Below are positions 1-64,000 of a DNA stretch of 64,000 nt, in pieces. A model generated the notes under the pieces. The model was not told the DNA's origin, did no database searches, and worked only from the letters and a program-made list of their open reading frames with translations. The position numbers and the translations under genes are program-made. The stretch comes from Candidatus Woesearchaeota archaeon (GTDB taxonomy: Archaea > Nanobdellota > Nanobdellia > Pacearchaeales > GW2011-AR1). Where the stretch lies: NCBI GenBank assembly GCA_964547875.1, contig CAZJPE010000001.1, positions 38,535 to 102,534 on the forward strand, given 5' to 3'. How positions within the stretch are numbered: the first letter of the stretch is position 1; the number at the start of each line of letters is the position of its first letter.

Positions 1-1152
1 GGTATACAGGCTAATAGATGGTATTTTGTTGTTGGTACTTTTAATCGTACAACAGCAACGCTATATCTCGATGGCGTCTTGGTGAGTCAAAAAATAGGAT
101 CAAGAAATATTTTATATTCTGATGATTCGCTAGTTATTGGATATGAGCAACAAGGACCAAATCGAAATTATTTTAATGGCACAATTGACGAACTGAGAAT
201 ATGGAACAGAAGTTTATCCGCGGATGAGATTGAAGAGCAATACTATTCTAATTTATTTAAGTACGACGTTGATAAATGGAGTTTATATGTTAATCAAAAT
301 TTTATAGTAAATGGAACATACACATATCAGGCATTTGCTTCTAACATTCTTAATAATTGGGCTGCGACTGAAGAGCGAGTCTTGAATGTAAATGTTTCTT
401 ATTTAATTATTGATATCTCGGATTTAGGTTTTCAAAATATTCAACCTGGAAAAGCTGAATATGTAAATTTCTCTGTTCTTGTTTCTAATTATATTGGACA
501 GAATTTGATTAGGTTGAATGCGAGTTTTTCTAGGGGAAATATTGCTAGAACAAATGTATCTTGCGCCCGTGTTGCCGATGTTAGCTCAACAATTGCGAAT
601 TATTCTTGTAGTGTTGATATTTGGTATTTTGATCCTTCTGGGGAATGGAATGTCAGTGCTGATGTTAGGGATTCTGTTGGGAGAGTAGCTTATCGCAACG
701 AGATTTTTAACTTAATGTCAGAGGCTTTTATTTCGCATCAAGGTATTTTGTCTTATGGGAGTTTATTGCCGGGAGATACAAATATAATTAGAGATTTCTT
801 ATTGAATAATATAGGGAATGACGCGTTTAGCCAGATTAAAATTAAAGGAAGAAATCTTTTGCAGCAACCTTTTGGACCAAACATAATTCCATCAGTTAAT
901 TTTGCCGTTAGCGATATTAGTGCTTCGTCTTGTAGTGGAATTATTTTAGATCATGGCGTTGAGAAGACTGTAACAGGACTTACGTTGCAGGTCGGGAATA
1001 ATTCAATAAATACAAGAGACTCTAGTTCTGGACAAGAAGAATTATTTATCTGCCTTAAACAAGTTCCTATTGGCATACCTTCTGCAGAATACAAAGCGGG
1101 GCAGGCTAATACGTGGGAGATAACAACTATCCCTCCTCATACTTTTGCGTAA
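1..1152 (+). CDS. C-terminal part of a large secreted surface protein with a LamG/concanavalin-A-like lectin domain (5' partial; the frame is open back to position 1)
   Basis: Frame 1 is open from nt 1. Motif NRWYFVVGTFNRTTATLYLDGVLV...GTIDELRIWNRSLSADEI is a classic LamG/ConA-like pattern. Many N-x-S/T sequons. Confidence 0.6.
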   Translation, partial: GIQANRWYFVVGTFNRTTATLYLDGVLVSQKIGSRNILYSDDSLVIGYEQQGPNRNYFNGTIDELRIWNRSLSADEIEEQYYSNLFKYDVDKWSLYVNQNFIVNGTYTYQAFASNILNNWAATEERVLNVNVSYLIIDISDLGFQNIQPGKAEYVNFSVLVSNYIGQNLIRLNASFSRGNIARTNVSCARVADVSSTIANYSCSVDIWYFDPSGEWNVSADVRDSVGRVAYRNEIFNLMSEAFISHQGILSYGSLLPGDTNIIRDFLLNNIGNDAFSQIKIKGRNLLQQPFGPNIIPSVNFAVSDISASSCSGIILDHGVEKTVTGLTLQVGNNSINTRDSSSGQEELFICLKQVPIGIPSAEYKAGQANTWEITTIPPHTFA

Positions 1153-1276
1153 TTTTAATTACCTTTGATAAATGAATTTGTTGAATACAAATAAAATTCT
1201 TTAACGAAATGTTTATAAATGACGATGAATATTAAAGATTAGGTTTTATAAAGATAAAGAAAATCTTAAAAGAGGG

Positions 1277-2347
1277 ATGATGAAAAATAAAAAGATTATT
1301 TATATTGGATTTTTTGCAATTGTATTATTTGCGATGATTTCTTTTGTTAGCGCAGGGTTTGGTGATTGGATCAAAGGATTGTTTGGGGAGCCGCAGTTGG
1401 GGCCTTTTAATGCGACGGTTACGATTCAGAGCCTTCCGCCAAATATTGTTAGGATATTTAATGTGACTGATGATTTTGTAAGTAGCGGCGTTGATAGTGT
1501 TCTGCCTACACCTGATAGTGCTTCTAATGTGTATGTAACATTTTTGGCTGACGATCCAAATGGAAGAACAGACTTGCCTACTACTTTGACTATAGGAACT
1601 AATGTGGACCTCAATCTTACTTATTCCGGTGTAAGAGCTACTACTTCTAGTTATATTGGTTCATCAGCATCTGCAGATACTTGTGTTGAGGTTACTAATT
1701 GTGGCTCGTGTAGTTCTAATCAAAGGATGTATTTTTGTAACTTGTCATCAGCCATGCAATTTTATTATCAGCCTAATTTTACAGCTAATCTTTGGTTTAC
1801 TAGCACAAGAATAAGTGATATTACGCTTACTTTTGGGCCAGCTAATAATACATTTGGATTTACATATCGTGAACTTGCTGATGTTTTGAATATTGTTAAT
1901 CTGACATGGTATGGTATTTCTCCTTCAGGTACTAATCAGAAAGCTACTGATAATGTTACTCTTATTAACAAGGGTAATAGATTGCTTAAAAGTGTAAATA
2001 TAACTGCTTACAACCTTACAGGTTCTAATTATCCTGGTACTAAGGCGCTGATTCCTGCTAACACAATTAGGGCCAATGGCACGATCGGAACAGAGTGCAA
2101 TAGTATTGGCACAACAACTTTTTGGGAACATGCAGGATTAAATGTTACTATTGGCAATCTTGATTATGGACCTAGCGAACAAAGAAGTTTACATTTTTGC
2201 ATATTTCCTGCCTTAAATGCGCTTCCTGAATATGCCCCCGGGGGTTTGGATTTGGGTAATTCTCCATATACCGCTAGAGGGCCATTAGTTGGAGGAAACA
2301 TAAATCCTGCTACAGGAACATCTGATTGGAGGTTGCAGTTGGTATGA
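1277..2347 (+). CDS. Secreted/surface glycoprotein, hypothetical (N-terminal signal/TM)
   Basis: N-terminal KKIIYIGFFAIVLFAMISFVSA hydrophobic segment; sequon-rich, Thr/Ser/Asn-rich ectodomain. Confidence 0.5.
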   Translation: MMKNKKIIYIGFFAIVLFAMISFVSAGFGDWIKGLFGEPQLGPFNATVTIQSLPPNIVRIFNVTDDFVSSGVDSVLPTPDSASNVYVTFLADDPNGRTDLPTTLTIGTNVDLNLTYSGVRATTSSYIGSSASADTCVEVTNCGSCSSNQRMYFCNLSSAMQFYYQPNFTANLWFTSTRISDITLTFGPANNTFGFTYRELADVLNIVNLTWYGISPSGTNQKATDNVTLINKGNRLLKSVNITAYNLTGSNYPGTKALIPANTIRANGTIGTECNSIGTTTFWEHAGLNVTIGNLDYGPSEQRSLHFCIFPALNALPEYAPGGLDLGNSPYTARGPLVGGNINPATGTSDWRLQLV

Positions 2348-2910
2348 AAATTCAATATAGTATCAAAAATATATTTATCTTTATAGTAGGGACTATTTTT
2401 CTTATTTTGTTTAGTTCTTTTATTAGCGCCCTTACAGTCGCTGTTCCAGGCGATTTGAGTTTGTATCCTGGGCAGGTTTATGATACTGGCTTTGATATAA
2501 TGAATACGATTGGAGGGAGTGGTGATTTAGTCTTAGAAGCGCAATTTTCAGAGGGCTCTGAAATTGTTTCTTTCACTCAAGGGAATAGATTTGAAGTTCC
2601 CGGCGGGAGTTCAGTACCTGCTTTTGTAAGGTTTAGGATTCCAGCCAATGCAGCCCTAGGGACTATATATCCTATTAAGGTCGTATTTAAAACCGTATCT
2701 GAAGGAAAAGGAAGCGGGAGTGTTAGCTTTGTAGAAGACGTTGTCACAACATTTAAGGTTACAATAGTTGAGCAGTCAACAATAAGCGTTCAGCCTACCG
2801 CAGAGGCAGAAAAAGTCAGCGTATTTTCCAATGTATGGTTCTGGATTATAGTAATTATTATAATAGTTATAATTTTATGGCTTATTTTCAAGGTAAAGAA
2901 AAAGCAGTGA
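2344..2910 (+). CDS. Membrane-anchored surface protein (N-terminal signal, C-terminal TM anchor)
   Basis: GGAGGT 11 nt upstream of ATG 2344 (the ORF track extends to a TTG at 2326). C-terminal VWFWIIVIIIIVIILWLIFKVKKKQ anchor. Confidence 0.5.
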   Translation: MKIQYSIKNIFIFIVGTIFLILFSSFISALTVAVPGDLSLYPGQVYDTGFDIMNTIGGSGDLVLEAQFSEGSEIVSFTQGNRFEVPGGSSVPAFVRFRIPANAALGTIYPIKVVFKTVSEGKGSGSVSFVEDVVTTFKVTIVEQSTISVQPTAEAEKVSVFSNVWFWIIVIIIIVIILWLIFKVKKKQ

Positions 2911-2919
2911 TTTAATTTT

Positions 2920-3144
2920 ATGGCAGCTAAAATAAATTACATAGAAAAATTGATTGAATGGCATAAATACCCTATAAACGCATTTCTTCATCTTGTTGCA
3001 CTGATTATTTTAGTGATTGCCTTATGGTATCATAGCTGGATTGGGATTGTAATAGCGTTTGTTATTGCTTTAATAGGTCATTTGATTCAAGAAACATATA
3101 GCCATAAAGATAGAATTGACAAGCTTGAAAAGAAGAGAAGATGA
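2920..3144 (+). CDS. Small membrane protein (2 TM), hypothetical
   Basis: 74 aa, two hydrophobic helices. Confidence 0.4.
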   Translation: MAAKINYIEKLIEWHKYPINAFLHLVALIILVIALWYHSWIGIVIAFVIALIGHLIQETYSHKDRIDKLEKKRR

Positions 3145-3362
3145 GTGATAATCTTATTGGATTATAGAGAATTGAGTCCGCTTCGCTGACTTTGCAAGAT
3201 TAGCGGCTTTGCGTGAGTTTTAATCACATCTAGAAAAGTAAGACAATCTTCTAAAATTGTGTAAGATTATTCTTGCCGTTATTTATCCGTAATACCCTGT
3301 GATCTTGCCATAGTGATAAAGCTATAAGTTAACATAACTGACTATAGTAATTTATTACATTT

Positions 3363-4658
3363 TTAATTTTCTTCATAGATGAGGAGCCATTTCCATAGAG
3401 GCATAAATATTATTCCTCCCTCACTTTTTTCTATATTTCTTGTCAAGATTATCAAATCCTTTGTCTTTATTTTGAATTCCTTTTTAAAATCCATTAAACC
3501 ACTTATTTCCCTTTTGTTTATTTCGTCTGCATCTGTTACGTTTAAGGCGCTTAGGGAATTATCTTTATTCTTTATAATAAAATCAACTTCATTTTTGTTT
3601 TTCCAATAATAAATTTTTTTACTTCTTCTTTTAAGTTCGAGAAAAGTAAGGTTTTCTATTAATTTTCCTCTGTCTTCTGAAAATTTGAAACTTACTGCAT
3701 TTCTCAAGCCATTGTCAATACAATATACTTTAGATGCCCTTGTTTTTTGTTCTTTATAACTATAGGAGAAGTGCTCTAAAGTAAAAATTAGAAATGCTTC
3801 CTTACAATAAGATAGATATTCTTTTACTGTATCATACGCTATTTTAAGAACGTTTCTTATATTTCTTAGTGATATCAGAGAGGTAATACTAGTCATAAAA
3901 AATAATGTAATATCTCTTGTCTTTTGAGCATTCAAATCATAACGGTCAACAATGTCTTTATATATTATATCATCGAAATATTGCTCGAGTAATTTTATTT
4001 TGAAATCTGATGCCTTTGTAAGAACTTCTGGAAATCCTCCAAAATTTAGATAATCTCTAAGATATTTTAGTATTTTTATTTTAGTTGTTTCTAAAATTAT
4101 ACCTTTTCTAAGTTTTGCTTTGTCTATTTCTATATTATGAAAAAATAGAAATTCCTCAAAACTTAATGGAAATACCTCAAAAGTAATGTTTCTGCCTGTT
4201 AATAAAGTAGAATATTCTTTTTTTAAGAGATGAGAGCTAGAACCTGAAATAATAAATTTGTCATTTGATTTTAAGTCATATTTTTTTCTTATCCATAATT
4301 CCCAGCCTTCTTTTCTCTGAATCTCATCTAAAAAGATATATGCCTTTTTGTCTATATTGAGATATTGCCTATAACTTAGATAGAGGTCATCTAATGAGTC
4401 GTGTATAAGTTTCTTGTCTTCGCAATTTATAAAAAGTATTTGTTGTGGGGCAATTCCTTTTTTTAGTAAAGAGTCAATCATTTGATACATTAATGTGCTT
4501 TTTCCTGAACGCCTAACTCCGGTAATTATAGTTATTTCTTTTACGTTTATAGATTTAAGTAGGAGATTGTAAGATTTGCGTGATCTACCTTTTAATTCAG
4601 ATGTTACTTCTAGCTTCTCCCACCAAGGGTTCCATTCGTTGAGTTTCTCTATTTCCAT
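3363..4658 (-). CDS. AAA+ ATPase of the AAA_14/DUF4143 family
   Basis: Walker A GVRRSGKST; Walker B IFLDEIQ; 431-aa architecture typical of the archaeal COG1373-type ATPases. Confidence 0.75.
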   Translation of the reverse strand: MEIEKLNEWNPWWEKLEVTSELKGRSRKSYNLLLKSINVKEITIITGVRRSGKSTLMYQMIDSLLKKGIAPQQILFINCEDKKLIHDSLDDLYLSYRQYLNIDKKAYIFLDEIQRKEGWELWIRKKYDLKSNDKFIISGSSSHLLKKEYSTLLTGRNITFEVFPLSFEEFLFFHNIEIDKAKLRKGIILETTKIKILKYLRDYLNFGGFPEVLTKASDFKIKLLEQYFDDIIYKDIVDRYDLNAQKTRDITLFFMTSITSLISLRNIRNVLKIAYDTVKEYLSYCKEAFLIFTLEHFSYSYKEQKTRASKVYCIDNGLRNAVSFKFSEDRGKLIENLTFLELKRRSKKIYYWKNKNEVDFIIKNKDNSLSALNVTDADEINKREISGLMDFKKEFKIKTKDLIILTRNIEKSEGGIIFMPLWKWLLIYEEN

Positions 4659-4922
4659 TTTGTTACATTAAGATGTAACAAATAGTATATAAATGTTACG
4701 TTTTAGTGTAACTATAGTTTGAAGGTTGCGAAAACCGCTTCTAATAATTTTCTCTGAAGACTTACAAAAAACGCATGTTATCATTTTCACTCCTTCTCAT
4801 CGTGGAGGACATTTTATTATCAATCTATAGAAGACTTAATAGAATCTGTTGGATATATTGGCATAATAAGGATAACTTGGAAATACAAAAAGTATTAAAT
4901 ATCTCATTTCATTTTTTATCTC

Positions 4923-5603
4923 ATGAAAAGAGCAATTGTATTTTTGATTTTATTGTTAAATATAAATTTTTTTATTTCTTCTGTCAGCGCATTCGGAGTT
5001 GCAACTTTATATTCTGACAATTATCCTTTGAAAATGTATCCTGGAGAAACAAAAGAGACATTTTTTTTGTTGAGAAATGTTGTAGAGGGAGACGACGATG
5101 TTGTTATTAAGTCCGAACTTACGAGCGGGGCGGATATTGCCAAATTGATAGATGGGGCGAAGAGTTATGATGCCCCTTTTGGAAGCGAGATTGAAGTGCC
5201 TCTTAGCATAGAGATACCTAAAGAAGCAGTGATAGGGAGCGAGTATAGAATAGGGGCCATTTTCAGGCCAACTCCAACAAAGGTCGCAGGAGGAAATATT
5301 CAATTTATTATAAATATAGGAAAATCTTTTCCAGTTGTTATAATAGAGAAATCTAAACAAGCGAAGAAAGAGATTGAAACATATACAATAACACTTGAAG
5401 ATGATGGCGGAGTTGGAGGGGCATTTGCTCCGTTTATCAAGGGAGCAAAGGGTATTTGGCTCGGATTTATTTTTGGATTAATAGCAGGGATAATTATAGT
5501 GATAATGCTGATAATTTCTTTTACAATAAAAGCTGTAAAAAGAACTAGAGAATTAGCAGAAAACGATTTTATTCAGGCTGAGAATATTAGCAGACCATAT
5601 TAA
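4923..5603 (+). CDS. Surface protein with signal peptide and C-terminal TM anchor
   Basis: Signal peptide MKRAIVFLILLLNINFFISSVSA; C-terminal IWLGFIFGLIAGIIIVIMLIISF plus a basic tail. Confidence 0.5.
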   Translation: MKRAIVFLILLLNINFFISSVSAFGVATLYSDNYPLKMYPGETKETFFLLRNVVEGDDDVVIKSELTSGADIAKLIDGAKSYDAPFGSEIEVPLSIEIPKEAVIGSEYRIGAIFRPTPTKVAGGNIQFIINIGKSFPVVIIEKSKQAKKEIETYTITLEDDGGVGGAFAPFIKGAKGIWLGFIFGLIAGIIIVIMLIISFTIKAVKRTRELAENDFIQAENISRPY

Positions 5604-5868
5604 TGTTTTTTATTCATGTAGACTAGACCATAATTTTGTCTCTATACGAGATTTCGTTATTTTTGAAGATAAAATATCCCATCAAGATAACAATTATTAA
5701 GATTGCAAGCCAGAGAATAGCGGTTATTTTTTGATTCATGGAATGTTAAATCAGAGTTTATCTATAAATTTGCTCGTAAACGAAAGAAAATTACAACAAT
5801 TTAGATGACTTCATATTAACAGCTCACAATTCAGTAAGTCTTAAATAGATGATTTTATTATTTTAAGA

Positions 5869-7599
5869 ATGAAAAAAGAGTTGAATAAAAAACTGGTTTA
5901 TTTTGTTTTATCTTTTGTCTTTTTAATCTTAATTTTTGGTTTCATTTTTCCAGAAGTTTTCTTGAGATATTTTCTTATACCTGCTTTGTCTCCTTTTTTT
6001 CCTGATTACTCGCCTTTTAATGCTACTGTTACCTTAATTGGTTATTCTGCGCCTTTAATTATCAATTTATCTACGAGCATATTGGTATGCGAAGAAAGTT
6101 CTTTATCTCATTTCTTTAATGTTAGCGATTTAGATAGGAATCTTGTGGAAGTTTCTATTTCTCCTCTATCGCCTTTTTTTACAGAATTGATCAGTTCGCC
6201 TCCTATTGGAAGCAGCATATATACTGCGCGAATATTCTCTCCAATTTTGGGTAAAAATACAGTAGACAGAGCCTTAGGTTATAGAACCTATGCGAGGATA
6301 GTTTCTGCAAGAGATTCTACTAATTTAATCGATACGAAAGCGGTAGATATTATTGTGATAGAGATAAATAATAGGCCCTTTGTAGTTGGCATAGGCGTAA
6401 GGACAGTTTGGATGCAGGGAGATGACAGCACTTTTGAGCATCAACTCAATGTTTTTGATGTTGAAGACGGAAATCAAAATTCTGGAGATTTAACTTTTAA
6501 TTTAACATTTTTAGATAACTCCCCAATATTATTTAATATCAGCGCTAATGGGACAATGATATTTACGCCTAATGTTAGCGAGATTGCAGCAGGAGTCTAT
6601 AATCTTAGTGTTTATAATATTAGCGTGTGCGTGAAAGATAAGGGATTAAATAATATTCATCCTAACATAACTATTTGCGGGCAAGATGGAGGCTCAAATG
6701 AGGTTTGTCAGAATTTTAGTTTAACTATTACAGATGAAAATAGGGCGCCGATTATTACAACACATTATCCTTTGAACTTGAGTTTTAGTGCAGATGGAAT
6801 AAGTATTTTATATTTTAACATTACAACAAGGGATCCTGATGGAACAATTCCTGATGCTTATTGGTATGTTGATGATATTCTTAGGAACTATAGTTCAAGC
6901 AGCTTATTTTATGAGTTTTTGCATACATTTGGATGTGGTGTTTCTGGAAGGCATAATATTACTGCTTTAGTAACAGATGGTTTGCTTAATACTTCCCTAA
7001 CTTGGAATGCCAGCGTTCAAAATGTTGCTTGTCCATCACCTCAACAATCTGGAGGAGGCGGAGGCGGTTTTGAAAAATGTAATGAAAAATGGGCGTGCTT
7101 GGATTGGAATGTCTGCCAGAATGCAGAAGGTTCTTTCAGCTCTGGCTTAATATCAGGTGATGATTTTGACACTATAAAAGAAAATTGCAGACTTGATTTA
7201 TTTGGAGAGAATTGTGGATTGCAGATAAGGGGCTGTTATGACATAAATTCCTGCAAAACTAGTTCATTCAAGCCTGATGAGATAGGGCATTGCTATTATG
7301 TTGAGAATCCGAGTTGTAGCGATGGAGTTAAAAATTGTCATGATGAAACTTGTGAATTATTGATTGATTGCGGCGGGCCTTGTGACGCTTGTCCGACATG
7401 TTCAGATGGAAAAAGAAACCAGGGCGAGTTAGGAAAAGATTGCGGAGGACCATGTCCTTTGATATGTCCTTATAGACCGTCTCTATTTGCTATATTGAGA
7501 ATCCAATATATCTTTTTAGCTTTAATCTTATTGTTTTTGATAATAGTGGTAATACAAATAATCAGGTTTTATAGAGCGAGAAAGAAGATAACGAAATAA
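5869..7599 (+). CDS. Cys-rich membrane-anchored surface protein
   Basis: N-terminal TM; Gly6 linker; Cys-rich module with repeated DCGGPC; C-terminal TM plus RARKK tail. Confidence 0.5.
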   Translation: MKKELNKKLVYFVLSFVFLILIFGFIFPEVFLRYFLIPALSPFFPDYSPFNATVTLIGYSAPLIINLSTSILVCEESSLSHFFNVSDLDRNLVEVSISPLSPFFTELISSPPIGSSIYTARIFSPILGKNTVDRALGYRTYARIVSARDSTNLIDTKAVDIIVIEINNRPFVVGIGVRTVWMQGDDSTFEHQLNVFDVEDGNQNSGDLTFNLTFLDNSPILFNISANGTMIFTPNVSEIAAGVYNLSVYNISVCVKDKGLNNIHPNITICGQDGGSNEVCQNFSLTITDENRAPIITTHYPLNLSFSADGISILYFNITTRDPDGTIPDAYWYVDDILRNYSSSSLFYEFLHTFGCGVSGRHNITALVTDGLLNTSLTWNASVQNVACPSPQQSGGGGGGFEKCNEKWACLDWNVCQNAEGSFSSGLISGDDFDTIKENCRLDLFGENCGLQIRGCYDINSCKTSSFKPDEIGHCYYVENPSCSDGVKNCHDETCELLIDCGGPCDACPTCSDGKRNQGELGKDCGGPCPLICPYRPSLFAILRIQYIFLALILLFLIIVVIQIIRFYRARKKITK

Positions 7600-7705
7600 C
7601 GAATATTGCCAGCAATGCGTGAAGATATTTTACTCTACATTTAAAATATCGGGACAATGTTTATAAACTTGTTTTACTCTACATAATTGTTTTTAAAAGA
7701 GGATA

Positions 7706-10700
7706 ATGGTGCATAAAAGATACATAAAGATTAGGGGTAAAACTTATGGGCCTTATTATTACGAGTCTTATAGAGAAGGCAGTAAGGTAAAGAAGAGATA
7801 TCTTAAAATCCCGCATGAAAAAGAGCGTAGAGTAAAAAGCTTTTTGAATCAAAATAAAATAATTAATCTAAAATTGTTAATAATATTTTATCTTATTTTT
7901 ATTGTCATTTTGATGTTGCTTGCAATTAACAGATATTCTGCTCCATTTTTTTCTGAAAGAGAGGATAGAGCTGTATTATTGGCTCCGCCTGGAGCTTCTG
8001 TTGGAGCAAGCGATAACGCTAATTTGAGCATTTGGGATGATACAGACCTTGGGGAGAATAGGTTCAGTGGAATTTTAGTTAATTTTTATGCGAATTATAC
8101 TAATTCTGTTGGGAATGTAATAGACAATCTAAATGGAAATTGCCTGATAAGATATGATTATACTGGAGTTTATACGAATTATGATAATATGGTATATGAC
8201 ATTAATTCTTTATTGTGGAAAAGCAGTAGGACTTTTAATTACAAGGGAATTCATAATTTTGAAGTTGATTGCAGAAGTGATTTGGGAAATGTAAGCCTAA
8301 CTAATAATTTTGTTATTTCTAATTCAGAGCCTGACATAAAAGAGACGCCTGGCGGATCTCTTGATTTTGACAACAATATATTTAATAATGATATTTTAGG
8401 ATGTGTAGAAGATATTTTATGCCTATATAATATCTCGGCAAATGTCAGCGATCCTGATGTAAATGACATGCTTGTTTTTGATTACATTCCAGGGCCAAAT
8501 TCTACTTTAACTAATTTTGCCATAGATCCACAAACAGGCATTTTGAGCATAGATATAAATAAAGACGCCGATACAGGACAGAAAATAATAGAATTGACTG
8601 TAATTGACAGCGATGGAGCGAGAGACACTGCTACTTTGTCTGTGAGCATAACGCCTGTTAACGACGCTCCTGTTTTTATTAATCTGATTAATAAAAGCTT
8701 TAATATATCAATGCTATTTGAATATAACATTATTGCGAATGACGAAGAAGGCAATGTTCCATTTAGTTTCAACATAACTTTTTTAAGCTGCGAGACAGCC
8801 CAATGGTCTACGAGGACAAATTGCGAATTATTCAATACTAGTCAATATAGCGTCAATGGCACTGCAATAAATATAAGCTTTACTCCTTCAAGAAATGATG
8901 TTGGGAGCTATATAATTAATTTCAGCGTTAGTGATTCTGGAATACCAAGCGCGATTAGGAGCGAGATAATCAATTTTACTGTTCTTAATATAAATTCTGA
9001 GCCATGGTTTAGATATGTCTGCGATAATGAAAGGGAGGCTGTTGAGGATTTGGAATTTAATTGCTATATAAATGCGAGCGATATTGACGAGGTGAATAAT
9101 TTGACATTTAGTTCTAATGCGAATTGGTTTTTGGATTTTAAAAGCGTGATTGTAAATAGCACTACTAATTTTAATGGCTCTATTCTTGTTAACTTTACGG
9201 CGACAGATAAAAATGTAGGGAACTGGAGCATAAATGTTACAGTAAGGGATACTGGAATACCTATCATGCAGAATTCCAGCACATTTTATTTTTTTGTGGA
9301 CAATATTAACGATAGAGTTAAATTGCAAGATTTACCGACTATTACAGCATATACGAGCAATAATTATTCAGTATATATTAATGCTAGTGATGACGATTTG
9401 CTAATACCTGATAAAAATGTTTACAATGAGATTTTAAGTTTTTCTTCAAATGCGAGCTGGGTTTATATTAGTTCAGTTGGGATTGTTTCTGGGACAAATA
9501 TAACAAGGGCATTAATAGAATTCGATCCTAATAACGCACCAGGGAGCGGACAGCACGTTATTAATATCAGCACTAGTGATGCGAATGGTTTCTCAATAGA
9601 TTCAAAGATTTTAACTATAAATATTATAGGGAATTTTAAGCCGGTGTGGCTGAATCCTGCGGCGAATCATGTTTTGACAGAAGATAATGAATTTTATTTG
9701 AATTTGTCTGAGAATGTAACAGATCCTGAAGGAGACGCTATAAGTTTTAGCTTTAGTAGCGATACAGGCTTCCCATCGTTTTCACTAAACGCTGGAACAG
9801 GCGTGATTAATCTAACGCCTAGTGACATTGACGTTGGACAGCATATTGTTATTATTAATGCTTCAGATGTTGCAACACCAAGCCCATTTACATTTAATTT
9901 TAGTGTGAGCAATATTAACGATTTGCCTATTATAGAAACTCCTCTTCAAGGAAATAATGTCACGATAGATCTTAATTCTAATATGGAAATTATGGAAGAT
10001 AATAGAGTTGAAATATTTCTTTTTGTGAAAGATGAAGATCTAAAAATACCTCTTGGACAAAAGGATTTCTACAATGAGAACTTGGTTGTTAATTCAGTAA
10101 TAGAAGGGGCTAATAGCAATTTATTTAGTTTCGTTGAGCCAATATTTTTGCCGCCAGAAAGACTGATATTCTCTGCCATATTTACGCCGAAAAAGAGCGA
10201 TGTTGGCTTTTATAACGTAACTGTGAATGTGAGTGATGCAAGCGGCGCATTAGCAACCTTAAGCTTTAATTTGTCTATATTTGAGATTAATCATCCTCCT
10301 ACTTTTATTAATTTAACTGATCAGGCTACGATAATTGACAGAGAACTATTTTACAATATAGAAGCTTTTGACATTGAGGATGGCGATGACAGCACTGGCA
10401 ATTTAACCTATTCGTATAAATTCTTAGCTGATGGGAGAATGGATGATTTTATTGGAAATGACGAGAGAATATTCAATAAGACATCTGGAATTTTGAATGT
10501 GACATTTATCAATGGGCAGGGAGGCGCATATCATTTGAACATAAGTGTCAATGATTCCATAGGATTACAAAACACTGAAGATTTCTGGGTTTTTGTATAT
10601 GATTTGCCTATTATACTTTCGCCTCCTGCAAATTTTGTTTTCAATTTGAAAGAGGGGAATGCAACTAATCTTACCTTTGTTGCTAATTCCAGCGGGATCG

Positions 10701-11989
10701 GCAATTTAAGCTATCAGTTCTACATTAATGACAATTTAAGATATAGCACTATCTATTATGGGGATGGAACGCCAATTAAATGGATGGCAATTCCTGAATT
10801 TAGCGATGAAACATATGGTTTATTCGGGAATTTAACTTTAACTGTTTCTATTCCTAATTTTCTATATCTAAATAACTCTAGAACATGGAATGCAAATATA
10901 ACCCATGCAAATGCTCCAATTGGATTTCTAAATAATATCGGGGACAAACAGGGAATTTATGGAAAGGATATTGTAATAAATCTAAGCGAACATTTTTCAG
11001 ATTTTGACGCTTTTGATGTTTATTATAATCAGTCCGCCAGTTTTATTGTTAGGAGTAATGCCAATCAGAGTGCTATAAGCTATTCTGTCAGCAATTGGAT
11101 TTTGAGTTTAAGCGCTTCAAGCGCTGTTGTTGAAATATTAAACATAACAGGGAATGATTTGAACGGAGGTGTGATAATGACAAGTGCAATGAGCAATAAT
11201 TTTAAGGTTGAATTTATAGAGCCGATTAGTGTGCCGGTTCCAGTTCCAGAGCCAGTACCTGTGCCTGCTGGAGGAAGCGGAGGTTCAAGTACTGAGAAAC
11301 TTGTTTCTTTGAAAATAATTCATCCTGGGCCTGTTTCTGCTAAGAGAGGAGAGACTATAATACTGCCTATTGAAATTTTTAATGACGGCCCTACAACTCT
11401 TAATGGCATAGACATAGGGAGTTTGGTTGTAAAAGACGGAAAGATTAGAAACGAGTTTAATGTAAGCCTTAGCAAAAGACATATTGTGAGCCTGGCTAGC
11501 GGTGCGCGGGAGAATTTAACATTGACAGCAAACGTTGGTTTTGAGCTTGGATTGTTTGAAATAACTGTTAATGCGAGCGTTCAAGAGCCAAAATATTATG
11601 ATTGGGGAAAGATTTTCATTAATTTTGAAGAGGGAGAGACTGTTATTGAGAAGTTAGTATTTACAGAGGAATTTATTGTTGAGAATCCAGAATGCGCTGA
11701 AGTTAAAGAGCTTGTTGACGAATCCCGCGAGTACTTGGCGATAGGGGATTTTGATTCTGCGAGAGTTAAGTTAGACGAGGCGGCAGACGCCTGTAAGGAA
11801 GCAATATCTAAAAACTCTTTCTTTTCAGGGACAAGATTGAAAGCTAAATTACAAGACAAGATATTTATTTATCTATTTGTTGCAACGATATTGTCTGTTG
11901 TCTTGGGAATATCTTATTATGTTTTCAGGAGGAGGGCGCTTAAAAAAGCCTTGGAAGAGGTCAGCAAAATGAGTTTTGAGAAGACCTAG
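7706..11989 (+). CDS. Giant (1427 aa) cadherin-like repeat cell-surface protein, type II signal anchor plus C-terminal TM
   Basis: Repeated cadherin-like signatures TPVNDAPVF, INDLPIIET, NHPPTFIN. PVPVPEPVPVP-GGSGGS linker; C-terminal TM IFIYLFVATILSVVLGISYYVF plus RRR. Very high N-x-S/T density. Confidence 0.7.
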   Translation: MVHKRYIKIRGKTYGPYYYESYREGSKVKKRYLKIPHEKERRVKSFLNQNKIINLKLLIIFYLIFIVILMLLAINRYSAPFFSEREDRAVLLAPPGASVGASDNANLSIWDDTDLGENRFSGILVNFYANYTNSVGNVIDNLNGNCLIRYDYTGVYTNYDNMVYDINSLLWKSSRTFNYKGIHNFEVDCRSDLGNVSLTNNFVISNSEPDIKETPGGSLDFDNNIFNNDILGCVEDILCLYNISANVSDPDVNDMLVFDYIPGPNSTLTNFAIDPQTGILSIDINKDADTGQKIIELTVIDSDGARDTATLSVSITPVNDAPVFINLINKSFNISMLFEYNIIANDEEGNVPFSFNITFLSCETAQWSTRTNCELFNTSQYSVNGTAINISFTPSRNDVGSYIINFSVSDSGIPSAIRSEIINFTVLNINSEPWFRYVCDNEREAVEDLEFNCYINASDIDEVNNLTFSSNANWFLDFKSVIVNSTTNFNGSILVNFTATDKNVGNWSINVTVRDTGIPIMQNSSTFYFFVDNINDRVKLQDLPTITAYTSNNYSVYINASDDDLLIPDKNVYNEILSFSSNASWVYISSVGIVSGTNITRALIEFDPNNAPGSGQHVINISTSDANGFSIDSKILTINIIGNFKPVWLNPAANHVLTEDNEFYLNLSENVTDPEGDAISFSFSSDTGFPSFSLNAGTGVINLTPSDIDVGQHIVIINASDVATPSPFTFNFSVSNINDLPIIETPLQGNNVTIDLNSNMEIMEDNRVEIFLFVKDEDLKIPLGQKDFYNENLVVNSVIEGANSNLFSFVEPIFLPPERLIFSAIFTPKKSDVGFYNVTVNVSDASGALATLSFNLSIFEINHPPTFINLTDQATIIDRELFYNIEAFDIEDGDDSTGNLTYSYKFLADGRMDDFIGNDERIFNKTSGILNVTFINGQGGAYHLNISVNDSIGLQNTEDFWVFVYDLPIILSPPANFVFNLKEGNATNLTFVANSSGIGNLSYQFYINDNLRYSTIYYGDGTPIKWMAIPEFSDETYGLFGNLTLTVSIPNFLYLNNSRTWNANITHANAPIGFLNNIGDKQGIYGKDIVINLSEHFSDFDAFDVYYNQSASFIVRSNANQSAISYSVSNWILSLSASSAVVEILNITGNDLNGGVIMTSAMSNNFKVEFIEPISVPVPVPEPVPVPAGGSGGSSTEKLVSLKIIHPGPVSAKRGETIILPIEIFNDGPTTLNGIDIGSLVVKDGKIRNEFNVSLSKRHIVSLASGARENLTLTANVGFELGLFEITVNASVQEPKYYDWGKIFINFEEGETVIEKLVFTEEFIVENPECAEVKELVDESREYLAIGDFDSARVKLDEAADACKEAISKNSFFSGTRLKAKLQDKIFIYLFVATILSVVLGISYYVFRRRALKKALEEVSKMSFEKT

Positions 11990-12220
11990 AAAAATTTAAT
12001 ATAGTATAGAACAAATGATACGATGTAGAGAAGAGTGGGAAGAGAGAGTATTAACTAAGCCGGTTGATTCCGCATTTGAGAGATTGCGAGTGGACTCGAG
12101 AAAAGCAAGATATACTTTTGAATATGTAAACTCTTTAAGATATACAGGCTTTGATTATAGAAATTCAAAGAAAGTTTTAATAAGACAAAATTATTTACTA
12201 ATAAGATAAAAGAGAGGAAA

Positions 12221-13399
12221 ATGAAACATAAAGCTGAAGATTTAGAGAAAGAAGAGATTAGGGATAAAAGAGAAAGGAAGCATAAAAAGGAAAAGCATGC
12301 AGGGCGTCATATAGAACATAAAAAACCAGAACATCACGAGCATAAGCATGTTAAACATCCTAAAGAAGAGAAAGATAAAAATAAGAAAAAGATAGAAAAG
12401 CCTGAGAGCGAGGAGGTTCATGCCAAGGACGAAAGGCCTAATAACGCGGAGATGAATAGATATTCTGAATTTATTTTTAGGATGAAAAAGGAGATTGCAA
12501 AGGTTATTACAGGACAGGAAAAGATTATTGATAGCCTTATAATGGCTTTGCTTTGTGATGGGCATGTTTTGCTAGAAGGCGTGCCTGGAATTGCAAAGAC
12601 ACTGGCTGTGAGAACCCTTGGCATAGCGAGCGGGTGCAGTGTTAAGAGAATACAATTTACAGTTGACTTGCTACCCACAGACATAACCGGCATAACTACT
12701 TATACTCCTGGAAAGGGATTTGAGACTATTAAAGGGCCCATTTTTGCTAATTTTATAATTGCTGACGAGATTAATAGAAGTCCGAGTAAGACGCAATCTG
12801 CTTTGATTGAGGCAATGCAGGAAACGCAGGTTACAATAGGGAAAGAGACTTTTAAATTGCCAACTCCATTTTTTGTCATGGCAACTGAAAATCCGCTTGA
12901 GCAGAGCGGGGTTTATACTTTGCCAGAAGCGCAGATAGACAGGTTTCTTTTTAAATTGCTAATGGGATATCCTACATATAACGAAGAGAAGAAGATAATG
13001 GAGGAGAATATGACATTAAAGAAATTTGAGGAATTTAATATAAGAGCAGTAATTTCTCCTAACGATATTTTAAAGGTGCAGAAGTTAACTAAAAAAGTTT
13101 ATTTAGACGACAAAATAAAAAGATATATTCTTGATATTGTAAAAAGAACAAGGACAAAGGATTTTAAGTATGGAGAGTATATTGAATGGGGCAGTTCGCC
13201 GAGAGCGAGCATATCATTGTTTATAGCCTCTAAAGCGAAGGCTTTAATGAGCAGGAGAAATTTTGTTATTCCGTCTGATGTCAAGGCGATTGTGCATGAT
13301 GTTATGAGGCATAGGATTATTTTGAATTATAGGGCAAGGGCAGAGGGTGTTGATAGCGACAAGATAATAAATGAAATTCTGACTGTGGAAAATATTTGA
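12221..13399 (+). CDS. MoxR-family AAA+ ATPase with a His/Lys-rich N-terminal extension
   Basis: Walker A LLEGVPGIAKT; Walker B IIADEINRSPSKTQSALIEAMQE. The N-terminal ~80 aa are K/E/H low complexity (EHKKPEHHEHKHVKHP). Confidence 0.85.
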   Translation: MKHKAEDLEKEEIRDKRERKHKKEKHAGRHIEHKKPEHHEHKHVKHPKEEKDKNKKKIEKPESEEVHAKDERPNNAEMNRYSEFIFRMKKEIAKVITGQEKIIDSLIMALLCDGHVLLEGVPGIAKTLAVRTLGIASGCSVKRIQFTVDLLPTDITGITTYTPGKGFETIKGPIFANFIIADEINRSPSKTQSALIEAMQETQVTIGKETFKLPTPFFVMATENPLEQSGVYTLPEAQIDRFLFKLLMGYPTYNEEKKIMEENMTLKKFEEFNIRAVISPNDILKVQKLTKKVYLDDKIKRYILDIVKRTRTKDFKYGEYIEWGSSPRASISLFIASKAKALMSRRNFVIPSDVKAIVHDVMRHRIILNYRARAEGVDSDKIINEILTVENI

Positions 13400-13405
13400 G
13401 TTACA

Positions 13406-13711
13406 ATGAGAGAGATTGATGAATCTTATTTGGCAAGAAAAATTCGCGATATTTGCAGCGAATCTAAGTCTAATTTAGACATATTTACCTCTCTTGTTTC
13501 AGACAAGGGAGAAAAGGAATATAACAGGATTGATTACGAGGCTTTTTTCACTCATTTTATAGGCATGATAGAGACTATGACACTAATTAAACTTTATCAG
13601 TCAAATTTTAATAGAGAAAAATTTGGAGACATGAAGTTTCATTTAGAAGATTATATTGCAAAGACAAAGAAAAATTTAGTTGAAAGCCTATTGAAGAGGG
13701 AATATGATTAG
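13406..13711 (+). CDS. Hypothetical protein between MoxR and DUF58
   Basis: ORF only; its ends abut moxR and overlap the DUF58 gene. Confidence 0.35.
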   Translation: MREIDESYLARKIRDICSESKSNLDIFTSLVSDKGEKEYNRIDYEAFFTHFIGMIETMTLIKLYQSNFNREKFGDMKFHLEDYIAKTKKNLVESLLKREYD

Positions 13712-14606
13712 ACAAAAACTAAATGTTAATGTTCCAAGGGCTATTACTGAATTTGAGGCAGCTGCGAAGGAATTTGAATTAAAAGAAAAATTATATAGGA
13801 TTATTTTTCGGGGCAAGGGTTTAGAATTTGATAAGTATAGGGATTATGCTCCTGATGAGGATGCAACTAGTATAGACTGGAAGGCGAGCTTAAGGGCAAA
13901 TAAATTAATTGCCAAGCAGTACATAGAAGAGAGGGATTTGAATATTGTTTTTGTTTTTGATATCAGCGAAAACATGCTGTTGGGCTCTGCTGATAAATTG
14001 AAATGCGAGTATGCTGTAGAGATATTTGCAGCATTGGCTCATTTGATAATAAGCTCTAATGACCGAGTTGGGATTGTTCTTTTTGGCGATGAGATTAAAA
14101 ATTTTATACCTCCAAAAGGAGGAACAAATCAGTTTTTTAATATTGTTGACATACTATCAGATCCTTCCACATACAGCGGGGGATCAAGGATTGATAAATT
14201 ATTAAAATTTATTTTGGCGTATTTAGGGAAGAATGTAGATGTGGTTATTTTTATTTCTGATTTTATCAGGATGAATGACAGAGTTTTGAACGATTTATTT
14301 TTGGTTTCTCACAAATTTGAGAGCGTGGCGATAATGGTTAGAGATATGCTGGACAAAACTTTTCCTGAAATTGACAGAGAATTAGTAATAGAAGACCCTA
14401 TTACAAAAGAGCAGGTTCTTATAAATCCCAAGATGATAAAACAAATATACGAGAAAAGTGCATTAGAAAGGGATAGGGTTGTTAAAAGTATTTTTAGAAA
14501 AGCAAATATTGACCTTTTGGAATTAATGACAAATAAAACTTTTGCTTTTGATTTAGCAGGTTTTTTGAGCGAGAGGGCAAATATGGGAAAGAAATTTGGG
14601 AGATGA
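13704..14606 (+). CDS. DUF58 (vWA-like) protein, MoxR partner
   Basis: VFVFDISENM...DRVGIVLFGD...VVIFISDF, the typical DUF58 core; conserved gene order after MoxR. Confidence 0.75.
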   Translation: MIRQKLNVNVPRAITEFEAAAKEFELKEKLYRIIFRGKGLEFDKYRDYAPDEDATSIDWKASLRANKLIAKQYIEERDLNIVFVFDISENMLLGSADKLKCEYAVEIFAALAHLIISSNDRVGIVLFGDEIKNFIPPKGGTNQFFNIVDILSDPSTYSGGSRIDKLLKFILAYLGKNVDVVIFISDFIRMNDRVLNDLFLVSHKFESVAIMVRDMLDKTFPEIDRELVIEDPITKEQVLINPKMIKQIYEKSALERDRVVKSIFRKANIDLLELMTNKTFAFDLAGFLSERANMGKKFGR

Positions 14607-14934
14607 ATTTATGAAAGCTTTATGTCTGAAAGAGCCATGGGCGTCCATGATAAAGGGAGGAGTGAAAACAATAGAAACTAGAAAATGGAAAACAAGTTAC
14701 AGAGGAAAAATACTTTTATGTGCAAGCAAAAATCCAAAATCTTCAATTAGCGGCAATGCATTTGCGATTGCAGAATTAATTGATTGCAGAAAAATGATTG
14801 AGGAAGATGAGAAGTTAGCATGCTGTAAAGTTTATCCCAAAGCCAATTCATGGATATTAAAAAATATAAGAAACATTGAGCCATTTCCAGTTAAAGGAAA
14901 GTTAGGGTTATTTGAGATTAGTGAGGTTAATTAA
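14596..14934 (+). CDS. ASCH (PUA-like) domain protein
   Basis: MKALCLKEPWASMIKGGVKTIETRKWKTSYRGKILLCA matches ASCH domain starts. Confidence 0.6.
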   Translation: MGDEFMKALCLKEPWASMIKGGVKTIETRKWKTSYRGKILLCASKNPKSSISGNAFAIAELIDCRKMIEEDEKLACCKVYPKANSWILKNIRNIEPFPVKGKLGLFEISEVN

Positions 14935-15074
14935 ATGGTAATAGTAAAAAGAAAGAACAAATGGGTATTATTGACTAAAGATAAAAAGAAAAAGCTTGGA
15001 GAGTTTAGAACATATAAGGCAGCATTGAAGCGCGAGAGGCAGATAATTTTCTTTAAGAATATGAGATAACTAAT

Positions 15075-16025
15075 TTACACACGCTCACTTTTTAGGAGCG
15101 TGTCTAATAAATAAGTTCTTTTAATTAGAGTACCCACCTACGTTTACTTAGGAGGTGGGTACTATGTTACCTAGATGGTGTAATGAAGTCTATGACTTAA
15201 ATGTTGCGTTTTCTATAATGCGTAGGATAGTGCAGCAAAGTAAGATAGTGAAAGGAGGAAGAGGAGCTAAGCCGAAGCATAATCCGACAAAGTATGCTTT
15301 GACTCTTGCATTGAAAGAAATGCAAAATAGAAATCTAAGAGAAACAGAATGTCATTTAACGAAATATGTCTGCGACGAAAGAGTAGACCATTCTGTTCTT
15401 TCTTATTGGGAGAATAAAGAAGAAATGCCAATGATTATTGCTAAATTTATCAGCATAGCTGGAGCTATGCTCGATAAGGCCTTATCGTCGCTATTCAGCT
15501 TTGTTGATTCAACAAAATTTACGGGCTGGGATGTGAAAGAAATAAAATTGATAGAAGTAACTGTTTGCAATAGAATTGCAGATATGTCAGTTTATCCTGT
15601 TGGAATTAGCTTTCTTAGAAATGACGTCGTCTCTCCTGTCAGAGAAGCTGTTCCAAACGGAATAGGAAAGATAAAGGCAGACGCGTGGTACGATGAAATA
15701 GATACTATCAAGCATCTGTTTAAGATTGGGTATACGCCAATAATCTGCCCAAACAAAACTCGTTACAGAGGATTTTACAGAAGGAAAGCAAGAAAAATCT
15801 ATAGAATGCCTGAAAACAGATTAGCTTATAGGCAGAGAGGAAGAGGAGAAAGTATGTTCGGCAGTCTGACAAACGAGCATGGAGACAGATTAAAAGCAAG
15901 AAACGTAAATGCTATCAGAACAAGGATAGCGGCGAGGATATTCTGCTATCAGATAAAGTTATTGATACGGATTCAATTAGCACTAAATGTGCTAATTGTT
16001 AGACACGCTCACTTTTTAGAAAGCT
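15075..16025 (+). mobile_element. Insertion sequence with an IS4/IS5-superfamily DDE transposase; ends marked by the repeat acacgctcactttttag (15079-15095 and 16003-16019) with a palindromic core
   Basis: A direct 17-bp repeat at both ends. The left end forms a hairpin acacgctc/gagcgtgt. A second perfect 10-bp hairpin gtacccacct/aggtgggtac (15130-15162) overlaps the transposase RBS GGAGGTG. Exact termini are uncertain. Confidence 0.6.
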
Positions 16026-16048
16026 TTTTAAAGGGGGGGCGTAGATAG
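15164..16048 (+). CDS. DDE transposase (IS4/IS5-like, DDE_Tnp_1 type)
   Basis: D in FVDSTKF, D in KADAWYD, E in the YRQRGRGESMFGSLT motif (Y-2-R-3-E-6-x signature); ~295 aa. SD GGAGGTG lies 6 nt upstream of ATG 15164 (the track starts at GTG 15155). Confidence 0.7.
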   Translation: MLPRWCNEVYDLNVAFSIMRRIVQQSKIVKGGRGAKPKHNPTKYALTLALKEMQNRNLRETECHLTKYVCDERVDHSVLSYWENKEEMPMIIAKFISIAGAMLDKALSSLFSFVDSTKFTGWDVKEIKLIEVTVCNRIADMSVYPVGISFLRNDVVSPVREAVPNGIGKIKADAWYDEIDTIKHLFKIGYTPIICPNKTRYRGFYRRKARKIYRMPENRLAYRQRGRGESMFGSLTNEHGDRLKARNVNAIRTRIAARIFCYQIKLLIRIQLALNVLIVRHAHFLESFLKGGRR

Positions 16049-16051
16049 AAT

Positions 16052-16363
16052 ATGAAAGGAAAAATAATTTTGTTACTAAGCTCAATGCTTTTAGTTGGGC
16101 TTGCAGTTTTTGTTTCTGCTTCTATGAGCTGGCAAGGTAATGGACCTAATGTACCTTATAAAGTTGAACTTGAACTGAATAAAGGATGGAACATAATTGC
16201 AGGAACACTACCTGAAGATGGAATATTAAGTGATAGTGAAATTCAGGCATCAGACATTAAAGCAATGTGGTATTATTCTCCGAAAACCAAAGAATATAAG
16301 GTTTATATTAGACGAATTAAAAAGGCGTCCTGGCATTATAAAGTAACCCAGGACAGTTATTAA
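16052..16363 (+). CDS. Small secreted protein, hypothetical
   Basis: Signal peptide MKGKIILLLSSMLLVGLAVFVSAS. Confidence 0.45.
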   Translation: MKGKIILLLSSMLLVGLAVFVSASMSWQGNGPNVPYKVELELNKGWNIIAGTLPEDGILSDSEIQASDIKAMWYYSPKTKEYKVYIRRIKKASWHYKVTQDSY

Positions 16364-16461
16364 TATTACAATATTTCTCTACTTTAAAAATCCTTCGGTT
16401 GCCTGATTTTTTAAAATCTTCTTTTTTCTAAGGATTTTCGAAATAGCGCAAGTTTAATAAA

Positions 16462-16824
16462 GTGCTGGAGATAGAGATTAATATGAGATATCAGCTAGAC
16501 ATTAGGGGTGATGAATTCTTAGACTATGTTTTTGAAGGGCCTGATGATATTGCAGGCCTGATGAATTTTGCAAGCAGAATTGAGAAATTGAGGAATGTTG
16601 GATATAAATTTGCCGAACAGATATTATTGCCAGAATTCCTGAGTAGAAATAAAGTTCCAGAAGATATTGCAGAAGATGTGTGGATTCATATGGGTTATAT
16701 AAATAGAGAAGGTATTAATTCAGCTAGTTCGTATGAACAAATAGAAAAAATCGAGAGAGATTATAATTTAGGTAGAGGAAAGTTAATAGGGCTTTTAGAT
16801 GTGGCATTAGGTAAATACCCATAA
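16462..16824 (+). CDS. Hypothetical protein
   Basis: ORF only; acidic, no recognisable motif. Confidence 0.4.
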   Translation: MLEIEINMRYQLDIRGDEFLDYVFEGPDDIAGLMNFASRIEKLRNVGYKFAEQILLPEFLSRNKVPEDIAEDVWIHMGYINREGINSASSYEQIEKIERDYNLGRGKLIGLLDVALGKYP

Positions 16825-16838
16825 AATAAAGTAGAAAG

Positions 16839-17762
16839 ATGGTGTCAATAAGTTTTTTGTATCCGAGATATTTGTTTTTCTTATTTTTAATCCCCTTGTT
16901 TATTTTTATTCATATTGTTACATTAAGAGCTTCTAGGACTACTGCTTTAAAATTTGCGAATTTTGAGGCGATTGCGCGCATTAAGGGAGTTGATTTTTTT
17001 TCCAAGAATATTATAACCTTGTTTTTAAGTATTCTTATAATTTTTTTATTAGTTATGGCAGTTTCAGGATTGACTTTACATACAACTATTAAAGCAACTG
17101 ATTATTCTTTTGTTATAGCGTTAGATAGTTCAGAAAGTATGGGGGCTAATGATTTATTGCCAAATAGGATGGAGGCTGCTAAGAGAGCGGCTGTTGCTTT
17201 TATTGACGCACTTCCTATAACAACTAGAGTTGGAGTTATTTCTTTTTCAGGGAATGCTATTATTGAGCAGGATTTGACTGAGAGCAAAAGCTCTATGAAA
17301 AGCGCTGTAAATGAGGTGCAAATCAGCGAGATATCAGGGACAGATGTTTATGAGGCAGTTATCACAGGAACAAATTTGTTGAGCGCGGAGAATACAAAGG
17401 CGATTATTTTATTGAGCGATGGGCAGATAAATGTCGGGACAATTAATGACGCTATAGTTTACGCTAATGAGAATGATATTGTTGTGCATACAATTGCTAT
17501 TGGAACAGAAGAAGGCGGGGAAACTTCATATGGATTGTCAAAATTAGATGAAGATTCATTGAAAGCGCTTTCTTATAATACAAACGGGCAGTTTTTCAGG
17601 GCTTTGGATGAAAATGAACTTTCCAATTCTTTTAATGAAGCAATTGCAAAAACAGAAAGAAAAGTCGGAATTAATCTCGCTGATTACTTGCTTATTGCTT
17701 CTATTCTGCTGTTTGCCTTTGAGTATTATTTGATAAATAGCAGATATAGGAGATTGATTTAG
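16839..17762 (+). CDS. von Willebrand factor A domain membrane protein (BatA/BatB-like)
   Basis: Two N-terminal TM helices; MIDAS VIALDSSESM...SGT...LSDG; C-terminal TM. Neighbourhood with MoxR/DUF58. Confidence 0.75.
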   Translation: MVSISFLYPRYLFFLFLIPLFIFIHIVTLRASRTTALKFANFEAIARIKGVDFFSKNIITLFLSILIIFLLVMAVSGLTLHTTIKATDYSFVIALDSSESMGANDLLPNRMEAAKRAAVAFIDALPITTRVGVISFSGNAIIEQDLTESKSSMKSAVNEVQISEISGTDVYEAVITGTNLLSAENTKAIILLSDGQINVGTINDAIVYANENDIVVHTIAIGTEEGGETSYGLSKLDEDSLKALSYNTNGQFFRALDENELSNSFNEAIAKTERKVGINLADYLLIASILLFAFEYYLINSRYRRLI

Positions 17763-17942
17763 GGTTATTTTTTAGTAGTTACAAAATAAAATTCCTTTCT
17801 AATTGTGCTAAGATGAATTTGCTTTTTAATCCAGATCATATGTAATAAAATCAATATTTATATTCGATAAAAGATTACAATGATATATTAATAACAACTA
17901 AATAGAAACTTATTTAAAGCAAAATTAAAAGAGCATCTATGT

Positions 17943-19466
17943 CTAATCAAACAACTTAGAAACCCATCCACTAATTGTATTCCCAATCCAACTTCCAAGT
18001 TTTTGGAAGAAAAATCCTTCTCGCTCATACTCGCCAGAAACAGGACTAGAAGTGCCAGAACTGCTTCCGCTTGGCGATACGCTGGCAGTTCCAAAAGCAC
18101 TAGGCGACCTAGAAGCAGATGAAGTCACACTTCCTTTAGGCGTCTTAGTAGAAGATATTTTAGGTGAGGGTGATTTAGAGGCTGTGACAGAAGCGCTAGG
18201 AGCTCTAGATCCAGAAGGATAAGCACTAGGAGTTCTAATAGGTCTAGTAGCAAAAGGAATAGGAGATATCTGCGTAATAGGTAGAGAAACAACATCATTT
18301 CCCTCTTTGTCAGTAACTATAAGATCCTTAGCCCCTTCAACAATAGGAATTTTTAAATGAAAATCAATTGCGCTTCTCTCAAATATCTCACCCTCTATAC
18401 TACCCTCCTCGTCAGGCGTTTCTTTAGGTTTGTCCGTATATATATAATCTGAATTTTTATAAACCTCTCCTTCTATTCCAACAACATCATATTGTCCTTC
18501 TTTGTTTAATTCGTACAAAGGAGCGTCTGTAAATATCTCTTCATGATTAAATCCGCCAAGTGCAACCTTGCTTCCATCATTCAAGATAATGCTGTATGAC
18601 GAATCTCCTTGGCTGATTCTTCCAGCGCAACCACTTCGAACAGCCTTTCTAATGCTAAAATCACCATTAACCCGCTTCCCTTCTATAAGCCAATACCTCT
18701 CTTCTGAGCAATCTCGTCCTTTACTAATGGCTCTTCCCGTTATCCCAGAATTTGTATTCTTTGTTAGCTCCAATATTTTGTTCTCTATAACCCACTCGTT
18801 AAAATTTCCATAATTATCAACTCTTAAAGTGCGCATAACGCCCTCTTCTACAGAGCGGAAATAATCGTGGCGAGAACAGCCTTCGTAACAGCCATCATTC
18901 TTTCCAAAAAAATCCTCGCAATCAGCAGCGCAGTTCCCGGCAGAATTTTTCGGGATATTTGCAGGCACGTATTCTTCTGCCAAGCTGACAAAACTATGCC
19001 CGAACTCATGTGCCAACACGCTAAGGGGATGTCTCGTATTAATGCTCATAACATTTAGATAAGTAGAACTTCTAAAATTTGTATTGTAATCATCGTTCAA
19101 TATCACAATCTGATCATTAGGGCATGAAGCTGCTTTTACAATTAACTCGCGCGAATAGCAAAACAAAGCAATATTATTATAAAGCTCACAAGGAGGCTTA
19201 TAATTAATATAATAAAAATTAAATCTTTCTCTGAAACCATTTACTGGCTCTAAATTAAGAAAATAATCAGTATATTTCTCTACATCATCTTTATTATCTG
19301 CAAAAAAAACGAGAGAAATTGCGTTATCGCCTGATTCTCTTATGATATTACACTCCTCCAGTCCATAACTGTCGGGGCTTAGATAAGCTCTCCAAAAAAA
19401 TAAAAAAACCAATCCAACAATAGCAACTAAAGCAAGAAAAATCCATAAAAAAATTAACTTTCTCAT
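17943..19466 (-). CDS. Secreted zinc metallopeptidase (HExxH) with S/P-rich linker and C-terminal W-rich tail
   Basis: N-terminal signal/TM; HEFGHSFVSLAEEY zincin motif; long Ser/Pro/Thr-rich linker; terminal FQKLGSWIGNTISGWVSKLF. Confidence 0.6.
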   Translation of the reverse strand: MRKLIFLWIFLALVAIVGLVFLFFWRAYLSPDSYGLEECNIIRESGDNAISLVFFADNKDDVEKYTDYFLNLEPVNGFRERFNFYYINYKPPCELYNNIALFCYSRELIVKAASCPNDQIVILNDDYNTNFRSSTYLNVMSINTRHPLSVLAHEFGHSFVSLAEEYVPANIPKNSAGNCAADCEDFFGKNDGCYEGCSRHDYFRSVEEGVMRTLRVDNYGNFNEWVIENKILELTKNTNSGITGRAISKGRDCSEERYWLIEGKRVNGDFSIRKAVRSGCAGRISQGDSSYSIILNDGSKVALGGFNHEEIFTDAPLYELNKEGQYDVVGIEGEVYKNSDYIYTDKPKETPDEEGSIEGEIFERSAIDFHLKIPIVEGAKDLIVTDKEGNDVVSLPITQISPIPFATRPIRTPSAYPSGSRAPSASVTASKSPSPKISSTKTPKGSVTSSASRSPSAFGTASVSPSGSSSGTSSPVSGEYEREGFFFQKLGSWIGNTISGWVSKLFD

Positions 19467-19597
19467 GCCTTTTTAACACATAACAATCTTTTAAATGTAT
19501 CACATTATCCTTTAGATAAAAATAAGACACTTTATAATCTTTAGATAGTTGCAACAATTTTGTAAATACGATTGAGCTTACGAAAAAATAATTTTAA

Positions 19598-21343
19598 TTA
19601 ATAAATGCATCTCAAATTATCAGTGTTAACATAATCATAGCCTTCTAGAGGATAAGGATACGAAAGCTGCACTCGTCCGAATATATAACCTAAAGTATGT
19701 ATGGGATCTGTAAGATTAATTCTCCCATCATCATCTGAATCAGCTGCATCCATACAATCTATCCCAGAGCCATTAAATAAATAAAGTAATGTCTTAATCG
19801 GGTCTGAAATATCTATGGTTTTATCATTATTCGCATCTGCTCTGATAAATTTCCTCGGGCATTGGATTCTATCCTCTAATATTTCTCCCTCTAATGAACA
19901 AAAAACTGCTGCCAGCGTGTCAATTCTCGGAAATACCAAGCCATTTCCCTCGTCTGTTACAGGAACTCCGGTTGTCTTTAAAATATTAACAATTTCATCA
20001 TATTTAAGATTAGGATTTACTTGTTTCATCAATGCAATTGTCCCAGAAACGTGAGGCGCAGCTGCTGACGTTCCTGCACCGCCCTCATATCCCCCATTTA
20101 ATGTTGTTGATCTAATATCAGCTCCTGGTGCCATCATATCCAAAATATCAGCACTATTAGAGAAACACGAAACTTTATCTCGTGTTGCATTCTCTGTGCA
20201 TCGCTCTAAACATTCTCTAGTATTAACATCTCTTTCAACGCAAAAATTAACTTGACCTAGATTAGTGTCATAAACAGCTCCGACTGAAATAGCATTTAAA
20301 GAGCATGCAGGAGAATTAATGCCATTCTTAAAACCATCATTACCTGATGCAATAACAAAAGGAAGATTAAAAGAATAAGCTCTATTTATAACAGAATCCA
20401 TCCAAGTTGGACAATTTGATGAATTATAATTCCCAAAGCCGATACTCATACTCAAAACATCTATCTCAAATTCATCCTTATTATCAATACACCAATCACT
20501 ACCTGCTATCATAGTAGAGGCAGAGCAATCAACATCGCATACTTTTATAGCAAGCAATTTCGCATTTGGAGCAACTCCAATTACGCCTCCATTAGCAGCA
20601 GCAATTCCTGCGACATGTGTTCCGTGACCATATATAGCATCAGGATCAGCATCATTATTAACAAAATCATATCCTCCAATCACTTTACAATCTGCTCCAA
20701 AACATCCTCCTAAATCAGGATGAGTATAATCAATTCCGTCATCTATTATAGCTATAACCTGCCCATCACCCTTTATATTTATTGAATTAATCTCCATTCT
20801 ATGGGCGTCATCTGCATTAATCAGAGGAACGCTCTGCGCTAAAGATGTATGAAAAACACTATCTAAATAAACAGATTTTACATTATTATCATTATTCAAT
20901 TTCTTCAAACCATTTAGAGTTATCTCGCCTGCAAATCCAGGAATTGTTTTATATTTAAATCTAAGAGAGAAATCAGAATCAGATAATTCAGATAAAACGC
21001 TATCCTCTTTAATCCTTATCTTTTCTTTATATTCTTTAAACTTATCTTTATTAAATTCCTCATCATGCAATTCAACAATAACGCGAATATAATTTTCTCC
21101 TTTTATTTTATCAAAAATCTCTGACTCTATTTTTGAATTCATGCCAACAATCTGCTCTAAATTATCTCCTTTTTCTCTAATTTCTATCTTAGTATTTTGC
21201 TTTAAATAATCAGTCTTTATATTATCATGTTCCTGAGATAAAGCATAAGAAGATAATCCTCCTAAAACTAGAGGAATAGATATTGTCCTCCCTAACAAGT
21301 ACATTCTTTCTTTTATTTTTTCTAAATATCTCATATCTTTCAT
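19598..21343 (-). CDS. Subtilisin-like serine protease (S8) with C-terminal dockerin-like Ca-binding module
   Basis: Catalytic triad contexts DDGIDYTHPDL / HGTHVAGIAAA / GTSAAAPHVSG. C-terminal DANNDKTIDISDPIKTLLYLF and DSDDDGRINLTDPIHTLGYIF resemble a type-I dockerin duplicated segment. Confidence 0.85.
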   Translation of the reverse strand: MKDMRYLEKIKERMYLLGRTISIPLVLGGLSSYALSQEHDNIKTDYLKQNTKIEIREKGDNLEQIVGMNSKIESEIFDKIKGENYIRVIVELHDEEFNKDKFKEYKEKIRIKEDSVLSELSDSDFSLRFKYKTIPGFAGEITLNGLKKLNNDNNVKSVYLDSVFHTSLAQSVPLINADDAHRMEINSINIKGDGQVIAIIDDGIDYTHPDLGGCFGADCKVIGGYDFVNNDADPDAIYGHGTHVAGIAAANGGVIGVAPNAKLLAIKVCDVDCSASTMIAGSDWCIDNKDEFEIDVLSMSIGFGNYNSSNCPTWMDSVINRAYSFNLPFVIASGNDGFKNGINSPACSLNAISVGAVYDTNLGQVNFCVERDVNTRECLERCTENATRDKVSCFSNSADILDMMAPGADIRSTTLNGGYEGGAGTSAAAPHVSGTIALMKQVNPNLKYDEIVNILKTTGVPVTDEGNGLVFPRIDTLAAVFCSLEGEILEDRIQCPRKFIRADANNDKTIDISDPIKTLLYLFNGSGIDCMDAADSDDDGRINLTDPIHTLGYIFGRVQLSYPYPLEGYDYVNTDNLRCIY

Positions 21344-21629
21344 AATGTATTAATATTATTTAAACCTTGCTGTTACTTATAAGTAAGTATGTTATTATTT
21401 AATAGGGGAAGTAAATAAGTTTAGCAAGAGTCCAAAATAATGTTCTAAATTTACTTCATAAGTATAACTATTATTTTTAATTACCAACTAAAACCCACGA
21501 CGATAAAAATATTTTATGTTAACTACCATCAAAATACGCTGTCAATTATTTTAGAAAGGGATTAATGTCACTTACTATTTCTATTTAGTTATTATTAATA
21601 TATCTTTGTAATCTTAGAGAAGTTTTAAT

Positions 21630-22706
21630 CTATACCTTTATCAAAACAATTTCACTAGTAAACCATCCTGTAATGGTTTTAGTAAGCCATCCAACAAGTC
21701 TTTGATAAAATGGCTTCTCTCCTGCAGGAGAAAAACTAATAGGGCTTCCTGATCCTGAAGGGCTACCTGACGCTGAAGGGCTACCTCCAGCACCACCGCC
21801 AGAACCACTGCCAGAACCAGAATCAGGAGGAGGCGCAGGCGAACTTGGTGATTCAGATCCGCTGGAACTTGTTCCTCCACCACCTCCCACACTTTCAGGA
21901 ATACATACTCCGCTTGAGCAAAGATTGCTTGCACATTCTCCCGGGGAATCACATTTATATCCTAAATCACAGCTTAATTCTGAAGAATCATCTCCTGGAG
22001 GATTATTATTACAATCAATTCTCGTTTTCGGTAAAACACACAATCCACCTAAATATTTAAGTCCCTGACAACAATCACGACTATTCGGCGCATAACTTCC
22101 AGCAGTTGCACAACTGATTTGACAAACATAGGTTCTTTCGCTAGAGCCCCAACACCAATCAGTTTTACACTCTTGAGAACAATCACACTCTACTCCACTA
22201 GTACAATCAAGATTATCATCACATTGTGAAATAGGATTATTCTCACAAACAATTTCAGAGCCTCTATATTGCTCAAGCCTATCCTCTTCTGTACTATCTT
22301 CAACATCTCGTGAACTATCGTCAATTACCTCATTTGCTTCACTTGACTCATCACTAGCTTCTCCAGCACCTTGCCCACTCCCACTTCCTCCTGCAGGAGA
22401 AAAACTCTCGTCAAAAGCCAAATAAGCAACAAACTCTCGCCCATCTAATATATCAACTACTCCATCCTCATTAACATCTGCGTTCTCTCTGCAATTCAAT
22501 CCTTCTCCACGAAAATATCCATTAATATGCGTTATGTCATTCTCATCAATTCTGCCATCACCATTGGCATCACCCTTTAAATCAGTACATCTTGGTATAT
22601 GTCTAAAATAATAAATACTTCCAGAAGCTACAATTACAAATAAAACTATTCCAAAAATAATAAAAATATTTTTATATCTGTTTGATGAATCTACCTCTCT
22701 TTTCAT
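21630..22706 (-). CDS. Surface protein with dockerin-like repeats, Cys-rich module, G/S-rich linker and C-terminal W-rich tail
   Basis: N-terminal TM; DANGDGRIDENDITHINGYF and DVNEDGVVDILDGREFVAYL dockerin-like segments; a module with more than 20 Cys; terminal FYQRLVGWLTKTITGWFTSEIV. Confidence 0.55.
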   Translation of the reverse strand: MKREVDSSNRYKNIFIIFGIVLFVIVASGSIYYFRHIPRCTDLKGDANGDGRIDENDITHINGYFRGEGLNCRENADVNEDGVVDILDGREFVAYLAFDESFSPAGGSGSGQGAGEASDESSEANEVIDDSSRDVEDSTEEDRLEQYRGSEIVCENNPISQCDDNLDCTSGVECDCSQECKTDWCWGSSERTYVCQISCATAGSYAPNSRDCCQGLKYLGGLCVLPKTRIDCNNNPPGDDSSELSCDLGYKCDSPGECASNLCSSGVCIPESVGGGGGTSSSGSESPSSPAPPPDSGSGSGSGGGAGGSPSASGSPSGSGSPISFSPAGEKPFYQRLVGWLTKTITGWFTSEIVLIKV

Positions 22707-22808
22707 ATTTTATTTAACATATCTTGTTTTAAATATTTTTCCCCCAATGCTTTTGTTGACTTAAAGGGTGATATTCTTGCTTAAGCAAAAATATCTTATC
22801 TTAATTGA

Positions 22809-23018
22809 ATTAATATAGGAATCTTTTCCCATCCATACTATCCTCAAGACAAAGGCAAGGTAGAAAGAACAATAAGAAATTTAGTTGAAGAGTTTATTGT
22901 TTTGCTTAAACATTTTCCAGAATGGCTCAATGGAAAGCTGGAAGAATGGCAAGAATGGTACAATACGAAACGATTTCATAGAGGGATAAAAACATATCCC
23001 TCTCTTTTGTTTTTTTAA
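22809..23018 (+). pseudogene. C-terminal remnant of an rve-type (retroviral-integrase fold) transposase
   Basis: FSHPYYPQDKGKVERTIRNLVEEF...WYNTKRFHRGIKTYPS is the HPxxPQxxGxVER...YNxxRxH signature of the rve catalytic C-terminus. No N-terminal part upstream (stop at 22806). Confidence 0.55.
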
Positions 23019-23104
23019 GTTGGGAAGTTTACTTAACATAATAATGCATTGTTGCGTTGTCGGGACTTTTTATGGAGTATTTTAAAACCCTGATTAAATA
23101 AAAG

Positions 23105-24025
23105 TTAATTTTCAGTTTTGTTTTCCTTATTAGTATTCAAAATAATGACAAAATTACTTATTGCTGAGAATTCTTTGAACATATCTAAAAAGAAATGAAT
23201 AACAACAGGATTTTTCTCTTTTAGGATTTCTAAAGAATCTTCGCTTATTGTTTCCCTTTCATCCAAAAAAGATTTAATTTTTATCATATCTTGGTTCTGA
23301 TAAGCACTCATAAGTTCTTGATAAAAATCTTTAGTCTTCTTTATTAAATTGATTTCGATTTCATTAAATTTTAAATTATTAGTTTTTGCATACTTATATG
23401 AGTAAATTATTGATCTTGAAATATTAAAGAGTCCTATTAAAAAATTATAAGCGTATTTCGAGGTATTCTTACCAAAAACTAAATTTTTGTTTATTGATCT
23501 TTTTGAGAGATTAATAAGTTTCGTTACAACTTTGTGTATCTCTAAAGTTTCATCAAAATTTGAATAACTTTTTTTCTCAATATCCTCAATAAAATAATCA
23601 AATTGCGAAAGAATTTGAAATAAAATTCTTTTTAAATTGCTCTCAAATTCTATTGTATCAATTGACGCTACGGCCTTTATTATGCAATATTTTGGATTAC
23701 TTTCAACAATTTCAAAGCCTGTAAGTTCAGCTAACACTTTTCTGATCAGCGATAATTGTTTTTGTTCAGTATAATTTATTTTGATTTCATCAAATCCATA
23801 TGTATAAAGATGAGAAAGAATCCGATTAATATACCATTCTTTTTCATTGGAAAGATTTATTTCAATTGACGAAAACTTTGTTTTTTCTGGACTTATAATT
23901 AATCCTCTTTCGGAAATATCTATGTTTAAGAATTGTCCTTTTTGTATGTTATTGCTTTTAACCCATTTTGATGGCAGCGACAAACTTAACGTGCTGTTCC
24001 CGTGCTGAACTATCTTTCTTTTCAT
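23105..24025 (-). CDS. AbrB/SpoVT-type DNA-binding domain protein with helical C-terminal (PhoU-like) region, putative regulator
   Basis: N-terminal KIVQHGNSTLSLSLPSKWVKSNNIQKGQFLNIDISERGLIISP swapped-hairpin motif. The PhoU assignment of the remainder rests on architecture only. Confidence 0.5.
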   Translation of the reverse strand: MKRKIVQHGNSTLSLSLPSKWVKSNNIQKGQFLNIDISERGLIISPEKTKFSSIEINLSNEKEWYINRILSHLYTYGFDEIKINYTEQKQLSLIRKVLAELTGFEIVESNPKYCIIKAVASIDTIEFESNLKRILFQILSQFDYFIEDIEKKSYSNFDETLEIHKVVTKLINLSKRSINKNLVFGKNTSKYAYNFLIGLFNISRSIIYSYKYAKTNNLKFNEIEINLIKKTKDFYQELMSAYQNQDMIKIKSFLDERETISEDSLEILKEKNPVVIHFFLDMFKEFSAISNFVIILNTNKENKTEN

Positions 24026-24135
24026 TGATTTATCAGATGCGCCATAATATATAAATCTTCCGTAAACATATATTTATATACAAATTGTTGATATAAACAC
24101 CAAAAGTATATATTTACCCCTATCTTTATAATTCT

Positions 24136-24843
24136 ATGAGCATAAATCTGCCCCAAATAAATTATGGAAAATTGAAAGGGAGAATTAAAGATGAGAAAAA
24201 TATTGTTTACTATAGAAGAGGATTTGAAGAGCTATCCTTGAATGTAACAAATGCCTGTCCTAATGCTTGTGCATTTTGCATACGTGACAGAGATCAAGGA
24301 TGGGGTGTTTCCAATTTATATCTTTCCAGAGATCCTAGTGTCGAAGAAATCATACAGGCCTATGATGAAGAATCTAAGAGGATTTTAGCTCTGGGAATCG
24401 ATCTTAAAAAAATAAAAATTTGTGGATATGGGGAGCCAATACTTAGGTTTGAAGACCTGAAACCAATCACAAGACATATCAGAGAAAGAGGCAGAAATGA
24501 TAATCTAGAAATACAGATTACAACTACAGGCTGGCCTTATTTTAGATTTATTAGCCCAGATGTGGGAAGAATTAGCGAGCTTAAAGAGGCAGGGGTATCT
24601 CACATCTATCTTAGTGTTAATGCGTTAGACAAAAAAAACTATGATAAATTAGTAAGACCAGGGGTTAATGAAATTGATAATGATGCTTTTAGTGATGCTT
24701 TAAGATTTGGCGAATGGGCAAAAGAAGCAGGCCTTGATGTTACCTTGGGATTTATAAGACTTGGAAAAATAACTGATGAAGAAGTAAAATCGTTTGCTGA
24801 AAGATATGAGATGAAATATAGATTACGAGATTTTGAGGAGTAA
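24136..24843 (+). CDS. Radical SAM domain protein
   Basis: CPNACAFC (CxxxCxxC) cluster near the N-terminus. Confidence 0.7.
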   Translation: MSINLPQINYGKLKGRIKDEKNIVYYRRGFEELSLNVTNACPNACAFCIRDRDQGWGVSNLYLSRDPSVEEIIQAYDEESKRILALGIDLKKIKICGYGEPILRFEDLKPITRHIRERGRNDNLEIQITTTGWPYFRFISPDVGRISELKEAGVSHIYLSVNALDKKNYDKLVRPGVNEIDNDAFSDALRFGEWAKEAGLDVTLGFIRLGKITDEEVKSFAERYEMKYRLRDFEE

Positions 24844-24845
24844 AA

Positions 24846-25613
24846 ATGGAAGAAACATATGTTAAAGATTATTTCAGTAGGACGAGGACAGTTTCCTCTT
24901 GGTGGGAACCAGAAACAGGCGATAAATCACATATTTTTGCAAGAGAGATTAAAGTACTGGAGAAAATGTTAGATGAGGAAGAGGCAGCTGATGCCCTAGA
25001 TATTGCCTGTGGAAAGGGAAGAGTCTCAAAGATGCTAAACCGAAGAAGGTTAAAAACTATTTCTTTAGACATTTCTCAAGAAATGCTTGATATTGGTTAC
25101 CAGAGAGGCGATATTATCAATCCACAAAAGGGGGATGGAGAAGATTTACATTTTGATGATAAATCTTTTGATGTAGTTACTTGTATTGATGCTCTAGTCC
25201 ACTTTCCAAACTATAAAAAAGCGATTAGTGAAGCTCATCGGGTTCTTAGACCAAATGGTGTTTGCCTCTGTACAACTAGTAATCCTTATGATTTAGGATT
25301 TATTCCGAGAGTCATATCAAAAGGGATAAGGGCAATTTCTAATGGGGAATCAAGTAGTAAAGGAGAAGGAATATTTAGATACATAGCTCCAAGTGAGATG
25401 AGAAGATCCTTAATAAATCAGGGATTTCAAATAGAAGGAGAAGCAAAACTAGGAGTTTTGGCTCCAGTTGAAATTAAAGGTAATAATGGAAAAGATTTCC
25501 ACTTAATTTCGGAATCATTCTCAAGAAGATATGATAACTTAGATAGACTATTAGAGAGAATTCCTGTAATTAATCAATTGGCAATACTTTCAGTTTACAA
25601 AGCAAGAAAATGA
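24846..25613 (+). CDS. Class I SAM-dependent methyltransferase
   Basis: Motif I LDIACGKGRVS; acidic motif II DVVTCIDAL. Confidence 0.75.
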   Translation: MEETYVKDYFSRTRTVSSWWEPETGDKSHIFAREIKVLEKMLDEEEAADALDIACGKGRVSKMLNRRRLKTISLDISQEMLDIGYQRGDIINPQKGDGEDLHFDDKSFDVVTCIDALVHFPNYKKAISEAHRVLRPNGVCLCTTSNPYDLGFIPRVISKGIRAISNGESSSKGEGIFRYIAPSEMRRSLINQGFQIEGEAKLGVLAPVEIKGNNGKDFHLISESFSRRYDNLDRLLERIPVINQLAILSVYKARK

Positions 25614-26542
25614 TCTCAATAATTATTTCGGCCCATAATGAAGAAAAGAACATAAAAAATATGCTTGAGGATGTAATAAAAGAAATGGATTTATTAGGAG
25701 AAGATAGTGAACTATTAATCGGGTTGAGTGGTTGTACCGACAAAACAGAAGAAATTGCAAGAGTTATGATAAAGAAGCATAAGCAAAAACCCCTAATTGT
25801 AAAAACTCCTTTAGGCAAGATTAATTCTCAAAAGAGAATTATTCAGTTAGTAAATAAAAAATCTTGGGGAATTTTATTTTTAGATTGTGATGTACGGCTA
25901 AAAAAATATGCAATAAGGAATATAGTAGCAGATGCCAAAAAATATCAAAAAGTAAAAATGTTTTATGCGAAAGAAATTCCACTTCCAAGAAAGAGTATTT
26001 TTTATAATATAATAAATGTTAGAACATTAAATCCAGACTACGTAATAGCAAAAGAAAACGTATCTGACTTTCATCCGTATATAAAGAATAAGAATAAAAA
26101 ATTCTTTTCAACGGGAGGTATGTATCTCATAAGAAAAGGGATTTATGACGTTGATGGAAAAACTATTGGCGATGATAGTTATTTGACTCATTCTATCTAC
26201 TATAGATTTGGTGTTGGAACTATTAAACAAACAGAGAATGCAATTGTTTATTATCAACCGGTTTATACCTTTAGAAGTTGGATAAAGAAATGGAAGAGAA
26301 TATGGAGTGATATAAACAATTTATATTCATATCATCCTGAATTTAAATACTTGGAAAAATATATGAAACTAAAAATAGATTTCAAAAAGCTCATCAAAGA
26401 AGGAAAAATAAAATTGATCATTTACTTTTCTCTTGAACGAACATGGAATAATATTGGAGGATTTATCTTTAGAAAATTCCTTCTTGATAAAGAAAATAAA
26501 TGGGACCAATTAAAAGATACTAAAGAGGTAGTATTGAAATGA
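25610..26542 (+). CDS. Family 2 glycosyltransferase
   Basis: N-terminal MISIIISAHNEEKNI, typical GT2 start; DxD-like LDCDV. Confidence 0.7.
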   Translation: MISIIISAHNEEKNIKNMLEDVIKEMDLLGEDSELLIGLSGCTDKTEEIARVMIKKHKQKPLIVKTPLGKINSQKRIIQLVNKKSWGILFLDCDVRLKKYAIRNIVADAKKYQKVKMFYAKEIPLPRKSIFYNIINVRTLNPDYVIAKENVSDFHPYIKNKNKKFFSTGGMYLIRKGIYDVDGKTIGDDSYLTHSIYYRFGVGTIKQTENAIVYYQPVYTFRSWIKKWKRIWSDINNLYSYHPEFKYLEKYMKLKIDFKKLIKEGKIKLIIYFSLERTWNNIGGFIFRKFLLDKENKWDQLKDTKEVVLK

Positions 26543-27135
26543 AAACAATCTTGATAGAAGGAACTGAATTAAGTGGGAAAACAACACTCGCAAAAAGCGT
26601 TAGACAAAGATTGACAAACGAAGGATTTAGCATCGTTATTAATTCGGGCCCAATAAATAAGACTTCAAGGTTGGTAAATACTCCATTAAATATGGCTAAA
26701 AAAATACACTCACCCTCCATTAAAGAATTCTTATACACTTTAAGTTTGATTACAGATAGAGATCCAAAAGAAAGTTACCCTGAAGTTGATTTTTTTATGC
26801 AAGAAAGATACTTTCCAAGCGTAATAGCTTATTCAAAAGTGTTTAATTCTTTTGGAGTTAATAGATATGTTGGCGATTATCTTCAACGATTCTATCCTTC
26901 TTTTGATATTAATATTTTAGTTAAAACTAGTTTAGAAACAAGATTGGAAAGAATTAAAACTAGAAATGTAAAAACTAAGTTAGATAAGATTATTGAAGAA
27001 AAACCACAACTTGCATCGGATTTAGAAAGAGAAATTCAGAGAGTTTTATGCAAAGAAAGAAACTATTTTGAGTTAAATACTGATGAAATGGACATTGATG
27101 AAGCAACAGAGGAAATTTATAGGAGGATAATATGA
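26539..27135 (+). CDS. P-loop nucleoside/nucleotide kinase-like protein (dTMP-kinase-like)
   Basis: ILIEGTELSGKTTLAK Walker A at the N-terminus as in Tmk/dNK family; ~200 aa. Confidence 0.5.
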   Translation: MKTILIEGTELSGKTTLAKSVRQRLTNEGFSIVINSGPINKTSRLVNTPLNMAKKIHSPSIKEFLYTLSLITDRDPKESYPEVDFFMQERYFPSVIAYSKVFNSFGVNRYVGDYLQRFYPSFDINILVKTSLETRLERIKTRNVKTKLDKIIEEKPQLASDLEREIQRVLCKERNYFELNTDEMDIDEATEEIYRRII

Positions 27136-27740
27136 ATATCCTAGTTGTTGGAGCACATCCTGATGATTATGAATTAGGGATGGGAGGAACTATAAAAAAA
27201 TATTTCACAGAAGGGCATAACATAATTTCGATTATTATGTCAAATGGAGAAGCTATAGGAAATACTAATGAGCGAGTAAAGGAGGCAAAAAAATCTGCCA
27301 AATTCTTAGGGATAAATACAATTTATTTTTTAAATTTTAAAGATACAAAGATAAGTTCAGGCATAGAGTCGATTAAGAAAATTGAACAAATCATTAAAAA
27401 ACATAAAATAGATAGGATATATACCCATTCATTAAGAGATACACACCAGGACCATAGGAACACTTGTCTGGCTGTTCTTTCCGCAGGAAGAAATGTGGAA
27501 CAGATATTATTTTTTGAATCTCCTTCGTCAGATTTGGATTTTAGACCAACATTCTTTATTGATATTTCCAGTTACTTAAAAGAGAAGATAAATTCATTAA
27601 AAATATATAAGTCTCTATTAAAATTAAAAAAGAGGTATCTAGAAATTAAAGCAATAATAGATAGCGCTTCCTTTAGAGGATATCAAAGCAACCTAAAATA
27701 TGCAGAATGTTTTGAAGTTTTTAGGTTTATAGAAAAATGA
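27132..27740 (+). CDS. PIG-L/LmbE family N-acetylglucosaminyl deacetylase
   Basis: MNILVVGAHPDDYELGMGGTI is the AHPDDE/LGxGG hallmark. Confidence 0.8.
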   Translation: MNILVVGAHPDDYELGMGGTIKKYFTEGHNIISIIMSNGEAIGNTNERVKEAKKSAKFLGINTIYFLNFKDTKISSGIESIKKIEQIIKKHKIDRIYTHSLRDTHQDHRNTCLAVLSAGRNVEQILFFESPSSDLDFRPTFFIDISSYLKEKINSLKIYKSLLKLKKRYLEIKAIIDSASFRGYQSNLKYAECFEVFRFIEK

Positions 27741-28435
27741 AAATAACAATACACCAACCAAATTTCTTACCTTATCTAGGATTTTTTGATAAATGTGATT
27801 ATGCAGACATATTGGCCTTATATGATTCTACACAATTTAAAAAAAACGATTATCAAAATAGAAATAAAATTAAGGGAAAGGATGGATGGTTCTGGTTGAC
27901 AATTCCAGTTAATTACAATTTTGGTGATGTAATAAATGAAGTAAAGATTGATAACTCAAAAGAATGGAAAAAAGACCATATAAAATCATTAGAAACATGT
28001 TATTCGGGTTCAAAATACTTTAATCAGTACTTTCCAAAAATAAGAGAAATCTATGAAAAAAATTGGAATTTTATATCAAACTTTAATATAGAATTAATTA
28101 AGTTTGTGCTTAATGAGTTGGGAATAAAATGTAAAGTTGTTTTATCTTCAGAACTAATGATTAAAGATGATAGAACCGAGGCTCTAATTGAAATATGTAA
28201 AAAGTTAAAATCAACAGGGTATGTTTCTGGAAAAGATGGAAAAAAATATTTGGAGGTAAAATCATTTAAAAAAGAAGGATTGACTATAGAATTTCAAAAT
28301 TATCAGCATCCTGAATACAATCAGAAATTTGGAGAATTTAAACCTTATATGTGTATATTGGACTTACTATTTAATGAAGGACCGAATAGTTTAAAAGTAA
28401 TAAGAGATGGGAGATATTATGAAAGCGAATGTTAG
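27737..28435 (+). CDS. WbqC-like family protein (glycan biosynthesis)
   Basis: MKITIHQPNFLPYLGFFDK...DYQNRNKI...WLTIPV matches WbqC family (PF08889) starts. Confidence 0.7.
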   Translation: MKITIHQPNFLPYLGFFDKCDYADILALYDSTQFKKNDYQNRNKIKGKDGWFWLTIPVNYNFGDVINEVKIDNSKEWKKDHIKSLETCYSGSKYFNQYFPKIREIYEKNWNFISNFNIELIKFVLNELGIKCKVVLSSELMIKDDRTEALIEICKKLKSTGYVSGKDGKKYLEVKSFKKEGLTIEFQNYQHPEYNQKFGEFKPYMCILDLLFNEGPNSLKVIRDGRYYESEC

Positions 28436-28853
28436 AGTTTCAGGCATTGTCTTTAAAGAAGGAAAAGTGGTTTTGGTCAAACATGAAAACAAACACAATG
28501 GAATTTATTATCTTCTTCCAGGAGGAGGATTAGAACGGGATGAAACAATTGAAGAATGTGCAATAAGAGAAGTTAAAGAAGAAATAGGATTGGATGTTAA
28601 GATTAAGTTTTTTGCATATTATGAAGATGTAGTTAGTGAAGATGACCACACATTACATTTAATTTTTAGATGTGAGATTATTGGGGGAAAAGTTGAGAAC
28701 TTGGACCCAGATAAGAAAGTTAAAGATATAGTTTTTATGAATGAAGAAGAATTTAAGAAAGTAAAATTTTTTCCAGAAAAACTTAAAAAAACTCTTTTTT
28801 CAGAAAAAGATAATGGTCTTCCACTATCTTTAGGAAAAACCTCCTTCTCATAA
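28407..28853 (+). CDS. NUDIX hydrolase
   Basis: Nudix box GGGLERDETIEECAIREVKEEIGL. Confidence 0.8.
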   Translation: MGDIMKANVRVSGIVFKEGKVVLVKHENKHNGIYYLLPGGGLERDETIEECAIREVKEEIGLDVKIKFFAYYEDVVSEDDHTLHLIFRCEIIGGKVENLDPDKKVKDIVFMNEEEFKKVKFFPEKLKKTLFSEKDNGLPLSLGKTSFS

Positions 28854-28856
28854 TAT

Positions 28857-29552
28857 TTATTTTTTAGTAGCTTTAATTATCAATATATCCCCAAAAAGGA
28901 AAGGTCTATTTTTAGGAAACATAAAAATAGATAAAATTCTATAGGACATATCTGAAATAAAATTTAATACGGCATAACCAAATTTTTTAAAGAAATTATC
29001 TCTATCCATATAATAAAAAGTGTATCCAAAGGTTCTATTTGTGGTTATTTTATTTATCTTAAAATCATATTTCTCTAGTAAAAAGATAATTTCTCTCCAA
29101 TATAATGGATGAATGTGCAGAGAACCCTTATTTCCAAATTCATTTTCTTGAAACCAATGAAATTCTGATCTAAATAGAAACTGAAATCTTGATTTTACAT
29201 TCTGGATATTTGGGGTGGTTATTATAAGTTGCCCATTCTTCCTTATCACCCTACTTAGTTCTTTTATGAATATTGCAGGATTTTCTAGATGCTCAATTAC
29301 TTCAATAGATATTATTTTATCAAAAAAAGAATTATTAAACGGAATATTATTATTGAAATTTGCTTTCTTGAATGGAATTTTTAATCTGAATCTATTCGGG
29401 TCAATGTCACAAGCATATACATTGCCATCCCTATTAACTAATTGTTCTGTAAACGAACCTTTTCCGGCACCACAATCTAAGACTTTCTCGCCTTTTATAT
29501 TTCCTAGCAATTCAAGTACTTTTTCATGTGTTCCTTTTGATGCTCCCATCAA
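28857..29552 (-). CDS. Class I SAM-dependent methyltransferase
   Basis: Motif I VLDCGAGKGSFT; motif II VYACDID. Confidence 0.75.
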   Translation of the reverse strand: MMGASKGTHEKVLELLGNIKGEKVLDCGAGKGSFTEQLVNRDGNVYACDIDPNRFRLKIPFKKANFNNNIPFNNSFFDKIISIEVIEHLENPAIFIKELSRVIRKNGQLIITTPNIQNVKSRFQFLFRSEFHWFQENEFGNKGSLHIHPLYWREIIFLLEKYDFKINKITTNRTFGYTFYYMDRDNFFKKFGYAVLNFISDMSYRILSIFMFPKNRPFLFGDILIIKATKK

Positions 29553-29591
29553 TTGAATGGGCTTTCGAGAATTTAAATTACTTTCTAATTA

Positions 29592-29770
29592 TACCTTACT
29601 CATCTTAATCAAATCCAACCATTTATTCTTACTTAACTCTAAATTTGGAATAGCTAGCTCATAAGGACAGCAACCTATTCCTTGGTGTTTTCTTATGAAG
29701 TTATAATAGATTTCATATCCTTTCATAATTGCAGATGCAGATTCAATGCAACATAATAAAAGGGTTTAAA
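29592..29770 (-). pseudogene. Second C-terminal remnant of an rve-type transposase
   Basis: Minus-strand translation ...SASAIMKGYEIYYNFIRKHQGIGCCPYELAIPNLE shows the YNxxRxHqgIg..P integrase C-terminal signature. Short; no upstream catalytic part. Confidence 0.4.
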
Positions 29771-29956
29771 TACTCTTTAATATATTATCTTTCATGAAAA
29801 ATCTAATAAGGATTATCAGTATTTTTAGTATGATTAATTTGAATAGTTGTATTAGAGGAATAGATTATAATAACGTTGTAGTGATGAAAAAATAGAAAGT
29901 TTTAAAAGCATATTCTTACCTCAAAATATATTAAGAAAAGACACTTAATATATAAA

Positions 29957-31168
29957 ATGACTCTTGAAGACCAATTAAATGAACTTAGAAGAGGAACAGT
30001 AGACATTCTCACAGAAGAAGAATTAGTCAGAAAACTAAAACAAAATAGACCTCTTAATGTTAAATTTGGAGTTGACCCTACAGCTCCAGATATTCATCTT
30101 GGCCATACTGTACCTTTACAAAAATTGAAACAATTTCAAGACTTGGGGCACAGTATACAACTTATTATTGGGGATTATACGGCAATGATTGGCGACCCTA
30201 GCGGAAGAACTGAGACAAGACCAACGCTAAGTAGAGAAGAAATAGAAAGTAATATGGAAACCTATCAAAGACAAGTCTTTAAGGTTTTAGACCCTGATAA
30301 AACTAATTTGATATATAATAGCCAGTGGTTAGAAAAATTTTCTGGAACTGATGTTATTAAATTAGGTTCAAAATATACTGTTCAGCAACTTTTGCAAAGG
30401 AGAGATTTTGGAGAAAGAATAAAACAAAATAGACCTCTTAATGTTACCGAATTGTTATATCCTCTTCTCGTTGGCTATGATTCTATACACCTTAGAAGCG
30501 ATGTAGAAATTGGAGGAACTGATCAATTATTTAATTTTATGGCAAGCAGAGAAATACAAAAAGCATATGGGCAGGAACCAGAAGTAATTATAACACTTCC
30601 TTTGCTTGAGGGGGTAGATGGCGTAAGGAAGATGAGTAAAAGTCTTGGAAATGCTATAGGTGTAAGTGATGATCCTAATGACATGTATGGAAAAATAATG
30701 TCTATATCTGATGATTTAATGTTAAAATATTATGAGTTATTATCTGAAACTCCTCTAGAAGAATTTCAAGAAATTAGAGCAGCTATTGCTTCTGGAAATG
30801 TAAACCCTATGAAATATAAACAAAGATTAGCAAGGGAAATAGTCTCAAGATATCATGGACAAAATTTTGCAATATCTGCTGAAGAAAGATTTAATGGGGT
30901 GCATAGAAAAAGAGATACGCCAAGCCAATTGGAAGAGGAGATAATAAAGTACTCTGCGCATGAAGAAAAACTTCCAATTGTTACAGTCCTCAGGCAAATT
31001 GGAAGAGCAAAATCTAACAGTGAAGCTAGAAGGCTTATAGAACAAGGAGGAGTAAAGTTGGGTGGAGAGGTTATAAATGACATTAATTACTTTGTTTCTC
31101 CTCAAGATGGTCAAGTTGTTCAAGTTGGAAAAAGGTATTTTAGAAGGTTAAAATATGAAACAGACTAG
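29957..31168 (+). CDS. tyrS: Tyrosyl-tRNA synthetase, bacterial type (with C-terminal S4 domain)
   Basis: GVDPTAPDIHLGHTVPL (HIGH) and VRKMSKSLGN (KMSKS); colinear with bacterial TyrRS; C-terminal S4-like RRLIEQGGVKLGGEVIND. Confidence 0.8.
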   Translation: MTLEDQLNELRRGTVDILTEEELVRKLKQNRPLNVKFGVDPTAPDIHLGHTVPLQKLKQFQDLGHSIQLIIGDYTAMIGDPSGRTETRPTLSREEIESNMETYQRQVFKVLDPDKTNLIYNSQWLEKFSGTDVIKLGSKYTVQQLLQRRDFGERIKQNRPLNVTELLYPLLVGYDSIHLRSDVEIGGTDQLFNFMASREIQKAYGQEPEVIITLPLLEGVDGVRKMSKSLGNAIGVSDDPNDMYGKIMSISDDLMLKYYELLSETPLEEFQEIRAAIASGNVNPMKYKQRLAREIVSRYHGQNFAISAEERFNGVHRKRDTPSQLEEEIIKYSAHEEKLPIVTVLRQIGRAKSNSEARRLIEQGGVKLGGEVINDINYFVSPQDGQVVQVGKRYFRRLKYETD

Positions 31169-31215
31169 TATTAATAAACAGATTTATAAATAAGTTTTTA
31201 TTTATCTAAATTAAG

Positions 31216-32349
31216 ATGGATTTCAAAGAAAAATTTGATTTAATAAAAAGGAATACTGAAGAAATTATGACTGAAGAAGATTTGAAAGTTCTTTTAGAGA
31301 GTGGAATTAAAGTTAAACATTATATTGGTTTTGAGATTTCTGGAAAGATTCATCTAGGTACGGGATTAATGTGCATGTCAAAAGTTAAAGACTTTATGGA
31401 TGCAGGAATTGATTGTTCAATTTTTTTAGCTGATTGGCATAGCTGGATAAATGATAAGCTTGGAGGAGATAGAGAAACAATAAAGAGAGTTGCTGGAGGA
31501 TATTTCAAAGAAGGGTTAAAAGCTAGTTTGAAATGTTTTGGAGGAAATCCTAATAAACTAAAATTTGTTCTAGGATCAGATTTATATCATAATAATGATG
31601 ATTATTGGTCCACTATGATAGAAGTTAGTAAAAATACTTCTCTTTCGAGGATGCAGAGAAGCATAACAATTATGGGAAGAAAAGAAGGAGGTTCAGTAGA
31701 TTTTGCAAAGTTGATCTATCCCCCTATGCAAGTTGCAGATATTTTTATCCAAGGAATAAATCTACCTCATGCGGGATTAGATCAAAGAAAAGCACAGGTT
31801 ATTGCAAGAGATGTTGCATTAAAAATAAAAAATAAACCTTTGTTAAATAAACAAAATGAATCAATGAAACCTGTTGCAGTTCATCATCATTTGATATTAG
31901 GGTTAGGGGAGCCACCAGTATGGCCCGTTCCAAAAGATCAACTCCAAGAACTGTGGCCTGCTCTAAAAATGAGTAAATCGAAACCAGATACATGTATATT
32001 TATTCATGATTCACCCGATGAGATTAGAAGAAAAATAAAACAAGCATTTTGTCTGGAGGGTGAAACAAAATTTAACCCCATTCTTGATTGGACAAAATAC
32101 CTTATTTTTAGAGATACGAACCCAAAATTAGAAATTAAAAGACCAGAAAAATTTGGTGGGAATATTACTTATACCTCCTATGAAAAGTTAGAAAGGGATT
32201 TTGCTGAAAAAAATCTTCACCCAATGGATTTGAAAAATGCAGTGGCAGAAAAATTAATCCAAATTCTTGAGCCAGCAAGGAAGCATTTTGAACAACCAAG
32301 GGTTAAAAAAATGCTTGAAGAGTTAGAGCAAATGATAATAATTAGATAA
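31216..32349 (+). CDS. Tyrosyl-tRNA synthetase, archaeal/eukaryotic type (HIGH motif degenerate to HLGT)
   Basis: Near-colinear with archaeal TyrRS: IKRNTEEI...YIGFEISGKIHLGTG, LADWHSWIN, KMSKSKP, IKRPEKFGGNITYTSYEKLERDFAEKNLHPMDLKNAVAEKLIQILEP. Recall-based comparison. Confidence 0.7.
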   Translation: MDFKEKFDLIKRNTEEIMTEEDLKVLLESGIKVKHYIGFEISGKIHLGTGLMCMSKVKDFMDAGIDCSIFLADWHSWINDKLGGDRETIKRVAGGYFKEGLKASLKCFGGNPNKLKFVLGSDLYHNNDDYWSTMIEVSKNTSLSRMQRSITIMGRKEGGSVDFAKLIYPPMQVADIFIQGINLPHAGLDQRKAQVIARDVALKIKNKPLLNKQNESMKPVAVHHHLILGLGEPPVWPVPKDQLQELWPALKMSKSKPDTCIFIHDSPDEIRRKIKQAFCLEGETKFNPILDWTKYLIFRDTNPKLEIKRPEKFGGNITYTSYEKLERDFAEKNLHPMDLKNAVAEKLIQILEPARKHFEQPRVKKMLEELEQMIIIR

Positions 32350-32370
32350 TACTCAACTAAAAAGAGGTAA

Positions 32371-32889
32371 AATGGAAATTAAAAAGATAATCTTTGATAA
32401 AAAATATTATAGTTCTCTTATGAAGGAATTTGGTTATAATCCTTTAGAATTTGAAAAAATTAATTTTTCACTGGGAAATTTAAAAAAGACGACCTTCAAA
32501 GAATGTGGTTATGTCATCATGAAGGGGATAGTTTTGCTAGAGATCTAAAAAGAGGAAGAAAGCAGGATAAAACTTTACAACAAGCTATAAGACTCACAAA
32601 ACCAGGTGGCAAAATAATTGTTCTTGGAGTATTTGAAAAGAATTTTTTTGGTAAAATTCTTTTAAGAGATCTTTTTTATAAAGAAATAGAAATTATTGGC
32701 TCAAATTCTTATGGTTTTTTTAATGGGAAAAATGAATTTGCTATGGCAATAAGTTTGTTGAGAAAATTAAAAACAAGATTTTCAAAAATTATAACTCATA
32801 TAATCCCATTAAAAAACTTTAAAGAAGGATTAAACTTGATAAAAGATAAAAAAGATTCTGGAGTTATAAAAATAATATTAAAACCATGA
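32371..32889 (+). pseudogene. Decayed C-terminal fragment of a medium-chain (zinc-type) alcohol/threonine dehydrogenase
   Basis: Only the C-terminal Rossmann-end segment LTKPGGKIIVLGV...IEIIGSNSYG...ITHIIPLKNFKEGLNLIKDKKDSGVIKIIL is present. A frame break separates it from the short upstream ORF 32371-32500. Confidence 0.45.
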
Positions 32890-33005
32890 GTAAAATTAGA
32901 TGTTTTATATTTGACCAAGATGGCACTTTTTACCCAGAGGATAGTGAACTCACGAATACCTTAAGAAATAAAACAAAATTTCTAAATATCCCATCTTCTT
33001 TTTAA
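32886..33005 (+). pseudogene. N-terminal 39-aa stub of a HAD-superfamily hydrolase
   Basis: MSKIRCFIFDQDGTFY carries the HAD motif I DxDGT, then a stop after 39 codons. Confidence 0.35.
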
Positions 33006-33089
33006 GCTCTTCATGCTATTTAAACTTTGCTATCACTTGAGCGTGAGAAAAATAAGTTCTATAGTAAATACAATTAACTTACAGGTTGA

Positions 33090-33365
33090 TTATTGGTTAA
33101 TCAGTTTTCCTTCAAGATCTTCTTCGTTTTCTTTATTCTCTTTTACTTGTTGAGCAGTATTTTGCTCTTCTTGATTCTCGGAAAGTTTTATAGCATATGG
33201 CTGCTTTTTGTAATTAGCCCCCATAGAATTTATATCTTCTTTTATTCCAGTATACATTCTCTCGCCTAAACGGCAAAAACCTTCTCCTGTGCGCATCATA
33301 AAATTACAGCCTGTCATGGATAGCGCTCCAGCGAGTGCAACATGTGTTAAGGTTTTATATTTCAT
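33090..33365 (-). CDS. Small lipoprotein-like secreted protein
   Basis: LAGALSMTGC lipobox-like signal end; acidic C-terminus. Confidence 0.4.
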   Translation of the reverse strand: MKYKTLTHVALAGALSMTGCNFMMRTGEGFCRLGERMYTGIKEDINSMGANYKKQPYAIKLSENQEEQNTAQQVKENKENEEDLEGKLINQ

Positions 33366-33472
33366 ATTTTTGTTATCACTTTATAGTTTTTAAATGTTTC
33401 GTTTTTGCTTTGAATTTTTTATTTTTATAAAGCACTTTAGATTAGTTAAAAAAGGAAGATCGGACTTTTTAT

Positions 33473-34315
33473 TTAACCGGTAATTGACTTTATAAGTCTG
33501 GCCCCTTTTGCTATTTCTTGCACAAGGTCAATAATTTTGAAACGATCCCTTACATATTCATTCACTATTTTTTTTATCGTTTCTCTAAATAGGTCTAATT
33601 TTTCTATGTTTTCCTTGTTCTTATTTATCTCTGCGAGCGTGTAGGTTTGCTTAAATATTCTTTGCAATTCTTTATAAGCATCTCTTATTTTTTCTTCGTC
33701 TATTTGGGACAACTCTTTTGCTATTTTATCTGCTTCCGGCAAATGAGGAAGCAAAAATTGCGAATATTGTTTTAAGTCTGCTGATTGCTCTTGCGGTTTT
33801 GTTTTCTCTGTTAGGAGCATTTTGGGAGCCATAGGCTTAATTTCTTCTTGTATCGTCATTTCTTTTAATTTTGGATGCTCTTCATTAATTATATTCTCCA
33901 ATTCGTCAAGAAGAATCTTTATTTTATCTTTATTTATTCTCTCTCCTGAATATAATATTTCCAGCATTTTCTTACAGAATATCGCAAGTCTATCTTTCTT
34001 TTTTTCCTTGAAAATTCGTATCATTTCAGAGTAATCTAAATTAGAATCTAATTTGAAATTTTCAAGAAAGAAATTTCTGGCAAATAAATCAATTGAATTT
34101 AATAAAATCTCTGGTGGCTTATTAGAATTTTTCAATTCATTTAAATTTTTTTTTAGAAAATCTTCTTCTTCATCTACTAATTCTTTTATGTTAACTTTTT
34201 TCTTCAGCTTTCTATTGACGAAAAACAGCGTTATTATAACAATTAGAAGAATTAAGGAGAAAACTCCCAATAATATTATCTTGGGCGTCAGAAATGAGCT
34301 TATATTTAATGCCAT
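33473..34315 (-). CDS. Membrane-anchored coiled-coil protein, hypothetical
   Basis: N-terminal TM IILLGVFSLILLIVIITLFFV; K/E-rich helical remainder. Confidence 0.45.
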   Translation of the reverse strand: MALNISSFLTPKIILLGVFSLILLIVIITLFFVNRKLKKKVNIKELVDEEEDFLKKNLNELKNSNKPPEILLNSIDLFARNFFLENFKLDSNLDYSEMIRIFKEKKKDRLAIFCKKMLEILYSGERINKDKIKILLDELENIINEEHPKLKEMTIQEEIKPMAPKMLLTEKTKPQEQSADLKQYSQFLLPHLPEADKIAKELSQIDEEKIRDAYKELQRIFKQTYTLAEINKNKENIEKLDLFRETIKKIVNEYVRDRFKIIDLVQEIAKGARLIKSITG

Positions 34316-34460
34316 GATTCACCTCTTTAAAAGATATACATTTTTATATATAAAAACTTACTGATTCATAGTTATAAAGATTTAGTAAACCTCGAGGAAC
34401 AAAGTTCCTTGATGGCCATCAAGATTCAGGGAATCTTGAGGTCTTTTAGCAAAGTGGGGG

Positions 34461-34835
34461 TTGCTTCGCAACAACATTATGAAAATAAGAGTTGAGCATT
34501 CTGGGAGAAATTTAGAATTAGATGTTAAAAGAGTTGGATTTTTTTCCAGAGGCATGGGATTAATGTTTAAGTTTAGGAATACAAATAATTTGCTATTTGA
34601 ATTTGAGAGAGAGGTTAAAATTCCTTTTCACTCCCTGTTTGTGTTTTTTCCTTTTCTTGCTATATGGCTCGATTCAAAAAACAAGGTTTTAGAGGCTAGA
34701 ATTGTCAAGCCATTTTGTTTTAATGTAAAGCCTAAAACAAGATTTAGAAAAGTTATTGAGCTCCCTTTAAATTCAAAGAATGCGAAAATAATTGAATTTT
34801 TTATTCGAAAGAATAATCTTCACGATGATTTTTAA
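34461..34835 (+). CDS. DUF192-like protein
   Basis: SRGMGLMFKFRN...LLFEFE...IWLDSKNKVLEARIVKPF resembles the DUF192 (COG1430) core. Confidence 0.5.
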   Translation: MLRNNIMKIRVEHSGRNLELDVKRVGFFSRGMGLMFKFRNTNNLLFEFEREVKIPFHSLFVFFPFLAIWLDSKNKVLEARIVKPFCFNVKPKTRFRKVIELPLNSKNAKIIEFFIRKNNLHDDF

Positions 34836-35217
34836 ATAGTATTTCTTCATATTTAGTTATTATTATATCTGGATATTTTTGCTGGTATATAACATGGGCA
34901 AATTCTTCAGCATCTTCTTCTCTACAGAATCCGTATTCAATATTACAACATTTAAGATCTATTATCGAACCTTCTGAATTATTTGTAGATATTACATATG
35001 TGTCTACTGACCTTTGTGCTAAGATTTCTTTATTGCTTAGAACGAATACGTAATATCCCAACCATCTGGATGCTTTCTGTTTAATTTTGGATATGTTGCT
35101 TTTTGATAATCCATAAACCTGATAGAATTTCTCCCAATTAACTGATCTTACCTTGTTATTTACATCATATTTTACTAACTCTGATAATCTTGGGATAGGT
35201 ACGTTTTTTTGCTGCAT
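34801..35217 (-). CDS. Hypothetical protein
   Basis: ORF only. Confidence 0.4.
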   Translation of the reverse strand: MQQKNVPIPRLSELVKYDVNNKVRSVNWEKFYQVYGLSKSNISKIKQKASRWLGYYVFVLSNKEILAQRSVDTYVISTNNSEGSIIDLKCCNIEYGFCREEDAEEFAHVIYQQKYPDIIITKYEEILFKNHREDYSFE

Positions 35218-35337
35218 TAGTCATTCATGAATATTTCATTTTTAAATCTTTTCACAACTATTTTTTTCGTTAAAGGAAAGATTTAAATATTTGTTTTATT
35301 TAATAAAGTTGATAATATAATTTTAAAGGAGGTTGAA

Positions 35338-35463
35338 ATGGGAAAGGTTATTGTAAGAAATGTGGTAAAGAGAAAGCATGGTTATCTTTACTATGTTGAT
35401 GGGCACGGGAATGTTTGTGAAGCAAAGATGGCCCGTGGCGGACGAAAGAAAAAGAAGAGATAG
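35338..35463 (+). CDS. Candidate small basic protein (41 aa), not in the ORF track
   Basis: Strong SD AAGGAGGT 5 nt upstream of ATG. MGKVIVRNVVKRKHGYLYYVDGHGNVCEAKMARGGRKKKKR. Sits upstream of kae1 behind an AT-rich region. Confidence 0.35.
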   Translation: MGKVIVRNVVKRKHGYLYYVDGHGNVCEAKMARGGRKKKKR

Positions 35464-35643
35464 GTTTCTATTCTGTTTTTTATTTTTTTATTTTTGATAT
35501 TTTTTAGGAGATATTGTATTATTTAACTTAAAAAAGACAATAAAAATAAATTATTTTCTTAATATATTACTCTTATTATTTTCTACTAACATTCTTATTA
35601 GAGGATTAGGGCATTTATTCTTCATATCTCTCTAATACTTAGT

Positions 35644-35651
35644 TTTATAAA
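35644..35651 (+). promoter_or_regulatory. Putative archaeal TATA box (TTTATAAA) ~22 nt upstream of the kae1 ATG, suggesting a leaderless transcript
   Basis: TTTATAAA at the expected archaeal distance from the start codon. Confidence 0.35.
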
Positions 35652-35672
35652 CATTTTTATTATTAAACTGGG

Positions 35673-36641
35673 ATGATTTTGGGAATTGAATGCACTGCAC
35701 ATACTTTTGGAATTGGAATTGTTTACAATGGAAAGATATTGGCTAATGTGATAGACATGTATATTACAGATAAAGGAGGGATTGTACCTAATGAGGGCGC
35801 GAGGCATCATAGAAATGTTGCAGGGAGAGTTTATCTTGAGGCATTGAGCAAGGCCGGAATTAACGAGAAAGATATTAACGCGATTGCTATTTCTAATGCT
35901 CCAGGGTTAGCTCCTTGCTTACATGCAGGAATGGATTTTGCTAGAAGGAAAGCTAAAGAATTGAAACTGCCTTTAGTTGGAGTTAATCATTGTATTGCTC
36001 ATTTAGAGATAGGGAGGAGTCTTGGCGCTTTTAATCCTGTTTTGCTATATGCTTCTGGAGCTAATACGCAGATTATTGCTTTTGCATCTGGAAAATACAG
36101 AGTTTTTGGAGAGACTTTAGATATTGGAATTGGAAACTTTATTGATAAATTTGCCCGCCATGCTGGAATAGGATTTCCAGGAGGACCTAAGATTGAGAAA
36201 GAGGCTGTTGGAGGAAATTATATTGAACTGCCTTATTCTATAAAAGGAATGGACGTTTCATTTTCAGGGATGCAGACTAAATTGCAGCATCTTTATGATA
36301 AAAAAATTAGTTTAAAGGATTTAGCATTTTCATTGCAGGAGACTGCTTTTGCAATGCTTGTTGAGGCAGCTGAAAGGGCAATGGCTCATACCGGGAAGAA
36401 TGAATTGGTTTTAGGAGGAGGGGTTGCGTGCAATTCCCGTCTGCAAGAGATGTGCGAGATTATGTGTAAAGAGCGCGGAGCTAAATGCTTTTGTCCTGCT
36501 CGCGAGCTTCTTAGTGACAACGGGGCAATGATAGCGTTTACGGGAGAAATAATGTTCAATTCGGGGATTAGCGAGGGAATTGATAAAATTGAGATTAAGC
36601 CTCGTGAAAGAACAGACGACGTTATTGTGAGATGGAGATGA
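35673..36641 (+). CDS. kae1: tRNA N6-adenosine threonylcarbamoyltransferase Kae1 (KEOPS catalytic subunit); not fused to Bud32
   Basis: MILGIECTAHTFGIGIV start; metal-binding HCIAHLEIG; ASKH-fold motifs GGGVACNSRLQ; ~322 aa. Confidence 0.85.
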   Translation: MILGIECTAHTFGIGIVYNGKILANVIDMYITDKGGIVPNEGARHHRNVAGRVYLEALSKAGINEKDINAIAISNAPGLAPCLHAGMDFARRKAKELKLPLVGVNHCIAHLEIGRSLGAFNPVLLYASGANTQIIAFASGKYRVFGETLDIGIGNFIDKFARHAGIGFPGGPKIEKEAVGGNYIELPYSIKGMDVSFSGMQTKLQHLYDKKISLKDLAFSLQETAFAMLVEAAERAMAHTGKNELVLGGGVACNSRLQEMCEIMCKERGAKCFCPARELLSDNGAMIAFTGEIMFNSGISEGIDKIEIKPRERTDDVIVRWR

Positions 36642-36874
36642 ATTATTTTGCTATTTTTAATCTGATTGGAGATGCTAAATTTTATTATTGTGACGATAAA
36701 GATAAAAGAAATTCTCAAGAATTTGACACAAGTCCTGGAAGCCTTGTTTTATTAAGGGGTGCGAAAAATAAAGATGAGCAACGATATAGACCATATCACT
36801 ATATAATGCCTATGAAAAGCGAGAGATTATCGTTAAATGTAAGGAAAAAATCAGAATTATTTAGTTCTACTTAA
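36632..36874 (+). CDS. Hypothetical small protein
   Basis: ORF only. Confidence 0.3.
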   Translation: MEMNYFAIFNLIGDAKFYYCDDKDKRNSQEFDTSPGSLVLLRGAKNKDEQRYRPYHYIMPMKSERLSLNVRKKSELFSST

Positions 36875-36919
36875 TAAAAATTCCCAAAGATTTAAATATA
36901 AGTTATACAATGTATAACT

Positions 36920-37144
36920 ATGACAGTTATAGAGGCGAGGGTAAAAAAATGGGGAAACTCATTTGGAATAATTATTCCCAGCGAGGCTGTTGCAAACAAC
37001 AACATAAGAGAGAATGAAAATATAAAGATATTAATAATTAAAGATTCTAGAAAGGTCTTGAAAGAAACATTTGGCTTGCTAAAGGGAAAGATAAAAAAAC
37101 CAACACAACAAATAAAAGATGAACTCAGACGAGACTTATACTAA
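36920..37144 (+). CDS. AbrB/MazE-type antitoxin (VapB-like)
   Basis: VKKWGNSFGIIIPSEAV swapped-hairpin motif; overlaps the downstream PIN gene. Confidence 0.6.
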   Translation: MTVIEARVKKWGNSFGIIIPSEAVANNNIRENENIKILIIKDSRKVLKETFGLLKGKIKKPTQQIKDELRRDLY

Positions 37145-37514
37145 TCAGGGAGAGTCTTTTTTCTTTGATAGTTATGCTTTTTTTGAGATTCTTAAGGCTA
37201 ATAAAAATTATAGTAAATACGAAAATGCAGAAATTGTTACTACAAAACTTAATCTTTTTGAGCTTTATTTAGGTATCCTAAGGGAGAAAGGTGAATCTGA
37301 AGCTAAAGAAGTTTTGGAGTTATATTATCCATTTGCAGTAGATTTTGATGAAAATACTATTGAGGAAGCAGCAAAATTAAAAAATCAATTGAACAAAAGA
37401 AATATTTCAATGACTGATTGCATTGGCTATGTTTTAGCTAATAAGTTAGGGATCAGATTCCTTACAGGAGACAAGGAATTTGAGAATTTAGAGAATGTAG
37501 AATTTGTCAAATAG
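37119..37514 (+). CDS. PIN-domain toxin (VapC-like)
   Basis: Acidic quartet contexts FFDSYAF / LFELY / SMTDCIGY / TGDKEF. Confidence 0.65.
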   Translation: MNSDETYTNQGESFFFDSYAFFEILKANKNYSKYENAEIVTTKLNLFELYLGILREKGESEAKEVLELYYPFAVDFDENTIEEAAKLKNQLNKRNISMTDCIGYVLANKLGIRFLTGDKEFENLENVEFVK

Positions 37515-37682
37515 CTTAATAATTCTGGCTTCAGGAATACTATCAGAATCATCTTGCATGACAAAGCAAGATTATTTTATTTTGAGAGAATTAAATGATA
37601 ATATCCACGCAGAAAGCCTTAAAAACAGAAGATATTTAAAGAGATATTTACTTAATAATATAAATTAAAGAAGAGGTTATAG

Positions 37683-40646
37683 ATGACAGAAAGAAAATTA
37701 ATTAAATTTATTTTGTCTAGTTTTATAATAGTTGTTTTAGTATTTTCTATTCCCGGAGTTATTGCCCCCTCACATCCTGATAATATAGATTTTATAATAG
37801 AAGATGTCGATACTATTATATATTATGAATGTGGAAGTATTGATGGCGCAATTGCTTCTTCAATTTCACATGACATGGGGATTCCTTCTTTTTGTGGCGA
37901 ACATGATTTGGTTCATGAAGATTTTTTAACTGAATTTAAAGATGATGGCTTATACGCAAATGTAAATAGAGTTGTTATTCTCGGTGGCGAGGCTGTTGTT
38001 CCTAGTGAAGTTCAGCAGGTTTTAGATATACATGGAGAAGTTGTTGGAGGATATGATACTTATAGAATAGAAGGAACAACTGCAACAGGAACTGCTGTTG
38101 AAGCTATTGAATATTTTTATGGTCCAGAGATGCTACAAGAAGTTACATTAGTTGCTTATGAAGGAGATTCTAATTCTGATTACAATGAAGTTCTGCATTT
38201 AGCTGCAGAATCAGATGGAGGTATTATTATTCCTGTTCCATCTGATGCTAATGGTTTGCCTGCGGAGGTTGTTGAAACTTTAGATACAATTAACCCAGAT
38301 GAAAGTATGACTATTAATATAATAGGAGATTTTGAGCAAGAAGCAATTGTAAAAGATGACATCCAAGAAATAGGAGCTGTAGTAGAAACAGAAATAGACG
38401 GAACTAATCCTGAGGTTGTTGAAGAGCAAGTAGAAGAGTTAGTAATAGAAAATATTCAGCCTGGAGAGTCAGTTGATATAGTTTATGTTGAAGAGGGAAG
38501 CCAGCCTCCTGTTGTGCAAGATGAAATAGTTATATTTTATACAGATGAAAATAATGATGGTATAGATGACGAAAGCGGAAGCGCTTTAGACGACATTGGA
38601 GTAGGATTATATAATGAGTTAATTGAAAAAGGAGCAAGCGTAGATGATATTAAATGTACTGGCAGTCATACTTCTGTTTGGGCTGATTTTGAGGTAGAAA
38701 TAGAGGGAAGAGGAGAGTTAGTTGAGGTGGTAGAATATACAAATGCAGAAGATTTAATTGGAATTGAGCTGACTACTGATAAGGAACAGGCGGAAGAGAT
38801 TTCTAATGAATTTAAAGAAGAGGAAGATGAATGGGCAGAATTAGCAGAACAGCATAAGGCAGAATTTGGAGCAGCACTGCCTTCTATGATTGAGCAGTTT
38901 AAGGCGTATTATATTGAAATAAAAGATACATTATCTCCAGAGGCTTTGGAACTAGCTAATAAAATAATAGACGAGGGAAATAAAGGGGATTCTGTAGCGC
39001 AATGGCAATTAATGCATGCTTTTGCTAATTCTTATGAGCATGAAGAATACGTTGAGAATTGCCATACTGATGAGGCTTGCAGAAACGAACATGTAGAGAT
39101 GGAATATTTGAATACTGAAGATGCTCTTGTTGAATTTGTTGGAACTGATAGGGCTGGAGAAATTACTAATTTAGATTTTGGAACTAAGGTTAAATTATTG
39201 GGGATGGATGATTTTGTCCCTCCTACGCCTGAAGAAGAAAGTGCGTTTAAGGCAGATATAACTGAAATCTTAGCAACCGGAGCAAGCATAGAGAGTTTAC
39301 CAGCTGAATATGTTAATGAAGTTAAGGGAGAGGCTTATTCTATATATGCTGAAGAATTGAAGAGCGAATATGAGGCAGCCGGTAGGACAACTGAAGCAGC
39401 TGCTTTAACTCCTGAAGAAGTAGCGAGAATATTTGATGATAGATTAGTTGTTGAGAGTGAGGCTTATTTGTCTGGACTTGTAAGCCATGAAGATTTTGCA
39501 GACCCTGCTAAGAGGGCAGAGACTATGGCAAAGATGGAGAGTATTCATAGCGAATTTGAGAGCAAAGGCGTTACAGAAAATTATTATTTGACACCTGAAT
39601 ATTGGAAAGAGGCTTATAATAAATATACTACAGATGGGACTTTGCCAGAGAATTTTGTTAAAGAATGCGAAGCAGCTGTATCTAGTTATAGGACATGGGA
39701 AGAAGCTTATCCAGGGGTTTCTTATGATCCTCGTGACTCATTCTATAATGCAAAGACCGGACAGTTTAGTTATACAGATCATGAAAATAGGGTTGTGTCA
39801 GGAGTTTATGACGGAACTGAAGGAACTTACACATTTACTAATGAAAATGGCGAATTAGTGCAGGGAACTGATGTAGGAGAGGTGAATAAGTATACAGGCG
39901 ATTATGGAGGATGGACTTTTGATAAAAGCTCTGGCTCATGGAAAGGACCAGGCGGAGAGACATATATACCCCCATCTGTTTATAATCCTGTTACAGGAAC
40001 ATATGATTACCACCCTTCTTCAGGCGAACATAGCGATGTCGATGGTTATATTTATCAATGGGGAAGCAAGGGACTTTCTGGAGGAATTTATACTGGGCCA
40101 GGCTCGGCATGGACTGCTCCTGAAGGATGGACACAGAGTTCTGATGGAACATGGACAAGTTCTGATGGACAGACATATTCTGCAAGCACATCTTATTATA
40201 GTCATTCTGGCAGCGAAGGATTTAAGAGCAGTGGAGAGGTATGGACACAGAGTTCTGATGGAACATGGACAAGTTCTGGAGGAGCAACTTATTCTGGCTA
40301 TCACGATAGTGGATCTTATAGTTATGTTTCTCCTTCTGGCGAGAGTTATAGTGGAGGAACATATAGTGGTAGCGAAACCGGGACATATGGCCCAGCAGCA
40401 GGTACAACACAGATAGATCCCTCGGGAAATACATGGACACAGAGTTCTGATGGAACATGGACAAGTTCTACTGGGGAAACATCTAGTGTGGGAACATCTA
40501 CTGGAGGAACAACAACATCCGGGACGACAGATAGTGGAGGTGGATCTGCTCCTAGCGGTGGGGATGGTGGCGGTGGAATGACAGGACATGCAATATATGA
40601 CTCTTCGTTAACAAGAAGCTGGTTAGGTAGATGGCTTTTGGGCTAA
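37683..40646 (+). CDS. Large (987 aa) highly acidic secreted protein with C-terminal WTQSSDGTWTSS repeats
   Basis: Signal/TM start; Glu/Asp-rich; repeats near 40125-40500; terminal SWLGRWLLG. Confidence 0.6.
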   Translation: MTERKLIKFILSSFIIVVLVFSIPGVIAPSHPDNIDFIIEDVDTIIYYECGSIDGAIASSISHDMGIPSFCGEHDLVHEDFLTEFKDDGLYANVNRVVILGGEAVVPSEVQQVLDIHGEVVGGYDTYRIEGTTATGTAVEAIEYFYGPEMLQEVTLVAYEGDSNSDYNEVLHLAAESDGGIIIPVPSDANGLPAEVVETLDTINPDESMTINIIGDFEQEAIVKDDIQEIGAVVETEIDGTNPEVVEEQVEELVIENIQPGESVDIVYVEEGSQPPVVQDEIVIFYTDENNDGIDDESGSALDDIGVGLYNELIEKGASVDDIKCTGSHTSVWADFEVEIEGRGELVEVVEYTNAEDLIGIELTTDKEQAEEISNEFKEEEDEWAELAEQHKAEFGAALPSMIEQFKAYYIEIKDTLSPEALELANKIIDEGNKGDSVAQWQLMHAFANSYEHEEYVENCHTDEACRNEHVEMEYLNTEDALVEFVGTDRAGEITNLDFGTKVKLLGMDDFVPPTPEEESAFKADITEILATGASIESLPAEYVNEVKGEAYSIYAEELKSEYEAAGRTTEAAALTPEEVARIFDDRLVVESEAYLSGLVSHEDFADPAKRAETMAKMESIHSEFESKGVTENYYLTPEYWKEAYNKYTTDGTLPENFVKECEAAVSSYRTWEEAYPGVSYDPRDSFYNAKTGQFSYTDHENRVVSGVYDGTEGTYTFTNENGELVQGTDVGEVNKYTGDYGGWTFDKSSGSWKGPGGETYIPPSVYNPVTGTYDYHPSSGEHSDVDGYIYQWGSKGLSGGIYTGPGSAWTAPEGWTQSSDGTWTSSDGQTYSASTSYYSHSGSEGFKSSGEVWTQSSDGTWTSSGGATYSGYHDSGSYSYVSPSGESYSGGTYSGSETGTYGPAAGTTQIDPSGNTWTQSSDGTWTSSTGETSSVGTSTGGTTTSGTTDSGGGSAPSGGDGGGGMTGHAIYDSSLTRSWLGRWLLG
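40129..40480 (+). repeat. Three near-identical 36-nt copies (tggacacagagttctgatggaacatggacaagttct) encoding WTQSSDGTWTSS
   Basis: Copies at ~40129, ~40243 and ~40436 seen directly. Reverse-strand ORFs here (40020-40589) are spurious Cys/Ser-rich mirror frames. Confidence 0.6.
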
Positions 40647-40692
40647 GAATAAACAATTAGATGTTACAGGTCTGTTTTTAGCTATCAAATAA

Positions 40693-41079
40693 ATGGTGCA
40701 AAAATTTATAAACTATTATTTTAATCATATTCTAATTAAACAAACCAATGAAGTTTATACTGAGGAAATGACAGACTTCTATAGAATCGTTGAAGAAGCC
40801 AGAAAGACCGGCAAGATTGACAAGGGAACTAACGAGGTTACCAAAGCAATTGAGCTTGGAGTAGCAAAGGCAGTATTTTATGCGGCAGATGTTTCCCCTA
40901 AAGAGATTATTACCCATCTGCCAGCGCTATGCAAGGAAAAAGGCATTCCGTGCGTTCAAGTTGACTCTAAGCAAAAGCTTGGAATTGCTGCAGGGATTTT
41001 AGTTGGAACAGCTTCTGTTGCCATTATTAATGCAGGCTCAACAGACAAAGATATTGCGCATTTAAAGGAAAAGAAATAA
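40693..41079 (+). CDS. rpl7ae: Ribosomal protein L7Ae
   Basis: [47 protein letters not shown] matches the L7Ae/L30e core. Confidence 0.85.
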
Positions 41080-41080
41080 G

Positions 41081-41347
41081 ATGGTATCTGACTTGACTAA
41101 AAAATTTGATGGAAATTCATTAGCGAGTATAGGAAATATTCTTAATGCTAAATTTAGTATCGCTGATCATAGAAAATTTCATGAACTAAGACTAAGAAAT
41201 GATAATAAAGTAATTGGCATTTTAACAGGTTGCTCTAGGACAGGTATTTCAAGAGAAAGCTTTGCTCACAGGAAAAATATTGTTGAATGTTATCTTGCTT
41301 ATGACTCTAAGGGTAATTATTTAGGAGGTTTAGAGTCATTATTTTAA
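41081..41347 (+). CDS. Hypothetical protein
   Basis: ORF only. Confidence 0.35.
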   Translation: MVSDLTKKFDGNSLASIGNILNAKFSIADHRKFHELRLRNDNKVIGILTGCSRTGISRESFAHRKNIVECYLAYDSKGNYLGGLESLF

Positions 41348-41353
41348 TTAAAA

Positions 41354-41644
41354 ATGGCAAAGCAACAAAAAGGAACTAAGGACAAAGCATCTGAAGGAAA
41401 AAGCAGCATTGAAAGATTTACCAGCGGAGAGGCTGTCAATGCTTTAGTTGAAGAATTCGTCGGAAGAACAGGAGGAAGAGGAGAAGTAACGCAAGTAAAA
41501 GTAAAAGTTCTAGATGGTAGAAATAAAGGCAAGAGCATGAGAAGGAATGTTAAAGGGCCTGTAAAAATAGGAGATTTAGTAACATTAAGAGAGACTGAAA
41601 TTGAAGCCAGAAGGATTAAGGGCATGATAGGAAGGAGCATGTAA
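41354..41644 (+). CDS. rps28e: Ribosomal protein S28e (with N-terminal extension)
   Basis: [46 protein letters not shown] matches the S28e core. Confidence 0.8.
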
Positions 41645-41645
41645 A

Positions 41646-41924
41646 ATGGCTCGAAAATCAAATAGAATGATAGAAGGATATTTTGGTTTAAGTATAGATT
41701 TAGATGATTATCTTGTAATGAGAGATGGAGGAATATATGAATATTTTAGTAAAGATAGAACAAATGGATTTACTCTTGTTACGCCTATTAAAATGGCGCC
41801 CAATTATAAAAGTGAAATGGAATACCTAAGAAAGTTATTTACACAACGCGCATTAATATTGAGAGAATTTGTTGATTATGAAAATAAAATAGAAGGATTT
41901 TCGTGGAGGATGCGAGAGAGATAA
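41646..41924 (+). CDS. Hypothetical protein within the L7Ae-S28e-L24e block
   Basis: ORF only. Confidence 0.4.
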   Translation: MARKSNRMIEGYFGLSIDLDDYLVMRDGGIYEYFSKDRTNGFTLVTPIKMAPNYKSEMEYLRKLFTQRALILREFVDYENKIEGFSWRMRER

Positions 41925-41925
41925 A

Positions 41926-42105
41926 ATGGTGAAATGCGTGTTTTGCGGGAAAGACGAGTATGCTTTTAAGGGGCTTCATTTAATCAGGAATGACGGCACA
42001 ATTAATTATTTTTGCTCAAGCAAATGCAGATTAAACGCTTTGAAATTAAAGCGGGACAAGCTTAAGGTCAAGTGGACAGCTGCTTTTAGAGAGAAGAAAC
42101 GATAG
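41926..42105 (+). CDS. rpl24e: Ribosomal protein L24e (59 aa; below the ORF-track size cutoff)
   Basis: MVKCVFCGKDEYAFKGLHLIRNDGTINYFCSSKCRLNALKLKRDKLKVKWTAAFRE zinc ribbon, typical L24e. Confidence 0.8.
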   Translation: MVKCVFCGKDEYAFKGLHLIRNDGTINYFCSSKCRLNALKLKRDKLKVKWTAAFREKKR

Positions 42106-42252
42106 AGAGTTACATAGATTAGACGATATTTTATTAATAATTATTGACTTGCCAATAGTTTTTATTTGATTAGGCATTAATCTTAGAAACTAGGAAACTT
42201 TAAGAGTAAAGTAAGGTAAACTTCGTTTATCGACGATAAAACTGGGTAAAGG

Positions 42253-42260
42253 TTTATAAA
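42253..42260 (+). promoter_or_regulatory. Putative TATA box upstream of gyrB
   Basis: TTTATAAA ~34 nt upstream of ATG 42294. Confidence 0.3.
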
Positions 42261-42293
42261 TGGGATTGAATTTTTGATTTATCAAAGATAAAA

Positions 42294-44183
42294 ATGACAG
42301 ACAAAAAAGATTATTCTGCAGAGAAGATTCAAGTATTAGAGGGGCTTGAAGCAGTTCGCAAACGTCCTGCTATGTATATAGGCAGCACTGGCAAGAGTGG
42401 ATTGCATCACCTAGTTTACGAAGTTGTTGATAATTCTGTTGACGAGGCAATGGTTGGATATTGTACAGAGATTGAAGTTATCTTGAATAAAGACGGAAGC
42501 GTGACTGTTATTGATAATGGTAGAGGCATTCCAGTTGATGTACATCCCATTTATAAAAGGCCTGCTTTAGAAATTGTCGTGACTAAATTACATGCTGGCG
42601 GGAAGTTTGACAAAGGAGTATATAGTGTATCAGGAGGCTTGCATGGAGTTGGAATAAGCGTAGTTGCTGCTTTATCCAAGCACATGGAAGTTATTGTAAA
42701 AAGAGGGGGCAAGAAATACAAGCAAGAATATAAAATCGGAAAGCCATTATATGACGTAAAAGTTGTTGGAGAGTCTTCAAAAGACGAGAGAGGGACAGAG
42801 GTTAGTTTTCTTCCTGATGATAGCATTTTTTCTGTTAGCAAATTTGATTTTTCTGTCTTAGAGACAAGATTTAGAGAGATTGCCTTTTTGAATAAAGGAT
42901 TGAAAATAATTTTGAAGGATGAAGCAACTGAAAAAAAAGAGGTATTTTGCTATGAAGGAGGCATTGTAGAATTTGTCAAATGGCTTAACAAGTCAAAGGA
43001 GTCTTTGCATAAAGCTATTTATTATTTAAAAGAAGACAGCGGAGTTATAGTTGAGTGCACTGTTCAGTACAATTCTGGCTATCAAGAGAATGTTTTGGGA
43101 TTTGTAAACACAATTAACACAGTAGAGGGGGGAACTCATATTATTGGCTTTAAGACTGCTTTGACAAGAGCGATTAATGATTATGCAAATAAGAATAAAT
43201 TGCTTAAGGATGGAAATTTAACTGGAGATGATGTCCGCGAGGGATTGACTGCTATTATTTCTACTAAAGTTCCAGAGCCGCAATTTGAGGGGCAGACAAA
43301 GACTAAATTAGGGAATAGCGAAATTAAAGGAATTGTTGATAAGATAAGCATGGCGGCTTTATCTGAATTTTTTGAGGAAAATCCTCCTATTGCAAGAAGG
43401 ATTGTTAATAAAGCATTAGAGGCGCAGAAAGCAAGAGATGCTGCGAAAAAAGCTAAAGAGCTAGTTAGGAGAAAGAGCGCATTTGGAGGGGGAGGTTTGC
43501 CTGGCAAATTAGCTGATTGCTCTGATAAAAAAGCTGAGAATACAGAATTATTTATTGTTGAGGGAGATAGCGCAGGAGGTTCGGGGAAACAGGCAAGAAA
43601 TAAAGAAAATCAAGCTATACTGCCTTTGAAAGGAAAGATATTAAATGTGGAGAAAGCAAACGCTGTGAAAGTATTGAGCAATGAAGAAATTTCTTCATTG
43701 ATTACTGCAATCGGGACAAGCATGGGCGAGCAGTTTGACATAACAAAATTAAGATATTCAAAAATAATTATTATGACTGATGCTGATGTTGACGGGGCGC
43801 ATATTAGGACTTTGTTGTTGACTTTTTTCTACAGATTTGTGCCTGACTTGGTTAAGAATGGAAATATCTACATTGCTGTCTCGCCTTTGTATAGAGTGAG
43901 AAAGAGAGGAGACCATTATATTTATTCTGACGAAGAGCTTAAGGAGATTAAGCAGAAGCTAGGGCATAATATTGACGTGCAGAGGTTTAAGGGACTTGGT
44001 GAGATGAATCCCCAGCAATTATGGGAGACAACTATGAATCCCAGAACAAGATTGCTGAAAAAAGTAACTGTTGAAGACGCTGCGCTGGCAGACGAGGTAT
44101 TTTCAAGATTAATGGGCGATGATGTTGAAGCGCGCAGGCAGTTTATTGCTTCTCGCGCGCATGAAGCAGAGGTGGATATTTGA
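42294..44183 (+). CDS. gyrB: DNA gyrase subunit B
   Basis: GLHHLVYEVVDNSVDEA (GHKL ATPase), EGDSAGG, PLKGKILNVEKA, KGLGEM (TOPRIM); 629 aa. Confidence 0.9.
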   Translation: MTDKKDYSAEKIQVLEGLEAVRKRPAMYIGSTGKSGLHHLVYEVVDNSVDEAMVGYCTEIEVILNKDGSVTVIDNGRGIPVDVHPIYKRPALEIVVTKLHAGGKFDKGVYSVSGGLHGVGISVVAALSKHMEVIVKRGGKKYKQEYKIGKPLYDVKVVGESSKDERGTEVSFLPDDSIFSVSKFDFSVLETRFREIAFLNKGLKIILKDEATEKKEVFCYEGGIVEFVKWLNKSKESLHKAIYYLKEDSGVIVECTVQYNSGYQENVLGFVNTINTVEGGTHIIGFKTALTRAINDYANKNKLLKDGNLTGDDVREGLTAIISTKVPEPQFEGQTKTKLGNSEIKGIVDKISMAALSEFFEENPPIARRIVNKALEAQKARDAAKKAKELVRRKSAFGGGGLPGKLADCSDKKAENTELFIVEGDSAGGSGKQARNKENQAILPLKGKILNVEKANAVKVLSNEEISSLITAIGTSMGEQFDITKLRYSKIIIMTDADVDGAHIRTLLLTFFYRFVPDLVKNGNIYIAVSPLYRVRKRGDHYIYSDEELKEIKQKLGHNIDVQRFKGLGEMNPQQLWETTMNPRTRLLKKVTVEDAALADEVFSRLMGDDVEARRQFIASRAHEAEVDI

Positions 44184-44749
44184 CTATGAAATGTGAAAAT
44201 ATGGACGAAAGAGAGATTAGAGATAGAGTGAAGGATGCAGTAGATTATCTAGCTCCAAATTTCGATTTAAAGAAAAGTAGCATAACTACTCTTGATGTTT
44301 TAATAATGTCTCTTCCTAGACATAATTATGCCACTTTTAATGATCTAGCGCACATTCTTTGTTTTGATCTTGAGCAATTTTTATATGATACCTCTCAAAC
44401 AGATTGTCAAAATGATATATTAAATCTTATATGTGGGGAAGAAGCAGCGCATTATTTAGATTTAAATAGCTCGGGAGATATTTATAAAGTTATTTTACTT
44501 GAGTCTTGTAAAACAGCCAGATTTGTTTCAGAAACAATTGGGCATTATGGGGGACTAATTTATTCTAATAAGGATATTAATTCTTGTTTTTTCGGTTTAG
44601 ACGCTAGAGCCCCAGGAGTTATAGGAGAGGCTTATAAATCTGCAGATAAAATTTTTGAGACTTATAGAGCAGAAAGGTTTAGAGATATTGTTCAAATAAA
44701 TAATTTAATTAAACGATATGAAAAAATTGGAGAGCTAATGGGAAAATAA
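44180..44749 (+). CDS. Hypothetical protein between gyrB and gyrA (overlaps both ends)
   Basis: 189 aa, no recognisable motif. Start overlaps the gyrB stop (ATGA); its stop is 1 nt before the gyrA ATG. Confidence 0.45.
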
Positions 44750-44750
44750 A

Positions 44751-47700
44751 ATGACAGAAGAAAATAACGAAAAGAAAATTGACGAAGCGATTGAGGAAAA
44801 GGAAAGAGAGAGAAGGAAGAAGGACATGATTGAGAATGGCGTTCAGGGAACTGAAATAGTTGAGGAGATGGAAAAATCTTACATTGATTATGCGATGTCT
44901 GTGATTGTGCAAAGGGCGCTGCCTTCTGTTGAAGATGGCTTGAAACCAGTGCATAGAAGAATTTTGTATTCAATGGAGCAGCTTGGGCTTGATGCTTCAA
45001 AGCCTACAAAAAAATCTGCTACTATTGTAGGAGATGTTATTGGAAAATATCATCCTCATGGAGACATTGCTGTTTATGATGCGCTTGTTAGATTAGCGCA
45101 GGATTTTTCTTTGCGCTATCCTCTTGTGCATGGGCAAGGAAATTTTGGCTGCTTCACAGCAGATACAAAAGTTAAACTTGCTGATGGCAGAGATTTATCT
45201 TTTATTGAGTTGATTGAAGAAAACAATAATGGGAAAAGGAATTTCACATTTACAATAGATAATGGCATTGTTAAAATAGCAGAAGTAAAAAATCCTAGAA
45301 TGACTAAAAAAAATGCAGAGATTATGAAAGTTTTTCTTGATAATGGTCAGGAAATCAAATGTACATTAAATCATTTATTTATGTTAAAGGATGGAAGCTA
45401 TAAAGAAGCAAGAAATCTAAAATCTGGGGACTCGTTGATGCCTCTTTATACGAAACTATCTACTGAAACTGACAGCCTAAAGAATCCAAAAACCATTGGC
45501 TATTCGATGATATTTCAGCCAAAATTAAAATCTTGGAATTTTATTCATATATTGGCTGATGAGTGGAATTTAGATAATAAAATATATGCAGTAAATTCTG
45601 GCAGAATAAGACATCACATTGATTTTAATAAGTTAAATAATAATCCTATAAATATCAAAAGAATGCATTGGAAAGAGCATTGGCAGACACATTACAATTT
45701 AACTTCTTCAAGACATAAAAATGATTTAGATTATAGAAAGAAATTGGAAGAGGGAAGGAGAAGGTTTTGGAGCGACGCTAAAAATCGAGAAGTTTATTCT
45801 CAAAGAATGACTGAAAGAAATTTAGAGAATTGGAAAAAAAGCAGTTATAGAGAAGAAAAACGCATTCAACTTAGTGAAATTAATAAAAAATATTTTAAAG
45901 AGAATCCAGAAGCTATAGAAATAATAAGAAAAAGAGCTTCTATAACTATGAAAAAAATGTGGGAAATTCCAAGATATAAAGAACTTTTTCATGAAAAAAT
46001 TGTCGCTTCTAATAAAAATAGAAAATCAAATCTAACTGGAAAAAAGAAATTTTTAAAGATATGTAATTATTTGCTGACTAAGAATTTACCATTAACAAAA
46101 GAAAATTTTGAAAATATTAGACAAAATATTTTTGGAATAAAAAGCTTTACCAGTTGGAATCATGGAATTAAAAAACATTTTAATGGAGATAAAAATTTAA
46201 TTTTAAATGAATTAAATGGGAATCATAAGGTTGTAGATATAGAATTTATCAATCAACATACTAGCGTTTACGATCTAACAATTGATGATACGCATAATTT
46301 TGCCCTTTCGGCAGGGATTTTTGTGCATAATTCATTAGACGGAGATTCAGCTGCAGCCTATAGATATACAGAAGCACGATTGAGTAAAATCTCTCAAGAG
46401 CTTTTGGCAGACATTGACAAAGAAACTGTCAAGATGAATCCGAATTTTGATAATTCTACAAAAGAACCAGAGACATTGCCTGCTAAACTGCCTAATCTCT
46501 TACTAAATGGGGCGACTGGAATAGCAGTCGGCATGGCTACTAACATACCTCCGCATAATTTGATAGAGTTGTGCGATGCTATTATTGCGTATATTGACAA
46601 TTCAGATGTCAGTATAGATGAACTTTTGCAGATTGTTAGAGGACCTGATTTTCCAACTGGAGGACATGCAATGGGGCCTGGAATTTTAGAGATGTACAAA
46701 ACAGGAAAAGGAAGGATAGTCATGAGAGCTAGAACCTCAATAGAGGAGAAAAAGGGAAGAGAAAACATAATTGTTACAGAGATTCCTTATATGGTTAACA
46801 AGGCAGAGCTGGTTAAGGATATTGCGAGGCTTGCAAGCGAGAAGAGATTGTCTGACATTTCTGACATATGGGATGAATCTGCAAAGGGAAAGATAAGAAT
46901 TGTTATCGAATTGAAGAAAGGCGTTGATTCAAAATATACGATAAACAGATTATACAAATTGACTAATATGCAGACTAATTTTGACGCTAATGTTTTAGCC
47001 TTGGTTGGCAAACAGCCGAGAGTGCTGAATTTGAGGGATGTTATTGTTGAGTATGTTAAATACAGAAGAATGATTGTTACTAATAGAAGTAAGTTTGAAT
47101 TGAAGAAAGCAGAAGATAGATTAGAAATTGTTCTCGGATTATTGATAGCCTTAAAGAATATAGATAGCATTGTTGAGCTTATAAAAAAGAGCAAGACAGT
47201 CAGCGAAGCGCATGAAGGGCTTATGAAGAAATTTGATTTTAGCGACAGACAGGCAAGGGCTGTTTTAGAGACGAAATTGCAGCAGCTTACTTCATTAGAG
47301 CACACAAAATTAAAGGAAGAGGAGCAGAAGCTGAAAGAGACAATAGAATATCTGAAAAATGTTTTGGGCTCTGACAAAGAGATTTTGAAAATTATCAAGA
47401 AAGAGGTTAATGAGCTGAAGAAGGAATATGGAGATGAGAGGAGGACTAAGATCGTGAGAAAGATTGATGAAATTTCTGAAGGCGACTTGATTGAGAAAAA
47501 AGACGTTGTTGTTATGCTGACAAATTCTGGATATATCAAGAGAGTTGATCTTAAGACTTATAAAGAGCAGAAAAGAGGAGGGGCAGGCGTTATGGGTACG
47601 GGATTAAAGGATGATGATTTTGTGAGAAAGATGATTAGCTGTTCAACTCATGATTATTTGCTGTTCTTTACAAAAAGAGGCAGAGTTTACTGGCTTAAGG

Positions 47701-48464
47701 CGCATGACGCTCCTGCTGCAGAAAGACAGGGTAAAGGAAGAAGCATTGCAAACTTACTGAATTTAAGAGAGGAGGCAATTGCCAATGTTATGGCTATTAC
47801 TAACTTTGAATCTGGGTATTTAATGTTTGCTACAAAATTAGGAATTGTGAAGAGGCTGCCTTTAAAGGATGTTTCTAATCCCAGAAGCACGGGAGTTAGA
47901 ATAATGAATCTGCCTGCTGACGGGAGTGACGAGATAATTAATGTCAGCAGAGTAGAGGATGGGCAGGAAGTATTGATTATCACAAAGAAAGGACAGGCTA
48001 TTAGATTTAATTCCAATGATGTTAGGGCTATGGGTAGAGCGAGTTATGGAGTCAAAGGAATTGATTTAGCAAAGAATGATTTAGTTGTTTCTTTAATGGC
48101 TGTTCCTAAAGATGGAAAGACAACTGTTCTAACACTAACGGAAAAGGGATTTGGGAAGAGGTCTGATATTGTGGAATATAGAAAAACTGCGAGAGCTGGA
48201 AAGGGCGTTATTAATTTAAAGACAAATGACAAGACAGGAAGCGTTATTGCATCTGTAGCTGTGAATGACAAAGATTCTGTTATTATTACTACAACAAAAG
48301 GCAATATTATAAGAATTCCAATGAAGGACTTGAGGGTTATGGGGCGAGCAACTCAGGGAGTGAGAGCTGTAAAGCTCAAGGAAGGAGATAAGGTTGCCGA
48401 TGTTGTTCGAGTCCCTGTAATGATTGAAGACTCTCGTTTTGCTGATATGTTTAGTAATCTTTAA
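44751..48464 (+). CDS. gyrA: DNA gyrase subunit A interrupted by an in-frame intein (extein ~843 aa)
   Basis: [23 protein letters not shown], catalytic Tyr in [32 protein letters not shown]-terminal beta-pinwheel repeats. A 394-aa insertion sits between GQGNFG and SLDGDS. Confidence 0.9.
45150..46331 (+). mobile_element. Intein (394 aa) with HNH-type homing endonuclease inside gyrA
   Basis: Starts with Cys ([13 protein letters not shown], block A); block [13 protein letters not shown]-like [24 protein letters not shown]; blocks [24 protein letters not shown] followed by Ser+1. Confidence 0.85.
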
Positions 48465-48786
48465 TAATATTTTTATATGCGGATTTTGTAGCAGAAAGAT
48501 GGATAATGATAAGGAATTAAGACTTTTAAGAAGAGCGAGAGAAGTTAAGGAGTCCTTAAATAGATTTGGTAGGAGATGCGATGACGCTGAGAAGATATTG
48601 GAATTGGGTAGGACTAGAGAAGGATTAGATAGGCTTTCTGAATTATCAGAAAGGGATAGAGATTATTCAATTAGATATAATCATTATGTTTATCATTGCA
48701 CTTATCCAGAGGGTTCAGAGAAGGATGCTGTTGAGTACGCGGAAAAATCTGTTGAGAATTTATTAAAAATAAAGAATAAAGAATAA
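48424..48786 (+). CDS. Hypothetical protein (the track start is a TTG overlapping the gyrA end; a later ATG at [10 protein letters not shown] is possible)
   Basis: ORF only; the N-terminal hydrophobic stretch exists only with the TTG start. Confidence 0.35.
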
Positions 48787-48789
48787 AAT

Positions 48790-49173
48790 TTAGTGCTTTG
48801 ATACTGCCCATTTTCCAGGACCGCTTAAAGCAATTGTTATCAAGCCTGCTATTCCTATCAGATGAAAAAATGAGTTGCTTGAAGTAATTCCTCCATTCGG
48901 AACAACTACGAGAATCCACGCTACTGCTAGAATTATGGCCAATGGCCATGTTGTATATTTAGTTTTATAGCCTATAAGGATTAATGCGCCGAAAACAGTC
49001 TCCGAAAGGATTAAAAGCCATCCGAAGAAAGAAGGCAATGGAAAGCCTAATCCTCCAAGCATGCCAATCACTTGATCAGGGCCCATGAACTTTTTTATTC
49101 CTGCTATCAGGAATAAAAGGCCTATAACAACTCTTAACAGAGTATGGCCAAGTATGTGTTTGTCTGATGTCAT
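48790..49173 (-). CDS. DoxX-family membrane protein
   Basis: LLRVVIGLLFLIAGIKKF and four TM helices typical of DoxX. Confidence 0.6.
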   Translation of the reverse strand: MTSDKHILGHTLLRVVIGLLFLIAGIKKFMGPDQVIGMLGGLGFPLPSFFGWLLILSETVFGALILIGYKTKYTTWPLAIILAVAWILVVVPNGGITSSNSFFHLIGIAGLITIALSGPGKWAVSKH

Positions 49174-49400
49174 GTTTTATCCTCCTTTCATTTTTTATTT
49201 GAATAGAAATTGCTTTAAATAGTTTACGGAAATGTTGTTCACTTTATAGCTTAACATCTCTATAAGATTTTTTATTATTAATAGAAGTTCCTTTTAATTT
49301 CAAGATTCTCTATCATTATGAACCATTAACTATATTGTTTCATTAATTATCAAATGTAAACTATGTTAAGTTAGAAGGTTTACTTTACAGGAAACTCTAA

Positions 49401-49850
49401 TTAATATTTCCAATTATAATATCCTGCGAGAGTTTCGTAACGAGGCTCGTAGTAATATGATTTCGTGTAAGCGTTAAAATTGTTGTCGTAATCTCTATCA
49501 TAATAATTGTAAGGCATTTTATACCTCCAATTTGAATAAGAGGGATAGGAATATTTGTATAAAGGCGCTCTGGGATAAGGCCTGTAATAATAATCGCCAT
49601 AATATTGGTTATAATCTCTTTCTATAGTTGTTCTCCTTGTTGTTGAAAGATATATCTTTTCTCTTCCCCATGGGTAATAATTTGTATAGTATTCTTTGTC
49701 ATAGGAATATGATGTTTTTCTGTAATCGTCATCATAATTGCTGTAACCATAGCTATGAGGAGGATAGTAATAGGAATAGCCTGCTGATGCTAAATTAAGG
49801 GAAAATAGCGCTGTTAAGAGTATCACTGCAAAGAGATATTTTTTGCTCAT
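49401..49850 (-). CDS. Secreted, extremely tyrosine-rich low-complexity protein
   Basis: Signal peptide MSKKYLFAVILLTALFSLNLASA. The mature part is ~30% Tyr (YSYYYPPHSYGYSNYDDDY...), rich in D/R/N/P, no Cys. Confidence 0.5.
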   Translation of the reverse strand: MSKKYLFAVILLTALFSLNLASAGYSYYYPPHSYGYSNYDDDYRKTSYSYDKEYYTNYYPWGREKIYLSTTRRTTIERDYNQYYGDYYYRPYPRAPLYKYSYPSYSNWRYKMPYNYYDRDYDNNFNAYTKSYYYEPRYETLAGYYNWKY

Positions 49851-49946
49851 ATATTTTAGTATAAGTTTTTATATTTAAATCTTGTTTACTACTTTTTTTG
49901 ATGATATTTCAATAAAATTTAAATAAAAAGCTTTAAGCAAAATATT

Positions 49947-50207
49947 ATGTTTGATGAAAAAAGGAGAGAATATAGTTTTGAGGAAGTAACTGAAATAATT
50001 AATGTAAAAGAGAGATATAACAGAATGACGGATAGTTGTTTAAAAGTGATTGGTAGGAGTAATAATATTGATGGAGCATTTTTGGGTGAGATTTATACTT
50101 ATAGGAACGAATTAGGGAAATATCCTAAATTTTTCCCTTTATATAAGGAGCAATTTGAGCCAGTAGCTGATAGAGCAATAAATATCCTGAAGGAGAGAAA
50201 GAATTAG
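49947..50207 (+). CDS. Hypothetical protein
   Basis: ORF only. Confidence 0.35.
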   Translation: MFDEKRREYSFEEVTEIINVKERYNRMTDSCLKVIGRSNNIDGAFLGEIYTYRNELGKYPKFFPLYKEQFEPVADRAINILKERKN

Positions 50208-50235
50208 TTAGATTTATATAACAGAAATTGTATTA

Positions 50236-50460
50236 ATGAAAATGTTGAAAAGGAGCGTGACAATTGAGTTAGACGAGAGAGTTGTTTCAAGGCTTCAAAG
50301 GAGGGCAAAGCGAAATATGCTTTCTTTAAGGGAATTAATAGAAGATATTATAAGGAGAAGCGCTGTCTCTTCTGGCGGGGCATCCATCAGCGGGGATTCA
50401 GACGACGCTCTCGTAAGCATATTCAGCAGAAAAACTAAGGCAAGGAAAAAATGGCGATAG
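50236..50460 (+). CDS. Ribbon-helix-helix (CopG/Arc-like) DNA-binding protein
   Basis: KRSVTIELDERVVSRLQRRAKRNMLSLRELIEDII beta-strand plus two helices. Confidence 0.5.
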   Translation: MKMLKRSVTIELDERVVSRLQRRAKRNMLSLRELIEDIIRRSAVSSGGASISGDSDDALVSIFSRKTKARKKWR

Positions 50461-50732
50461 ATACGATTGTGATATCAGCGAGCCTTGGCGCATTAGGCGG
50501 GCTGACAAGAGGAATTGTAGGCTTGCTGAAAGCATTGTCCCTTAGGCGAAGAATTATATGGAATTACTGGCTTATTACAGTTGTTATAGCAACAATAATA
50601 GGAACATTTGTCGGCGTTGTTTTTGATTTTGATTATCGGCTTTCTTTGCTTTCTGGCTATGCAGGCTCGGATATATTAGAGGGAATTTACAAAAGCTTTA
50701 AAGTCCAAAAGGTTTATACAAAGCAGAAATAA
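50451..50732 (+). CDS. Small membrane protein (2-3 TM)
   Basis: Hydrophobic helices; overlaps the RHH gene end. Confidence 0.4.
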   Translation: MAIDTIVISASLGALGGLTRGIVGLLKALSLRRRIIWNYWLITVVIATIIGTFVGVVFDFDYRLSLLSGYAGSDILEGIYKSFKVQKVYTKQK

Positions 50733-51024
50733 ATGTTTTAAGCATAATAAAAATAAGGAGTAAAAATATAAGATAGCAGATATTATGCGTGGATGGGATA
50801 AGAAATTTAATTCTAAGAAGTAACTTCAATTTTATAGCAAAAGACTAAAATAATTTATCGGTTTGTCTTTTGCTACATCAAGAATAAAATTCTTGAGGCC
50901 ATCAAGAACAGAGTTCTTGAGGTATTCGAGAGAACAAAAAGCTTGGTTAATTATTTTGGTCTCTCTTTATAATCAAAAATTTTTATTAATAAGATTTAAA
51001 AACGCATTTACTTTTTATTTTCGT

Positions 51025-51096
51025 GCTCCAATAGTTTAGTGGCTAGAACATGCGCCTGTCACGCGCAAGGCCCGAGTTCGATTCTCGGTTGGGGCG
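51025..51096 (+). tRNA. tRNA-Asp (anticodon GTC), 72 nt, no encoded CCA
   Basis: Acceptor GCTCCAA/TTGGGGC (one G-U pair), D-arm GTTT-AGTGGCTA-GAAC, anticodon arm TGCGC-CTGTCAC-GCGCA, 4-nt variable, T-arm CCGAG-TTCGATT-CTCGG, discriminator G. Confidence 0.85.
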
Positions 51097-51131
51097 TAAT
51101 CCACCAGAACGGTTATTTGAAAGATTATTAT

Positions 51132-51374
51132 TCATTTTTCTTTTAACTTTAATTTTGCTTGAGTTGTGAATTCAAGCCATCGTTTATAATAATAAGTTAA
51201 TATTCCTGGAATTCCTCCGATATACAAAAATATCTTCGAAAAGGTGTTTTGTGTATTCATAAAGGCATCTATAATTGCGCCAACACTAAACATACCTATT
51301 AAGATTACTGCAGGAGCAGCAAAGAAATAAAATATTAACTCTCTAATTCCTTCTTGATATTCGTGTTCTTTCAT
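51132..51374 (-). CDS. Small membrane protein
   Basis: 80 aa, two TM helices. Confidence 0.35.
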   Translation of the reverse strand: MKEHEYQEGIRELIFYFFAAPAVILIGMFSVGAIIDAFMNTQNTFSKIFLYIGGIPGILTYYYKRWLEFTTQAKLKLKEK

Positions 51375-51673
51375 TTTTTTTCATCTCTGGGCTTTTCTAT
51401 TTTTATTATTTTAAATAAATTGTTATTGTCCATTCTTTTAAGTTCTGGCGTTGGTTCCCATACAATTATAGGATTGTCTGTATTCTTTCCAAGCATAAAA
51501 GGCTTTACTAAGCCAGCTTCTTGAAATTCATTAATTATCCTTTCTGTCATATGATTATTAGTTTCTAAAGCATTTGTTATTTGACTACCAGTTACTGGTG
51601 AGCCAGCATTTACAATAAAATCCTTTGCTTCTTTTCTTAATCTAAACCTTTCGTCATTTTCAATCATTGGCAT
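51371..51673 (-). CDS. Hypothetical protein with possible winged-helix
   Basis: GSPVTGSQITNALETNNHMTERIINEFQEAGLVK HTH-like segment. Confidence 0.4.
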   Translation of the reverse strand: MPMIENDERFRLRKEAKDFIVNAGSPVTGSQITNALETNNHMTERIINEFQEAGLVKPFMLGKNTDNPIIVWEPTPELKRMDNNNLFKIIKIEKPRDEKK

Positions 51674-51722
51674 AGAAATAAGAGATAAATTTAGTTTAAA
51701 TGTTTTTGGATAATGTCCAAAA

Positions 51723-52679
51723 TTAGATTTTACTTCTCCAATTTATAGGGCAACTTATTTCTGGTAAGTCAGAATATTCTTGTTTCCAAATCTCGTCGCA
51801 TAAATTATCTGTGGATGAATCATTATAAACACATATATTTAATTTGTAACATTTATTCTCCTTCTCAAAGGCGCATCCTGGGCAATCTAATAGAAGAGTA
51901 AACGTCCTTAACCCATTTTTAATTTCTCTTCTTCCTTCTTCACATCTTTCATATACGGTGTCAAAATCATCTCCATAACTACTACAATTTTGATGCCATA
52001 AATATAATTGAATAAAACCATGACTAAGTGGGTTCAGGCTAAATTCTTCGTAACCTTTACGTGCTTTGTAAGTTTTATCTTCATCTATGATGTAAAAATT
52101 CATATATCCTGTTGGTCTTTGTCCATTGTTTACAACTTTAAAATTCAAAGTATTATCTCTATGATTAAAACTCCCGTCTTGATTGTGTTGAATTGAGGCT
52201 AAATGAAAAGTGGCGCGGGCATAACCATTTGTTAGAGCTACTTCTATGTTAGGACTAATTGTCGGACTACTTTCTTTTTGCAGATTAAAGATTTGATAAT
52301 TAAAAAATATTGTAGTAACAAGGCTAATAACAGCTACGATAGCCATTACTATTGTAGCCAACTTCGTTGTTTCATTTCTTTTTCTATTGGTCTCTATAAG
52401 CTTAAGTTTAGTTAAGTAATCTATTCCTTTCGGAGTAATTGTTATCTCATCTATTCCCATTAGCCACGAATCTAATTTGTATCTTCCAGTTGGAGCTATA
52501 CGGCTTTCTGGAAGTACAATATCAATTTTTCCTGTATCTTTTAAATATCTAAGAATCTGAGAAAATTCTCCATCAAGAGAATGTAATCCTACTTCTTTTC
52601 TCAATTTTTCTGCATAATAAAATTTAGGATATGCTACTTCCAATAGCTTTAAAATTTTAATAATGGATTTTCTATCCAT
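51723..52679 (-). CDS. Membrane protein with N-terminal wHTH-like domain, one TM and a Cys-containing extracytoplasmic domain
   Basis: N-terminal IIKILKLLEVAYPKFYYAEKLRKEVG...LRYLKDTGKI; TM LATIVMAIVAVISLVTTIFF. Confidence 0.45.
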   Translation of the reverse strand: MDRKSIIKILKLLEVAYPKFYYAEKLRKEVGLHSLDGEFSQILRYLKDTGKIDIVLPESRIAPTGRYKLDSWLMGIDEITITPKGIDYLTKLKLIETNRKRNETTKLATIVMAIVAVISLVTTIFFNYQIFNLQKESSPTISPNIEVALTNGYARATFHLASIQHNQDGSFNHRDNTLNFKVVNNGQRPTGYMNFYIIDEDKTYKARKGYEEFSLNPLSHGFIQLYLWHQNCSSYGDDFDTVYERCEEGRREIKNGLRTFTLLLDCPGCAFEKENKCYKLNICVYNDSSTDNLCDEIWKQEYSDLPEISCPINWRSKI

Positions 52680-52719
52680 AAAATTTAAAATAAATAAAGG
52701 TATAAAAATTTATAGTAAT

Positions 52720-52959
52720 TTAACGCTTTACATAGTGTCTAAACCTATCATCTTCTGGATTTATACATTTGACAAAGCCTATTTTCTCTAATATTAATAA
52801 AACTCTGCTTATAGAACTTCTATGTTTATTTAATTCCTTAGCTAATTCTGTTGCTGTTTTTGGCCTATCTAAAGCTTCTAAAATTACTCTTCTAAGTTTG
52901 CCTTTCTTGAGAAATATCTCTTTCTTTAATTCTTTTTTCATAAAGAAATAGCGTAACAA
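52720..52959 (-). CDS. ArsR/HTH-type small transcriptional regulator
   Basis: RRVILEALDRPKTATELAKELNKHRSSISRVLLILEKIGFV winged-helix. Confidence 0.55.
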   Translation of the reverse strand: MLRYFFMKKELKKEIFLKKGKLRRVILEALDRPKTATELAKELNKHRSSISRVLLILEKIGFVKCINPEDDRFRHYVKR

Positions 52960-53021
52960 TAATTTAAAGGCGAGAGTAACTTTAGCGTAACATTTTTATA
53001 TTATAAAAATTTGGTTAATTC

Positions 53022-53498
53022 ATGGAAAAACAAGAATCTTGGTTTAACAGGCATCCGATATTGACAACTATCTTAATAATTTTTGCATTGCTAATTATTT
53101 ACTCAGTAATTCGAAGTGATAATAATGAGTCACATACTGATAAAAGTGCAAATATAGAAGATGTGAACCAACAAGATAATACACAAAGTAATTCTTTAGC
53201 TACATGGCATGAAATAAAGAGATTTGAGGGTAGTGGGATAAAAGATACCGATACATTTAACATCCCTTTAAATGAATGGAGAATTTCTTGGGATACTAAG
53301 CCTCGTGAAGATGTATATGGAACCTGGCCTTCAAATTTCGCTATATATGTTTATAGCGATGATGGGCAATTAGTAGATGTGGTTGCGAATGTTGTCGGTT
53401 ATAGTAAAGATTCTACAATTATGAGAGGTGCTGGGAATTATTATCTAGGGATTAATAGCGGCCAACCATATATAATATTAATAGAAGCTAAATATTAA
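53022..53498 (+). CDS. Secreted/anchored hypothetical protein
   Basis: N-terminal TM ILTTILIIFALLIIYSVI. Confidence 0.4.
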   Translation: MEKQESWFNRHPILTTILIIFALLIIYSVIRSDNNESHTDKSANIEDVNQQDNTQSNSLATWHEIKRFEGSGIKDTDTFNIPLNEWRISWDTKPREDVYGTWPSNFAIYVYSDDGQLVDVVANVVGYSKDSTIMRGAGNYYLGINSGQPYIILIEAKY

Positions 53499-53532
53499 AT
53501 ATTAATTTTCAATTAAAGATATTTCGCTCCAT

Positions 53533-54606
53533 CTATATTTCATTTTTCTCGCGCATATAATCTATTCCTTCCCTTAAACTTACATTTATTCCATCATTTT
53601 CAAATAAACCACGAATTATTTTACCATCATGTCTAAAATGGCTGTTATCATGGGCAATATCTCCAGAATTTTCATTAAAAGAGTAATATAATAATAAGCT
53701 TTCATCATGTATATTTCCAAGCGGACTATTATCTGTATATCTCCCAGTAGTAAATAGAGAAGAAACTTCTGCATCATTTAATGAGGCGTTATAAATTCTG
53801 AATTCGTCTAAACTGCCTGGAACAGTTTGTTCTGTTTCAGTGTTCCAATCCCCAATTTTACCAGGATTAATAGCTCCCACAGCCAAGAAATTTTCAAAAT
53901 CATGAAAGTCATAAAATTCCATTCTTCTGTTTTTTCTTATAACAGCGCTATCAATTGGCTGTTTTTTACCATCTATATATATTGCAAGATAGCCCAAATT
54001 TGGTTTTGCGGTAAGAACAATGTGGTGCCATTCTCCATCTGAAATATTAATATGGCCATGCGTAGCGCCCCTTAATTCACTTCCAAATTCATCTCTTAGA
54101 TTAAAAGCAATATAATTTGTTGTCTGTCCAGTATAATCAATATGCGCGCTCACATTATCGTTTAAATATGCAGAGAACATAGTATCCGTGTCATCACCAT
54201 TTTGTGTTCCAAACGGAGTCCAAACTTCTGTTGTATTTGTCGAATTAACCCAAAAAGAAACAGTAATATTTGTAGATTCTAAATTACTTCCTAAACCTTC
54301 TATAAGTCCTGCATTAATATGCGTCTTAAAATCTCCATCAAGAAATATCCATGTTTGATTTTTCGCAATCAATTCAAAACCGCCCTCATAGAATTTAGTA
54401 AGATTATTTATTATTGCCTCTTTATAAAGAATTTTTTCTCCGTTTTCTTTAATAAAATAGATTTTAATTTTATTTATATCTTTTTCATTTTCGCCATTTT
54501 CTGAAACAGAAAAACCAGTGATTTTACTTTTTAAAAAGAGAATAATAAACCCTACTAATATTAAAATCATTAGGATTATTGTAATTAAATAGAATCTTTT
54601 ATTCAT
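53533..54606 (-). CDS. Signal-anchored LamG/ConA-like domain protein, last gene downstream of the toxin array
   Basis: N-terminal TM; HGHINISDGEWHHIVLTAKPNLGYLAIYIDGKKQ...GSLDEFRIYNASLNDAEVSSLF LamG pattern. Confidence 0.6.
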   Translation of the reverse strand: MNKRFYLITIILMILILVGFIILFLKSKITGFSVSENGENEKDINKIKIYFIKENGEKILYKEAIINNLTKFYEGGFELIAKNQTWIFLDGDFKTHINAGLIEGLGSNLESTNITVSFWVNSTNTTEVWTPFGTQNGDDTDTMFSAYLNDNVSAHIDYTGQTTNYIAFNLRDEFGSELRGATHGHINISDGEWHHIVLTAKPNLGYLAIYIDGKKQPIDSAVIRKNRRMEFYDFHDFENFLAVGAINPGKIGDWNTETEQTVPGSLDEFRIYNASLNDAEVSSLFTTGRYTDNSPLGNIHDESLLLYYSFNENSGDIAHDNSHFRHDGKIIRGLFENDGINVSLREGIDYMREKNEI

Positions 54607-54808
54607 TTTCCAAATAAATTATTTAGATTTATATATTCTTTGTCTTTTTCACAGATATTATATTCTAATGTTTATAGCAATTATATTAAGATTTTCATAA
54701 TCTAAAGAATATTTTTAAGTAGAGTTCGTCATTATAATTATCTTCTAATAAAAGAGGTGTTTAGATAAATTCATTATCTTTTTGATTTATTAGGGTTTGC
54801 ATTTTGAA

Positions 54809-55366
54809 TTAATCAATAATTAAAAAGTAAAAAATTATAGAAAGTAATATAAAAATAATTAATGGAATAATTATATAATATTTTAGCCTTGTTTTAGACA
54901 ATTTAATTAAATAAGCTCCTAAGAAAATTAAGAACAGGGGAGATAGTAAGGGCATCAAAAAGATTTGAGAATAATATAATATTCCTAATATTCCAGATAA
55001 AGGACGAAGAATGATTGGCTCAAAATAAATAATTGAGAAAAGAAAAAGAATAATAACTCCAGAAATTAGCGAAGTGATTCCCATGTGTTTTAATGATTTT
55101 TCTTCTCTTTCTTCAAATTTTATATTAGCTTTAAATTTAATAAATAAGAAAAATGTTATTATAGGTATGCTAGTTATTAGTAAATTCAAAAAATACCATT
55201 CAAATCCGCCCTCATGAGAGATTGAATTGATCCAAATAAAAAAATGTAGCATTCCAAATACTATACTCGTTATTAATAAAATCCAATATCTTATTCTAGG
55301 TAATTTTCTCTTTGGCTTAGCCATCTTAGTGCTTAGATTATTTTTATTTTTATCTCCATTTATCAT
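54809..55366 (-). CDS. Multi-TM membrane protein, candidate immunity protein for toxin 55369-56343
   Basis: 185 aa, 5-6 hydrophobic helices; starts 3 nt after the toxin stop. Confidence 0.5.
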   Translation of the reverse strand: MINGDKNKNNLSTKMAKPKRKLPRIRYWILLITSIVFGMLHFFIWINSISHEGGFEWYFLNLLITSIPIITFFLFIKFKANIKFEEREEKSLKHMGITSLISGVIILFLFSIIYFEPIILRPLSGILGILYYSQIFLMPLLSPLFLIFLGAYLIKLSKTRLKYYIIIPLIIFILLSIIFYFLIID

Positions 55367-55368
55367 CT

Positions 55369-56343
55369 TTATTTCCTACCTTCATAGGCATATATGACTC
55401 CGTCTGGCCCGGGATCTTCAGTTTTACTATAAGGTTTAGAAAACCAAGAACTAATCTGTTCTAAATATGAGTTTTTTGATAAAGAATCTATTGGTTTTGC
55501 TTCGCTATTTTCACTACTGGATTTTTCAAGCTCATCTCCAATATATTCAATTATATTGTTTTTCGTTGTTTTAATATTTTCACGTTTGAAATCAAAAATT
55601 AAATGTTTTATATGCTCCTTCTTTGTTGTTCCCCAATCAGGTCCTCCTTGATGTATTGTATCTCCAAAAACATGCAAATATCTTCCTGCTCCGTTGTCTC
55701 CTCTTCGATATGCTTGAACAAATTTCTGTGCATTTTGCCGGAGTATATTTTCCATATTTTCATTACTAATATCAGAAGCAAGGTGAAAGAATCTATGATT
55801 TTCAGTTTCGGTGTACGAGCGCAAAGGAGGAATGTCTGGTGTAATGGAATCCCATGCTAGTTTAAGCGACTCAATTCTTCCAAATCCCAGTTCTCTACTA
55901 GCGCCATATGTCCCTATAAAATGTATGTCAACTGTTGATTTTCCTGTCGGGTCTGTATATCTATACGGATTATTAAGCACATAAGAATAACAATTCAATG
56001 CCTGAGGATTATAAATATCTGGCTTGATTGTATCACATTGTGTAAACAACTTGATAAATGAACTATAATACCTCGCACCTAAATAATCTAAATCAACTAA
56101 CTTATCTCTCTCCTTGCCAGCAAACAAAAATCTACTTAATTCCAATCCAGAATAAATCTCTCCAAACGGCAAATAAAACTCTTCCTCAACAACATCTCCT
56201 GTCTGATTTGTAACTAATGTTGTGCTGCCTAAATGGTCATCATGATAAAATGTCTTTGCGCCTGAATTGTCTTTCTTCGCAATTAATTTATCATTCGCAT
56301 AATAATATGTTTCATTGAGGATAGTTCCGCTCATTATTTTCAT
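55369..56343 (-). CDS. Orphan RHS-tip toxin module (starts directly at the conserved tip, no N-terminal domain) with a C-terminal toxin domain of unknown activity
   Basis: MKIMS-GTILNETYYYANDKLIAKKDNSGAKTFYHDDHLGSTTLVTNQTGDVVEEEFYLPFGE...DLDYLGARYY...ALNCYSYVLNNPYRYTDPTGK is the RHS repeat-associated core ending; tail KPYSKTEDPGPDGVIYAYEGRK. Confidence 0.7.
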   Translation of the reverse strand: MKIMSGTILNETYYYANDKLIAKKDNSGAKTFYHDDHLGSTTLVTNQTGDVVEEEFYLPFGEIYSGLELSRFLFAGKERDKLVDLDYLGARYYSSFIKLFTQCDTIKPDIYNPQALNCYSYVLNNPYRYTDPTGKSTVDIHFIGTYGASRELGFGRIESLKLAWDSITPDIPPLRSYTETENHRFFHLASDISNENMENILRQNAQKFVQAYRRGDNGAGRYLHVFGDTIHQGGPDWGTTKKEHIKHLIFDFKRENIKTTKNNIIEYIGDELEKSSSENSEAKPIDSLSKNSYLEQISSWFSKPYSKTEDPGPDGVIYAYEGRK

Positions 56344-56352
56344 TTTAGGGTT

Positions 56353-56709
56353 TTATTTTTCATCAACTAATTTTTCTTTCTCTAATATTTCTTTTAATTC
56401 CTTCTTTAATATTGGAATATCTTCATTAATTGTCTTCCAAATTATCCCAATATCAACACCAAAATAATGATGTATCATTTTATCCCTCATCCCTACTATT
56501 TTCTTCCATTCAATATTTTTATATTTATCAATAAATTCCGATGTTAGATTTTTAGCTGCTTCGCCTATTACTTCTATTCTCCTTATAGTAGCGTCCAATA
56601 TATCTCTATTATTCTCAAAATCTCTCTTTGAAAGATTCTTTATAGATTTTTCAATAAGGGTTATATTATCAAGTATATGACTAATAAATACTAAAGGATT
56701 CTTTCTCAT
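56353..56709 (-). CDS. HepT-like (DUF86) toxin of a HepT/MNT module
   Basis: RDKMIHHY gives the Rx4HxY catalytic motif; 118 aa. Confidence 0.8.
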   Translation of the reverse strand: MRKNPLVFISHILDNITLIEKSIKNLSKRDFENNRDILDATIRRIEVIGEAAKNLTSEFIDKYKNIEWKKIVGMRDKMIHHYFGVDIGIIWKTINEDIPILKKELKEILEKEKLVDEK

Positions 56710-56987
56710 ATTATCCTAATTTCCTCTTTAAGTATAGATTTCCTTAATAATGGATTTATTCCTTTATAAGTAAGCAAATCTACTTTTTTCTTTAGTTTTC
56801 TATTTAGTTCCATTTCTAATTCTATCAAACTCAATAAGCCTCCATTGAATTCTATTAAAATATCAATATCGCTATTTTTTTTAGCCTCGCCCCTTGCATA
56901 ACTGCCAAAAATTCCTGCCTTAGGTATATGATATTTTTTTAAGGTGCCTTTAATTTTTGATTTTATCTTGCTTATTTCATTTACCAT
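56706..56987 (-). CDS. MNT minimal nucleotidyltransferase antitoxin
   Basis: GIFGSYARGEAKKNSDIDILIEF = GSxxRG...DxD nucleotidyltransferase motif; 4-nt overlap with HepT. Confidence 0.8.
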   Translation of the reverse strand: MVNEISKIKSKIKGTLKKYHIPKAGIFGSYARGEAKKNSDIDILIEFNGGLLSLIELEMELNRKLKKKVDLLTYKGINPLLRKSILKEEIRII

Positions 56988-57074
56988 ATTATCCTATGAA
57001 ATTGATATTTTTTATATCTTTGGGATTTCCCATCAGGTTGTATAAACCTAAATAAAGTAGAAGGCTCATAATAT

Positions 57075-57554
57075 CTAATTTCCAGAATTATCTTTCTTTG
57101 CAACTAATTTACCATTTGCGTAATAATAAGTTTCATTTAATATTGTTCCATTGCTGTAACGAACTTGAATGAAATTGTCACTTATCTTATTTCTAAAATC
57201 AACAAATTCATCATAGATTATGTTTCTAAATCCAAAATCATAATTTTCATTATGAAATATAAAATGCAAAGAAATTCCTTGATTTAACCAATAGATATTT
57301 TGTTCTTCGTCATAAATGTAACCACTATCAAAATTTTTATCAGAATTATTTAATCCATAAATTGAGAATGTCAAACATTCTCCTAAAATATTATTTGTTA
57401 AATTATTTGAATGACAGATTATAGTGGATTGTGAATAGAAGTCTATTGTGTCGTTCCTTTCAGAGTTCTCTATGTTGTTTTGGGCAAGTGAGAGATTTAA
57501 TAATATGAGAATTAGGAAAATTGCTAAAATTATTTTTGGTAGATTAATATTCAT
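57075..57554 (-). pseudogene. Truncated toxin gene: Sec signal peptide plus N-terminal domain, ending 20 residues into the RHS-tip motif
   Basis: MNINLPKIILAIFLILILLNLSLA signal; ends ISDNFIQVRYSNGTILNETYYYANGKLVAKKDNSGN then stop, i.e. the same tip segment other array members continue through. Confidence 0.55.
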
Positions 57555-57559
57555 TTTTA

Positions 57560-57823
57560 TTATATAATCATTAAAATTATTATTGCTATAATGATGAGAG
57601 ATATGCCTATTCCTGTAGCAGAATTTTTACTTGTTGGTGCGCCCCTAATCCATGCTTTTTTAGTTTTTATAGATTTTACGCCTCCATGTAAAAGCCATAC
57701 GCCAAATAATATTAAGATAATACTATATAAATTAACTTCTTTAAAAGAATAAGATTTTATGAATCCAATTATAAAATATATTAAGTCATATAACCAAATA
57801 AAATTACTTTTCTTTTTCACCAA
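57560..57823 (-). CDS. Small 2-TM membrane protein, candidate immunity for toxin 57827-59182 (non-ATG start)
   Basis: 87 aa; two TM helices; no ATG available near the start (TTG/GTG); starts 3 nt after the toxin stop. Confidence 0.45.
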   Translation of the reverse strand: MVKKKSNFIWLYDLIYFIIGFIKSYSFKEVNLYSIILILFGVWLLHGGVKSIKTKKAWIRGAPTSKNSATGIGISLIIIAIIILMII

Positions 57824-57826
57824 TTT

Positions 57827-59182
57827 TTATATACAGGACATTATAACCCCACATCCTCCTCTGTTGTTATTACTTCTTGACTGTTCTTTATTAGATTTTG
57901 AAGATATTGCATTATTTAAATTTCTTCCGCCTCTATTCGATTGTGAGTTAGAGTTTGTTTGTTTATTGGAAGAATCTACCGTTCCTTTAAATATAGATTC
58001 TCCAAATTCAGAATATCCAGATTGTGCTGTTTGAGATATCGCTTCGCTAAATGTAGCTTTTCCTAATTGTGAGGATGGATAAAATTGGCCAGGCGTTCTT
58101 CTTATTATGCCAGGAAGAGAACTTTGCGAGATTCTTGATGAAATTACAGAATTAAAAACGGCGGATGTTAAAATATCTCTGCCTGAAATCTCATTATACC
58201 CTCTTCCTTCCACTAAAGTCTCTTGAGCAAACTCTTGTCCAGCACCAATGCCTGCTAATGCTGTTGTTCTAATAGCAGTGCCAACACCTGCTGTTGCAAT
58301 ACTTCTAAGCCCACCACTAGCTATAGCCGCTACTGTTGTTCCAGGAGAAATTAGTATACTTGCAGCAGTCGCTCCACCAGCAATCGTTCCAGATAACACA
58401 GCTTTGCCTATATCCCCAGTTTGCTGATAAGTAATATAACCTTGGATGCCTCCTATGACTATTGCGGGCACAGCAACAACCAAGACAGGAATGTTTCCTG
58501 TCTCATCCGTATACTTATACGGATTATTCAAAACATAAGAATAACAATTCAATGCCTGTGGATTATAAATATCTGGCTTTATTGTATCACATTGAATAAA
58601 TAGACTAGCAAATGGATTATAATACCTTGCGCCCAAATAATCTAAATCAACTAACTTATCCCTTTCCTTGCCTGCAAACAAGAATCTGTTTAGTCCAAGA
58701 CCTGAAAATATCTTTCCGAACGGCTCATAGAAATTCTCTTCTACAATATTGCCAGATTGATTTGTTACTAATGTAGTGCTACCTAAATGATCTCCATGAT
58801 AATAATTCTTACTTCCAGAATTGTCTTTCTTAGCAACAAGTTTATCATTGGCATAGTAATAAGTTTCATTTAATATAGTTCCATTAGAATATCTAATTTG
58901 AATAAAATTATCAGAGATATAATAAGTAGTTGCGTTAATGCCTGTGCTATAATCATAATCTGCCTTCTTAACCCTATTTCCTTCTGCATCATAAGCATAT
59001 TGCTCTATTAATCTTCCATTTGTTGAGTTAGTTATTTTTGTTAATTGGTTAAATCCATCATAAGTATAGTTTTTATCAAATCCTGAAATGAGATTGCCAT
59101 TTGGGTCATAAGGAAAAGGAGTCCAGATAATTTCTCCTTCCTCAATATAATTATCTTCTTTCTGTATTGTTATGAGTTTCAT
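57827..59182 (-). CDS. YD-repeat/RHS-tip polymorphic toxin with glycine-zipper (membrane-active) C-terminal domain
   Basis: N-terminal MKLITIQKEDNYIEEGEIIWTPFP; YD repeats YTYDGFNQL / YAYDAEGNRV; RHS tip ...YYHGDHLGSTTLVTNQSG...DLDYLGARYY...NNPYKYTDETGN; then IPVLVVAVPAIVIGGIQG...TIAGGATAASILISPGTTVAAIASGG; tail RGGCGVIMSCI. Confidence 0.75.
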   Translation of the reverse strand: MKLITIQKEDNYIEEGEIIWTPFPYDPNGNLISGFDKNYTYDGFNQLTKITNSTNGRLIEQYAYDAEGNRVKKADYDYSTGINATTYYISDNFIQIRYSNGTILNETYYYANDKLVAKKDNSGSKNYYHGDHLGSTTLVTNQSGNIVEENFYEPFGKIFSGLGLNRFLFAGKERDKLVDLDYLGARYYNPFASLFIQCDTIKPDIYNPQALNCYSYVLNNPYKYTDETGNIPVLVVAVPAIVIGGIQGYITYQQTGDIGKAVLSGTIAGGATAASILISPGTTVAAIASGGLRSIATAGVGTAIRTTALAGIGAGQEFAQETLVEGRGYNEISGRDILTSAVFNSVISSRISQSSLPGIIRRTPGQFYPSSQLGKATFSEAISQTAQSGYSEFGESIFKGTVDSSNKQTNSNSQSNRGGRNLNNAISSKSNKEQSRSNNNRGGCGVIMSCI

Positions 59183-59691
59183 TTCTTAATATTTTTATAT
59201 TTCTTAAATAACCCTCCTACTATTAATACAACAAATATGTATTGTAAGGGATAAATTATTAAAAACGATAGAATCCCAAAAAAATCAACCAAATCTGTAT
59301 AGGAACTTGGATCATAGGGTATAGTTGATTTATTAGCCAAATAAAAGCCAATATTGTTGGCTATTTCGGCTGTTATTCCTATTGGAATCAACATAAATAC
59401 CAACACACTTAAAAATATAAAATGAAAATTATACTTTATAGGTTTCAAATAAGGTATTAAAGTTATTAGATTATGTAATAAATAAAGAGGAATTAAAACT
59501 AAAATAAAGCTTCCTAATATTATCTCTTCTAAACCACTAGAACCAAGAACAGAGAGATATATTTCACTATATTGAAATAGGTAATTTGTAATAAACCAAA
59601 CTATTGCCGTTGATAAAATGATAGAGAAAGAAAGATAAACTATCAATTTCAGCTGATTTCCTATAATATCTTTTATGTTATTTTTTTTCAT
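59179..59691 (-). CDS. Multi-TM membrane protein, candidate immunity for toxin 59693-61051
   Basis: ATG 1 nt after the toxin stop (the track extends to GTG 59700); 4-5 TM helices. Confidence 0.5.
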   Translation of the reverse strand: MKKNNIKDIIGNQLKLIVYLSFSIILSTAIVWFITNYLFQYSEIYLSVLGSSGLEEIILGSFILVLIPLYLLHNLITLIPYLKPIKYNFHFIFLSVLVFMLIPIGITAEIANNIGFYLANKSTIPYDPSSYTDLVDFFGILSFLIIYPLQYIFVVLIVGGLFKKYKNIKK

Positions 59692-59692
59692 C

Positions 59693-61051
59693 TTATGCAC
59701 AACTCATGATTTTGCCACATCCTTTATTTCTACTACCTTCAGATTTATCTTTATTATATGGTTTTTCAACTATTCTTTTATCATAGTTATATGTTTTATC
59801 TATTCCTGGAGAAATTGCCCAAGGAGATAGATCTCCCTTAGGAAAACTACTGCCTGCATTTTCTGTAGCAGTTCTTGCGAAAACATTTGAATTAGATCTA
59901 CTGCTACCTACTTTAGGGTTGAGAACATACGGCACCTTCGCTTCATTCAATTTGTTTCCTTCTGCTATAATATCATTAATAAATTCTGTATCTGTCTTTC
60001 CTTCTGGCGTATTCAATAATACATTGCTATATTCTTTAGTTCCTCCTGTTTTCTCCACATTCTTTCCAAATTGCAAAATACTATTAGGATTAAAAATTCC
60101 ATCTGAAGCATATGCCCCTAAATTGAAGTTGGTTTCTCCTCTAAAGTCTTCCGGATTATCAGGTATAACATTAAAGTAAGAATGAGTAGTATGACTTGTA
60201 ACAAAATTAGAGACCACTCTAAGAAAAAGAATATCACTATTTGCATATTGATTATTTATACTTCTTGTAACTAAATAAACCTCCTTGCCATTTGGGTCTA
60301 TGTATTTATAAGGATTGTTAAGCACATAGGCATAATGATTTAGATTTTGTGGGTTGAATATATTAGCTATCATAGAATCAGGAGAAATAAACATCCTCAT
60401 AATTGAAGCCTGATAATACCTTGCTCCATAATAATAAATATCAACTAATTTATCAAACTCTTGAGCCGTGAATAAATATCTTGAACTTTCACTTCCACTA
60501 TACACATCACCAAACGGCAAATAAAACTCTTCTTCTGTAATATTTCCTGTTTGATTAGTTACTAATGTAATAGAACCCAAGTGGTCAGAATGATAATATG
60601 TCTTTGCACCGCTATTATCTTTCTTTACAATTAATTTATCATTTGCATAGTAATATGTTTCATTTAATATTGTTCCGTTTGTATAGCGGATTTGAATGAA
60701 ATTGTCGCTAATGTAATAGGTTGTTTGATTATTTCCTGTTGTGTAATCATATTCTACTTTCTTTATTCTGTTGCCATCAGCATCATACCTATATTCTGCT
60801 ATAACATTTCCTGTGGCATTCTTCTTTCTAACTGAAGATAATTGATTGAATGGATCATACTCGTAATATTTGCCAAGTCCTTTTATTAAATTTCCATTTG
60901 CGTCATAAGTCATATCTGTGTTATAAGTTAAGAGATTTTCGTAATCTAAGGCGTATTCTAGATAGAGTTCTTCTTCGCTATTATATTTATTTTCTGATAA
61001 AAACGGCGTCCAGATTAGTATGTTATTTTTTGGGTTTGTTAGGATTTGCAT
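59693..61051 (-). CDS. YD-repeat/RHS-tip polymorphic toxin, C-terminal toxin domain of unknown activity
   Basis: N-terminal MQILTNPKNNILIWTPFL; YD repeats MTYDANGNL / YEYDPFNQL / YRYDADGNRI; RHS tip to NNPYKYIDPNGK; ~200-aa unique C-terminal domain; tail EKPYNKDKSEGSRNKGCGKIMSCA. Confidence 0.75.
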   Translation of the reverse strand: MQILTNPKNNILIWTPFLSENKYNSEEELYLEYALDYENLLTYNTDMTYDANGNLIKGLGKYYEYDPFNQLSSVRKKNATGNVIAEYRYDADGNRIKKVEYDYTTGNNQTTYYISDNFIQIRYTNGTILNETYYYANDKLIVKKDNSGAKTYYHSDHLGSITLVTNQTGNITEEEFYLPFGDVYSGSESSRYLFTAQEFDKLVDIYYYGARYYQASIMRMFISPDSMIANIFNPQNLNHYAYVLNNPYKYIDPNGKEVYLVTRSINNQYANSDILFLRVVSNFVTSHTTHSYFNVIPDNPEDFRGETNFNLGAYASDGIFNPNSILQFGKNVEKTGGTKEYSNVLLNTPEGKTDTEFINDIIAEGNKLNEAKVPYVLNPKVGSSRSNSNVFARTATENAGSSFPKGDLSPWAISPGIDKTYNYDKRIVEKPYNKDKSEGSRNKGCGKIMSCA

Positions 61052-61052
61052 T

Positions 61053-61304
61053 TTAAATAAAAGTCAGATATATTCCTAAAATGATTAAAATAATACCTAT
61101 ACAAATGCCTAATGGAGCAAAAAACTTTCTTATAATATTTGCCGCTTTATCTTCGCCAAAAATTTTTCTCCAAATAAAAGCTTTTGGGCTTTTCTTGACA
61201 TAATTCTCTAGAAACTTTTTATCTTTAATGGCTTTTGTCGCATAATAAAAGTTTATTACACCAGCTAATAAAATTAATAAAGAATAAGTGTTAAATTTAA
61301 TCAT
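61053..61304 (-). CDS. Small 2-TM membrane protein (extra/orphan immunity-like gene)
   Basis: 83 aa; sits between the barstar-like gene and the next toxin. Confidence 0.4.
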   Translation of the reverse strand: MIKFNTYSLLILLAGVINFYYATKAIKDKKFLENYVKKSPKAFIWRKIFGEDKAANIIRKFFAPLGICIGIILIILGIYLTFI

Positions 61305-61348
61305 ATTTATATTAGTTTTATTAAGTTTAAAAGTTTTTGTTTTTATTC

Positions 61349-61642
61349 TTATTTCTCAATCTTAAATTTTACATGATATTTATGATTTCTTATTATTTCA
61401 AGTATATTTTTTAAGAATTCTTCAGGCAATTCTTTTTTTGATTTATCAAAGTTTCTCCAAACTAAAATTATCTTTTCTTTGAACTCAAATTGGTATCCTC
61501 CATATAGGATATCGTCAAAAGCATCATAGTTTCTACCAAAACCTTTAAAATCATTAGTCAGCACACTTACTATCTCGTCATAAAATCCTTTTATATCATG
61601 AAAATTTTCTCCATCTATAATAAAAGTCTTTATTTTCTTCAT
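61349..61642 (-). CDS. Barstar-like RNase inhibitor (immunity protein)
   Basis: IIDGENFHDIKGFYDEIVSVL...FGRNYDAFDDIL...IILVWRNFDKSKKELPEEFLKNILEII is colinear with barstar ([21 protein letters not shown]...YGENLDALWDCL...LVLEWRQFEQSKQ). Confidence 0.8.
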   Translation of the reverse strand: MKKIKTFIIDGENFHDIKGFYDEIVSVLTNDFKGFGRNYDAFDDILYGGYQFEFKEKIILVWRNFDKSKKELPEEFLKNILEIIRNHKYHVKFKIEK

Positions 61643-62688
61643 TTCTTTTTAGAACCTCCAAAAACATTTTTAATCTTATCTACGATTTTAGTAAATGAAC
61701 TCTTTTCGTAATGCTTATCAGTATAATATGTTTCTCCGCCCTTACCAGTTATAACTCTTTCTGGATTTTTTCTACTAGTTACATCATGAGTTGTATAATA
61801 ACCTAGTTCTTGTTTTGGAAGTGCGCCCTCTACATTCTTAAATTCATGGGGTCTTAGCCCATCAGTCTTTCCACTTTGTATTTTATTAATTGTATCTTGG
61901 ACACTTTGAGGCAAATCGGATAACTTGGTTTCCTTTAATTTATCCGCGACATTTTCTGCGCCCTTCAAAGCATCTCCCACCTTCTCCCCGGTCTTAGCCA
62001 AATCAGCCACATCACTAACTCTATCAATTCCTTTAGCAACTCTAAATCCTGCCCCTAATCCAGTTACAAAAGGCAAGGCTGCTCCTGCAACATCTAAACC
62101 AAGAGCAACATAATTGGCAGAATTGTCAGGATCTTGAATAATGCTATAAATATCATATCCGATAAATCCTACATCGGCAACAGTTTCTATATAATGCCCA
62201 GTACCATCTTTGTATTTGTAGGGATTGTTTCTTGCATAATTATAACAGTTTAATTGTTGAGGATCGTAAATATCTGGCTTAATTGTATCACACTGTATAA
62301 ACAACCTCATAATAGAAGCTTGATAATACCTCGCCCCATAATAATACAAGTCAACAAGCTTATCAAACTCTTGAGCTGTGTATAAAAACCTAGATAATCC
62401 AGCTCCAGATAGTATATCGCCAAAAGGACCATAAAAGTTTTCTTCAACAATATGCCCACTCTGATTAGTAACTAAACTCGTACTACCTAAATGGTCTCCA
62501 TGATAAAATGTTTTTGCTCCTGAATTATCCTTTTTAGCAACTAATTTATCATTGGCGTAATAATATGTTTCGTTGAGAATTGTTCCGTTAGTGTTCTCAT
62601 CATTTAAAATATATTCCATATAAAATTCTTCTTGTGGCATTTGTGTCCAGATGAACTCGTTATCTTTTTCTATAATAATAGTTATCAT
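61639..62688 (-). CDS. RHS-tip polymorphic toxin with C-terminal barnase/RNase Sa-T1 family ribonuclease domain
   Basis: N-terminal MITIIIEKDNEFIWTQMP; RHS tip; C-terminal LPQSVQDTINKIQSG...FKNVEGALPKQELGYYTTHDV...ERVITGKGGETYYTDKHYEKSSFTKI aligns with RNase Sa (FQNRESVLPTQSYGYYHEYTV...RRIICGEATQEDYYTGDHYATFSLI). Confidence 0.8.
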   Translation of the reverse strand: MITIIIEKDNEFIWTQMPQEEFYMEYILNDENTNGTILNETYYYANDKLVAKKDNSGAKTFYHGDHLGSTSLVTNQSGHIVEENFYGPFGDILSGAGLSRFLYTAQEFDKLVDLYYYGARYYQASIMRLFIQCDTIKPDIYDPQQLNCYNYARNNPYKYKDGTGHYIETVADVGFIGYDIYSIIQDPDNSANYVALGLDVAGAALPFVTGLGAGFRVAKGIDRVSDVADLAKTGEKVGDALKGAENVADKLKETKLSDLPQSVQDTINKIQSGKTDGLRPHEFKNVEGALPKQELGYYTTHDVTSRKNPERVITGKGGETYYTDKHYEKSSFTKIVDKIKNVFGGSKKK

Positions 62689-63074
62689 TTTTTATCTACA
62701 TTTCTTAATTTTCTCATTAATTTAACAATTCCAAGACCTAAATAAAATCCAATTAATAAACCTGCTATTTTAATAACTAAAAAATCTCCCCAATAATATT
62801 TTAATAATTGCCAAGATATGATGGCTAGTAATATAGAAAATAACAATTCTCTTTCGTTAAGTGAGTTTTTGTTCATTTTAAAAAAGCCCCTTCCTTCTTT
62901 GGAATAGATTATCGATGTTACTAAAAATCCAAAGAATATACCGAGTATCATAATAATTGATCCAAAAATTATAATAAAGACTGGGCTACGCTTGCCTATG
63001 ATAGAGGCACCAATCGCAAGAATCAAAAAAGCAATCCCATACATTATTATTGTAACTATTTTTTCTTTATCCAT
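62685..63074 (-). CDS. 3-4 TM membrane protein, candidate immunity for toxin 63077-64000+
   Basis: The ATG (MDKEKIV...) lies 2 nt after the toxin stop; its end overlaps the next toxin start (ATGA). Confidence 0.5.
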   Translation of the reverse strand: MDKEKIVTIIMYGIAFLILAIGASIIGKRSPVFIIIFGSIIMILGIFFGFLVTSIIYSKEGRGFFKMNKNSLNERELLFSILLAIISWQLLKYYWGDFLVIKIAGLLIGFYLGLGIVKLMRKLRNVDKK

Positions 63075-63076
63075 TT

Positions 63077-64000
63077 TTATGCACAACTCATAACTTTATT
63101 GCAACCTCCATCTTGATTTTTTTCTGCTAAATTACTGCCTTTATTTATAGGTTTACTTCCATATCCATAAATTACACCATCAGGACCAGGATCTTGAGTC
63201 CTACTGAATGGTTTATTGAAGTTATATTCATTATAATAATCTTGTAACGTATTTTCTTTTATAAGTTTTGTGTTATCTAATTTCTCTTTTTCAAAATCTT
63301 CATCAGGTTCTCTATCTAATTCTCCAAAATCAAAAATAGGATATCCTTTACTCCACTGATAAGCTACTCCAACTTTTGCCAATATATTTGGATCATTAAG
63401 TCCCTGTGTAATAGGGTCGCCTTTTATAAAATTAGTAGTTATTTGGGTTGTTACAGTTTCTGTTATGATGGGGGCACCAACAGTTGCTATTGATGAACCT
63501 CCTGAAAGAATACCTGCTACAACAGTAGCTCCTGCAACTCCTCCTCCAGCCAAACCTGCGACAGCGGAATCTGTAATGTCCACCCAAGTAGCTTGCGGAT
63601 TATTTGCTGTATTAATGGCTCCTATAATCGCTCCAATGACAGCTCCCCCAACAACTATACTCGCCACAGTAATTGTTATCGGGTCTATTAAATTTCCACT
63701 CTCATCAGTATATTTGTAGGGATTATTCAAGACATAACTATAACAATTCAATGCCTGAGGATTATAAATATCTGGCTTAATTGTATCGCATTGAGTGAAT
63801 AATCTCATAATTGACGCTTGATAGTAACGAGCGCCATAATAATACAAATCAATAGCCTTGTCCAATTCCTTAGCTGTATAGAGGAATCTGCTTAATTCAG
63901 GCCCTATAAAGATATCTCCGAATGGACCATAGAAATTCTCTTCTGTTATATTCCCTGTCTGATTTGTCACAAGCGTTGTTGAACCAAGATGATCTGGATG
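63077..64000 (-). CDS. RHS-tip polymorphic toxin with glycine-zipper C-terminal domain (5' part outside window)
   Basis: Frame open to the window edge (…HPDHLGSTTLVTNQTGN…); RHS tip to NNPYKYTDESGN; ITITVASIVVGGAVIGAIIGAI...VAGLAGGGVAGATVVAGILSGG; tail KPFSRTQDPGPDGVIYGYGSK...GGCNKVMSCA. Confidence 0.7.
   Translation of the reverse strand, partial: HPDHLGSTTLVTNQTGNITEENFYGPFGDIFIGPELSRFLYTAKELDKAIDLYYYGARYYQASIMRLFTQCDTIKPDIYNPQALNCYSYVLNNPYKYTDESGNLIDPITITVASIVVGGAVIGAIIGAINTANNPQATWVDITDSAVAGLAGGGVAGATVVAGILSGGSSIATVGAPIITETVTTQITTNFIKGDPITQGLNDPNILAKVGVAYQWSKGYPIFDFGELDREPDEDFEKEKLDNTKLIKENTLQDYYNEYNFNKPFSRTQDPGPDGVIYGYGSKPINKGSNLAEKNQDGGCNKVMSCA

Follow-up and report, generated by a model that had tools for sequence, protein, structure and literature searches.

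Here, we describe a cluster of three adjacent genes, all on the minus strand, from a Woesearchaeota-like archaeon, in which two of the encoded proteins share a conserved tail at their extreme C-terminus and two carry dockerins. Their products are a zinc metalloprotease of the M64 type (p1), a subtilase with I9 and S8 domains (p2) and a Cys-rich protein (p3). The genes lie in a 64,000-nucleotide stretch of contig CAZJPE010000001.1, the whole of which was analyzed and which we call the window. We read the trio as a conserved extracytoplasmic proteolysis module of a Woesearchaeota-like DPANN archaeon, in which the tails of p1 and p3 are putative peripheral membrane anchors and the dockerins act as connectors, and we give this reading as a whole about an even chance of being right.

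Results

All sequence segments quoted in the initial annotation of this DNA were located in the minus-strand translations of the three genes (Table 1). The arrangement, in which genes for a tailed M64-type protein, a Cys-rich protein with dockerin and tail, and an S8 protease with dockerin adjoin, is found in three genomes: that of the window, Woesearchaeota GCA_964362915.1 (L146) and L147. Gene orientation within the trio varies among the three.

Table 1 Features of the three-gene cluster (coordinates are positions in the window)
Feature	Residues (aa)	Position	Strand	Description or evidence
p1, M64-type metalloprotease	1-507	17943..19466	-	Hydrophobic N-terminal segment, catalytic domain, beta domain, Ser/Pro linker, tail
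p1 tail, GFFFQKLGSWIGNTISGWVSKLFD	484-507	17946..18017	-	Independent tail HMM, 27.3 bits, E 7.9e-8
p1 linker, Ser/Pro/Thr/Ala-rich	402-483	18018..18263	-	pLDDT ~30, without secondary structure
p1 HEFGH zinc-binding motif	153-157	18996..19010	-	Invariant alignment columns
p1 hydrophobic N-terminal segment	2-29	19380..19463	-	AF2 helix 2-29, pLDDT ~90
p2, secreted subtilase	1-581	19598..21343	-	Signal peptide, I9 propeptide, S8 domain, C-terminal dockerin
p2 type B dockerin	499-579	19607..19849	-	Two Ca loops, two conserved Cys, PxPxP...C extension
p3, Cys-rich protein	1-358	21630..22706	-	N-terminal segment, dockerin, acidic linker, Cys-rich domain, Gly/Ser/Pro linker, tail
p3 tail, KPFYQRLVGWLTKTITGWFTSEIVLIKV	331-358	21633..21716	-	Independent tail HMM, 29.3 bits, E 1.8e-8
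p3 type A dockerin	42-101	22404..22583	-	Pfam Dockerin_1, 36.7 bits (cut-off 22.9)

The p1 protein belongs to the M64 family by its HExxH site and its M64 catalytic fold, despite a sub-threshold Pfam score (23.4 bits against PF09471, narrowly missing the cut-off of 26). In an alignment of 30 homologues the HEFGH motif and one downstream Glu are invariant, and in a Foldseek search the AF2 model best matched the Thomasclavelia ramosa IgA peptidase and BF3526, with E values of 1e-7 to 1e-5. Compared with known M64 members (T. ramosa IgA peptidase, Bacteroides BF3526 and BACOVA_00663), p1 shares HExxH and matches the fold with a probability of 1.0, but the sequence identity is only 10-20%. One homologue is named 'M64 family metallopeptidase' at NCBI. 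The p1 family differs from known M64 proteins in having a beta domain of its own, to which the long forms add dockerin, stalk and tail; p1 itself is without a dockerin, whereas most of its long-form relatives carry one of the Pfam type. Its N-terminal hydrophobic run of 22 residues may be either a signal peptide or a signal anchor. A run of the same length is found in p3 (segment aa 13-34). These runs of p1 and p3 could remain uncleaved, and a second anchor in the same membrane would then be redundant, which speaks against an anchoring role for the tail.

The subtilase p2 has an I9 propeptide (aa 88-166; Pfam Inhibitor_I9, 25.4 bits) and an S8 catalytic domain (aa 192-459; Pfam Peptidase_S8, 156.7 bits), and the DDG, HGTHV and GTSAAAPH motifs in its translation supply the Asp/His/Ser triad. 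Two repeats of a 12-residue Ca loop and a helix follow at aa 503-523 and 535-555. The initial annotation had taken this duplicated segment and a similar one in p3 for dockerins, which holds for both, for p3 by Pfam and for p2 by profiles and predicted fold. The PF00404 search that it had proposed recovers p3 and misses p2, whose module reaches 6.9 bits (E 9.8) against Dockerin_1 and 18.8 bits against EF-hand_7 (cut-off 30). An HMM made from 23 modules of this kind gives the p2 module 84.0 bits, and in hhalign this type B class matches the Pfam-positive dockerins of the lineage with 98.8% probability (E 5e-17). The subclass profile also matches the solved type I dockerins 4fl4, 1daq and 2mte (E ~9e-6) across both repeats. 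The AF2 model of the module (pLDDT 92.2, pTM 0.83) retrieved dockerins as 30 of 31 PDB matches in Foldseek, mostly at an rmsd of 1.4-1.9 A and a target-normalized TM score of 0.75-0.85. Judged by subclass profile, profile-profile comparison, PDB profile and predicted fold, the C-terminal module of p2 is a true dockerin of a distinct subclass that Pfam misses.

In p3, the repeats of Ca loop and helix lie at aa 46-65 and 77-96, and loop positions 1, 3, 5, 9 and 12 are D/N/D/D/D in either repeat. The isolated module scores higher against Dockerin_1 than the whole protein does (28.3 bits), and reaches 79.9 bits with an HMM of the lineage's dockerins. No relative of the Cys-rich domain (aa 146-272) was found in Pfam, NCBIfam or PDB. 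Like type I dockerins (PF00404), the p2 and p3 modules consist of two tandem repeats of ~22 residues with an EF-hand-like 12-residue Ca loop and a helix. They differ from them in that the p3 dockerin is N-terminal and adjoins the hydrophobic segment, and in the two conserved Cys and the C-terminal PxPxP...D.L.C extension of p2.

A cellulosome-like surface assembly, which the initial annotation had deduced from the dockerins, finds no backing in the regions searched. Cohesin (PF00963) was matched neither in the 33 window ORFs scanned nor in the precomputed Pfam matches for the genes of five loci in three genomes (L001, L146, L147, L148 and L151); in the present genome the search covered ~73 kb of the 290-kb contig, that is, the window and ~9 kb beyond it. 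Neither the window nor the syntenic loci hold a scaffoldin or a glycoside hydrolase. The dockerin bearers are the S8 protease, M64 relatives and the Cys-rich protein, none of them a carbohydrate-active enzyme, a difference from the type I dockerins that sit on glycoside hydrolases. Nothing at the locus points to a cellulosome. It is quite unlikely that the dockerins bind scaffold cohesins encoded elsewhere in the genome and so build a cellulosome-like multi-enzyme surface complex, a 'proteasome-on-a-scaffold'. Both modules are true dockerins by the above measures, with Ca-ligand positions intact, two subclasses in one cluster would suit two binding specificities, and binding between cohesin and dockerin has been demonstrated for archaeal pairs (Haimovitz et al. 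2008, as cited in PMC9012536). However, cohesins and carbohydrate-active enzymes are missing from the loci named above, the p1 beta domain is unlike cohesin in Foldseek, and dockerins on putatively surface-tethered proteins would reverse the polarity of a cellulosome. Non-cellulosomal dockerins are known to be frequent among archaea, mostly with no scaffoldin alongside (Peer et al. 2009, as cited in PMC9012536), and dockerin-bearing archaea are said there to be generally without multi-cohesin scaffoldins.

The p1 sequence terminates in ...FQKLGSWIGNTISGWVSKLFD downstream of its Ser/Pro-rich linker, and that of p3 in ...YQRLVGWLTKTITGWFTSEIVLIKV downstream of a Gly/Ser/Pro-rich one. Seven of 17 ungapped positions are identical between the two tails. 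Across homologues the tail has the core (R/K)ITGWFSK(I/L)F(D/G), is 16-28 residues long, holds the ITGWFxK unit singly or in duplicate, and always forms the extreme C-terminus behind a Ser/Pro-rich linker, ending at most 8 residues from the stop codon. Seventeen tails from other organisms, and none from the window, were used to build an HMM. Searched against the window's 484 six-frame ORFs (45,003 residues), it matched p3 and p1 with E values of ~1e-8 (Table 1) and no other ORF, the runner-up scoring 4.4 bits. The likeness of the two tails is far above chance, and the conserved C-terminal element that the initial annotation had seen in both proteins is thereby confirmed. Its regular expression starts one residue off register for p3 ([FY]Q[KR]L rather than F[QY][KR]L) and is otherwise correct. 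A third protein that it had grouped here, of 987 aa (37683-40646), does end in SWLGRWLLG; this ending has no tail-HMM match and is not amphipathic (hydrophobic moment 0.10), and it is not the same element.

The p1 tail is 79% and 71% identical to those of P0001 and P0003, for which the catalytic domain gives 71% and 67%, and the p3 tail is 86% identical to that of P0048, at 53-57% in the folded domains. The tail is thus conserved about as well as the catalytic domain, while the neighboring linker is hypervariable (in p1, just 35-40% identity to homologues, with poor alignment). By this pattern of conservation, the tail is a selected unit. Homologous tails terminate variously at TAG, TGA and TAA with more in-frame stops close behind, so their C-terminal placement is not a recoding artefact. 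Tail carriers comprise 13 of 45 M64 homologues and four p3 homologues (P0047-P0049 and P0196), all with an N-terminal hydrophobic segment, and in the sequences searched the tail is limited to these two neighboring gene families. A pattern search of GTDB matched M64-type proteins only, and just 155 word-sharing candidates were found among 5.8 billion proteins.

Hydrophobic residues in the tail are spaced i, i+3, i+4 across up to six helical turns, and most tails have a helical hydrophobic moment of 0.35-0.56. Among 20 tails tested, which included both the ITGW type and looser aromatic ones, 16 had z of at least 1.2 against shuffles; the moment of p1 is 0.37 (z = 2.3), and those of p3 (z = 1.2) and P0047 (z = 0.5) fall short of significance. 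For comparison, the C-terminus of E. coli PBP5 gives 0.43 (z = 2.5). In the AF2 model of p1, aa 487-505 are helical, at a pLDDT below 50. Neither a transmembrane helix nor a cluster of basic residues is present in the tails.

PBP5 binds the membrane through a helix formed by its last 18 residues (PMC2909392), and it is described, together with PBP6 and DacD, as having a C-terminal amphipathic anchor (Pratt et al. 1986 and O'Daniel et al. 2010, both as cited via PMC2909392). Like these anchors, the tail is an amphipathic segment that ends a Sec-exported hydrolase, spans ~18-24 residues and has many Phe, Trp, Ile and Lys. The two are comparable in hydrophobic moment and interfacial free energy, and share a local likeness in FFGKI...WFG. 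The endings of P0013 (...SFFGKINGWFVKWFG) and of the dockerin protein P0144 (...GFFGRVADFFKNLFG) resemble the C-terminus of E. coli DacA. The correspondence is one of functional class, an analogy without detectable homology. Unlike the PBP5 anchor, which abuts a folded domain, the archaeal tail follows a long disordered stalk, has its own conserved and at times duplicated ITGW unit, and would target an ether-lipid membrane. By this analogy, the best reading is that the tail is probably a peripheral membrane anchor. It would form an amphipathic helix with a Phe/Trp/Ile/Leu stripe opposed to a Gly/Thr/Ser/Lys stripe and, as in PBP5, lie in the membrane interface, holding the protein by its C-terminal end but not spanning the bilayer.

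In P0014, P0016 and the L028 protein a C-terminal hydrophobic helix with a Lys/Arg cluster replaces the tail, and short-form homologues have neither. The transmembrane anchors of P0014 and P0016 follow extra beta domains and not a Ser/Pro linker, so positional equivalence to the tail is loose, a point against the anchor. Three dockerin proteins (P0144, P0084 and P0078) combine clear AxA-type signal peptides with a linker and similar aromatic amphipathic tails; with signal peptides of the cleavable type, the tail would be their sole anchor.

The initial annotation had suggested an anchoring or sorting tag, and the first half of this fares better than the second. A sorting signal removed by a sortase-, archaeosortase-, exosortase- or rhombosortase-type enzyme, with covalent attachment to lipid or wall, would suit the extreme C-terminal position, the preceding low-complexity linker and a short conserved motif that includes TG, features shared with PGF-CTERM, PEP-CTERM, LPXTG and GlyGly-CTERM. 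The tail is, however, without the transmembrane helix and terminal Lys/Arg cluster that define those signals. Merely 6-10 residues follow the motif, of mixed polar and aromatic character, and D, E or G is the usual last residue. At E <= 1 the NCBIfam CTERM models give no match, the neighborhoods examined hold no conserved candidate processing enzyme, and other surface proteins in the window have ordinary transmembrane and basic C-termini. Known C-terminal sorting systems have many substrates per genome, whereas here there are only two substrate families, with two copies in ~73 kb. Given the lack of a transmembrane segment, a basic cluster and a CTERM match, and the confinement to two gene families, processing of the tail as a sorting signal is extremely unlikely.

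The Thr-Gly of ITGW is polar and nearly invariant, as is Thr-Gly-Trp, a degree of conservation that a generic amphipathic anchor does not need and that hints at specific recognition or helix-helix packing. Confinement of the tail to two families encoded side by side also fits a mutual-interaction motif. The tail might therefore be a helix-helix association motif, for p1-p3 pairing, homo-oligomers or docking to S-layer or envelope proteins, making the trio one complex. Its small-residue stripe (Gly, Ser and Thr at i, i+3/4 and i+7/8) resembles small-xxx-small packing, and the 3-4 hydrophobic spacing is compatible with a coiled coil. We regard this as unlikely, given that tailed M64 genes are present in L003, L005 and L148 without a p3-type gene in the flanks examined, that looser tails without ITGW are found on unrelated dockerin proteins, and that short aromatic- and Gly-rich C-terminal helices are more typical of interfacial membrane binding.

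Discussion

The results suggest a scheme in which p2, made with a cleavable signal peptide that precedes its I9 propeptide, would be exported with its type B dockerin at the C-terminus, and p1 and p3 would be retained at the cell surface, each with a flexible Ser/Pro-rich stalk that leads to the tail. The dockerins would serve as Ca-dependent protein-protein connectors, with a partner encoded outside the neighborhood.

The membrane that the tail would bind is probably the cell's own. Database annotation places the homologues in Nanoarchaeota, Pacearchaeota or Woesearchaeota, lineages thought to be host-dependent, and the tail could instead act in trans, inserting into or perturbing a host membrane from the end of an 80-100-residue stalk and so bringing proteases and dockerins to the host. 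If the N-terminal segments stay uncleaved, the catalytic domain would sit on the cell's own membrane with the stalk pointing outward, and in composition the tails may be likened to amphipathic membrane-active peptides. The argument is inferential throughout, archaeal Ser/Thr/Pro stalks normally adjoin the cell's own membrane anchor, and homologues with cleavable signal peptides suit self-anchoring better, which makes action in trans improbable. Still more doubtful is its fullest form, in which the ITGW tail would be an archaeal means, not described before, of attaching to a membrane but not spanning it. On a stalk that could reach ~25 nm it would hook onto the host membrane, the dockerins would engage cohesin-type modules on the host surface and not a partner from the archaeon's own genome, and the trio would be part of the host-attachment and feeding apparatus of Woesearchaeota-like archaea.

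DPANN archaea are mostly uncultured and their display of surface proteins is largely uncharacterized. Should the tail prove to be a peripheral anchor, it would differ from the known archaeal options of transmembrane tail, lipobox and PGF-CTERM/archaeosortase, and would be a simple marker by which to recognize surface-tethered proteins of the lineage from sequence. The existence of a dockerin subclass missed by Pfam means that environmental genomes probably hold more dockerins than have been counted. The findings place known modules (dockerin, amphipathic anchor, M64 and S8) in a lineage and a combination that are new for them, and do not overturn current understanding. The protease trio provides a concrete target for studying how reduced DPANN cells acquire peptides.

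Setting of the three genes

The window has a G+C content of about 33% and corresponds, in reverse complement, to positions 149,551–213,550 of the 290-kb metagenomic contig ENA ERZ27284378 k139_317676. It carries archaeal housekeeping genes (Kae1, GyrB, an intein-containing GyrA and tRNA synthetases), and named homologues of the studied proteins are nearly always Nanoarchaeota, Pacearchaeota or Woesearchaeota, which places the source among the DPANN archaea (NCBI kingdom Nanobdellati). Window 17943–22706 is filled by three minus-strand ORFs, encoding an M64-type zinc metalloprotease (p1), an I9/S8 subtilase (p2) and a Cys-rich protein (p3).

Features of the window, in window coordinates
Feature	Position	Strand	Description
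MoxR–DUF58–vWA genes	12221-17762		adjoin the protease trio; MoxR-type AAA ATPase, DUF58 protein, vWA/BatA protein
Transposase gene	15155-16048		IS-type DDE, between the DUF58 and vWA genes
p1	17943-19466	-	507 aa: N-terminal hydrophobic run, HEFGH metalloprotease domain, beta domain, 80-residue Ser/Pro-rich stretch, 24-residue tail
ITG.AI motif of p1	~18726-18746		aa ~241-247, between catalytic and beta domains
p2	19598-21343	-	581 aa: secreted subtilase, I9 propeptide and S8 domain (Pfam), 81-residue C-terminal module
Type B dockerin of p2	19607-19849		two conserved Cys, one between the Ca loops, the other ending the Pro-rich extension
p3	21630-22706	-	358 aa: hydrophobic N-terminus, dockerin, acidic linker, Cys-rich domain, Gly/Ser/Pro linker, 28-residue tail
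Cys-rich repeat of p3	21921-22271		aa 146-272
987-aa protein	37683-40646		very acidic, exported; no Pfam or NCBIfam match
GyrA gene	44751-48464		1237 aa, intein at aa 143-527 (Pfam Intein_splicing)
Tyr/Asn-rich ORF	49401-49868	-	C-terminal half extremely Tyr/Asn-rich (...YSYPSYSNWRYKMPYNYYDRDYDNNFNAYTKSYYYEPRYE...); no Pfam match
Rhs/YD-shell locus	53500-64000	-	polymorphic-toxin locus
RHS-type ORF	57827-59182	-	terminal Cys motif
RHS-type ORF	59693-61051	-	terminal Cys motif
Barstar gene	~61349-61642		follows the ribonuclease cassette
Ribonuclease cassette	61639-62688		barnase-type ribonuclease tip
RHS-type ORF	63077-63970	-	terminal Cys motif

Against the Pfam M64 model p1 scores 23.4 bits, slightly below the cut-off of 26. 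Its HEFGH motif is invariant across 30 homologues. For the AlphaFold model built on their alignment, Foldseek ranks highest the IgA peptidase of Thomasclavelia ramosa and M64 structures from Bacteroides (E 1e-7 to 1e-5). Used alone as a query in GTDB genomes, p1 returned no relatives at locus level. C-termini in the M64 family are of four kinds: no addition (short forms of ~370 aa), a dockerin only, a dockerin with stalk and tail behind it, or, in P0014, P0016 and a protein of locus L028, a transmembrane helix of classical type plus a basic cluster. The internal ITG.AI motif is conserved in the family (alignment A3 of M64 homologues); in p1 the model places it in a loop of low confidence, and it recalls the TG-containing tails. 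A partial homologue, P0021, is assigned by NCBI to 'Candidatus Daviesbacteria', a CPR bacterium, which reflects either a binning error or transfer between episymbiont lineages.

Dockerins and the search for cohesins

The initial annotation had read the duplicated Ca-binding segments of p2 and p3 as dockerins, and this reading holds for both, for p3 by Pfam and for p2 by subclass profile, PDB profile and predicted fold. The p3 dockerin passes the standard test, with 36.7 bits against the Pfam cut-off of 22.9. The p2 module fails it at 6.9 bits, and reaches 24.5 bits against a profile of 12 Pfam-type dockerins from the same lineage. With p3 as phmmer query, a set of 1.84 billion representative proteins yielded many that terminate in a module of the p2 form, F.RGD.N.DG..DISDP...L.YLF.GG....C.DAAD.NDDG..DISDPI..L..LF.GG..PP.P.P..G.DPT.D.L.C. 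An HMM of 23 such modules, which we here name type B, gives p2 aa 499–579 a score of 84.0 bits, and profile–profile comparison of type B with the Pfam-type set yields 98.8% probability (E 5e-17). In the PDB, the best matches of the type B profile are the solved type I dockerins 4fl4, 1daq and 2mte (E ~9e-6), with both repeats aligned. The AlphaFold model of the module (pLDDT 92.2, pTM 0.83) matches dockerins in 30 of 31 Foldseek hits to the PDB, the best at 1.4–1.9 A rmsd over 62–68 columns. Together, the profiles and the modelled fold indicate that the p2 module is a true dockerin and belongs to a subclass missed by Pfam.

In the type B alignments (A4, A5) two Cys are conserved and the C-terminus extends in a proline-rich stretch; the two Cys could form a disulfide 'clasp'. 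Searched alone against a 5.8-billion-protein index, the p2 module gave one candidate and no match. We found no previous description of DPANN dockerins in the literature.

The same annotation had gone on to propose cohesin partners and a cellulosome-like surface assembly, which finds no support here. Cohesins were absent from Pfam scans of 33 window ORFs and from precomputed Pfam hits for the genes of five loci: L001 and L151, on the contig of the window, and L146, L147 and L148, from two NCBI assemblies and one sequencing-run assembly. The p1 beta domain was considered as a candidate, and its Foldseek matches include no cohesin. The dockerin carriers here are proteases rather than glycoside hydrolases. 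In a passage citing Peer et al. 2009 (PMC9012536), dockerins and cohesins outside cellulosomes are described as widespread in archaea, generally without scaffoldins. A cohesin gene may lie elsewhere in the genome; we regard a cohesin-based assembly as unlikely.

By sequence search of Pfam, NCBIfam and PDB, the Cys-rich domain of p3 has no known relative and no known fold relative. Its repeat, present too in P0047, P0196 and P0050–P0054, includes one unit that approximates to C.NNP...C(D)..L.C..G..CDC..EC.SG.C..G.C and another, CWG....VCQ.SCA..GSY......CC.GL....G.C. There are two units in p3 and at least five in P0047 and P0196, a variable copy number that brings to mind a scaffold.

A conserved C-terminal tail in two neighbouring families

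The C-terminal element common to p1 and p3 is real and non-random, as an independent profile, homologues and conservation agree. It ends 13 of 45 M64 homologues and four p3 homologues (P0047, P0048, P0049 and P0196), with the core (R/K)-I-T-G-W-F-S-K-(I/L)-F-(D/G/E)-COOH; a long form has a second copy of the unit upstream, e.g. LTGWIGK-TITGWFGKLFD. A profile built only from 17 non-window tails scores 29.3 bits for p3 and 27.3 bits for p1, and at most 4.4 bits for the rest of 484 six-frame window ORFs. Conservation of the tail matches that of the catalytic domain (p1 versus P0001, 79% tail and 71% catalytic identity; versus P0003, 71% and 67%). Between p3 and P0048 the tails are 86% identical and the folded domains 53–57%; linkers adjoining tails are 26–40% identical and hardly alignable. 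P0048 has an additional internal tail-like segment (...GAFAFWKDFFSKFFAPKD...) upstream of its Cys-rich domain. Tails end 0–8 residues from the stop codon, and TAG, TGA and TAA are each in use, so stop-codon recoding is rejected as the cause of the C-terminal position. The p1 and p3 tails are only 67% identical in DNA and therefore not recent copies of each other, which excludes recent gene conversion.

A scan for DNA encoding the degenerate pattern ITGW[FLVIM][ST]K[ILVFM]F in GTDB (one genome per species, 185,579 species) gave 63 matches, about the chance level (estimate 40–100). Two of these are genuine tails, both of Woesearchaeota M64 proteins, one codon before the stop and behind a Ser/Pro linker. 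All four matches in viral contigs are chance. Across 80 metagenomic loci that surround M64 relatives, the tail is confined to the M64 genes. Fifteen tails (40-aa first row) searched against the 5.8-billion-protein word index gave 155 word-sharing candidates, none at E <= 10; this is uninformative beyond a sign that the tail is rare. Such narrow matches restrict the tail to two gene families that are mutual neighbours. We found no earlier description of it in the literature. The tailed M64 gene, the Cys-rich dockerin gene with tail and the S8 gene with type B dockerin are adjacent in the window, in L146 (Woesearchaeota GCA_964362915.1) and in L147, from a third assembly, in differing orientations. 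A fourth locus, L148, has a tailed M64 gene with two other type B dockerin proteins, and L003 and L005 have a tailed M64 gene alone.

The 987-aa protein had been associated with this element for its W-rich end, an association we reject: the tail profile is silent on it and its ending is not amphipathic. It has three WTQSSDGTWTSS repeats and a Gly/Ser/Thr-rich stretch before the SWLGRWLLG ending (...MTGHAIYDSSLTRSWLGRWLLG). The M64 homologue P0004, ending ...TGNTIFDKIGRWLRGVNVT (...TGNTIFDKIGRWLRG), loosely resembles ...TGHAIYDSSLTRSWLGRWLLG of this protein, a likeness in sequence that possibly marks a second tail type.

Other loci in the window

The Rhs/YD-shell locus, here in a DPANN archaeon, runs ~8.7 kb further past the window end in L151, which encodes a 1520-aa TcdB/RHS protein and a 1122-aa YD-shell protein. 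After the YD-shell gene come the ribonuclease cassette, the Barstar gene and several orphan RHS-repeat cassettes. Three RHS-type ORFs have a common terminal Cys motif (GGCGVIMSCI, GCGKIMSCA and GGCNKVMSCA), the window's second conserved C-terminal element. As in GyrA, an intein is found in the CDC48-type ATPase of L146.

Predicted role of the tail

The initial annotation had suggested an anchoring or sorting tag. Sortase, archaeosortase, exosortase and rhombosortase signals have defining features that the tail lacks: it has no membrane-spanning hydrophobic run or terminal Lys/Arg cluster, matches none of the NCBIfam C-terminal sorting models and has no conserved candidate processing enzyme near its genes. 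A processed sorting signal is thus very improbable. Other surface proteins of the window have ordinary transmembrane and basic C-terminal anchors.

Hydrophobic residues lie at i, i+3, i+4 throughout the tail, a pattern kept up over 22 residues in P0003, and a helix would set Phe, Trp, Ile and Leu, as an aromatic stripe, against one of Gly, Thr, Ser and Lys. Most tails reach a helical hydrophobic moment of 0.35–0.56, with a low beta-strand moment; versus shuffles, 16 of the 20 tails tested (ITGW-type and looser aromatic) give a z of at least 1.2. On the same scale the E. coli PBP5 anchor, a proven amphipathic one (C-terminus taken from the K-12 genome), has a moment of 0.43 and z = 2.5, and the tails ...SFFGKINGWFVKWFG (P0013) and ...GFFGRVADFFKNLFG (P0144) are strikingly alike to it in kind. 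In the AlphaFold model of p1 a low-confidence helix (487–505) stands behind a disordered stalk. Archaeal surface proteins usually have a Ser/Thr/Pro-rich stalk beside their C-terminal anchor. In unrelated dockerin proteins whose signal peptides are clearly of AxA type, a linker likewise leads to a short aromatic amphipathic tail, which would be their only possible anchor. The last 18 residues of PBP5 are described as tethering it to the inner membrane, on the outer face, and as required for localisation and function (PMC2909392).

For a peripheral membrane anchor we see about an even chance. Against it, the 22-residue N-terminal hydrophobic runs of p1 and p3 may stay uncleaved. Anchoring the tail in the same membrane as well would then be redundant, and its role might be binding to a partner protein, pairing of p1 with p3 or contact with a different membrane. 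Both the Thr-Gly, which hardly varies, and the stripe of small residues would suit helix–helix packing, and confinement to two neighbouring families fits mutual interaction as well as it does an anchor; an interaction motif is fairly unlikely, and a trans hook into a host membrane quite improbable. The tail is a lineage-restricted, conserved, amphipathic C-terminal element that most likely serves in peripheral membrane attachment, and represents known module types in a new variant, in a poorly studied lineage.

What the first reader, a model, noticed from the sequence alone, without database searches (positions are those of the whole stretch)
29957..32349. Two tyrosyl-tRNA synthetases side by side: a bacterial-type TyrS with S4 domain, then an archaeal-type TyrRS whose HIGH motif reads HLGT
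Gene 1 is colinear with bacterial TyrRS (DPTAPDIHLGH, KMSKS, C-terminal S4). Gene 2 is colinear with archaeal/eukaryal TyrRS, including the C-terminal IKRPEKFGG...HPMDLKNAVAE...ILEP block and KMSKS. But the second His of HIGH is replaced (KIHLGTGL), and the gene has insertions relative to ~310-aa archaeal enzymes. No TrpRS is evident here. This could be a horizontally acquired bacterial enzyme taking over while the archaeal copy degenerates or neofunctionalises, or the reverse.
Basis: partly seen in the sequence, partly recalled or inferred. Interest (0 to 1): 0.55.

Follow-up and report, generated by a model that had tools for sequence, protein, structure and literature searches.

The report
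Housekeeping TyrRS plus orphaned bacterial-type TyrRS
A DPANN archaeon carries its normal tyrosyl-tRNA synthetase next to an extra, bacterial-derived one that has an altered substrate pocket and tRNA-end contacts; the extra gene is the only intact survivor of a mobile gene module that deletions destroyed in this genome.

Summary
In detail: two intact TyrRS genes lie 47 bp apart (29957-31168 and 31216-32349). The interpretation of gene 2 is wrong. HLGT is the consensus of its family (118/120 relatives, and the solved P. horikoshii enzyme 2cyc, ~65% identical). The "insertions" are also family-typical. This TyrRS stands alone among housekeeping genes in other Nanoarchaeia.

Gene 1 is the unusual one. 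It is a Thermus/TyrZ-class bacterial TyrRS in a monophyletic, archaeal-labelled 68-sequence clade. The clade keeps HIGH, KMSKS, the anticodon-reading Asp and the S4 domain. It has replaced the universally conserved alpha-ammonium ligand Gln (Bst Gln173) with Val, and several acceptor-end contacts (Tth Glu154 to Gln, Bst Glu152 to Arg, Tth Arg198 to Leu).

In all 10 informative archaeal neighbourhoods, and in 0 of 71 bacterial ones, this gene is linked to a block: a TrpRS-like paralogue (X), a TrpD-like phosphoribosyltransferase, a Zn-dehydrogenase and a HAD phosphatase, often with HIT. In the window that block is wreckage (a 2,643-bp microhomology deletion, a frameshift and a truncated HAD gene). 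Gene 1 remains under purifying selection (dN/dS about 0.10).

Best reading: an accessory TyrRS retuned to the host's tRNA-Tyr, possibly an orphaned immunity gene.

The parts
29957..31168 (+). Gene 1: accessory bacterial-type (Thermus/TyrZ 'non-canonical' class) tyrosyl-tRNA synthetase, 403 aa. It has a catalytic domain, an alpha-helical anticodon-binding domain and an S4-like domain. Clade-specific residues are Gln143, Gln144, Gln147, Arg149, Val172, His178, Leu191, Phe194, Ser197, Glu209 and Asn283.
   Evidence: TIGR00234 368 bits vs cutoff 114; Pfam PF00579, PF01479, PF22421. Best solved relatives are 6bqy (1e-115), 6byq and 1h3e (8.5e-95). Clade and diagnostic substitutions. dN/dS 0.09-0.12.
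31169..31215 (+). 47-bp spacer with a TATA-like box TTTATAAATA (31183-31192, i.e. -33 to -24 from the gene 2 ATG). The spacer is conserved in relatives even where a different TyrRS type follows.
   Evidence: Sequence read. Alignment A1 with L002, L003 and L070. Promoter function is inferred, not shown; the genome is AT-rich.
31216..32349 (+). Gene 2: the lineage's housekeeping archaeal TyrRS, long (about 375-aa) Thermococcales/Nanoarchaeia subtype, 377 aa. HIGH motif = HLGT (family consensus); KMSKS; Tyr pocket YPPMQVAD.
   Evidence: NF006330 433 bits vs cutoff 220. 2cyc E 1e-142 over residues 1-361. More than 100 relative clusters at 77-90% identity. Motif census. Stand-alone housekeeping context in L089 and L090.
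32372..32562 (+). X': remnant (codons about 4-67) of the module's TrpRS-like class-Ic paralogue. It has a +/-1 frameshift in an A-run at about 32482-32488.
   Evidence: tblastn to X of L002: 86% over codons 8-42 (one frame) and 70% over codons 35-67 (another frame). X-family HMM hits E 1e-16 and 5e-10. Nucleotide view.
32554..32889 (+). 'ADH: the C-terminal 111 codons of the module's Zn-dependent dehydrogenase, fused in frame to X' at a shared GGA AGA AAG (Gly-Arg-Lys) microhomology. The listed ORF 32503-32889 is therefore an X'::'ADH chimera. Relative to L002/L070, 2,643 bp are missing: the rest of X, all of the TrpD-like gene, and ADH codons 1-221.
   Evidence: 79% identity to ADH codons 222-332 of L002. 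Junction and deleted length. dN/dS 0.38-0.39 vs L002/L070, against 0.12-0.16 among intact copies.
32886..33005 (+). HAD': the first 31 codons of the module's HAD-family phosphatase. Similarity then ends and a stop follows at codon 40.
   Evidence: 81% identity to codons 1-31 of the L002 HAD gene; translation.

Best explanation
The window comes from a DPANN archaeon (Nanoarchaeia; Woesearchaeota/Pacearchaeota-labelled relatives).

Gene 2 is its ordinary housekeeping TyrRS. HLGT is the normal signature motif of this long archaeal subfamily.

Gene 1 is an accessory enzyme:
- It descends from a bacterial Thermus/TyrZ-class TyrRS that entered archaea as part of a mobile gene module. The module consists of a bacterial-type TyrS, often a HIT hydrolase, a TrpRS-like paralogue X, a TrpD-like phosphoribosyltransferase, a Zn-dehydrogenase and a HAD phosphatase.
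- In this genome deletions have destroyed the module's other genes. Gene 1 is intact and still under purifying selection.

Shown:
- Gene 1 keeps everything needed to make Tyr-AMP (HIGH, KMSKS, Asp80, Tyr168, Asp175, Gln190) and to hold tRNA-Tyr (Asp252, the G34 reader; the anticodon-binding and S4 domains).
- All clade members have replaced the alpha-ammonium ligand Gln with Val.
- They have also changed the acceptor-end surface: Tth Glu154 to Gln, the Bst Glu152 equivalent to Arg, and Tth Arg198 to Leu.

Inferred:
- No tRNA-Tyr gene travels with the module, so the acceptor-end changes re-tuned the enzyme from bacterial G1-C72 tRNA-Tyr to the host's C1-G72 tRNA-Tyr. Gene 1 would then work as a second, structurally unrelated tyrosine-charging enzyme.
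- The favoured but unproven reason for keeping it is that it acts as an inhibitor-insensitive back-up or immunity TyrRS for a compound made by the module. It would be retained here as an orphan immunity gene after the biosynthetic genes were lost.
For: Gene identities.

HLGT is normal: 118/120 relatives, plus 2cyc and 7fg6. Gene 2's type stands alone among housekeeping genes elsewhere.

Gene 1's clade:
- 65+3 sequences, monophyletic in an NJ tree of 187 sequences, with no named bacterial genome inside.
- The nearest bacterial proteins are about 50% identical.

Diagnostic substitutions:
- Val172 in 67/68 clade members vs Gln in 119/119 outside the clade. Leu191 in 68/68. Also A143Q, R144Q, E147Q and D149R.
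- Mapped onto 1h3e and Bst numbering.
- Roles of Gln173/Tyr169/Asp78 and of Tth Arg198 come from PMC1934993. The role of Bst Glu152 comes from PMC9976931.

tRNA-binding modules are conserved: Asp252 in 68/68, and C-terminal domains at least as conserved as in bacteria.

Module linkage: 10/10 archaeal neighbourhoods vs 0/71 bacterial loci. At least 31 shared contig lengths between the gene 1 and X families.

Module decay in the window.

Selection: gene 1 has omega 0.09-0.12 and no rate acceleration. The ADH stump has omega about 0.38.

No tRNA-Tyr gene in 19 loci.

Precedents:
- Bacterial-type TyrRS that lost 1-72 discrimination: human mitochondria and the Plasmodium apicoplast.
- An extra aaRS and HIT hydrolases as self-immunity in aaRS-inhibitor clusters.
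- The core cassette lies next to MFS, NRPS and PPTase genes in a Bacillus, and is flanked by transposases in CPR contigs.
Against: - No biochemical data exist. Whether gene 1 charges C1-G72 tRNA-Tyr, or any tRNA, is inferred.
- The host's tRNA-Tyr gene was not seen; only 84 kb of a 290-kb contig was readable.
- Loss of the alpha-ammonium Gln could instead mean a different substrate.
- No exporter or obvious toxin-type gene was found in the archaeal copies of the module.
- The module's chemistry is unknown, and DPANN genomes rarely carry biosynthetic clusters.
- The CPR version of the module's TyrS keeps Gln and may simply be that bacterium's only TyrRS.
- The omega contrast between gene 1 and the ADH stump rests on few substitutions (about 27 non-synonymous and 16 synonymous) and is not statistically firm.
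- The tree is neighbour-joining only.
- Taxonomic labels of short MAG contigs (Heimdall-, Thor-, Bacteroidota-labelled) may be wrong.
- My recollection that Tth Glu154 contacts G1 could not be confirmed in the held literature.
Confidence: 0.6

Rival explanations
1. Gene 1 is not a translational enzyme. Together with X it is an amino-acid-activating component of a small-molecule or RNA-modification pathway encoded by the module, analogous to MshC or Glu-Q-RS. Its substrate would be a tyrosine analogue bound without the Gln contact. In this genome it would be a relic that has simply not decayed yet.
For: - Strict linkage to the X/TrpD-like/ADH/HAD block.
- Loss of a ligand conserved in all three domains.
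- Loss of the A73-reading Arg/Lys.
- A canonical TyrRS is present in the same locus.
- The cassette occurs beside NRPS genes in Bacillus.
Against: - The full anticodon-binding and S4 domains and the G34-reading Asp are conserved as strongly as in true TyrRS.
- Asp80 and Tyr168, the other two alpha-ammonium ligands, are invariant.
- Gene 1 shows no relaxation of constraint (omega 0.10, equal branch length) although its supposed partners are destroyed and the ADH stump shows raised omega.
- The Bacillus cassette works without any TyrS.
Confidence: 0.2
2. Plain functional redundancy. Two interchangeable TyrRS are kept for differential regulation or stress, like tyrS/tyrZ in Bacillus subtilis. Under this view the module linkage is only inherited synteny with no functional meaning.
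For: - Both genes are intact and conserved.
- Gene 1 belongs to the TyrZ class, and bacteria with TyrS plus TyrZ are known (PMC1934993).
- Gene 2 has its own conserved promoter-like box.
Against: - Linkage to the block persists across gene 1 divergence down to about 60% identity, across gene-order rearrangements (divergent orientation in L084) and across differently labelled phyla. Passive synteny does not explain that.
- Clade-wide replacement of catalytic-pocket and tRNA-contact residues argues for changed properties.
Confidence: 0.13
3. One reading: the archaeal copy (gene 2) is degenerating or neofunctionalising because its HIGH motif is damaged, and the bacterial enzyme is taking over tyrosine charging.
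For: Only the departure of HLGT from the textbook HIGH, and the extra length compared with 306-aa enzymes.
Against: - HLGT is the consensus of the family and of crystallised enzymes.
- 105 of 377 positions are invariant across 120 relatives, and KMSKS and the Tyr pocket are intact.
- The same enzyme is the stand-alone TyrRS in related genomes that show no gene 1 within 8 kb.
Confidence: 0.03
4. Artefact: gene 1 is bacterial contamination or an assembly chimera on an archaeal contig.
For: Gene 1 is of bacterial type, and MAG contigs can be chimeric.
Against: - The same gene order (gene 1, conserved spacer, a TyrRS, the block) recurs in at least 8 independent assemblies.
- GC is uniform across the region.
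- Downstream synteny with L070 (Kae1, L7Ae) is preserved.
- Gene 1 is only about 50% identical to any named bacterial genome.
Confidence: 0.02

Closest known systems
Pyrococcus horikoshii TyrRS (PDB 2cyc) and the long archaeal TyrRS subfamily (also 7fg6; 2cya from A. pernix)
   Same: Gene 2 aligns end to end with 2cyc (E 1e-142, about 65% identity). It shares the same HLGT motif, the same insertion relative to M. jannaschii TyrRS, KMSKS, and the C-terminal RPxKFGG...HPxDLKNAVAE block.
   Different: Nothing of note. It is an ordinary member. Only its position, inside a slot of a foreign module, is unusual.
Thermus thermophilus TyrRS (1h3e) / TyrZ-class 'non-canonical' bacterial TyrRS (6bqy, 6byq)
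   Same: Gene 1 has the same domain order. It has Lys in place of the pocket Tyr34, which is typical of this class. It also shares HIGH, KMSKS, the G34-reading Asp and the S4-like domain.
   Different: Clade-wide differences: Gln179(Tth)/Gln173(Bst) to Val, Glu154(Tth) to Gln, the Glu152(Bst) equivalent to Arg, and Arg198(Tth) to Leu. The hosts are archaea, whose tRNA-Tyr has C1-G72 and no long variable arm.
Human mitochondrial and Plasmodium apicoplast TyrRS
   Same: These are bacterial-type TyrRS with an S4-like domain. They work on tRNA-Tyr that departs from the bacterial identity rules and no longer discriminate the 1-72 pair (PMC9976931, PMC6310243). This precedent shows the retuning proposed for gene 1 is feasible.
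   Different: They are the sole organellar enzymes, not extra copies beside an archaeal-type TyrRS. No Gln173 loss is reported in the texts read.
Archaeal/eukaryal-type TyrRS and TrpRS in CPR bacteria (Mukai et al. 2017, PMC5370408)
   Same: [quoted passage not shown] Non-canonical TrpRS-like paralogues occur in operons with unknown partners.
   Different: That paper describes the opposite direction, with archaeal enzymes in bacteria. It does not describe a bacterial-type TyrRS clade in archaea or the X/TrpD-like/ADH/HAD block. I could not test whether X equals their 'TrpRS-A-like'.
Self-immunity aaRS copies and HIT hydrolases in aaRS-inhibitor gene clusters (albomycin abmK, agrocin 84 agnB2, microcin C MccH)
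   Same: An extra aaRS, divergent from the housekeeping one, is physically linked to biosynthetic-looking genes (phosphoribosyltransferase, dehydrogenase, phosphatase, amino-acid-activating enzyme). A HinT-like HIT gene is often present too.
   Different: No product, target or exporter is known for this module. The hosts are tiny-genome DPANN/CPR organisms. In the window only the putative immunity gene survives.

Membership tests
Bacterial-type tyrosyl-tRNA synthetase (TIGR00234 tyrS; TyrZ/Thermus class), for gene 1 | Whole-protein HMM score above the curated cutoff | tested here: met
   368 bits vs cutoff 114.
Bacterial-type tyrosyl-tRNA synthetase (TIGR00234 tyrS; TyrZ/Thermus class), for gene 1 | [quoted passage not shown] | tested here: met
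   HLGH at 47-50 and KMSKS at 225-229, invariant in 63/63 clade members scored.
Bacterial-type tyrosyl-tRNA synthetase (TIGR00234 tyrS; TyrZ/Thermus class), for gene 1 | C-terminal alpha-helical anticodon-binding domain plus S4-like domain, with the G34-reading Asp (Tth Asp259) | tested here: met
   Pfam S4 and SYY_C-terminal. Asp252 in 68/68, and domain conservation at or above the bacterial level.
Bacterial-type tyrosyl-tRNA synthetase (TIGR00234 tyrS; TyrZ/Thermus class), for gene 1 | Complete tyrosine/alpha-ammonium pocket (Bst Asp78, Tyr169, Gln173, Asp176, Gln195) | tested here: not met
   Asp80, Tyr168, Asp175 and Gln190 are present, but the Gln173 equivalent is Val172 (67/68 in the clade; Gln in 119/119 outside it). 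It is a sequence-family member with one defining ligand replaced.
Bacterial-type tyrosyl-tRNA synthetase (TIGR00234 tyrS; TyrZ/Thermus class), for gene 1 | Acceptor-end contacts of the bacterial enzyme (Tth Arg198 to A73; acidic residues at Tth 154 / Bst 152) | tested here: not met
   Leu191, Gln147 and Arg149 replace them throughout the clade.
Bacterial-type tyrosyl-tRNA synthetase (TIGR00234 tyrS; TyrZ/Thermus class), for gene 1 | Tyrosylation of tRNA-Tyr | not testable with these tools
   Needs enzyme assays. No tRNA-Tyr gene was found in the readable DNA.
Archaeal tyrosyl-tRNA synthetase (NF006330), for gene 2 | Whole-protein HMM score above the curated cutoff, full-length colinearity | tested here: met
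   433 bits vs cutoff 220, covering residues 1-367 of 377. 2cyc E 1e-142.
Archaeal tyrosyl-tRNA synthetase (NF006330), for gene 2 | Signature motifs as found in active family members (first His of HIGH; KMSKS) and the Tyr pocket Tyr/Gln/Asp | tested here: met
   HLGT matches 2cyc and 118/120 relatives. KMSKS in 120/120. YPPMQVAD conserved.
Archaeal tyrosyl-tRNA synthetase (NF006330), for gene 2 | Recognition of C1-G72 / charging of archaeal tRNA-Tyr | not tested
   Individual contact residues were not mapped. This is inferred from about 65% identity to a crystallised archaeal enzyme.
   Best TrpRS scores are 86 bits (cutoff 177) and 53 bits (cutoff 451). Gene 2 is not a TrpRS.
Self-immunity aaRS of an aaRS-inhibitor gene cluster, for gene 1 | Extra aaRS copy alongside a housekeeping enzyme of the same specificity | tested here: met
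   Gene 1 plus gene 2 in the window. The partner TyrRS is present in 8 related loci.
Self-immunity aaRS of an aaRS-inhibitor gene cluster, for gene 1 | Physical linkage to biosynthetic genes | tested here: inconclusive
   Linkage to the X/TrpD-like/ADH/HAD block is strict (10/10 vs 0/71). The cassette abuts NRPS/MFS genes in Bacillus. It is not shown that the block is biosynthetic, and in the window it is deleted.
Self-immunity aaRS of an aaRS-inhibitor gene cluster, for gene 1 | Lower sensitivity to the cluster's product than the housekeeping enzyme | not testable with these tools
   The product is unknown. This requires heterologous expression and inhibition assays.

The most novel reading that the evidence does not exclude
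The module (TrpRS-like X, TrpD-like phosphoribosyltransferase, Zn-dehydrogenase, HAD phosphatase, with or without HIT) makes an aminoacyl-nucleoside or adenylate-mimic inhibitor of archaeal/eukaryal-type TyrRS (or TrpRS). It circulates among DPANN archaea, CPR bacteria and others.

Gene 1's clade is its immunity determinant: a bacterial TyrRS naturally re-engineered to charge archaeal tRNA-Tyr while escaping the inhibitor, with Gln to Val in the adenylate pocket.

The window would then show an orphan immunity gene kept after the toxin genes were lost. It would also be a natural enzyme that breaks the bacterial/archaeal TyrRS-tRNA orthogonality exploited in genetic-code expansion.
Probability: 0.25. 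Interest if true: 0.85.

Novelty: new variant of a known kind. Interest (0 to 1): 0.6.

Why it matters
Bacterial and archaeal/eukaryal TyrRS-tRNA-Tyr pairs do not cross-react because of the G1-C72 versus C1-G72 identity pair. That barrier is thought to block cross-domain transfer of TyrRS, and it underlies genetic-code-expansion technology.

Here a whole clade of bacterial-type TyrRS persists under purifying selection inside archaea. No bacterial tRNA-Tyr travels with it, and it has a compact, testable set of substitutions on exactly the acceptor-end surface. It could therefore show how nature crosses that barrier.

The clade-wide loss of an alpha-ammonium ligand conserved in all three domains, together with the strict linkage to an uncharacterised five- or six-gene mobile module containing a second divergent class-Ic synthetase, points to either a new resistance mechanism or a new non-canonical use of aaRS paralogues in ultra-small symbionts.

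Tried and rejected
1. TrpRS identity for gene 2: rejected.
2. HLGT as a lesion: rejected by the census and solved structures.
3. A riboswitch/T-box or other RNA element near the genes: Rfam finds only tRNA-Asp in the window.
4. A co-transferred tRNA-Tyr: none in the window or in 19 related loci.
5. 'Substitutions mark the module rather than the archaeal host': partly rejected. The CPR module's TyrS is only about 40% identical and keeps Gln172, although it shares Leu191.
6. Relaxed selection on gene 1 after module loss: not seen.
7. Literature support for Tth Glu154 contacting G1: not found in the held library. PMC1370743 is not held, and the DOI look-up failed on a short search term. This point remains my recollection only.
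8. The DPANN protein-family paper PMC8204110 does not mention synthetases.
9. The sigma-70 promoter scan was not used because the host is archaeal. The TATA-like box is offered only as a conserved motif.
10. Structure prediction was not run. Gene 1 and gene 2 are 55-65% identical to solved structures, and the tool returns no coordinates for mapping pockets.
Full report
**1. Observation**

ORF listing confirms two same-strand genes, 29957-31168 (403 aa) and 31216-32349 (377 aa), separated by 47 bp.
- Gene 1 scores 368 bits on the bacterial TyrRS model TIGR00234 (cutoff 114). It carries the catalytic tRNA-synt_1b domain, an S4 domain and the TyrRS C-terminal domain.
- Gene 2 scores 433 bits on the archaeal TyrRS model NF006330 (cutoff 220). 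Every TrpRS model falls far below its cutoff.
- An HMM scan of all reading frames with profiles of three class-Ic families finds no further synthetase in the 64 kb, apart from a stump described in section 5.
- The window contains one tRNA gene (Asp) and no other Rfam match.

**2. Host**

The closest relatives of both proteins come from metagenome-assembled genomes labelled Nanoarchaeota, Nanoarchaeia, Woesearchaeota or Pacearchaeota. The identical proteins lie on a 290-kb contig. GC is uniformly low at 0.27-0.39. L7Ae and Kae1 genes lie downstream. The host is a DPANN archaeon.

**3. Gene 2 is ordinary**
- It aligns end to end with the solved Pyrococcus horikoshii TyrRS 2cyc (E 1e-142). That enzyme itself reads IHLGTGL, and 7fg6 reads VHLGTGI.
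- The segment absent from the 306-aa M. jannaschii enzyme (about residues 203-250) is present in 2cyc, 7fg6 and 2cya.
- Among the 120 best relatives (77-100% identity, 360-383 aa), the motif is HLGT in 118, KMSKS in 120 and the pocket motif YPPMQVAD in 103. In all, 105 of 377 positions are invariant.
- In other Nanoarchaeia genomes the same enzyme (80-86% identical) stands alone among housekeeping genes (FtsZ, ribosomal protein S6e, thermosome, AspRS/GatB). No bacterial-type TyrS lies within 8 kb.

HLGT is the family signature, not damage. Gene 2 is the lineage's housekeeping TyrRS.

**4. Gene 1 is the atypical enzyme**

Class and clade:
- Its best solved relatives are 6bqy (1e-115), 6byq and Thermus thermophilus 1h3e (8.5e-95). 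These belong to the 'non-canonical' TyrZ/Thermus class.
- Its Lys36 at the position of Bst Tyr34 is normal for that class (bioRxiv 10.64898/2026.05.28.728509).
- In a neighbour-joining tree of 187 unique sequences (database hits plus TyrS genes extracted from named genomes), gene 1 falls in a 65-member clade with a 3-member sister group. No named bacterial genome falls inside.
- The nearest bacterial sequences (Halanaerobiales, Desulfuromonadales, Syntrophorhabdus and others) are 47-53% identical.

What the clade keeps:
- HIGH, KMSKS, Asp80, Tyr168, Asp175 and Gln190 are invariant.
- So is Asp252, the equivalent of Tth Asp259, which reads anticodon base G34.
- The anticodon-binding and S4 domains are at least as conserved as in bacteria.

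What the clade changed:
- Twelve positions are fixed differently from the bacterial consensus, and ten of them lie between residues 143 and 197.
- The alignment to 1h3e (Tth = gene 1 + 7) and to the B. stearothermophilus sequence carries the classical numbering. I recalled the Bst sequence from memory and checked it against 14 known residue numbers.
- Val172 replaces Bst Gln173/Tth Gln179. Leu191 replaces Tth Arg198. Gln147 replaces Tth Glu154. Arg149 replaces the equivalent of Bst Glu152.
- Gln173, with Tyr169 and Asp78, hydrogen-bonds the alpha-amino group of Tyr-AMP. Its equivalents are conserved in all three domains. Tth Arg198 reads N3 of the discriminator A73 (PMC1934993).
- Bst Glu152 repels non-cognate tRNAs electrostatically (PMC9976931).
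- Outside the clade and its sister group, Gln is found in 119 of 119 sequences. Inside, Val is found in 67 of 68.

**5. Gene 1 belongs to a module that is dead in this window**

The module in relatives:
- In every archaeal neighbourhood with enough flank (L002, L003, L005, L006, L007, L008, L009, L070, L082/83, L084/85), the gene 1 relative is linked to a block of tightly packed, often overlapping genes.
- X is a 351-359-aa class-Ic homologue with PHIGT and KMSKS motifs. It resembles TrpRS only remotely (93 bits vs cutoff 451; best structure 3a04 at 1e-9).
- The other genes are a TrpD-like phosphoribosyltransferase (150 bits vs cutoff 199; best structure E 1e-23), a Zn-dependent dehydrogenase and a HAD phosphatase.
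- A HinT-like HIT gene is often present.
- None of the 71 bacterial loci has any of these genes.
- The X family has 278 members. NCBI names them 'hypothetical protein'. At least 31 of them share a longest-contig length with a gene 1-clade protein.
- The position between the TyrS and X is a variable slot:
  - a eukaryote-like TyrRS in L002, L003, L004, L005, L009 and L070;
  - the long archaeal TyrRS in the window and L006;
  - HIT in L082-85;
  - GTP cyclohydrolase IIa plus a B12-radical-SAM gene in L007 and L008.

The wreckage in the window:
- X survives as codons about 4-67 (32372-32562), with a frameshift in an A-run.
- It is fused across a GGA-AGA-AAG microhomology to codon 222 of the dehydrogenase. 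This is a 2,643-bp deletion that removed the TrpD-like gene entirely.
- The HAD gene stops matching after 31 codons.
- The annotated-looking ORF 32503-32889 is therefore a chimera.
- Downstream genes (DUF192, Kae1, L7Ae) are syntenic with L070, so the module's position is inherited.

**6. Selection**
- Gene 1's dN/dS against five relatives is 0.09-0.12, the same as among relatives with intact modules (0.09-0.13).
- Its distances to the outgroups equal theirs: 0.246 vs 0.241-0.259, and 0.303 vs 0.294-0.306.
- The dehydrogenase stump gives 0.38-0.39 against L002/L070, while intact copies give 0.12-0.16 among themselves. This rests on only about 27 non-synonymous and 16 synonymous changes.

This suggests, without proving, that gene 1 has stayed under constraint for some time after its neighbours died.

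**7. Mechanism**

Shown: gene 1 has the equipment of a tRNA-Tyr-binding, tyrosine-activating enzyme. Its changes are concentrated at the alpha-amine pocket and the acceptor-end surface.

Inferred: no tRNA-Tyr gene accompanies the module in 19 loci. Archaeal tRNA-Tyr has C1-G72 and no long variable arm (PMC5370408). The acceptor-surface changes are therefore best read as retuning to the host tRNA. Human mitochondrial and apicoplast TyrRS are precedents: bacterial-type enzymes that lost 1-72 discrimination.

Why keep a second TyrRS? These features match the logic of aaRS-inhibitor clusters:
- the strict module linkage;
- the frequent HIT gene;
- the core cassette beside MFS, NRPS and PPTase genes in Bacillus pseudomycoides;
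- the transposase-flanked copy in CPR contigs;
- the pocket substitution.

In such clusters an insensitive extra aaRS (abmK, agnB2) and HIT hydrolases (MccH) provide self-immunity (PMC8323819). On that reading the window holds an orphan immunity gene. I rate this specific reading at about 0.25-0.3. I rate the broader statement (an accessory, module-derived, still-functional TyrRS beside a normal housekeeping TyrRS) at about 0.6 as a whole, with its descriptive parts much higher.

**8. Rivals**
- A non-translational role with X is weakened by the conserved tRNA-binding apparatus and by continued constraint after module loss.
- Plain redundancy does not explain the linkage or the pocket change.
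- Contamination is excluded by recurrence in at least 8 assemblies and by the conserved spacer.

**9. Comparison with the known, and novelty**
- Gene 2 is an already-known kind.
- Gene 1 is a member of the bacterial TyrRS sequence family, but it fails two feature tests: the complete alpha-ammonium pocket and the bacterial acceptor contacts.
- The held literature describes archaeal-type TyrRS in CPR bacteria (PMC5370408). I found no description of a bacterial-type TyrRS clade resident in archaea, nor of the X/TrpD-like/ADH/HAD module.
- I classify the finding as a new variant of a known kind.

**10. Limits**
- No assays were possible.
- Only 84 kb of the 290-kb contig was readable.
- The tree is neighbour-joining only.
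- MAG taxonomic labels are uncertain.
- The role of Tth Glu154 rests on memory.

Noticed in passing
L002 11259-12272; also L003 11261-12274, L004 1527-2540, L005 11239-12282, L009 1607-2620, L070 8624-9637: In the closest relatives the slot after the bacterial-type TyrS holds a 337-347-aa TyrRS instead of gene 2's type. Its best structural matches are eukaryotic cytoplasmic TyrRS (human 1n3l/5thh, E 1e-99). In all six, the first His of the HIGH position is Ser (GSIS[IV]AY vs human GKPHVAY), while KMSSS and the Tyr pocket are kept.
   Followed up: partly
window 31169-31260 vs L002 11213-11304, L070 8578-8669 (alignment A1): The spacer and TATA-like box upstream of the slot gene are conserved although the TyrRS type behind them differs, which implies an in-place exchange. 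The first ~39 nt of L070's eukaryote-like gene resemble the window's gene 2 more than they resemble L002's orthologue, hinting at a recombination breakpoint just inside the ORF.
   Followed up: partly
L086 (Bacillus pseudomycoides NVOL01000123.1) 1435-12487: The core cassette X / TrpD-like / Zn-ADH / HAD occurs in a Bacillus record without any TyrS. It is followed by an MFS transporter, NRPS modules and a phosphopantetheinyl transferase, and preceded by a radical-SAM/SPASM gene.
   Followed up: no
L087 6220-12957; L088 309-6269: Magasanikbacteria-type contigs carry X / TrpD-like / ADH / a 404-aa non-canonical TyrS (KQSKS instead of KMSKS; Gln172 kept) / HIT, flanked by Y1 and HTH transposase genes. 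L087 also has a tRNA-Trp(CCA) 1.7 kb upstream of X.
   Followed up: partly
L007 11212-15685; L008 3801-8255: In two more distant loci (labelled Methanosarcinales and Bacteroidota; L008 has GC 0.50) the slot holds a GTP cyclohydrolase IIa-like gene, a B12-binding radical-SAM gene and three minus-strand genes including HIT. The archaeal-type cyclohydrolase suggests the Bacteroidota label is a binning error.
   Followed up: no
window 32554-32886 vs 29957-31165: Synonymous divergence from L002 is much lower for the dehydrogenase stump (dS 0.29) than for gene 1 (dS 0.72). This may be noise from 111 codons, or it may reflect different histories (recombination) of the two segments. Unexplained.
   Followed up: no
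window 42294-44183 and 44751-48464: Bacterial-type DNA gyrase: gyrB, and a gyrA interrupted by an intein. N- and C-terminal splicing regions were detected; the intein spans about residues 134-528 of the 1237-aa product.
   Followed up: no
window 57827-59182 and 59693-61051 (- strand): Two adjacent genes encoding proteins with an RHS repeat-associated core domain (polymorphic-toxin-like), separated by a 173-aa ORF.
   Followed up: no
window 7706-11989: A 1427-aa ORF with a weak tandem-95-repeat match, likely a large surface protein. A 987-aa ORF at 37683-40646 has no NCBIfam match.
   Followed up: no
protein P0210: A gene 2-type TyrRS cluster (80% identical, 41 member sequences, 10 contigs) is labelled 'Caldisericia bacterium' by NCBI. 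This is either mis-binning or transfer of the archaeal enzyme into bacteria, as described for CPR by Mukai et al.
   Followed up: no

Follow-up and report, generated by a model that had tools for sequence, protein, structure and literature searches.

The mussel foot proteins Mfp-3 and Mfp-5 are small and secreted, and contain 20-30 mol% Tyr-derived residues together with Asn, Arg/Lys, Pro and Trp (PMC5132118). Their cohesion involves aromatic and cation-π contacts and self-coacervation, and it is established that aromatic and cationic residues make mussel-type adhesives cohere (PMC5132118). Glycine makes up 14-29 mol% of the mussel foot proteins, and Mfp-3f and Mfp-5 are ∼26-28 mol% cationic (PMC5132118). 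In B. subtilis, the small outer spore-coat proteins CotC and CotU, very rich in Tyr with Lys and Asp, multimerise into an extracellular layer that is protective and for which dityrosine was proposed (PMC7944565). FUS-type Tyr 'sticker' domains and matrix proteins with high Gly/Tyr content offer a further comparison. To our knowledge, it is largely unknown how DPANN archaea build their envelopes and attach to their hosts, and most of their surface proteins are unannotated. Members of DPANN are generally thought to be host-attached. Literature searches for tyrosine-rich with DPANN, or with archaea plus secreted or signal peptide, returned nothing relevant.

The protein described here is encoded in a 64-kb stretch of DNA (64,000 nt, referred to as the window) from a Woesearchaeota archaeon. 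The gene and the parts of its product are located as follows.

49401..49850, minus strand: coding sequence of the Tyr-rich secreted protein, 149 aa, ATG start, stop codon at 49401-49403 (ORF listing and translation)
49782..49850, minus strand: putative signal peptide, residues 1-23 (MSKKYLFAVILLTALFSLNLASA), with n, h and c regions and A-S-A at -3/-1; cleavage predicted before G24 from the sequence
49761..49781, minus strand: mature N-terminus GYSYYYP, residues 24-30; positions 25, 27 and 29 carry Tyr in at least 73% of family members, and P30 is kept in at least 90%
49617..49724, minus strand: predicted long β-hairpin, residues 43-59 and 62-78, YRKTSYSYDKEYYTNYY-PW-GREKIYLSTTRRTTIER (AF2 and column conservation)
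49551..49616, minus strand: Tyr/Pro-rich variable linker, residues 79-100; composition kept, positions not; pLDDT <50
49404..49550, minus strand: C-terminal module, residues 101-149, YPSYSNWRYKxPY…Y(T/S)KxYYYxPRY(D/E)xxxGYYNW(R/K)Y-COOH

The whole protein, identical to the recorded protein P0001, contains 40 Tyr in 149 residues (26.8%). The mature part left after the predicted cleavage (126 aa, 39 Tyr, 31.0%) lacks Cys and Val, and its Ile, Leu, Val, Met and Ala sum to only ∼7%. It has a calculated mass of 16.3 kDa, a pI of ∼8.9, a net charge of about +3 and a GRAVY of -1.69 (very hydrophilic), with a charged fraction of 0.25 and 7% Pro. Tyrosines are clustered (9 YxY and 11 YY, many Tyr spaced 1-5 residues apart), and the residue entropy is 3.47 bits. 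Neither a membrane anchor nor an N-glycosylation sequon was found in the protein. The original prediction, made from the DNA alone, had described a secreted, Cys-free protein of ∼30% Tyr behind a clear signal peptide; the composition count and the translation, which matches the string it gave, bear this out, and the signal is of the canonical Sec type and conserved across the family. Its figure of 125 aa for the mature region was about right and differs trivially from the 126 aa given by the predicted cleavage.

The Tyr content stands far outside the local background. ORFs of at least 200 aa in the window average 4.3% Tyr, a binomial tail puts the chance of 39 or more Tyr among 126 residues at 1e-22, and 49401..49850 is the sole Tyr outlier in the window, the runner-up being a 65-aa ORF with 10.8%. 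Since other residues with AT-rich codons are not enriched relative to the window ORFs (Ile 1.6% vs. 9.1%, Lys 5.6% vs. 7.4%, Asn 7.1% vs. 6.7%), the 33% GC content does not explain the excess. Tandem Repeats Finder detected no DNA tandem repeats inside 49401-49850, and an origin of the Tyr bias by slippage or simple-repeat expansion was ruled out.

The homologue search that the original prediction had asked for found about 60 clusters of relatives. A single-sequence search gave 5 relatives and a profile search 36; a search of 1.84 billion representatives gave 62 clusters at 50% identity, among which two inspected ones of 663-739 aa were spurious repeats. Family members are small (101-200 aa), none is annotated, and their Tyr content ranges from 11 to 34% (roughly 16-34% in the short subfamily). 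Where records carry a name, they are Woesearchaeota MAGs and one 'Nanoarchaeota archaeon', and the nearest genomes are those of Candidatus Woesearchaeota MAGs, in agreement with the earlier assignment of the DNA to a DPANN archaeon. The family is new and unannotated, and the members found here come, as far as records are named, only from DPANN archaea of the Woesearchaeota type. Scans of the window protein against Pfam, NCBIfam and PHROGs gave no match, a Pfam scan of 35 family members gave single noise-level matches only, and a profile search against all PDB sequences gave nothing even at E ≤ 10. The protein is without annotated relatives in the databases searched. A scan of viral contigs with the family profile found no relative, which indicates that the family is not a viral structural protein. 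Between genomes with 75-81% identity in the C-terminal regions of GyrA, the Tyr-rich protein shows 38-46% identity; such faster divergence is typical of exposed extracellular proteins and would fit one here.

Upstream of the ATG we found a candidate archaeal promoter.

49872..49893, minus strand: promoter motif AGTAGTAAACAAGATTTAAATA, 22 nt, ending 21 nt before the ATG
49872-49879, minus strand: TATA box TTTAAATA, with a BRE-like element AAACAAGA upstream

The motif occurs once in the 64-kb window (0.01 expected) and recurs at the identical 21-nt spacing in most of 10 orthologous loci; the promoters in L012, L014 and L015 deviate in sequence or spacing. The shorter BRE/TATA core also lies before other genes and a tRNA-Asp. 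In metagenomes, a degenerate form was found upstream of family members, surface proteins and a tRNA-Ser. The motif-bearing surface proteins include a large signal-peptide family with Big_13 domains, one also having a β-helix domain, and the motif precedes Thr/Ser-rich membrane-anchored proteins as well. It was also seen before genes that do not fit, e.g., an ATP-synthase OSCP-like gene, where the spacing differs. With the motif ending 21 nt upstream of the ATG, transcription is predicted to start about 21-26 nt past the TATA box, giving an mRNA with no leader or almost none, and the use of one motif by Ig-like/β-helix surface proteins and tRNA is indicative of high expression. The near-consensus strong promoter points indirectly to a highly expressed Tyr-rich gene, and the 22-nt motif could mark highly transcribed genes in this lineage. 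A scan for bacterial sigma-70 promoters and intrinsic terminators was uninformative, the source being archaeal.

Comparison with the L001 orthologue gave a dN/dS of 0.18 (dS 0.54, dN 0.10), and 36 of the 40 tyrosines are kept there, 7 of them with TAT↔TAC switches. The gene is genuine because of this ratio and the ∼60 clusters of relatives: 49401..49850 is a real gene under purifying selection. Beyond the generally AT-rich sequence (33% GC), nothing speaks for a non-functional chance ORF or a frame artefact of AT-rich DNA, a reading that has next to no chance of being correct. Each of the 40 Tyr codons is one mutation away from a stop and all stay open, synonymous TAT/TAC switches accompany the low dN/dS, the homologue clusters have a common architecture, the promoter keeps a fixed spacing, and no alternative long frame exists. 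The clusters, the dN/dS and the promoter spacing already refute the artefact, and the earlier claim of a clean ORF stands, no comparably open alternative frame having been found across the 49401-49850 region. The share of TAC among Tyr codons is raised in the window gene (32.5% vs. 15%, p = 0.007). This preference was not reproduced across orthologues (p = 0.26), and codon bias was dropped as general evidence of high expression.

The gene is flanked by the following features.

44751..48464, plus strand: intein-containing gyrA (Pfam domains), convergent with the Tyr-rich gene; synteny anchor
48790..49173, minus strand: DoxX-family membrane protein (Pfam DoxX, 9e-15), directly downstream of the Tyr-rich gene
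50236-50460, plus strand: ribbon-helix-helix-like protein (RHH), 74 aa, with weak RHH/Arc-like matches in Pfam and PHROG
50451-50732, plus strand: TM93, a 93-aa two-helix membrane protein; its gene overlaps the RHH gene, and the pair is divergent from the Tyr-rich gene

The family gene and the 3' end of gyrA are 0.5-3 kb apart in the window and in L001, L008, L010, L014, L015, L016 and L020. The family gene is a core chromosomal gene, usually located beside gyrA in conserved synteny. The slot between the two is a variable island, occupied by DoxX in the window genome only and elsewhere by toxin-antitoxin modules, unrelated ORFs or a second Tyr-rich secreted gene. DoxX was rejected as a functional partner, being adjacent in the window genome only and 7 kb away in L007. 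The RHH/TM93 pair is upstream and divergent in L001, L003, L015, L016, L020 and L032 (the upstream ORF of L003 was placed by position only, with no tblastn match to the 74-aa RHH protein). Where tblastn matches exist, identities are 55-87% for TM93 and 68-82% for RHH. The pair is not beside the family gene in L007, L008, L010, L012 and L014, and in L042 the TM93 gene is found away from it. An obligate partnership was rejected, since the pair accompanies the gene in about half of the loci and TM93 occurs elsewhere too. Radical-SAM (B12-binding) genes lie 2-5 kb off in L008, L010 and L016 and are missing from the window and the other loci; a role for them in modifying a peptide precursor was rejected, being at odds with a Sec signal peptide and a mature protein of 126 aa.

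The same neighborhood bears on whether the protein could be an antimicrobial or competition factor (archaeocin-like), with RHH as its regulator and TM93 as its immunity protein. The product is small, secreted, mildly cationic and rich in aromatic residues, genes for a regulator and a small membrane protein adjoin it in at least six genomes, toxin-antitoxin modules are carried in the variable island toward gyrA, and an RHS-type toxin array is also present in the window. However, a protein with a GRAVY of -1.69, a hairpin polar on both faces and no amphipathic or hydrophobic segment is poorly suited to attack membranes. The putative immunity protein TM93 (78-87%) is far more conserved than the putative toxin (38-46%), which is the opposite of toxin-immunity co-evolution. 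With the pair missing from half of the loci, TM93 encoded elsewhere as well, and the Tyr-rich gene single-copy, syntenic and vertically inherited, we consider this function very improbable.

The signal peptide reads MSKK / YLFAVILLTALFSL / NLASA-G, and its layout (…[LIV][AVTS]SA-[GY]) is kept in 33 of 33 aligned relatives; AF2 models residues 3-22 as a helix. By its features it would be a canonical Sec-type signal cleaved by type I signal peptidase. A class III (pilin) signal was rejected because no Gly/Ala follows the basic residues (MSKK-YLF; MNKK-LRLF) and the A-x-A comes after the h-region. A PGF-CTERM/archaeosortase or other C-terminal anchor was also rejected, there being no hydrophobic C-terminal segment, as was an outer-membrane β-signal at the aromatic C-terminus; all three were judged by eye.

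The AF2 models, run as monomers for the short and the long subfamily, are poor overall (mean pLDDT 59-63), with low values in the Tyr-rich arms, and models of single chains do not bear on assembly. The only well-predicted parts of the window-protein model are the signal helix and the hairpin, which reaches block-mean pLDDT of 86-88 over residues 51-70; the equivalent hairpin of the long subfamily reached 92-93 in a separate AF2 run. Thr, Lys, Arg and Glu abound in the predicted hairpin, whose tip carries a conserved W-G; E77…Y80 is conserved as well. Foldseek found no structure in the PDB that matched the AF2 model at E < 1. The best geometric matches, all at E > 1, were the stems of LukGH, CDTb, aerolysin and alpha-hemolysin, which are likewise two-stranded hairpins of ∼35 residues. 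Unlike those stems, the hairpin is rich in Thr, Lys, Glu and Arg on both faces, with no alternating hydrophobic face, and no cap or rim domain is present, so that it is not a membrane-inserting stem. We rejected a β-barrel pore-forming toxin stem on the polar hairpin, on the remainder not being predicted to fold and on the resemblance being one of Foldseek geometry only.

Conservation of the tyrosines is uneven. Fifteen of the 40 keep their position in at least 70% of members and are concentrated toward the two ends of the protein, and 19 are position-variable. In the linker, which varies in length, most Tyr are found in <40% of members. The C-terminal module carries the 'NWRY' element twice, and the window protein terminates in …LAGYYNWKY. 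Y133, Y134 and W147 are invariant, R109, Y132, P136, G143, Y145, N146 and Y149 are kept in at least 90% of members, and nearly all members stop exactly at the GYYNW(R/K)Y motif. With fixed termini and a predicted hairpin, the family is more than low-complexity sequence.

A C-terminal module so strongly conserved and sequence-specific is at least as compatible with binding to one particular ligand or partner as with unspecific stickiness. In the former case the protein would be a specific binder, its C-terminal Tyr/Trp/Arg residues forming an aromatic platform for a glycan (from the cell's own envelope or that of the host), for the surface of a mineral or metal, or for a partner in the S-layer, and the hairpin acting as a spacer. 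Aromatic platforms are the usual mode by which proteins bind sugars. Two NWRY elements and one YYY-x-PRY element, termini conserved in sequence beyond composition, a C-terminus that must be free (nearly all members stop right at the motif), and a promoter in common with large surface proteins as possible partners all argue for this function. Against it, no similarity to carbohydrate-, cell-wall- or metal-binding families was seen in Pfam, NCBIfam or the PDB, AF2 gives no folded domain for the module, and no conserved neighbor gene hints at a ligand. On balance, we regard a specific binder as rather unlikely.

By analogy, Mfp-3 and Mfp-5 appear to be the nearest match in composition and likely physics. 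The archaeal protein resembles them in being small and secreted (126 aa mature) and high in Tyr (31%). It differs in its 4.0% Gly, against 20-29 mol% in those Mfps, and in its 13.5% Lys+Arg, far from Gly-rich and cationic, has no sequence homology to them, and belongs to a family with a predicted β-hairpin core and fixed terminal motifs. Mfps, moreover, rely on an enzyme that turns Tyr into DOPA. Phenol-oxidase-type domains were found neither in the scanned window ORFs nor in the neighborhoods of 10 relatives, and none of about 15 neighborhoods showed a gene of the tyrosinase, laccase or peroxidase kind. The original prediction had read the composition as that of adhesive or dityrosine-cross-linkable matrix, cuticle or byssal-like proteins. 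The byssal analogy holds in part: the Tyr content does fall in the Mfp range, but Gly and Lys+Arg are too low.

A covalently curing adhesive, in which Tyr is converted to DOPA or dityrosine and the DPANN cell is glued to its host, was the function suggested at the outset. The 31% Tyr lies close to the 20-30 mol% Dopa+Tyr of Mfp-3 and Mfp-5 (PMC5132118), CotC and CotU form high-mass assemblies and dityrosine occurs in spore coats (PMC7944565), and the secreted, anchorless protein of this DPANN lineage offers 9 YxY and 11 YY motifs. Curing of this type would need O2 or H2O2, and some of the source contigs are, by their names, from groundwater metagenomes. Many Woesearchaeota are described as anaerobes. 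The lack of a tyrosinase/laccase/peroxidase-type gene in the neighborhoods examined, and Gly and Lys+Arg contents far under those of mussel foot proteins, also speak against curing, and the gyrA adjacency and housekeeping-type promoter do not suggest a specialised attachment organelle. We judge a curing adhesive to be unlikely.

CotC and CotU are, like this protein, small prokaryotic proteins very rich in Tyr. They are not homologous to it, and it has no Pfam or NCBIfam match. Cot proteins are made without a signal peptide and deposited within the mother cell, and they possess neither the hairpin nor the GYYNWRY terminus. As in FUS-type 'sticker' domains and high-Gly/Tyr matrix proteins, the low-confidence, probably disordered segments contain spaced Tyr, for which Arg is a possible partner. 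The archaeal protein, however, is extracellular by its signal peptide, has a charged fraction of 0.25 and is poor in Gly and Gln, and part of its Tyr pattern is position-conserved and flanks a predicted structured hairpin. The family is new and seems akin to known tyrosine-rich matrix proteins.

Our preferred explanation, held tentatively and at somewhat less than an even chance, is a secreted component of the envelope or matrix that is abundant and associates with itself non-covalently. A strong promoter and a leaderless mRNA would supply large amounts of protein, and Sec export would release it outside the single membrane. The hairpin, which may be unstable in isolation, would pair with hairpins of other copies, and the Tyr-rich arms would serve as multivalent 'stickers' through Tyr-Tyr stacking, Tyr-Arg/Lys cation-π contacts and hydrogen bonding. 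In this way a cohesive protein layer or cement would form within the cell envelope or on it. This layer may also adhere to the S-layer, glycans or a partner cell, and the model needs no covalent cross-links. The signal peptide conserved in the 33 aligned members and the absence of a C-terminal anchor support such an envelope protein. Taken together, the termini, hairpin, promoter and gyrA synteny suggest an abundant housekeeping envelope component rather than specifically an attachment organelle. We infer the localisation, abundance and self-assembly of the protein. Its charged quarter and 7% Pro would disfavour a classical amyloid.

A bolder version makes the protein the main extracellular 'glue' of Woesearchaeota: an abundant, catechol-free Tyr/Arg self-assembly forming a cohesive layer with which these ultra-small archaea would grip partner cells or surfaces, with the hairpin as polymer backbone and the termini docking head-to-tail or to the S-layer. 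We think this decidedly unlikely; if true, the glue would give metazoan wet adhesives their first counterpart among archaea. The conserved position, and the promoter in common with large Ig-like/β-helix proteins that may be S-layer proteins, make the family a candidate major extracellular component. If it proves to be a minor protein, it would be one more lineage-specific hypothetical family. The family is compact and easily synthesised, with recognisable motifs (signal peptide, GYSYYYP, hairpin and GYYNWRY C-terminus). Self-assembly that needs no enzymatic oxidation would be of interest to materials science as a DOPA-free Tyr-based adhesive or condensate.

Further Tyr-rich genes, in tandem and with a signal peptide or an N-terminal membrane anchor, lie near relatives in L003, L008, L010 and L012. 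A second Tyr-rich family, with the motif YG.GPQLVR.RI, has no member in the window and comprises 5 clusters, in tandem in other genomes.

The Tyr-rich gene was identified in the ORF listing at window positions 49401-49850 on the minus strand, as one uninterrupted 149-codon frame with an ATG start. Tyr accounts for 40 residues (26.8%) of the full-length product. Predicted cleavage between NLASA and GYSYYYP leaves a mature protein of 126 aa (16.3 kDa, pI ∼8.9, charged fraction 0.25, GRAVY -1.69) that contains 39 Tyr (31%), 10 Arg and 7 Lys, no Cys, no Val, scarce aliphatic residues and no N-x-S/T sequon; the YY and YxY motifs occur 11 and 9 times, respectively. The translation is identical to that in the original prediction, and the recomputed composition confirms the Tyr-dominated, Cys-free secreted ORF described there. 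The mean Tyr content of the long ORFs in the window is 4.3% and every other ORF is at or below 10.8% (binomial tail for the excess ∼1e-22). Ile, Lys, Phe and Asn, which are also favoured by AT-rich DNA, are at or below background, indicating that the bias is specific to Tyr. No DNA tandem repeat was found within the gene.

The closest orthologue, with ∼82% protein identity, is encoded at L001, a locus on another Woesearchaeota MAG contig. Comparison of the two genes gave dS 0.54, dN 0.10 and dN/dS 0.18, and 36 of the 40 Tyr are kept, 7 of them through TAT/TAC switches. Tyr codons are a single substitution away from stop codons. That 40 such codons stayed open across this divergence rules out an artefact of chance or of a wrong frame, a reading to which we assign practically no probability; the original prediction had argued against it from the signal peptide and the clean ORF, and the low dN/dS and retained Tyr strengthen that case.

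A search for homologues, proposed in the same prediction, gave 5 relatives by single sequence, 36 by profile and 62 clusters at 50% identity when 1.84 billion representatives were searched exhaustively with an HMM. Upon inspection, two long matches (663 and 739 aa) turned out to be unrelated repeat proteins; true members range from 101 to 200 aa, and all lack Pfam domains and any name beyond "hypothetical protein". The named records are exclusively "Candidatus Woesearchaeota archaeon" or "Nanoarchaeota archaeon", so the proposed DPANN origin is right. A family-profile scan of viral contigs found no relative.

An alignment of 33 members with per-column statistics divides the protein into five parts:

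(a) conserved Sec-type signal peptide
(b) fixed mature N-terminus, G-Y-[SD]-[YG]-Y-Y-P
(c) segment rich in Thr, Lys, Glu and Arg, with W-G conserved centrally and …T-T-x-E-R-x-Y at the end
(d) variable Tyr/Pro-rich linker
(e) conserved C-terminal module of ∼50 residues, YPSYSNWRYKxPY…YTKPYYYxPRYDxxLGYYNWRY, with which the protein ends

In part (e) Y133, Y134 and W147 are invariant and 9 more positions reach at least 90% conservation across members. Of the 40 Tyr, 15 hold their position in at least 70% of members, nearly all in parts (b) and (e), and 19 are variable in position. Tyr content nevertheless stays high, at ∼16-34% for short-subfamily members and 11-19% for those of a long subfamily with an insert, which argues that both the composition and the specific motifs are selected. 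AlphaFold2 on the alignment gave a mean pLDDT of 63, with only the signal helix and segment (c) well predicted. For segment (c) the model shows a beta-hairpin of 17+17 residues (block-mean pLDDT 86-88, residues 51-70), and a separate run on a long-subfamily member gave the same picture (hairpin pLDDT 92-93). The Tyr-rich arms, modelled at low confidence, are probably disordered. No membrane anchor was detected in the protein, whose predicted signal peptide would export it unanchored.

In the window and at least 7 other genomes the gene is convergent with gyrA and lies 0.5-3 kb from its 3′ end. This synteny holds even though the family proteins of those genomes are only 30-46% identical to that of the window, which marks the gene as core and vertically inherited. 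Between it and gyrA is a variable island, holding DoxX in the window and PIN, HEPN/nucleotidyltransferase or HepT modules, unrelated ORFs or more Tyr-rich genes elsewhere. These extra, different Tyr-rich genes lie directly 3′ of the family gene (L003 1639-1923 and 2607-3077; L008 5487-5852; L010 5597-6109; L012 5654-6499) and encode products with 15-31% Tyr, most with a signal peptide; that of L012 (281 aa, Asp/Tyr/Asn-rich) has a membrane helix at its N-terminus. A group sharing the motif YG.GPQLVR.RI comprises just 5 clusters in the protein database. The window has no such tandem genes. Its GyrA (44751-48464, plus strand) reaches 1237 aa owing to an intein (Pfam Intein_splicing); the L001, L008 and L010 orthologues are intein-free (844-865 aa), and an intein bearing a LAGLIDADG endonuclease interrupts those of L014 and L015. 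A GyrB intein is present in L010 and absent in the window.

In about half of the related loci, two overlapping genes lie upstream of the Tyr-rich gene and are transcribed divergently from it:

50236-50460, plus strand: ribbon-helix-helix (RHH)/Arc-like protein, weak match
50451-50732, plus strand: 93-aa two-helix membrane protein (TM93)

TM93 gave no family assignment beyond weak holin-like noise. The pair is sometimes absent and TM93 is also found away from the family gene, leaving a functional link unproven. RHH and TM93 are 68-87% identical in most loci (TM93 55% in L003), well above the Tyr-rich protein, which is 38-46% identical where GyrA C-terminal regions are 75-81% identical. Such fast evolution is typical of exposed extracellular proteins. 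A secreted antimicrobial with TM93 as its immunity protein is very improbable, given the extreme hydrophilicity of the Tyr-rich protein and a conservation pattern inverted from the one such a pair would have. An ORF of 86 aa, preceded by a TATA-like box of its own (49947-50207, plus strand), is inserted between the Tyr-rich and RHH genes; it has no counterpart in related loci and no family match.

A strikingly conserved 22-mer, AGTAGTAAACAAGATTTAAATA (window 49872-49893, minus strand), emerged from an alignment of the upstream 110 nt of ten orthologues. It ends exactly 21 nt 5′ of the ATG in most of them and persists at ∼30% protein identity. L012 and L014 have diverged versions, and the annotated start of L015 is further downstream. 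Besides the window, the motif occurs in L001, L003, L007, L008, L010, L015, L016 and metagenome loci L017-L048, where 21-25 nt separate its end from the start codon. An archaeal TATA box (TTTAAATA) forms its 3′ part, accompanied by a BRE-like element rich in purines, and the spacing of the motif from the ATG suggests a leaderless or nearly leaderless mRNA. The whole motif occurs once in the window (0.01 expected); the shorter BRE/TATA core also precedes a few other genes and tRNA-Asp.

Public metagenome contigs, scanned for exact matches to a degenerate form of the motif, yielded 32 loci. Nine are family members at the identical 21-nt spacing, 6 lie before members of one family of large proteins with signal peptides (Big_13 Ig-like domains in most, and a beta-helix domain as well in one), 3 before Thr/Ser-rich proteins anchored at the C-terminus and 1 before a tRNA-Ser pair; the remainder are miscellaneous. 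A 98-aa protein is also preceded by the motif. On the simplest reading the motif is the promoter with the strongest consensus in this Woesearchaeota lineage, probably its consensus strong promoter, and serves genes with very high transcription, many of which encode envelope components. As an expression proxy, this sequence motif is suggestive, short of proof. TAC preference, seen in the window gene, was dropped as a general expression signal after it failed to generalise to orthologues.

The family is a previously undescribed, lineage-restricted group of Tyr-rich proteins, small and secreted, that have a defined architecture and whose genes carry a signature promoter. Judged by sequence features, Tyr-rich extracellular matrix protein is the general kind to which it may belong. 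Its predicted unanchored export, Tyr-rich composition with motif-bearing termini, hairpin and strong-looking promoter favour a non-covalent envelope matrix or "cement", a role that we propose tentatively. The protein would be abundant, extracellular and self-associating: a hairpin with 17-24 residues per strand would not stand alone and probably pairs with other copies, and the Tyr-rich arms with their Arg and Lys could make multivalent pi-pi, cation-pi and hydrogen-bond contacts. Mussel-type proteins achieve cohesion through such contacts (PMC5132118). A layer of this kind could add to sticking to surfaces or partner cells. We consider it unlikely that the protein is instead a specific aromatic-platform binder whose target is a glycan, mineral or S-layer partner.

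In composition and physics the protein comes closest to Mfp-3 and Mfp-5, two mussel foot proteins, and to the Tyr-rich Bacillus spore-coat proteins CotC and CotU. The likeness does not extend to homology, none being found to annotated or solved proteins in Pfam, NCBIfam, PHROGs, PDB sequences or by Foldseek. The original prediction of an adhesive or dityrosine-cross-linkable protein, read as a covalently curing DOPA/dityrosine adhesive, is quite unlikely; it is weakened by the lack of any oxidase in the neighbourhoods examined and by a Gly and cation content that differs from that of mussel foot proteins. As a whole, the interpretation in that prediction is supported in part. Pilin, PGF-CTERM-anchored protein and pore-forming toxin were considered and rejected. 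Our literature search met no description of Tyr-rich secreted proteins in DPANN archaea. If the protein is a major envelope or attachment component, the significance would be high.

The window encodes three large predicted surface proteins, unrelated to the promoter-sharing surface-protein family from metagenomes:

7706-11989: 1427 aa, Big_9/cadherin-like domains
37683-40646: 987 aa, no Pfam match
53533-54606: 357 aa, Laminin_G_3

An array of RHS/YD-repeat C-terminal cassettes occupies 54809-63970 on the minus strand and includes:

55369-56343, minus strand: ORF sharing the YYYANDKL…DHLGST junction
56353-56709: HepT-like RNase
57827-59182 and 59693-61051, minus strand: RHS_repeat/RHS core ORFs
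61639-62688, minus strand: ORF with a C-terminal barnase-type ribonuclease domain

Each ORF of the array, the HepT-like RNase aside, is followed by a small ORF, possibly an immunity gene, and the array resembles a DPANN polymorphic-toxin locus that contains orphan toxin/immunity modules.
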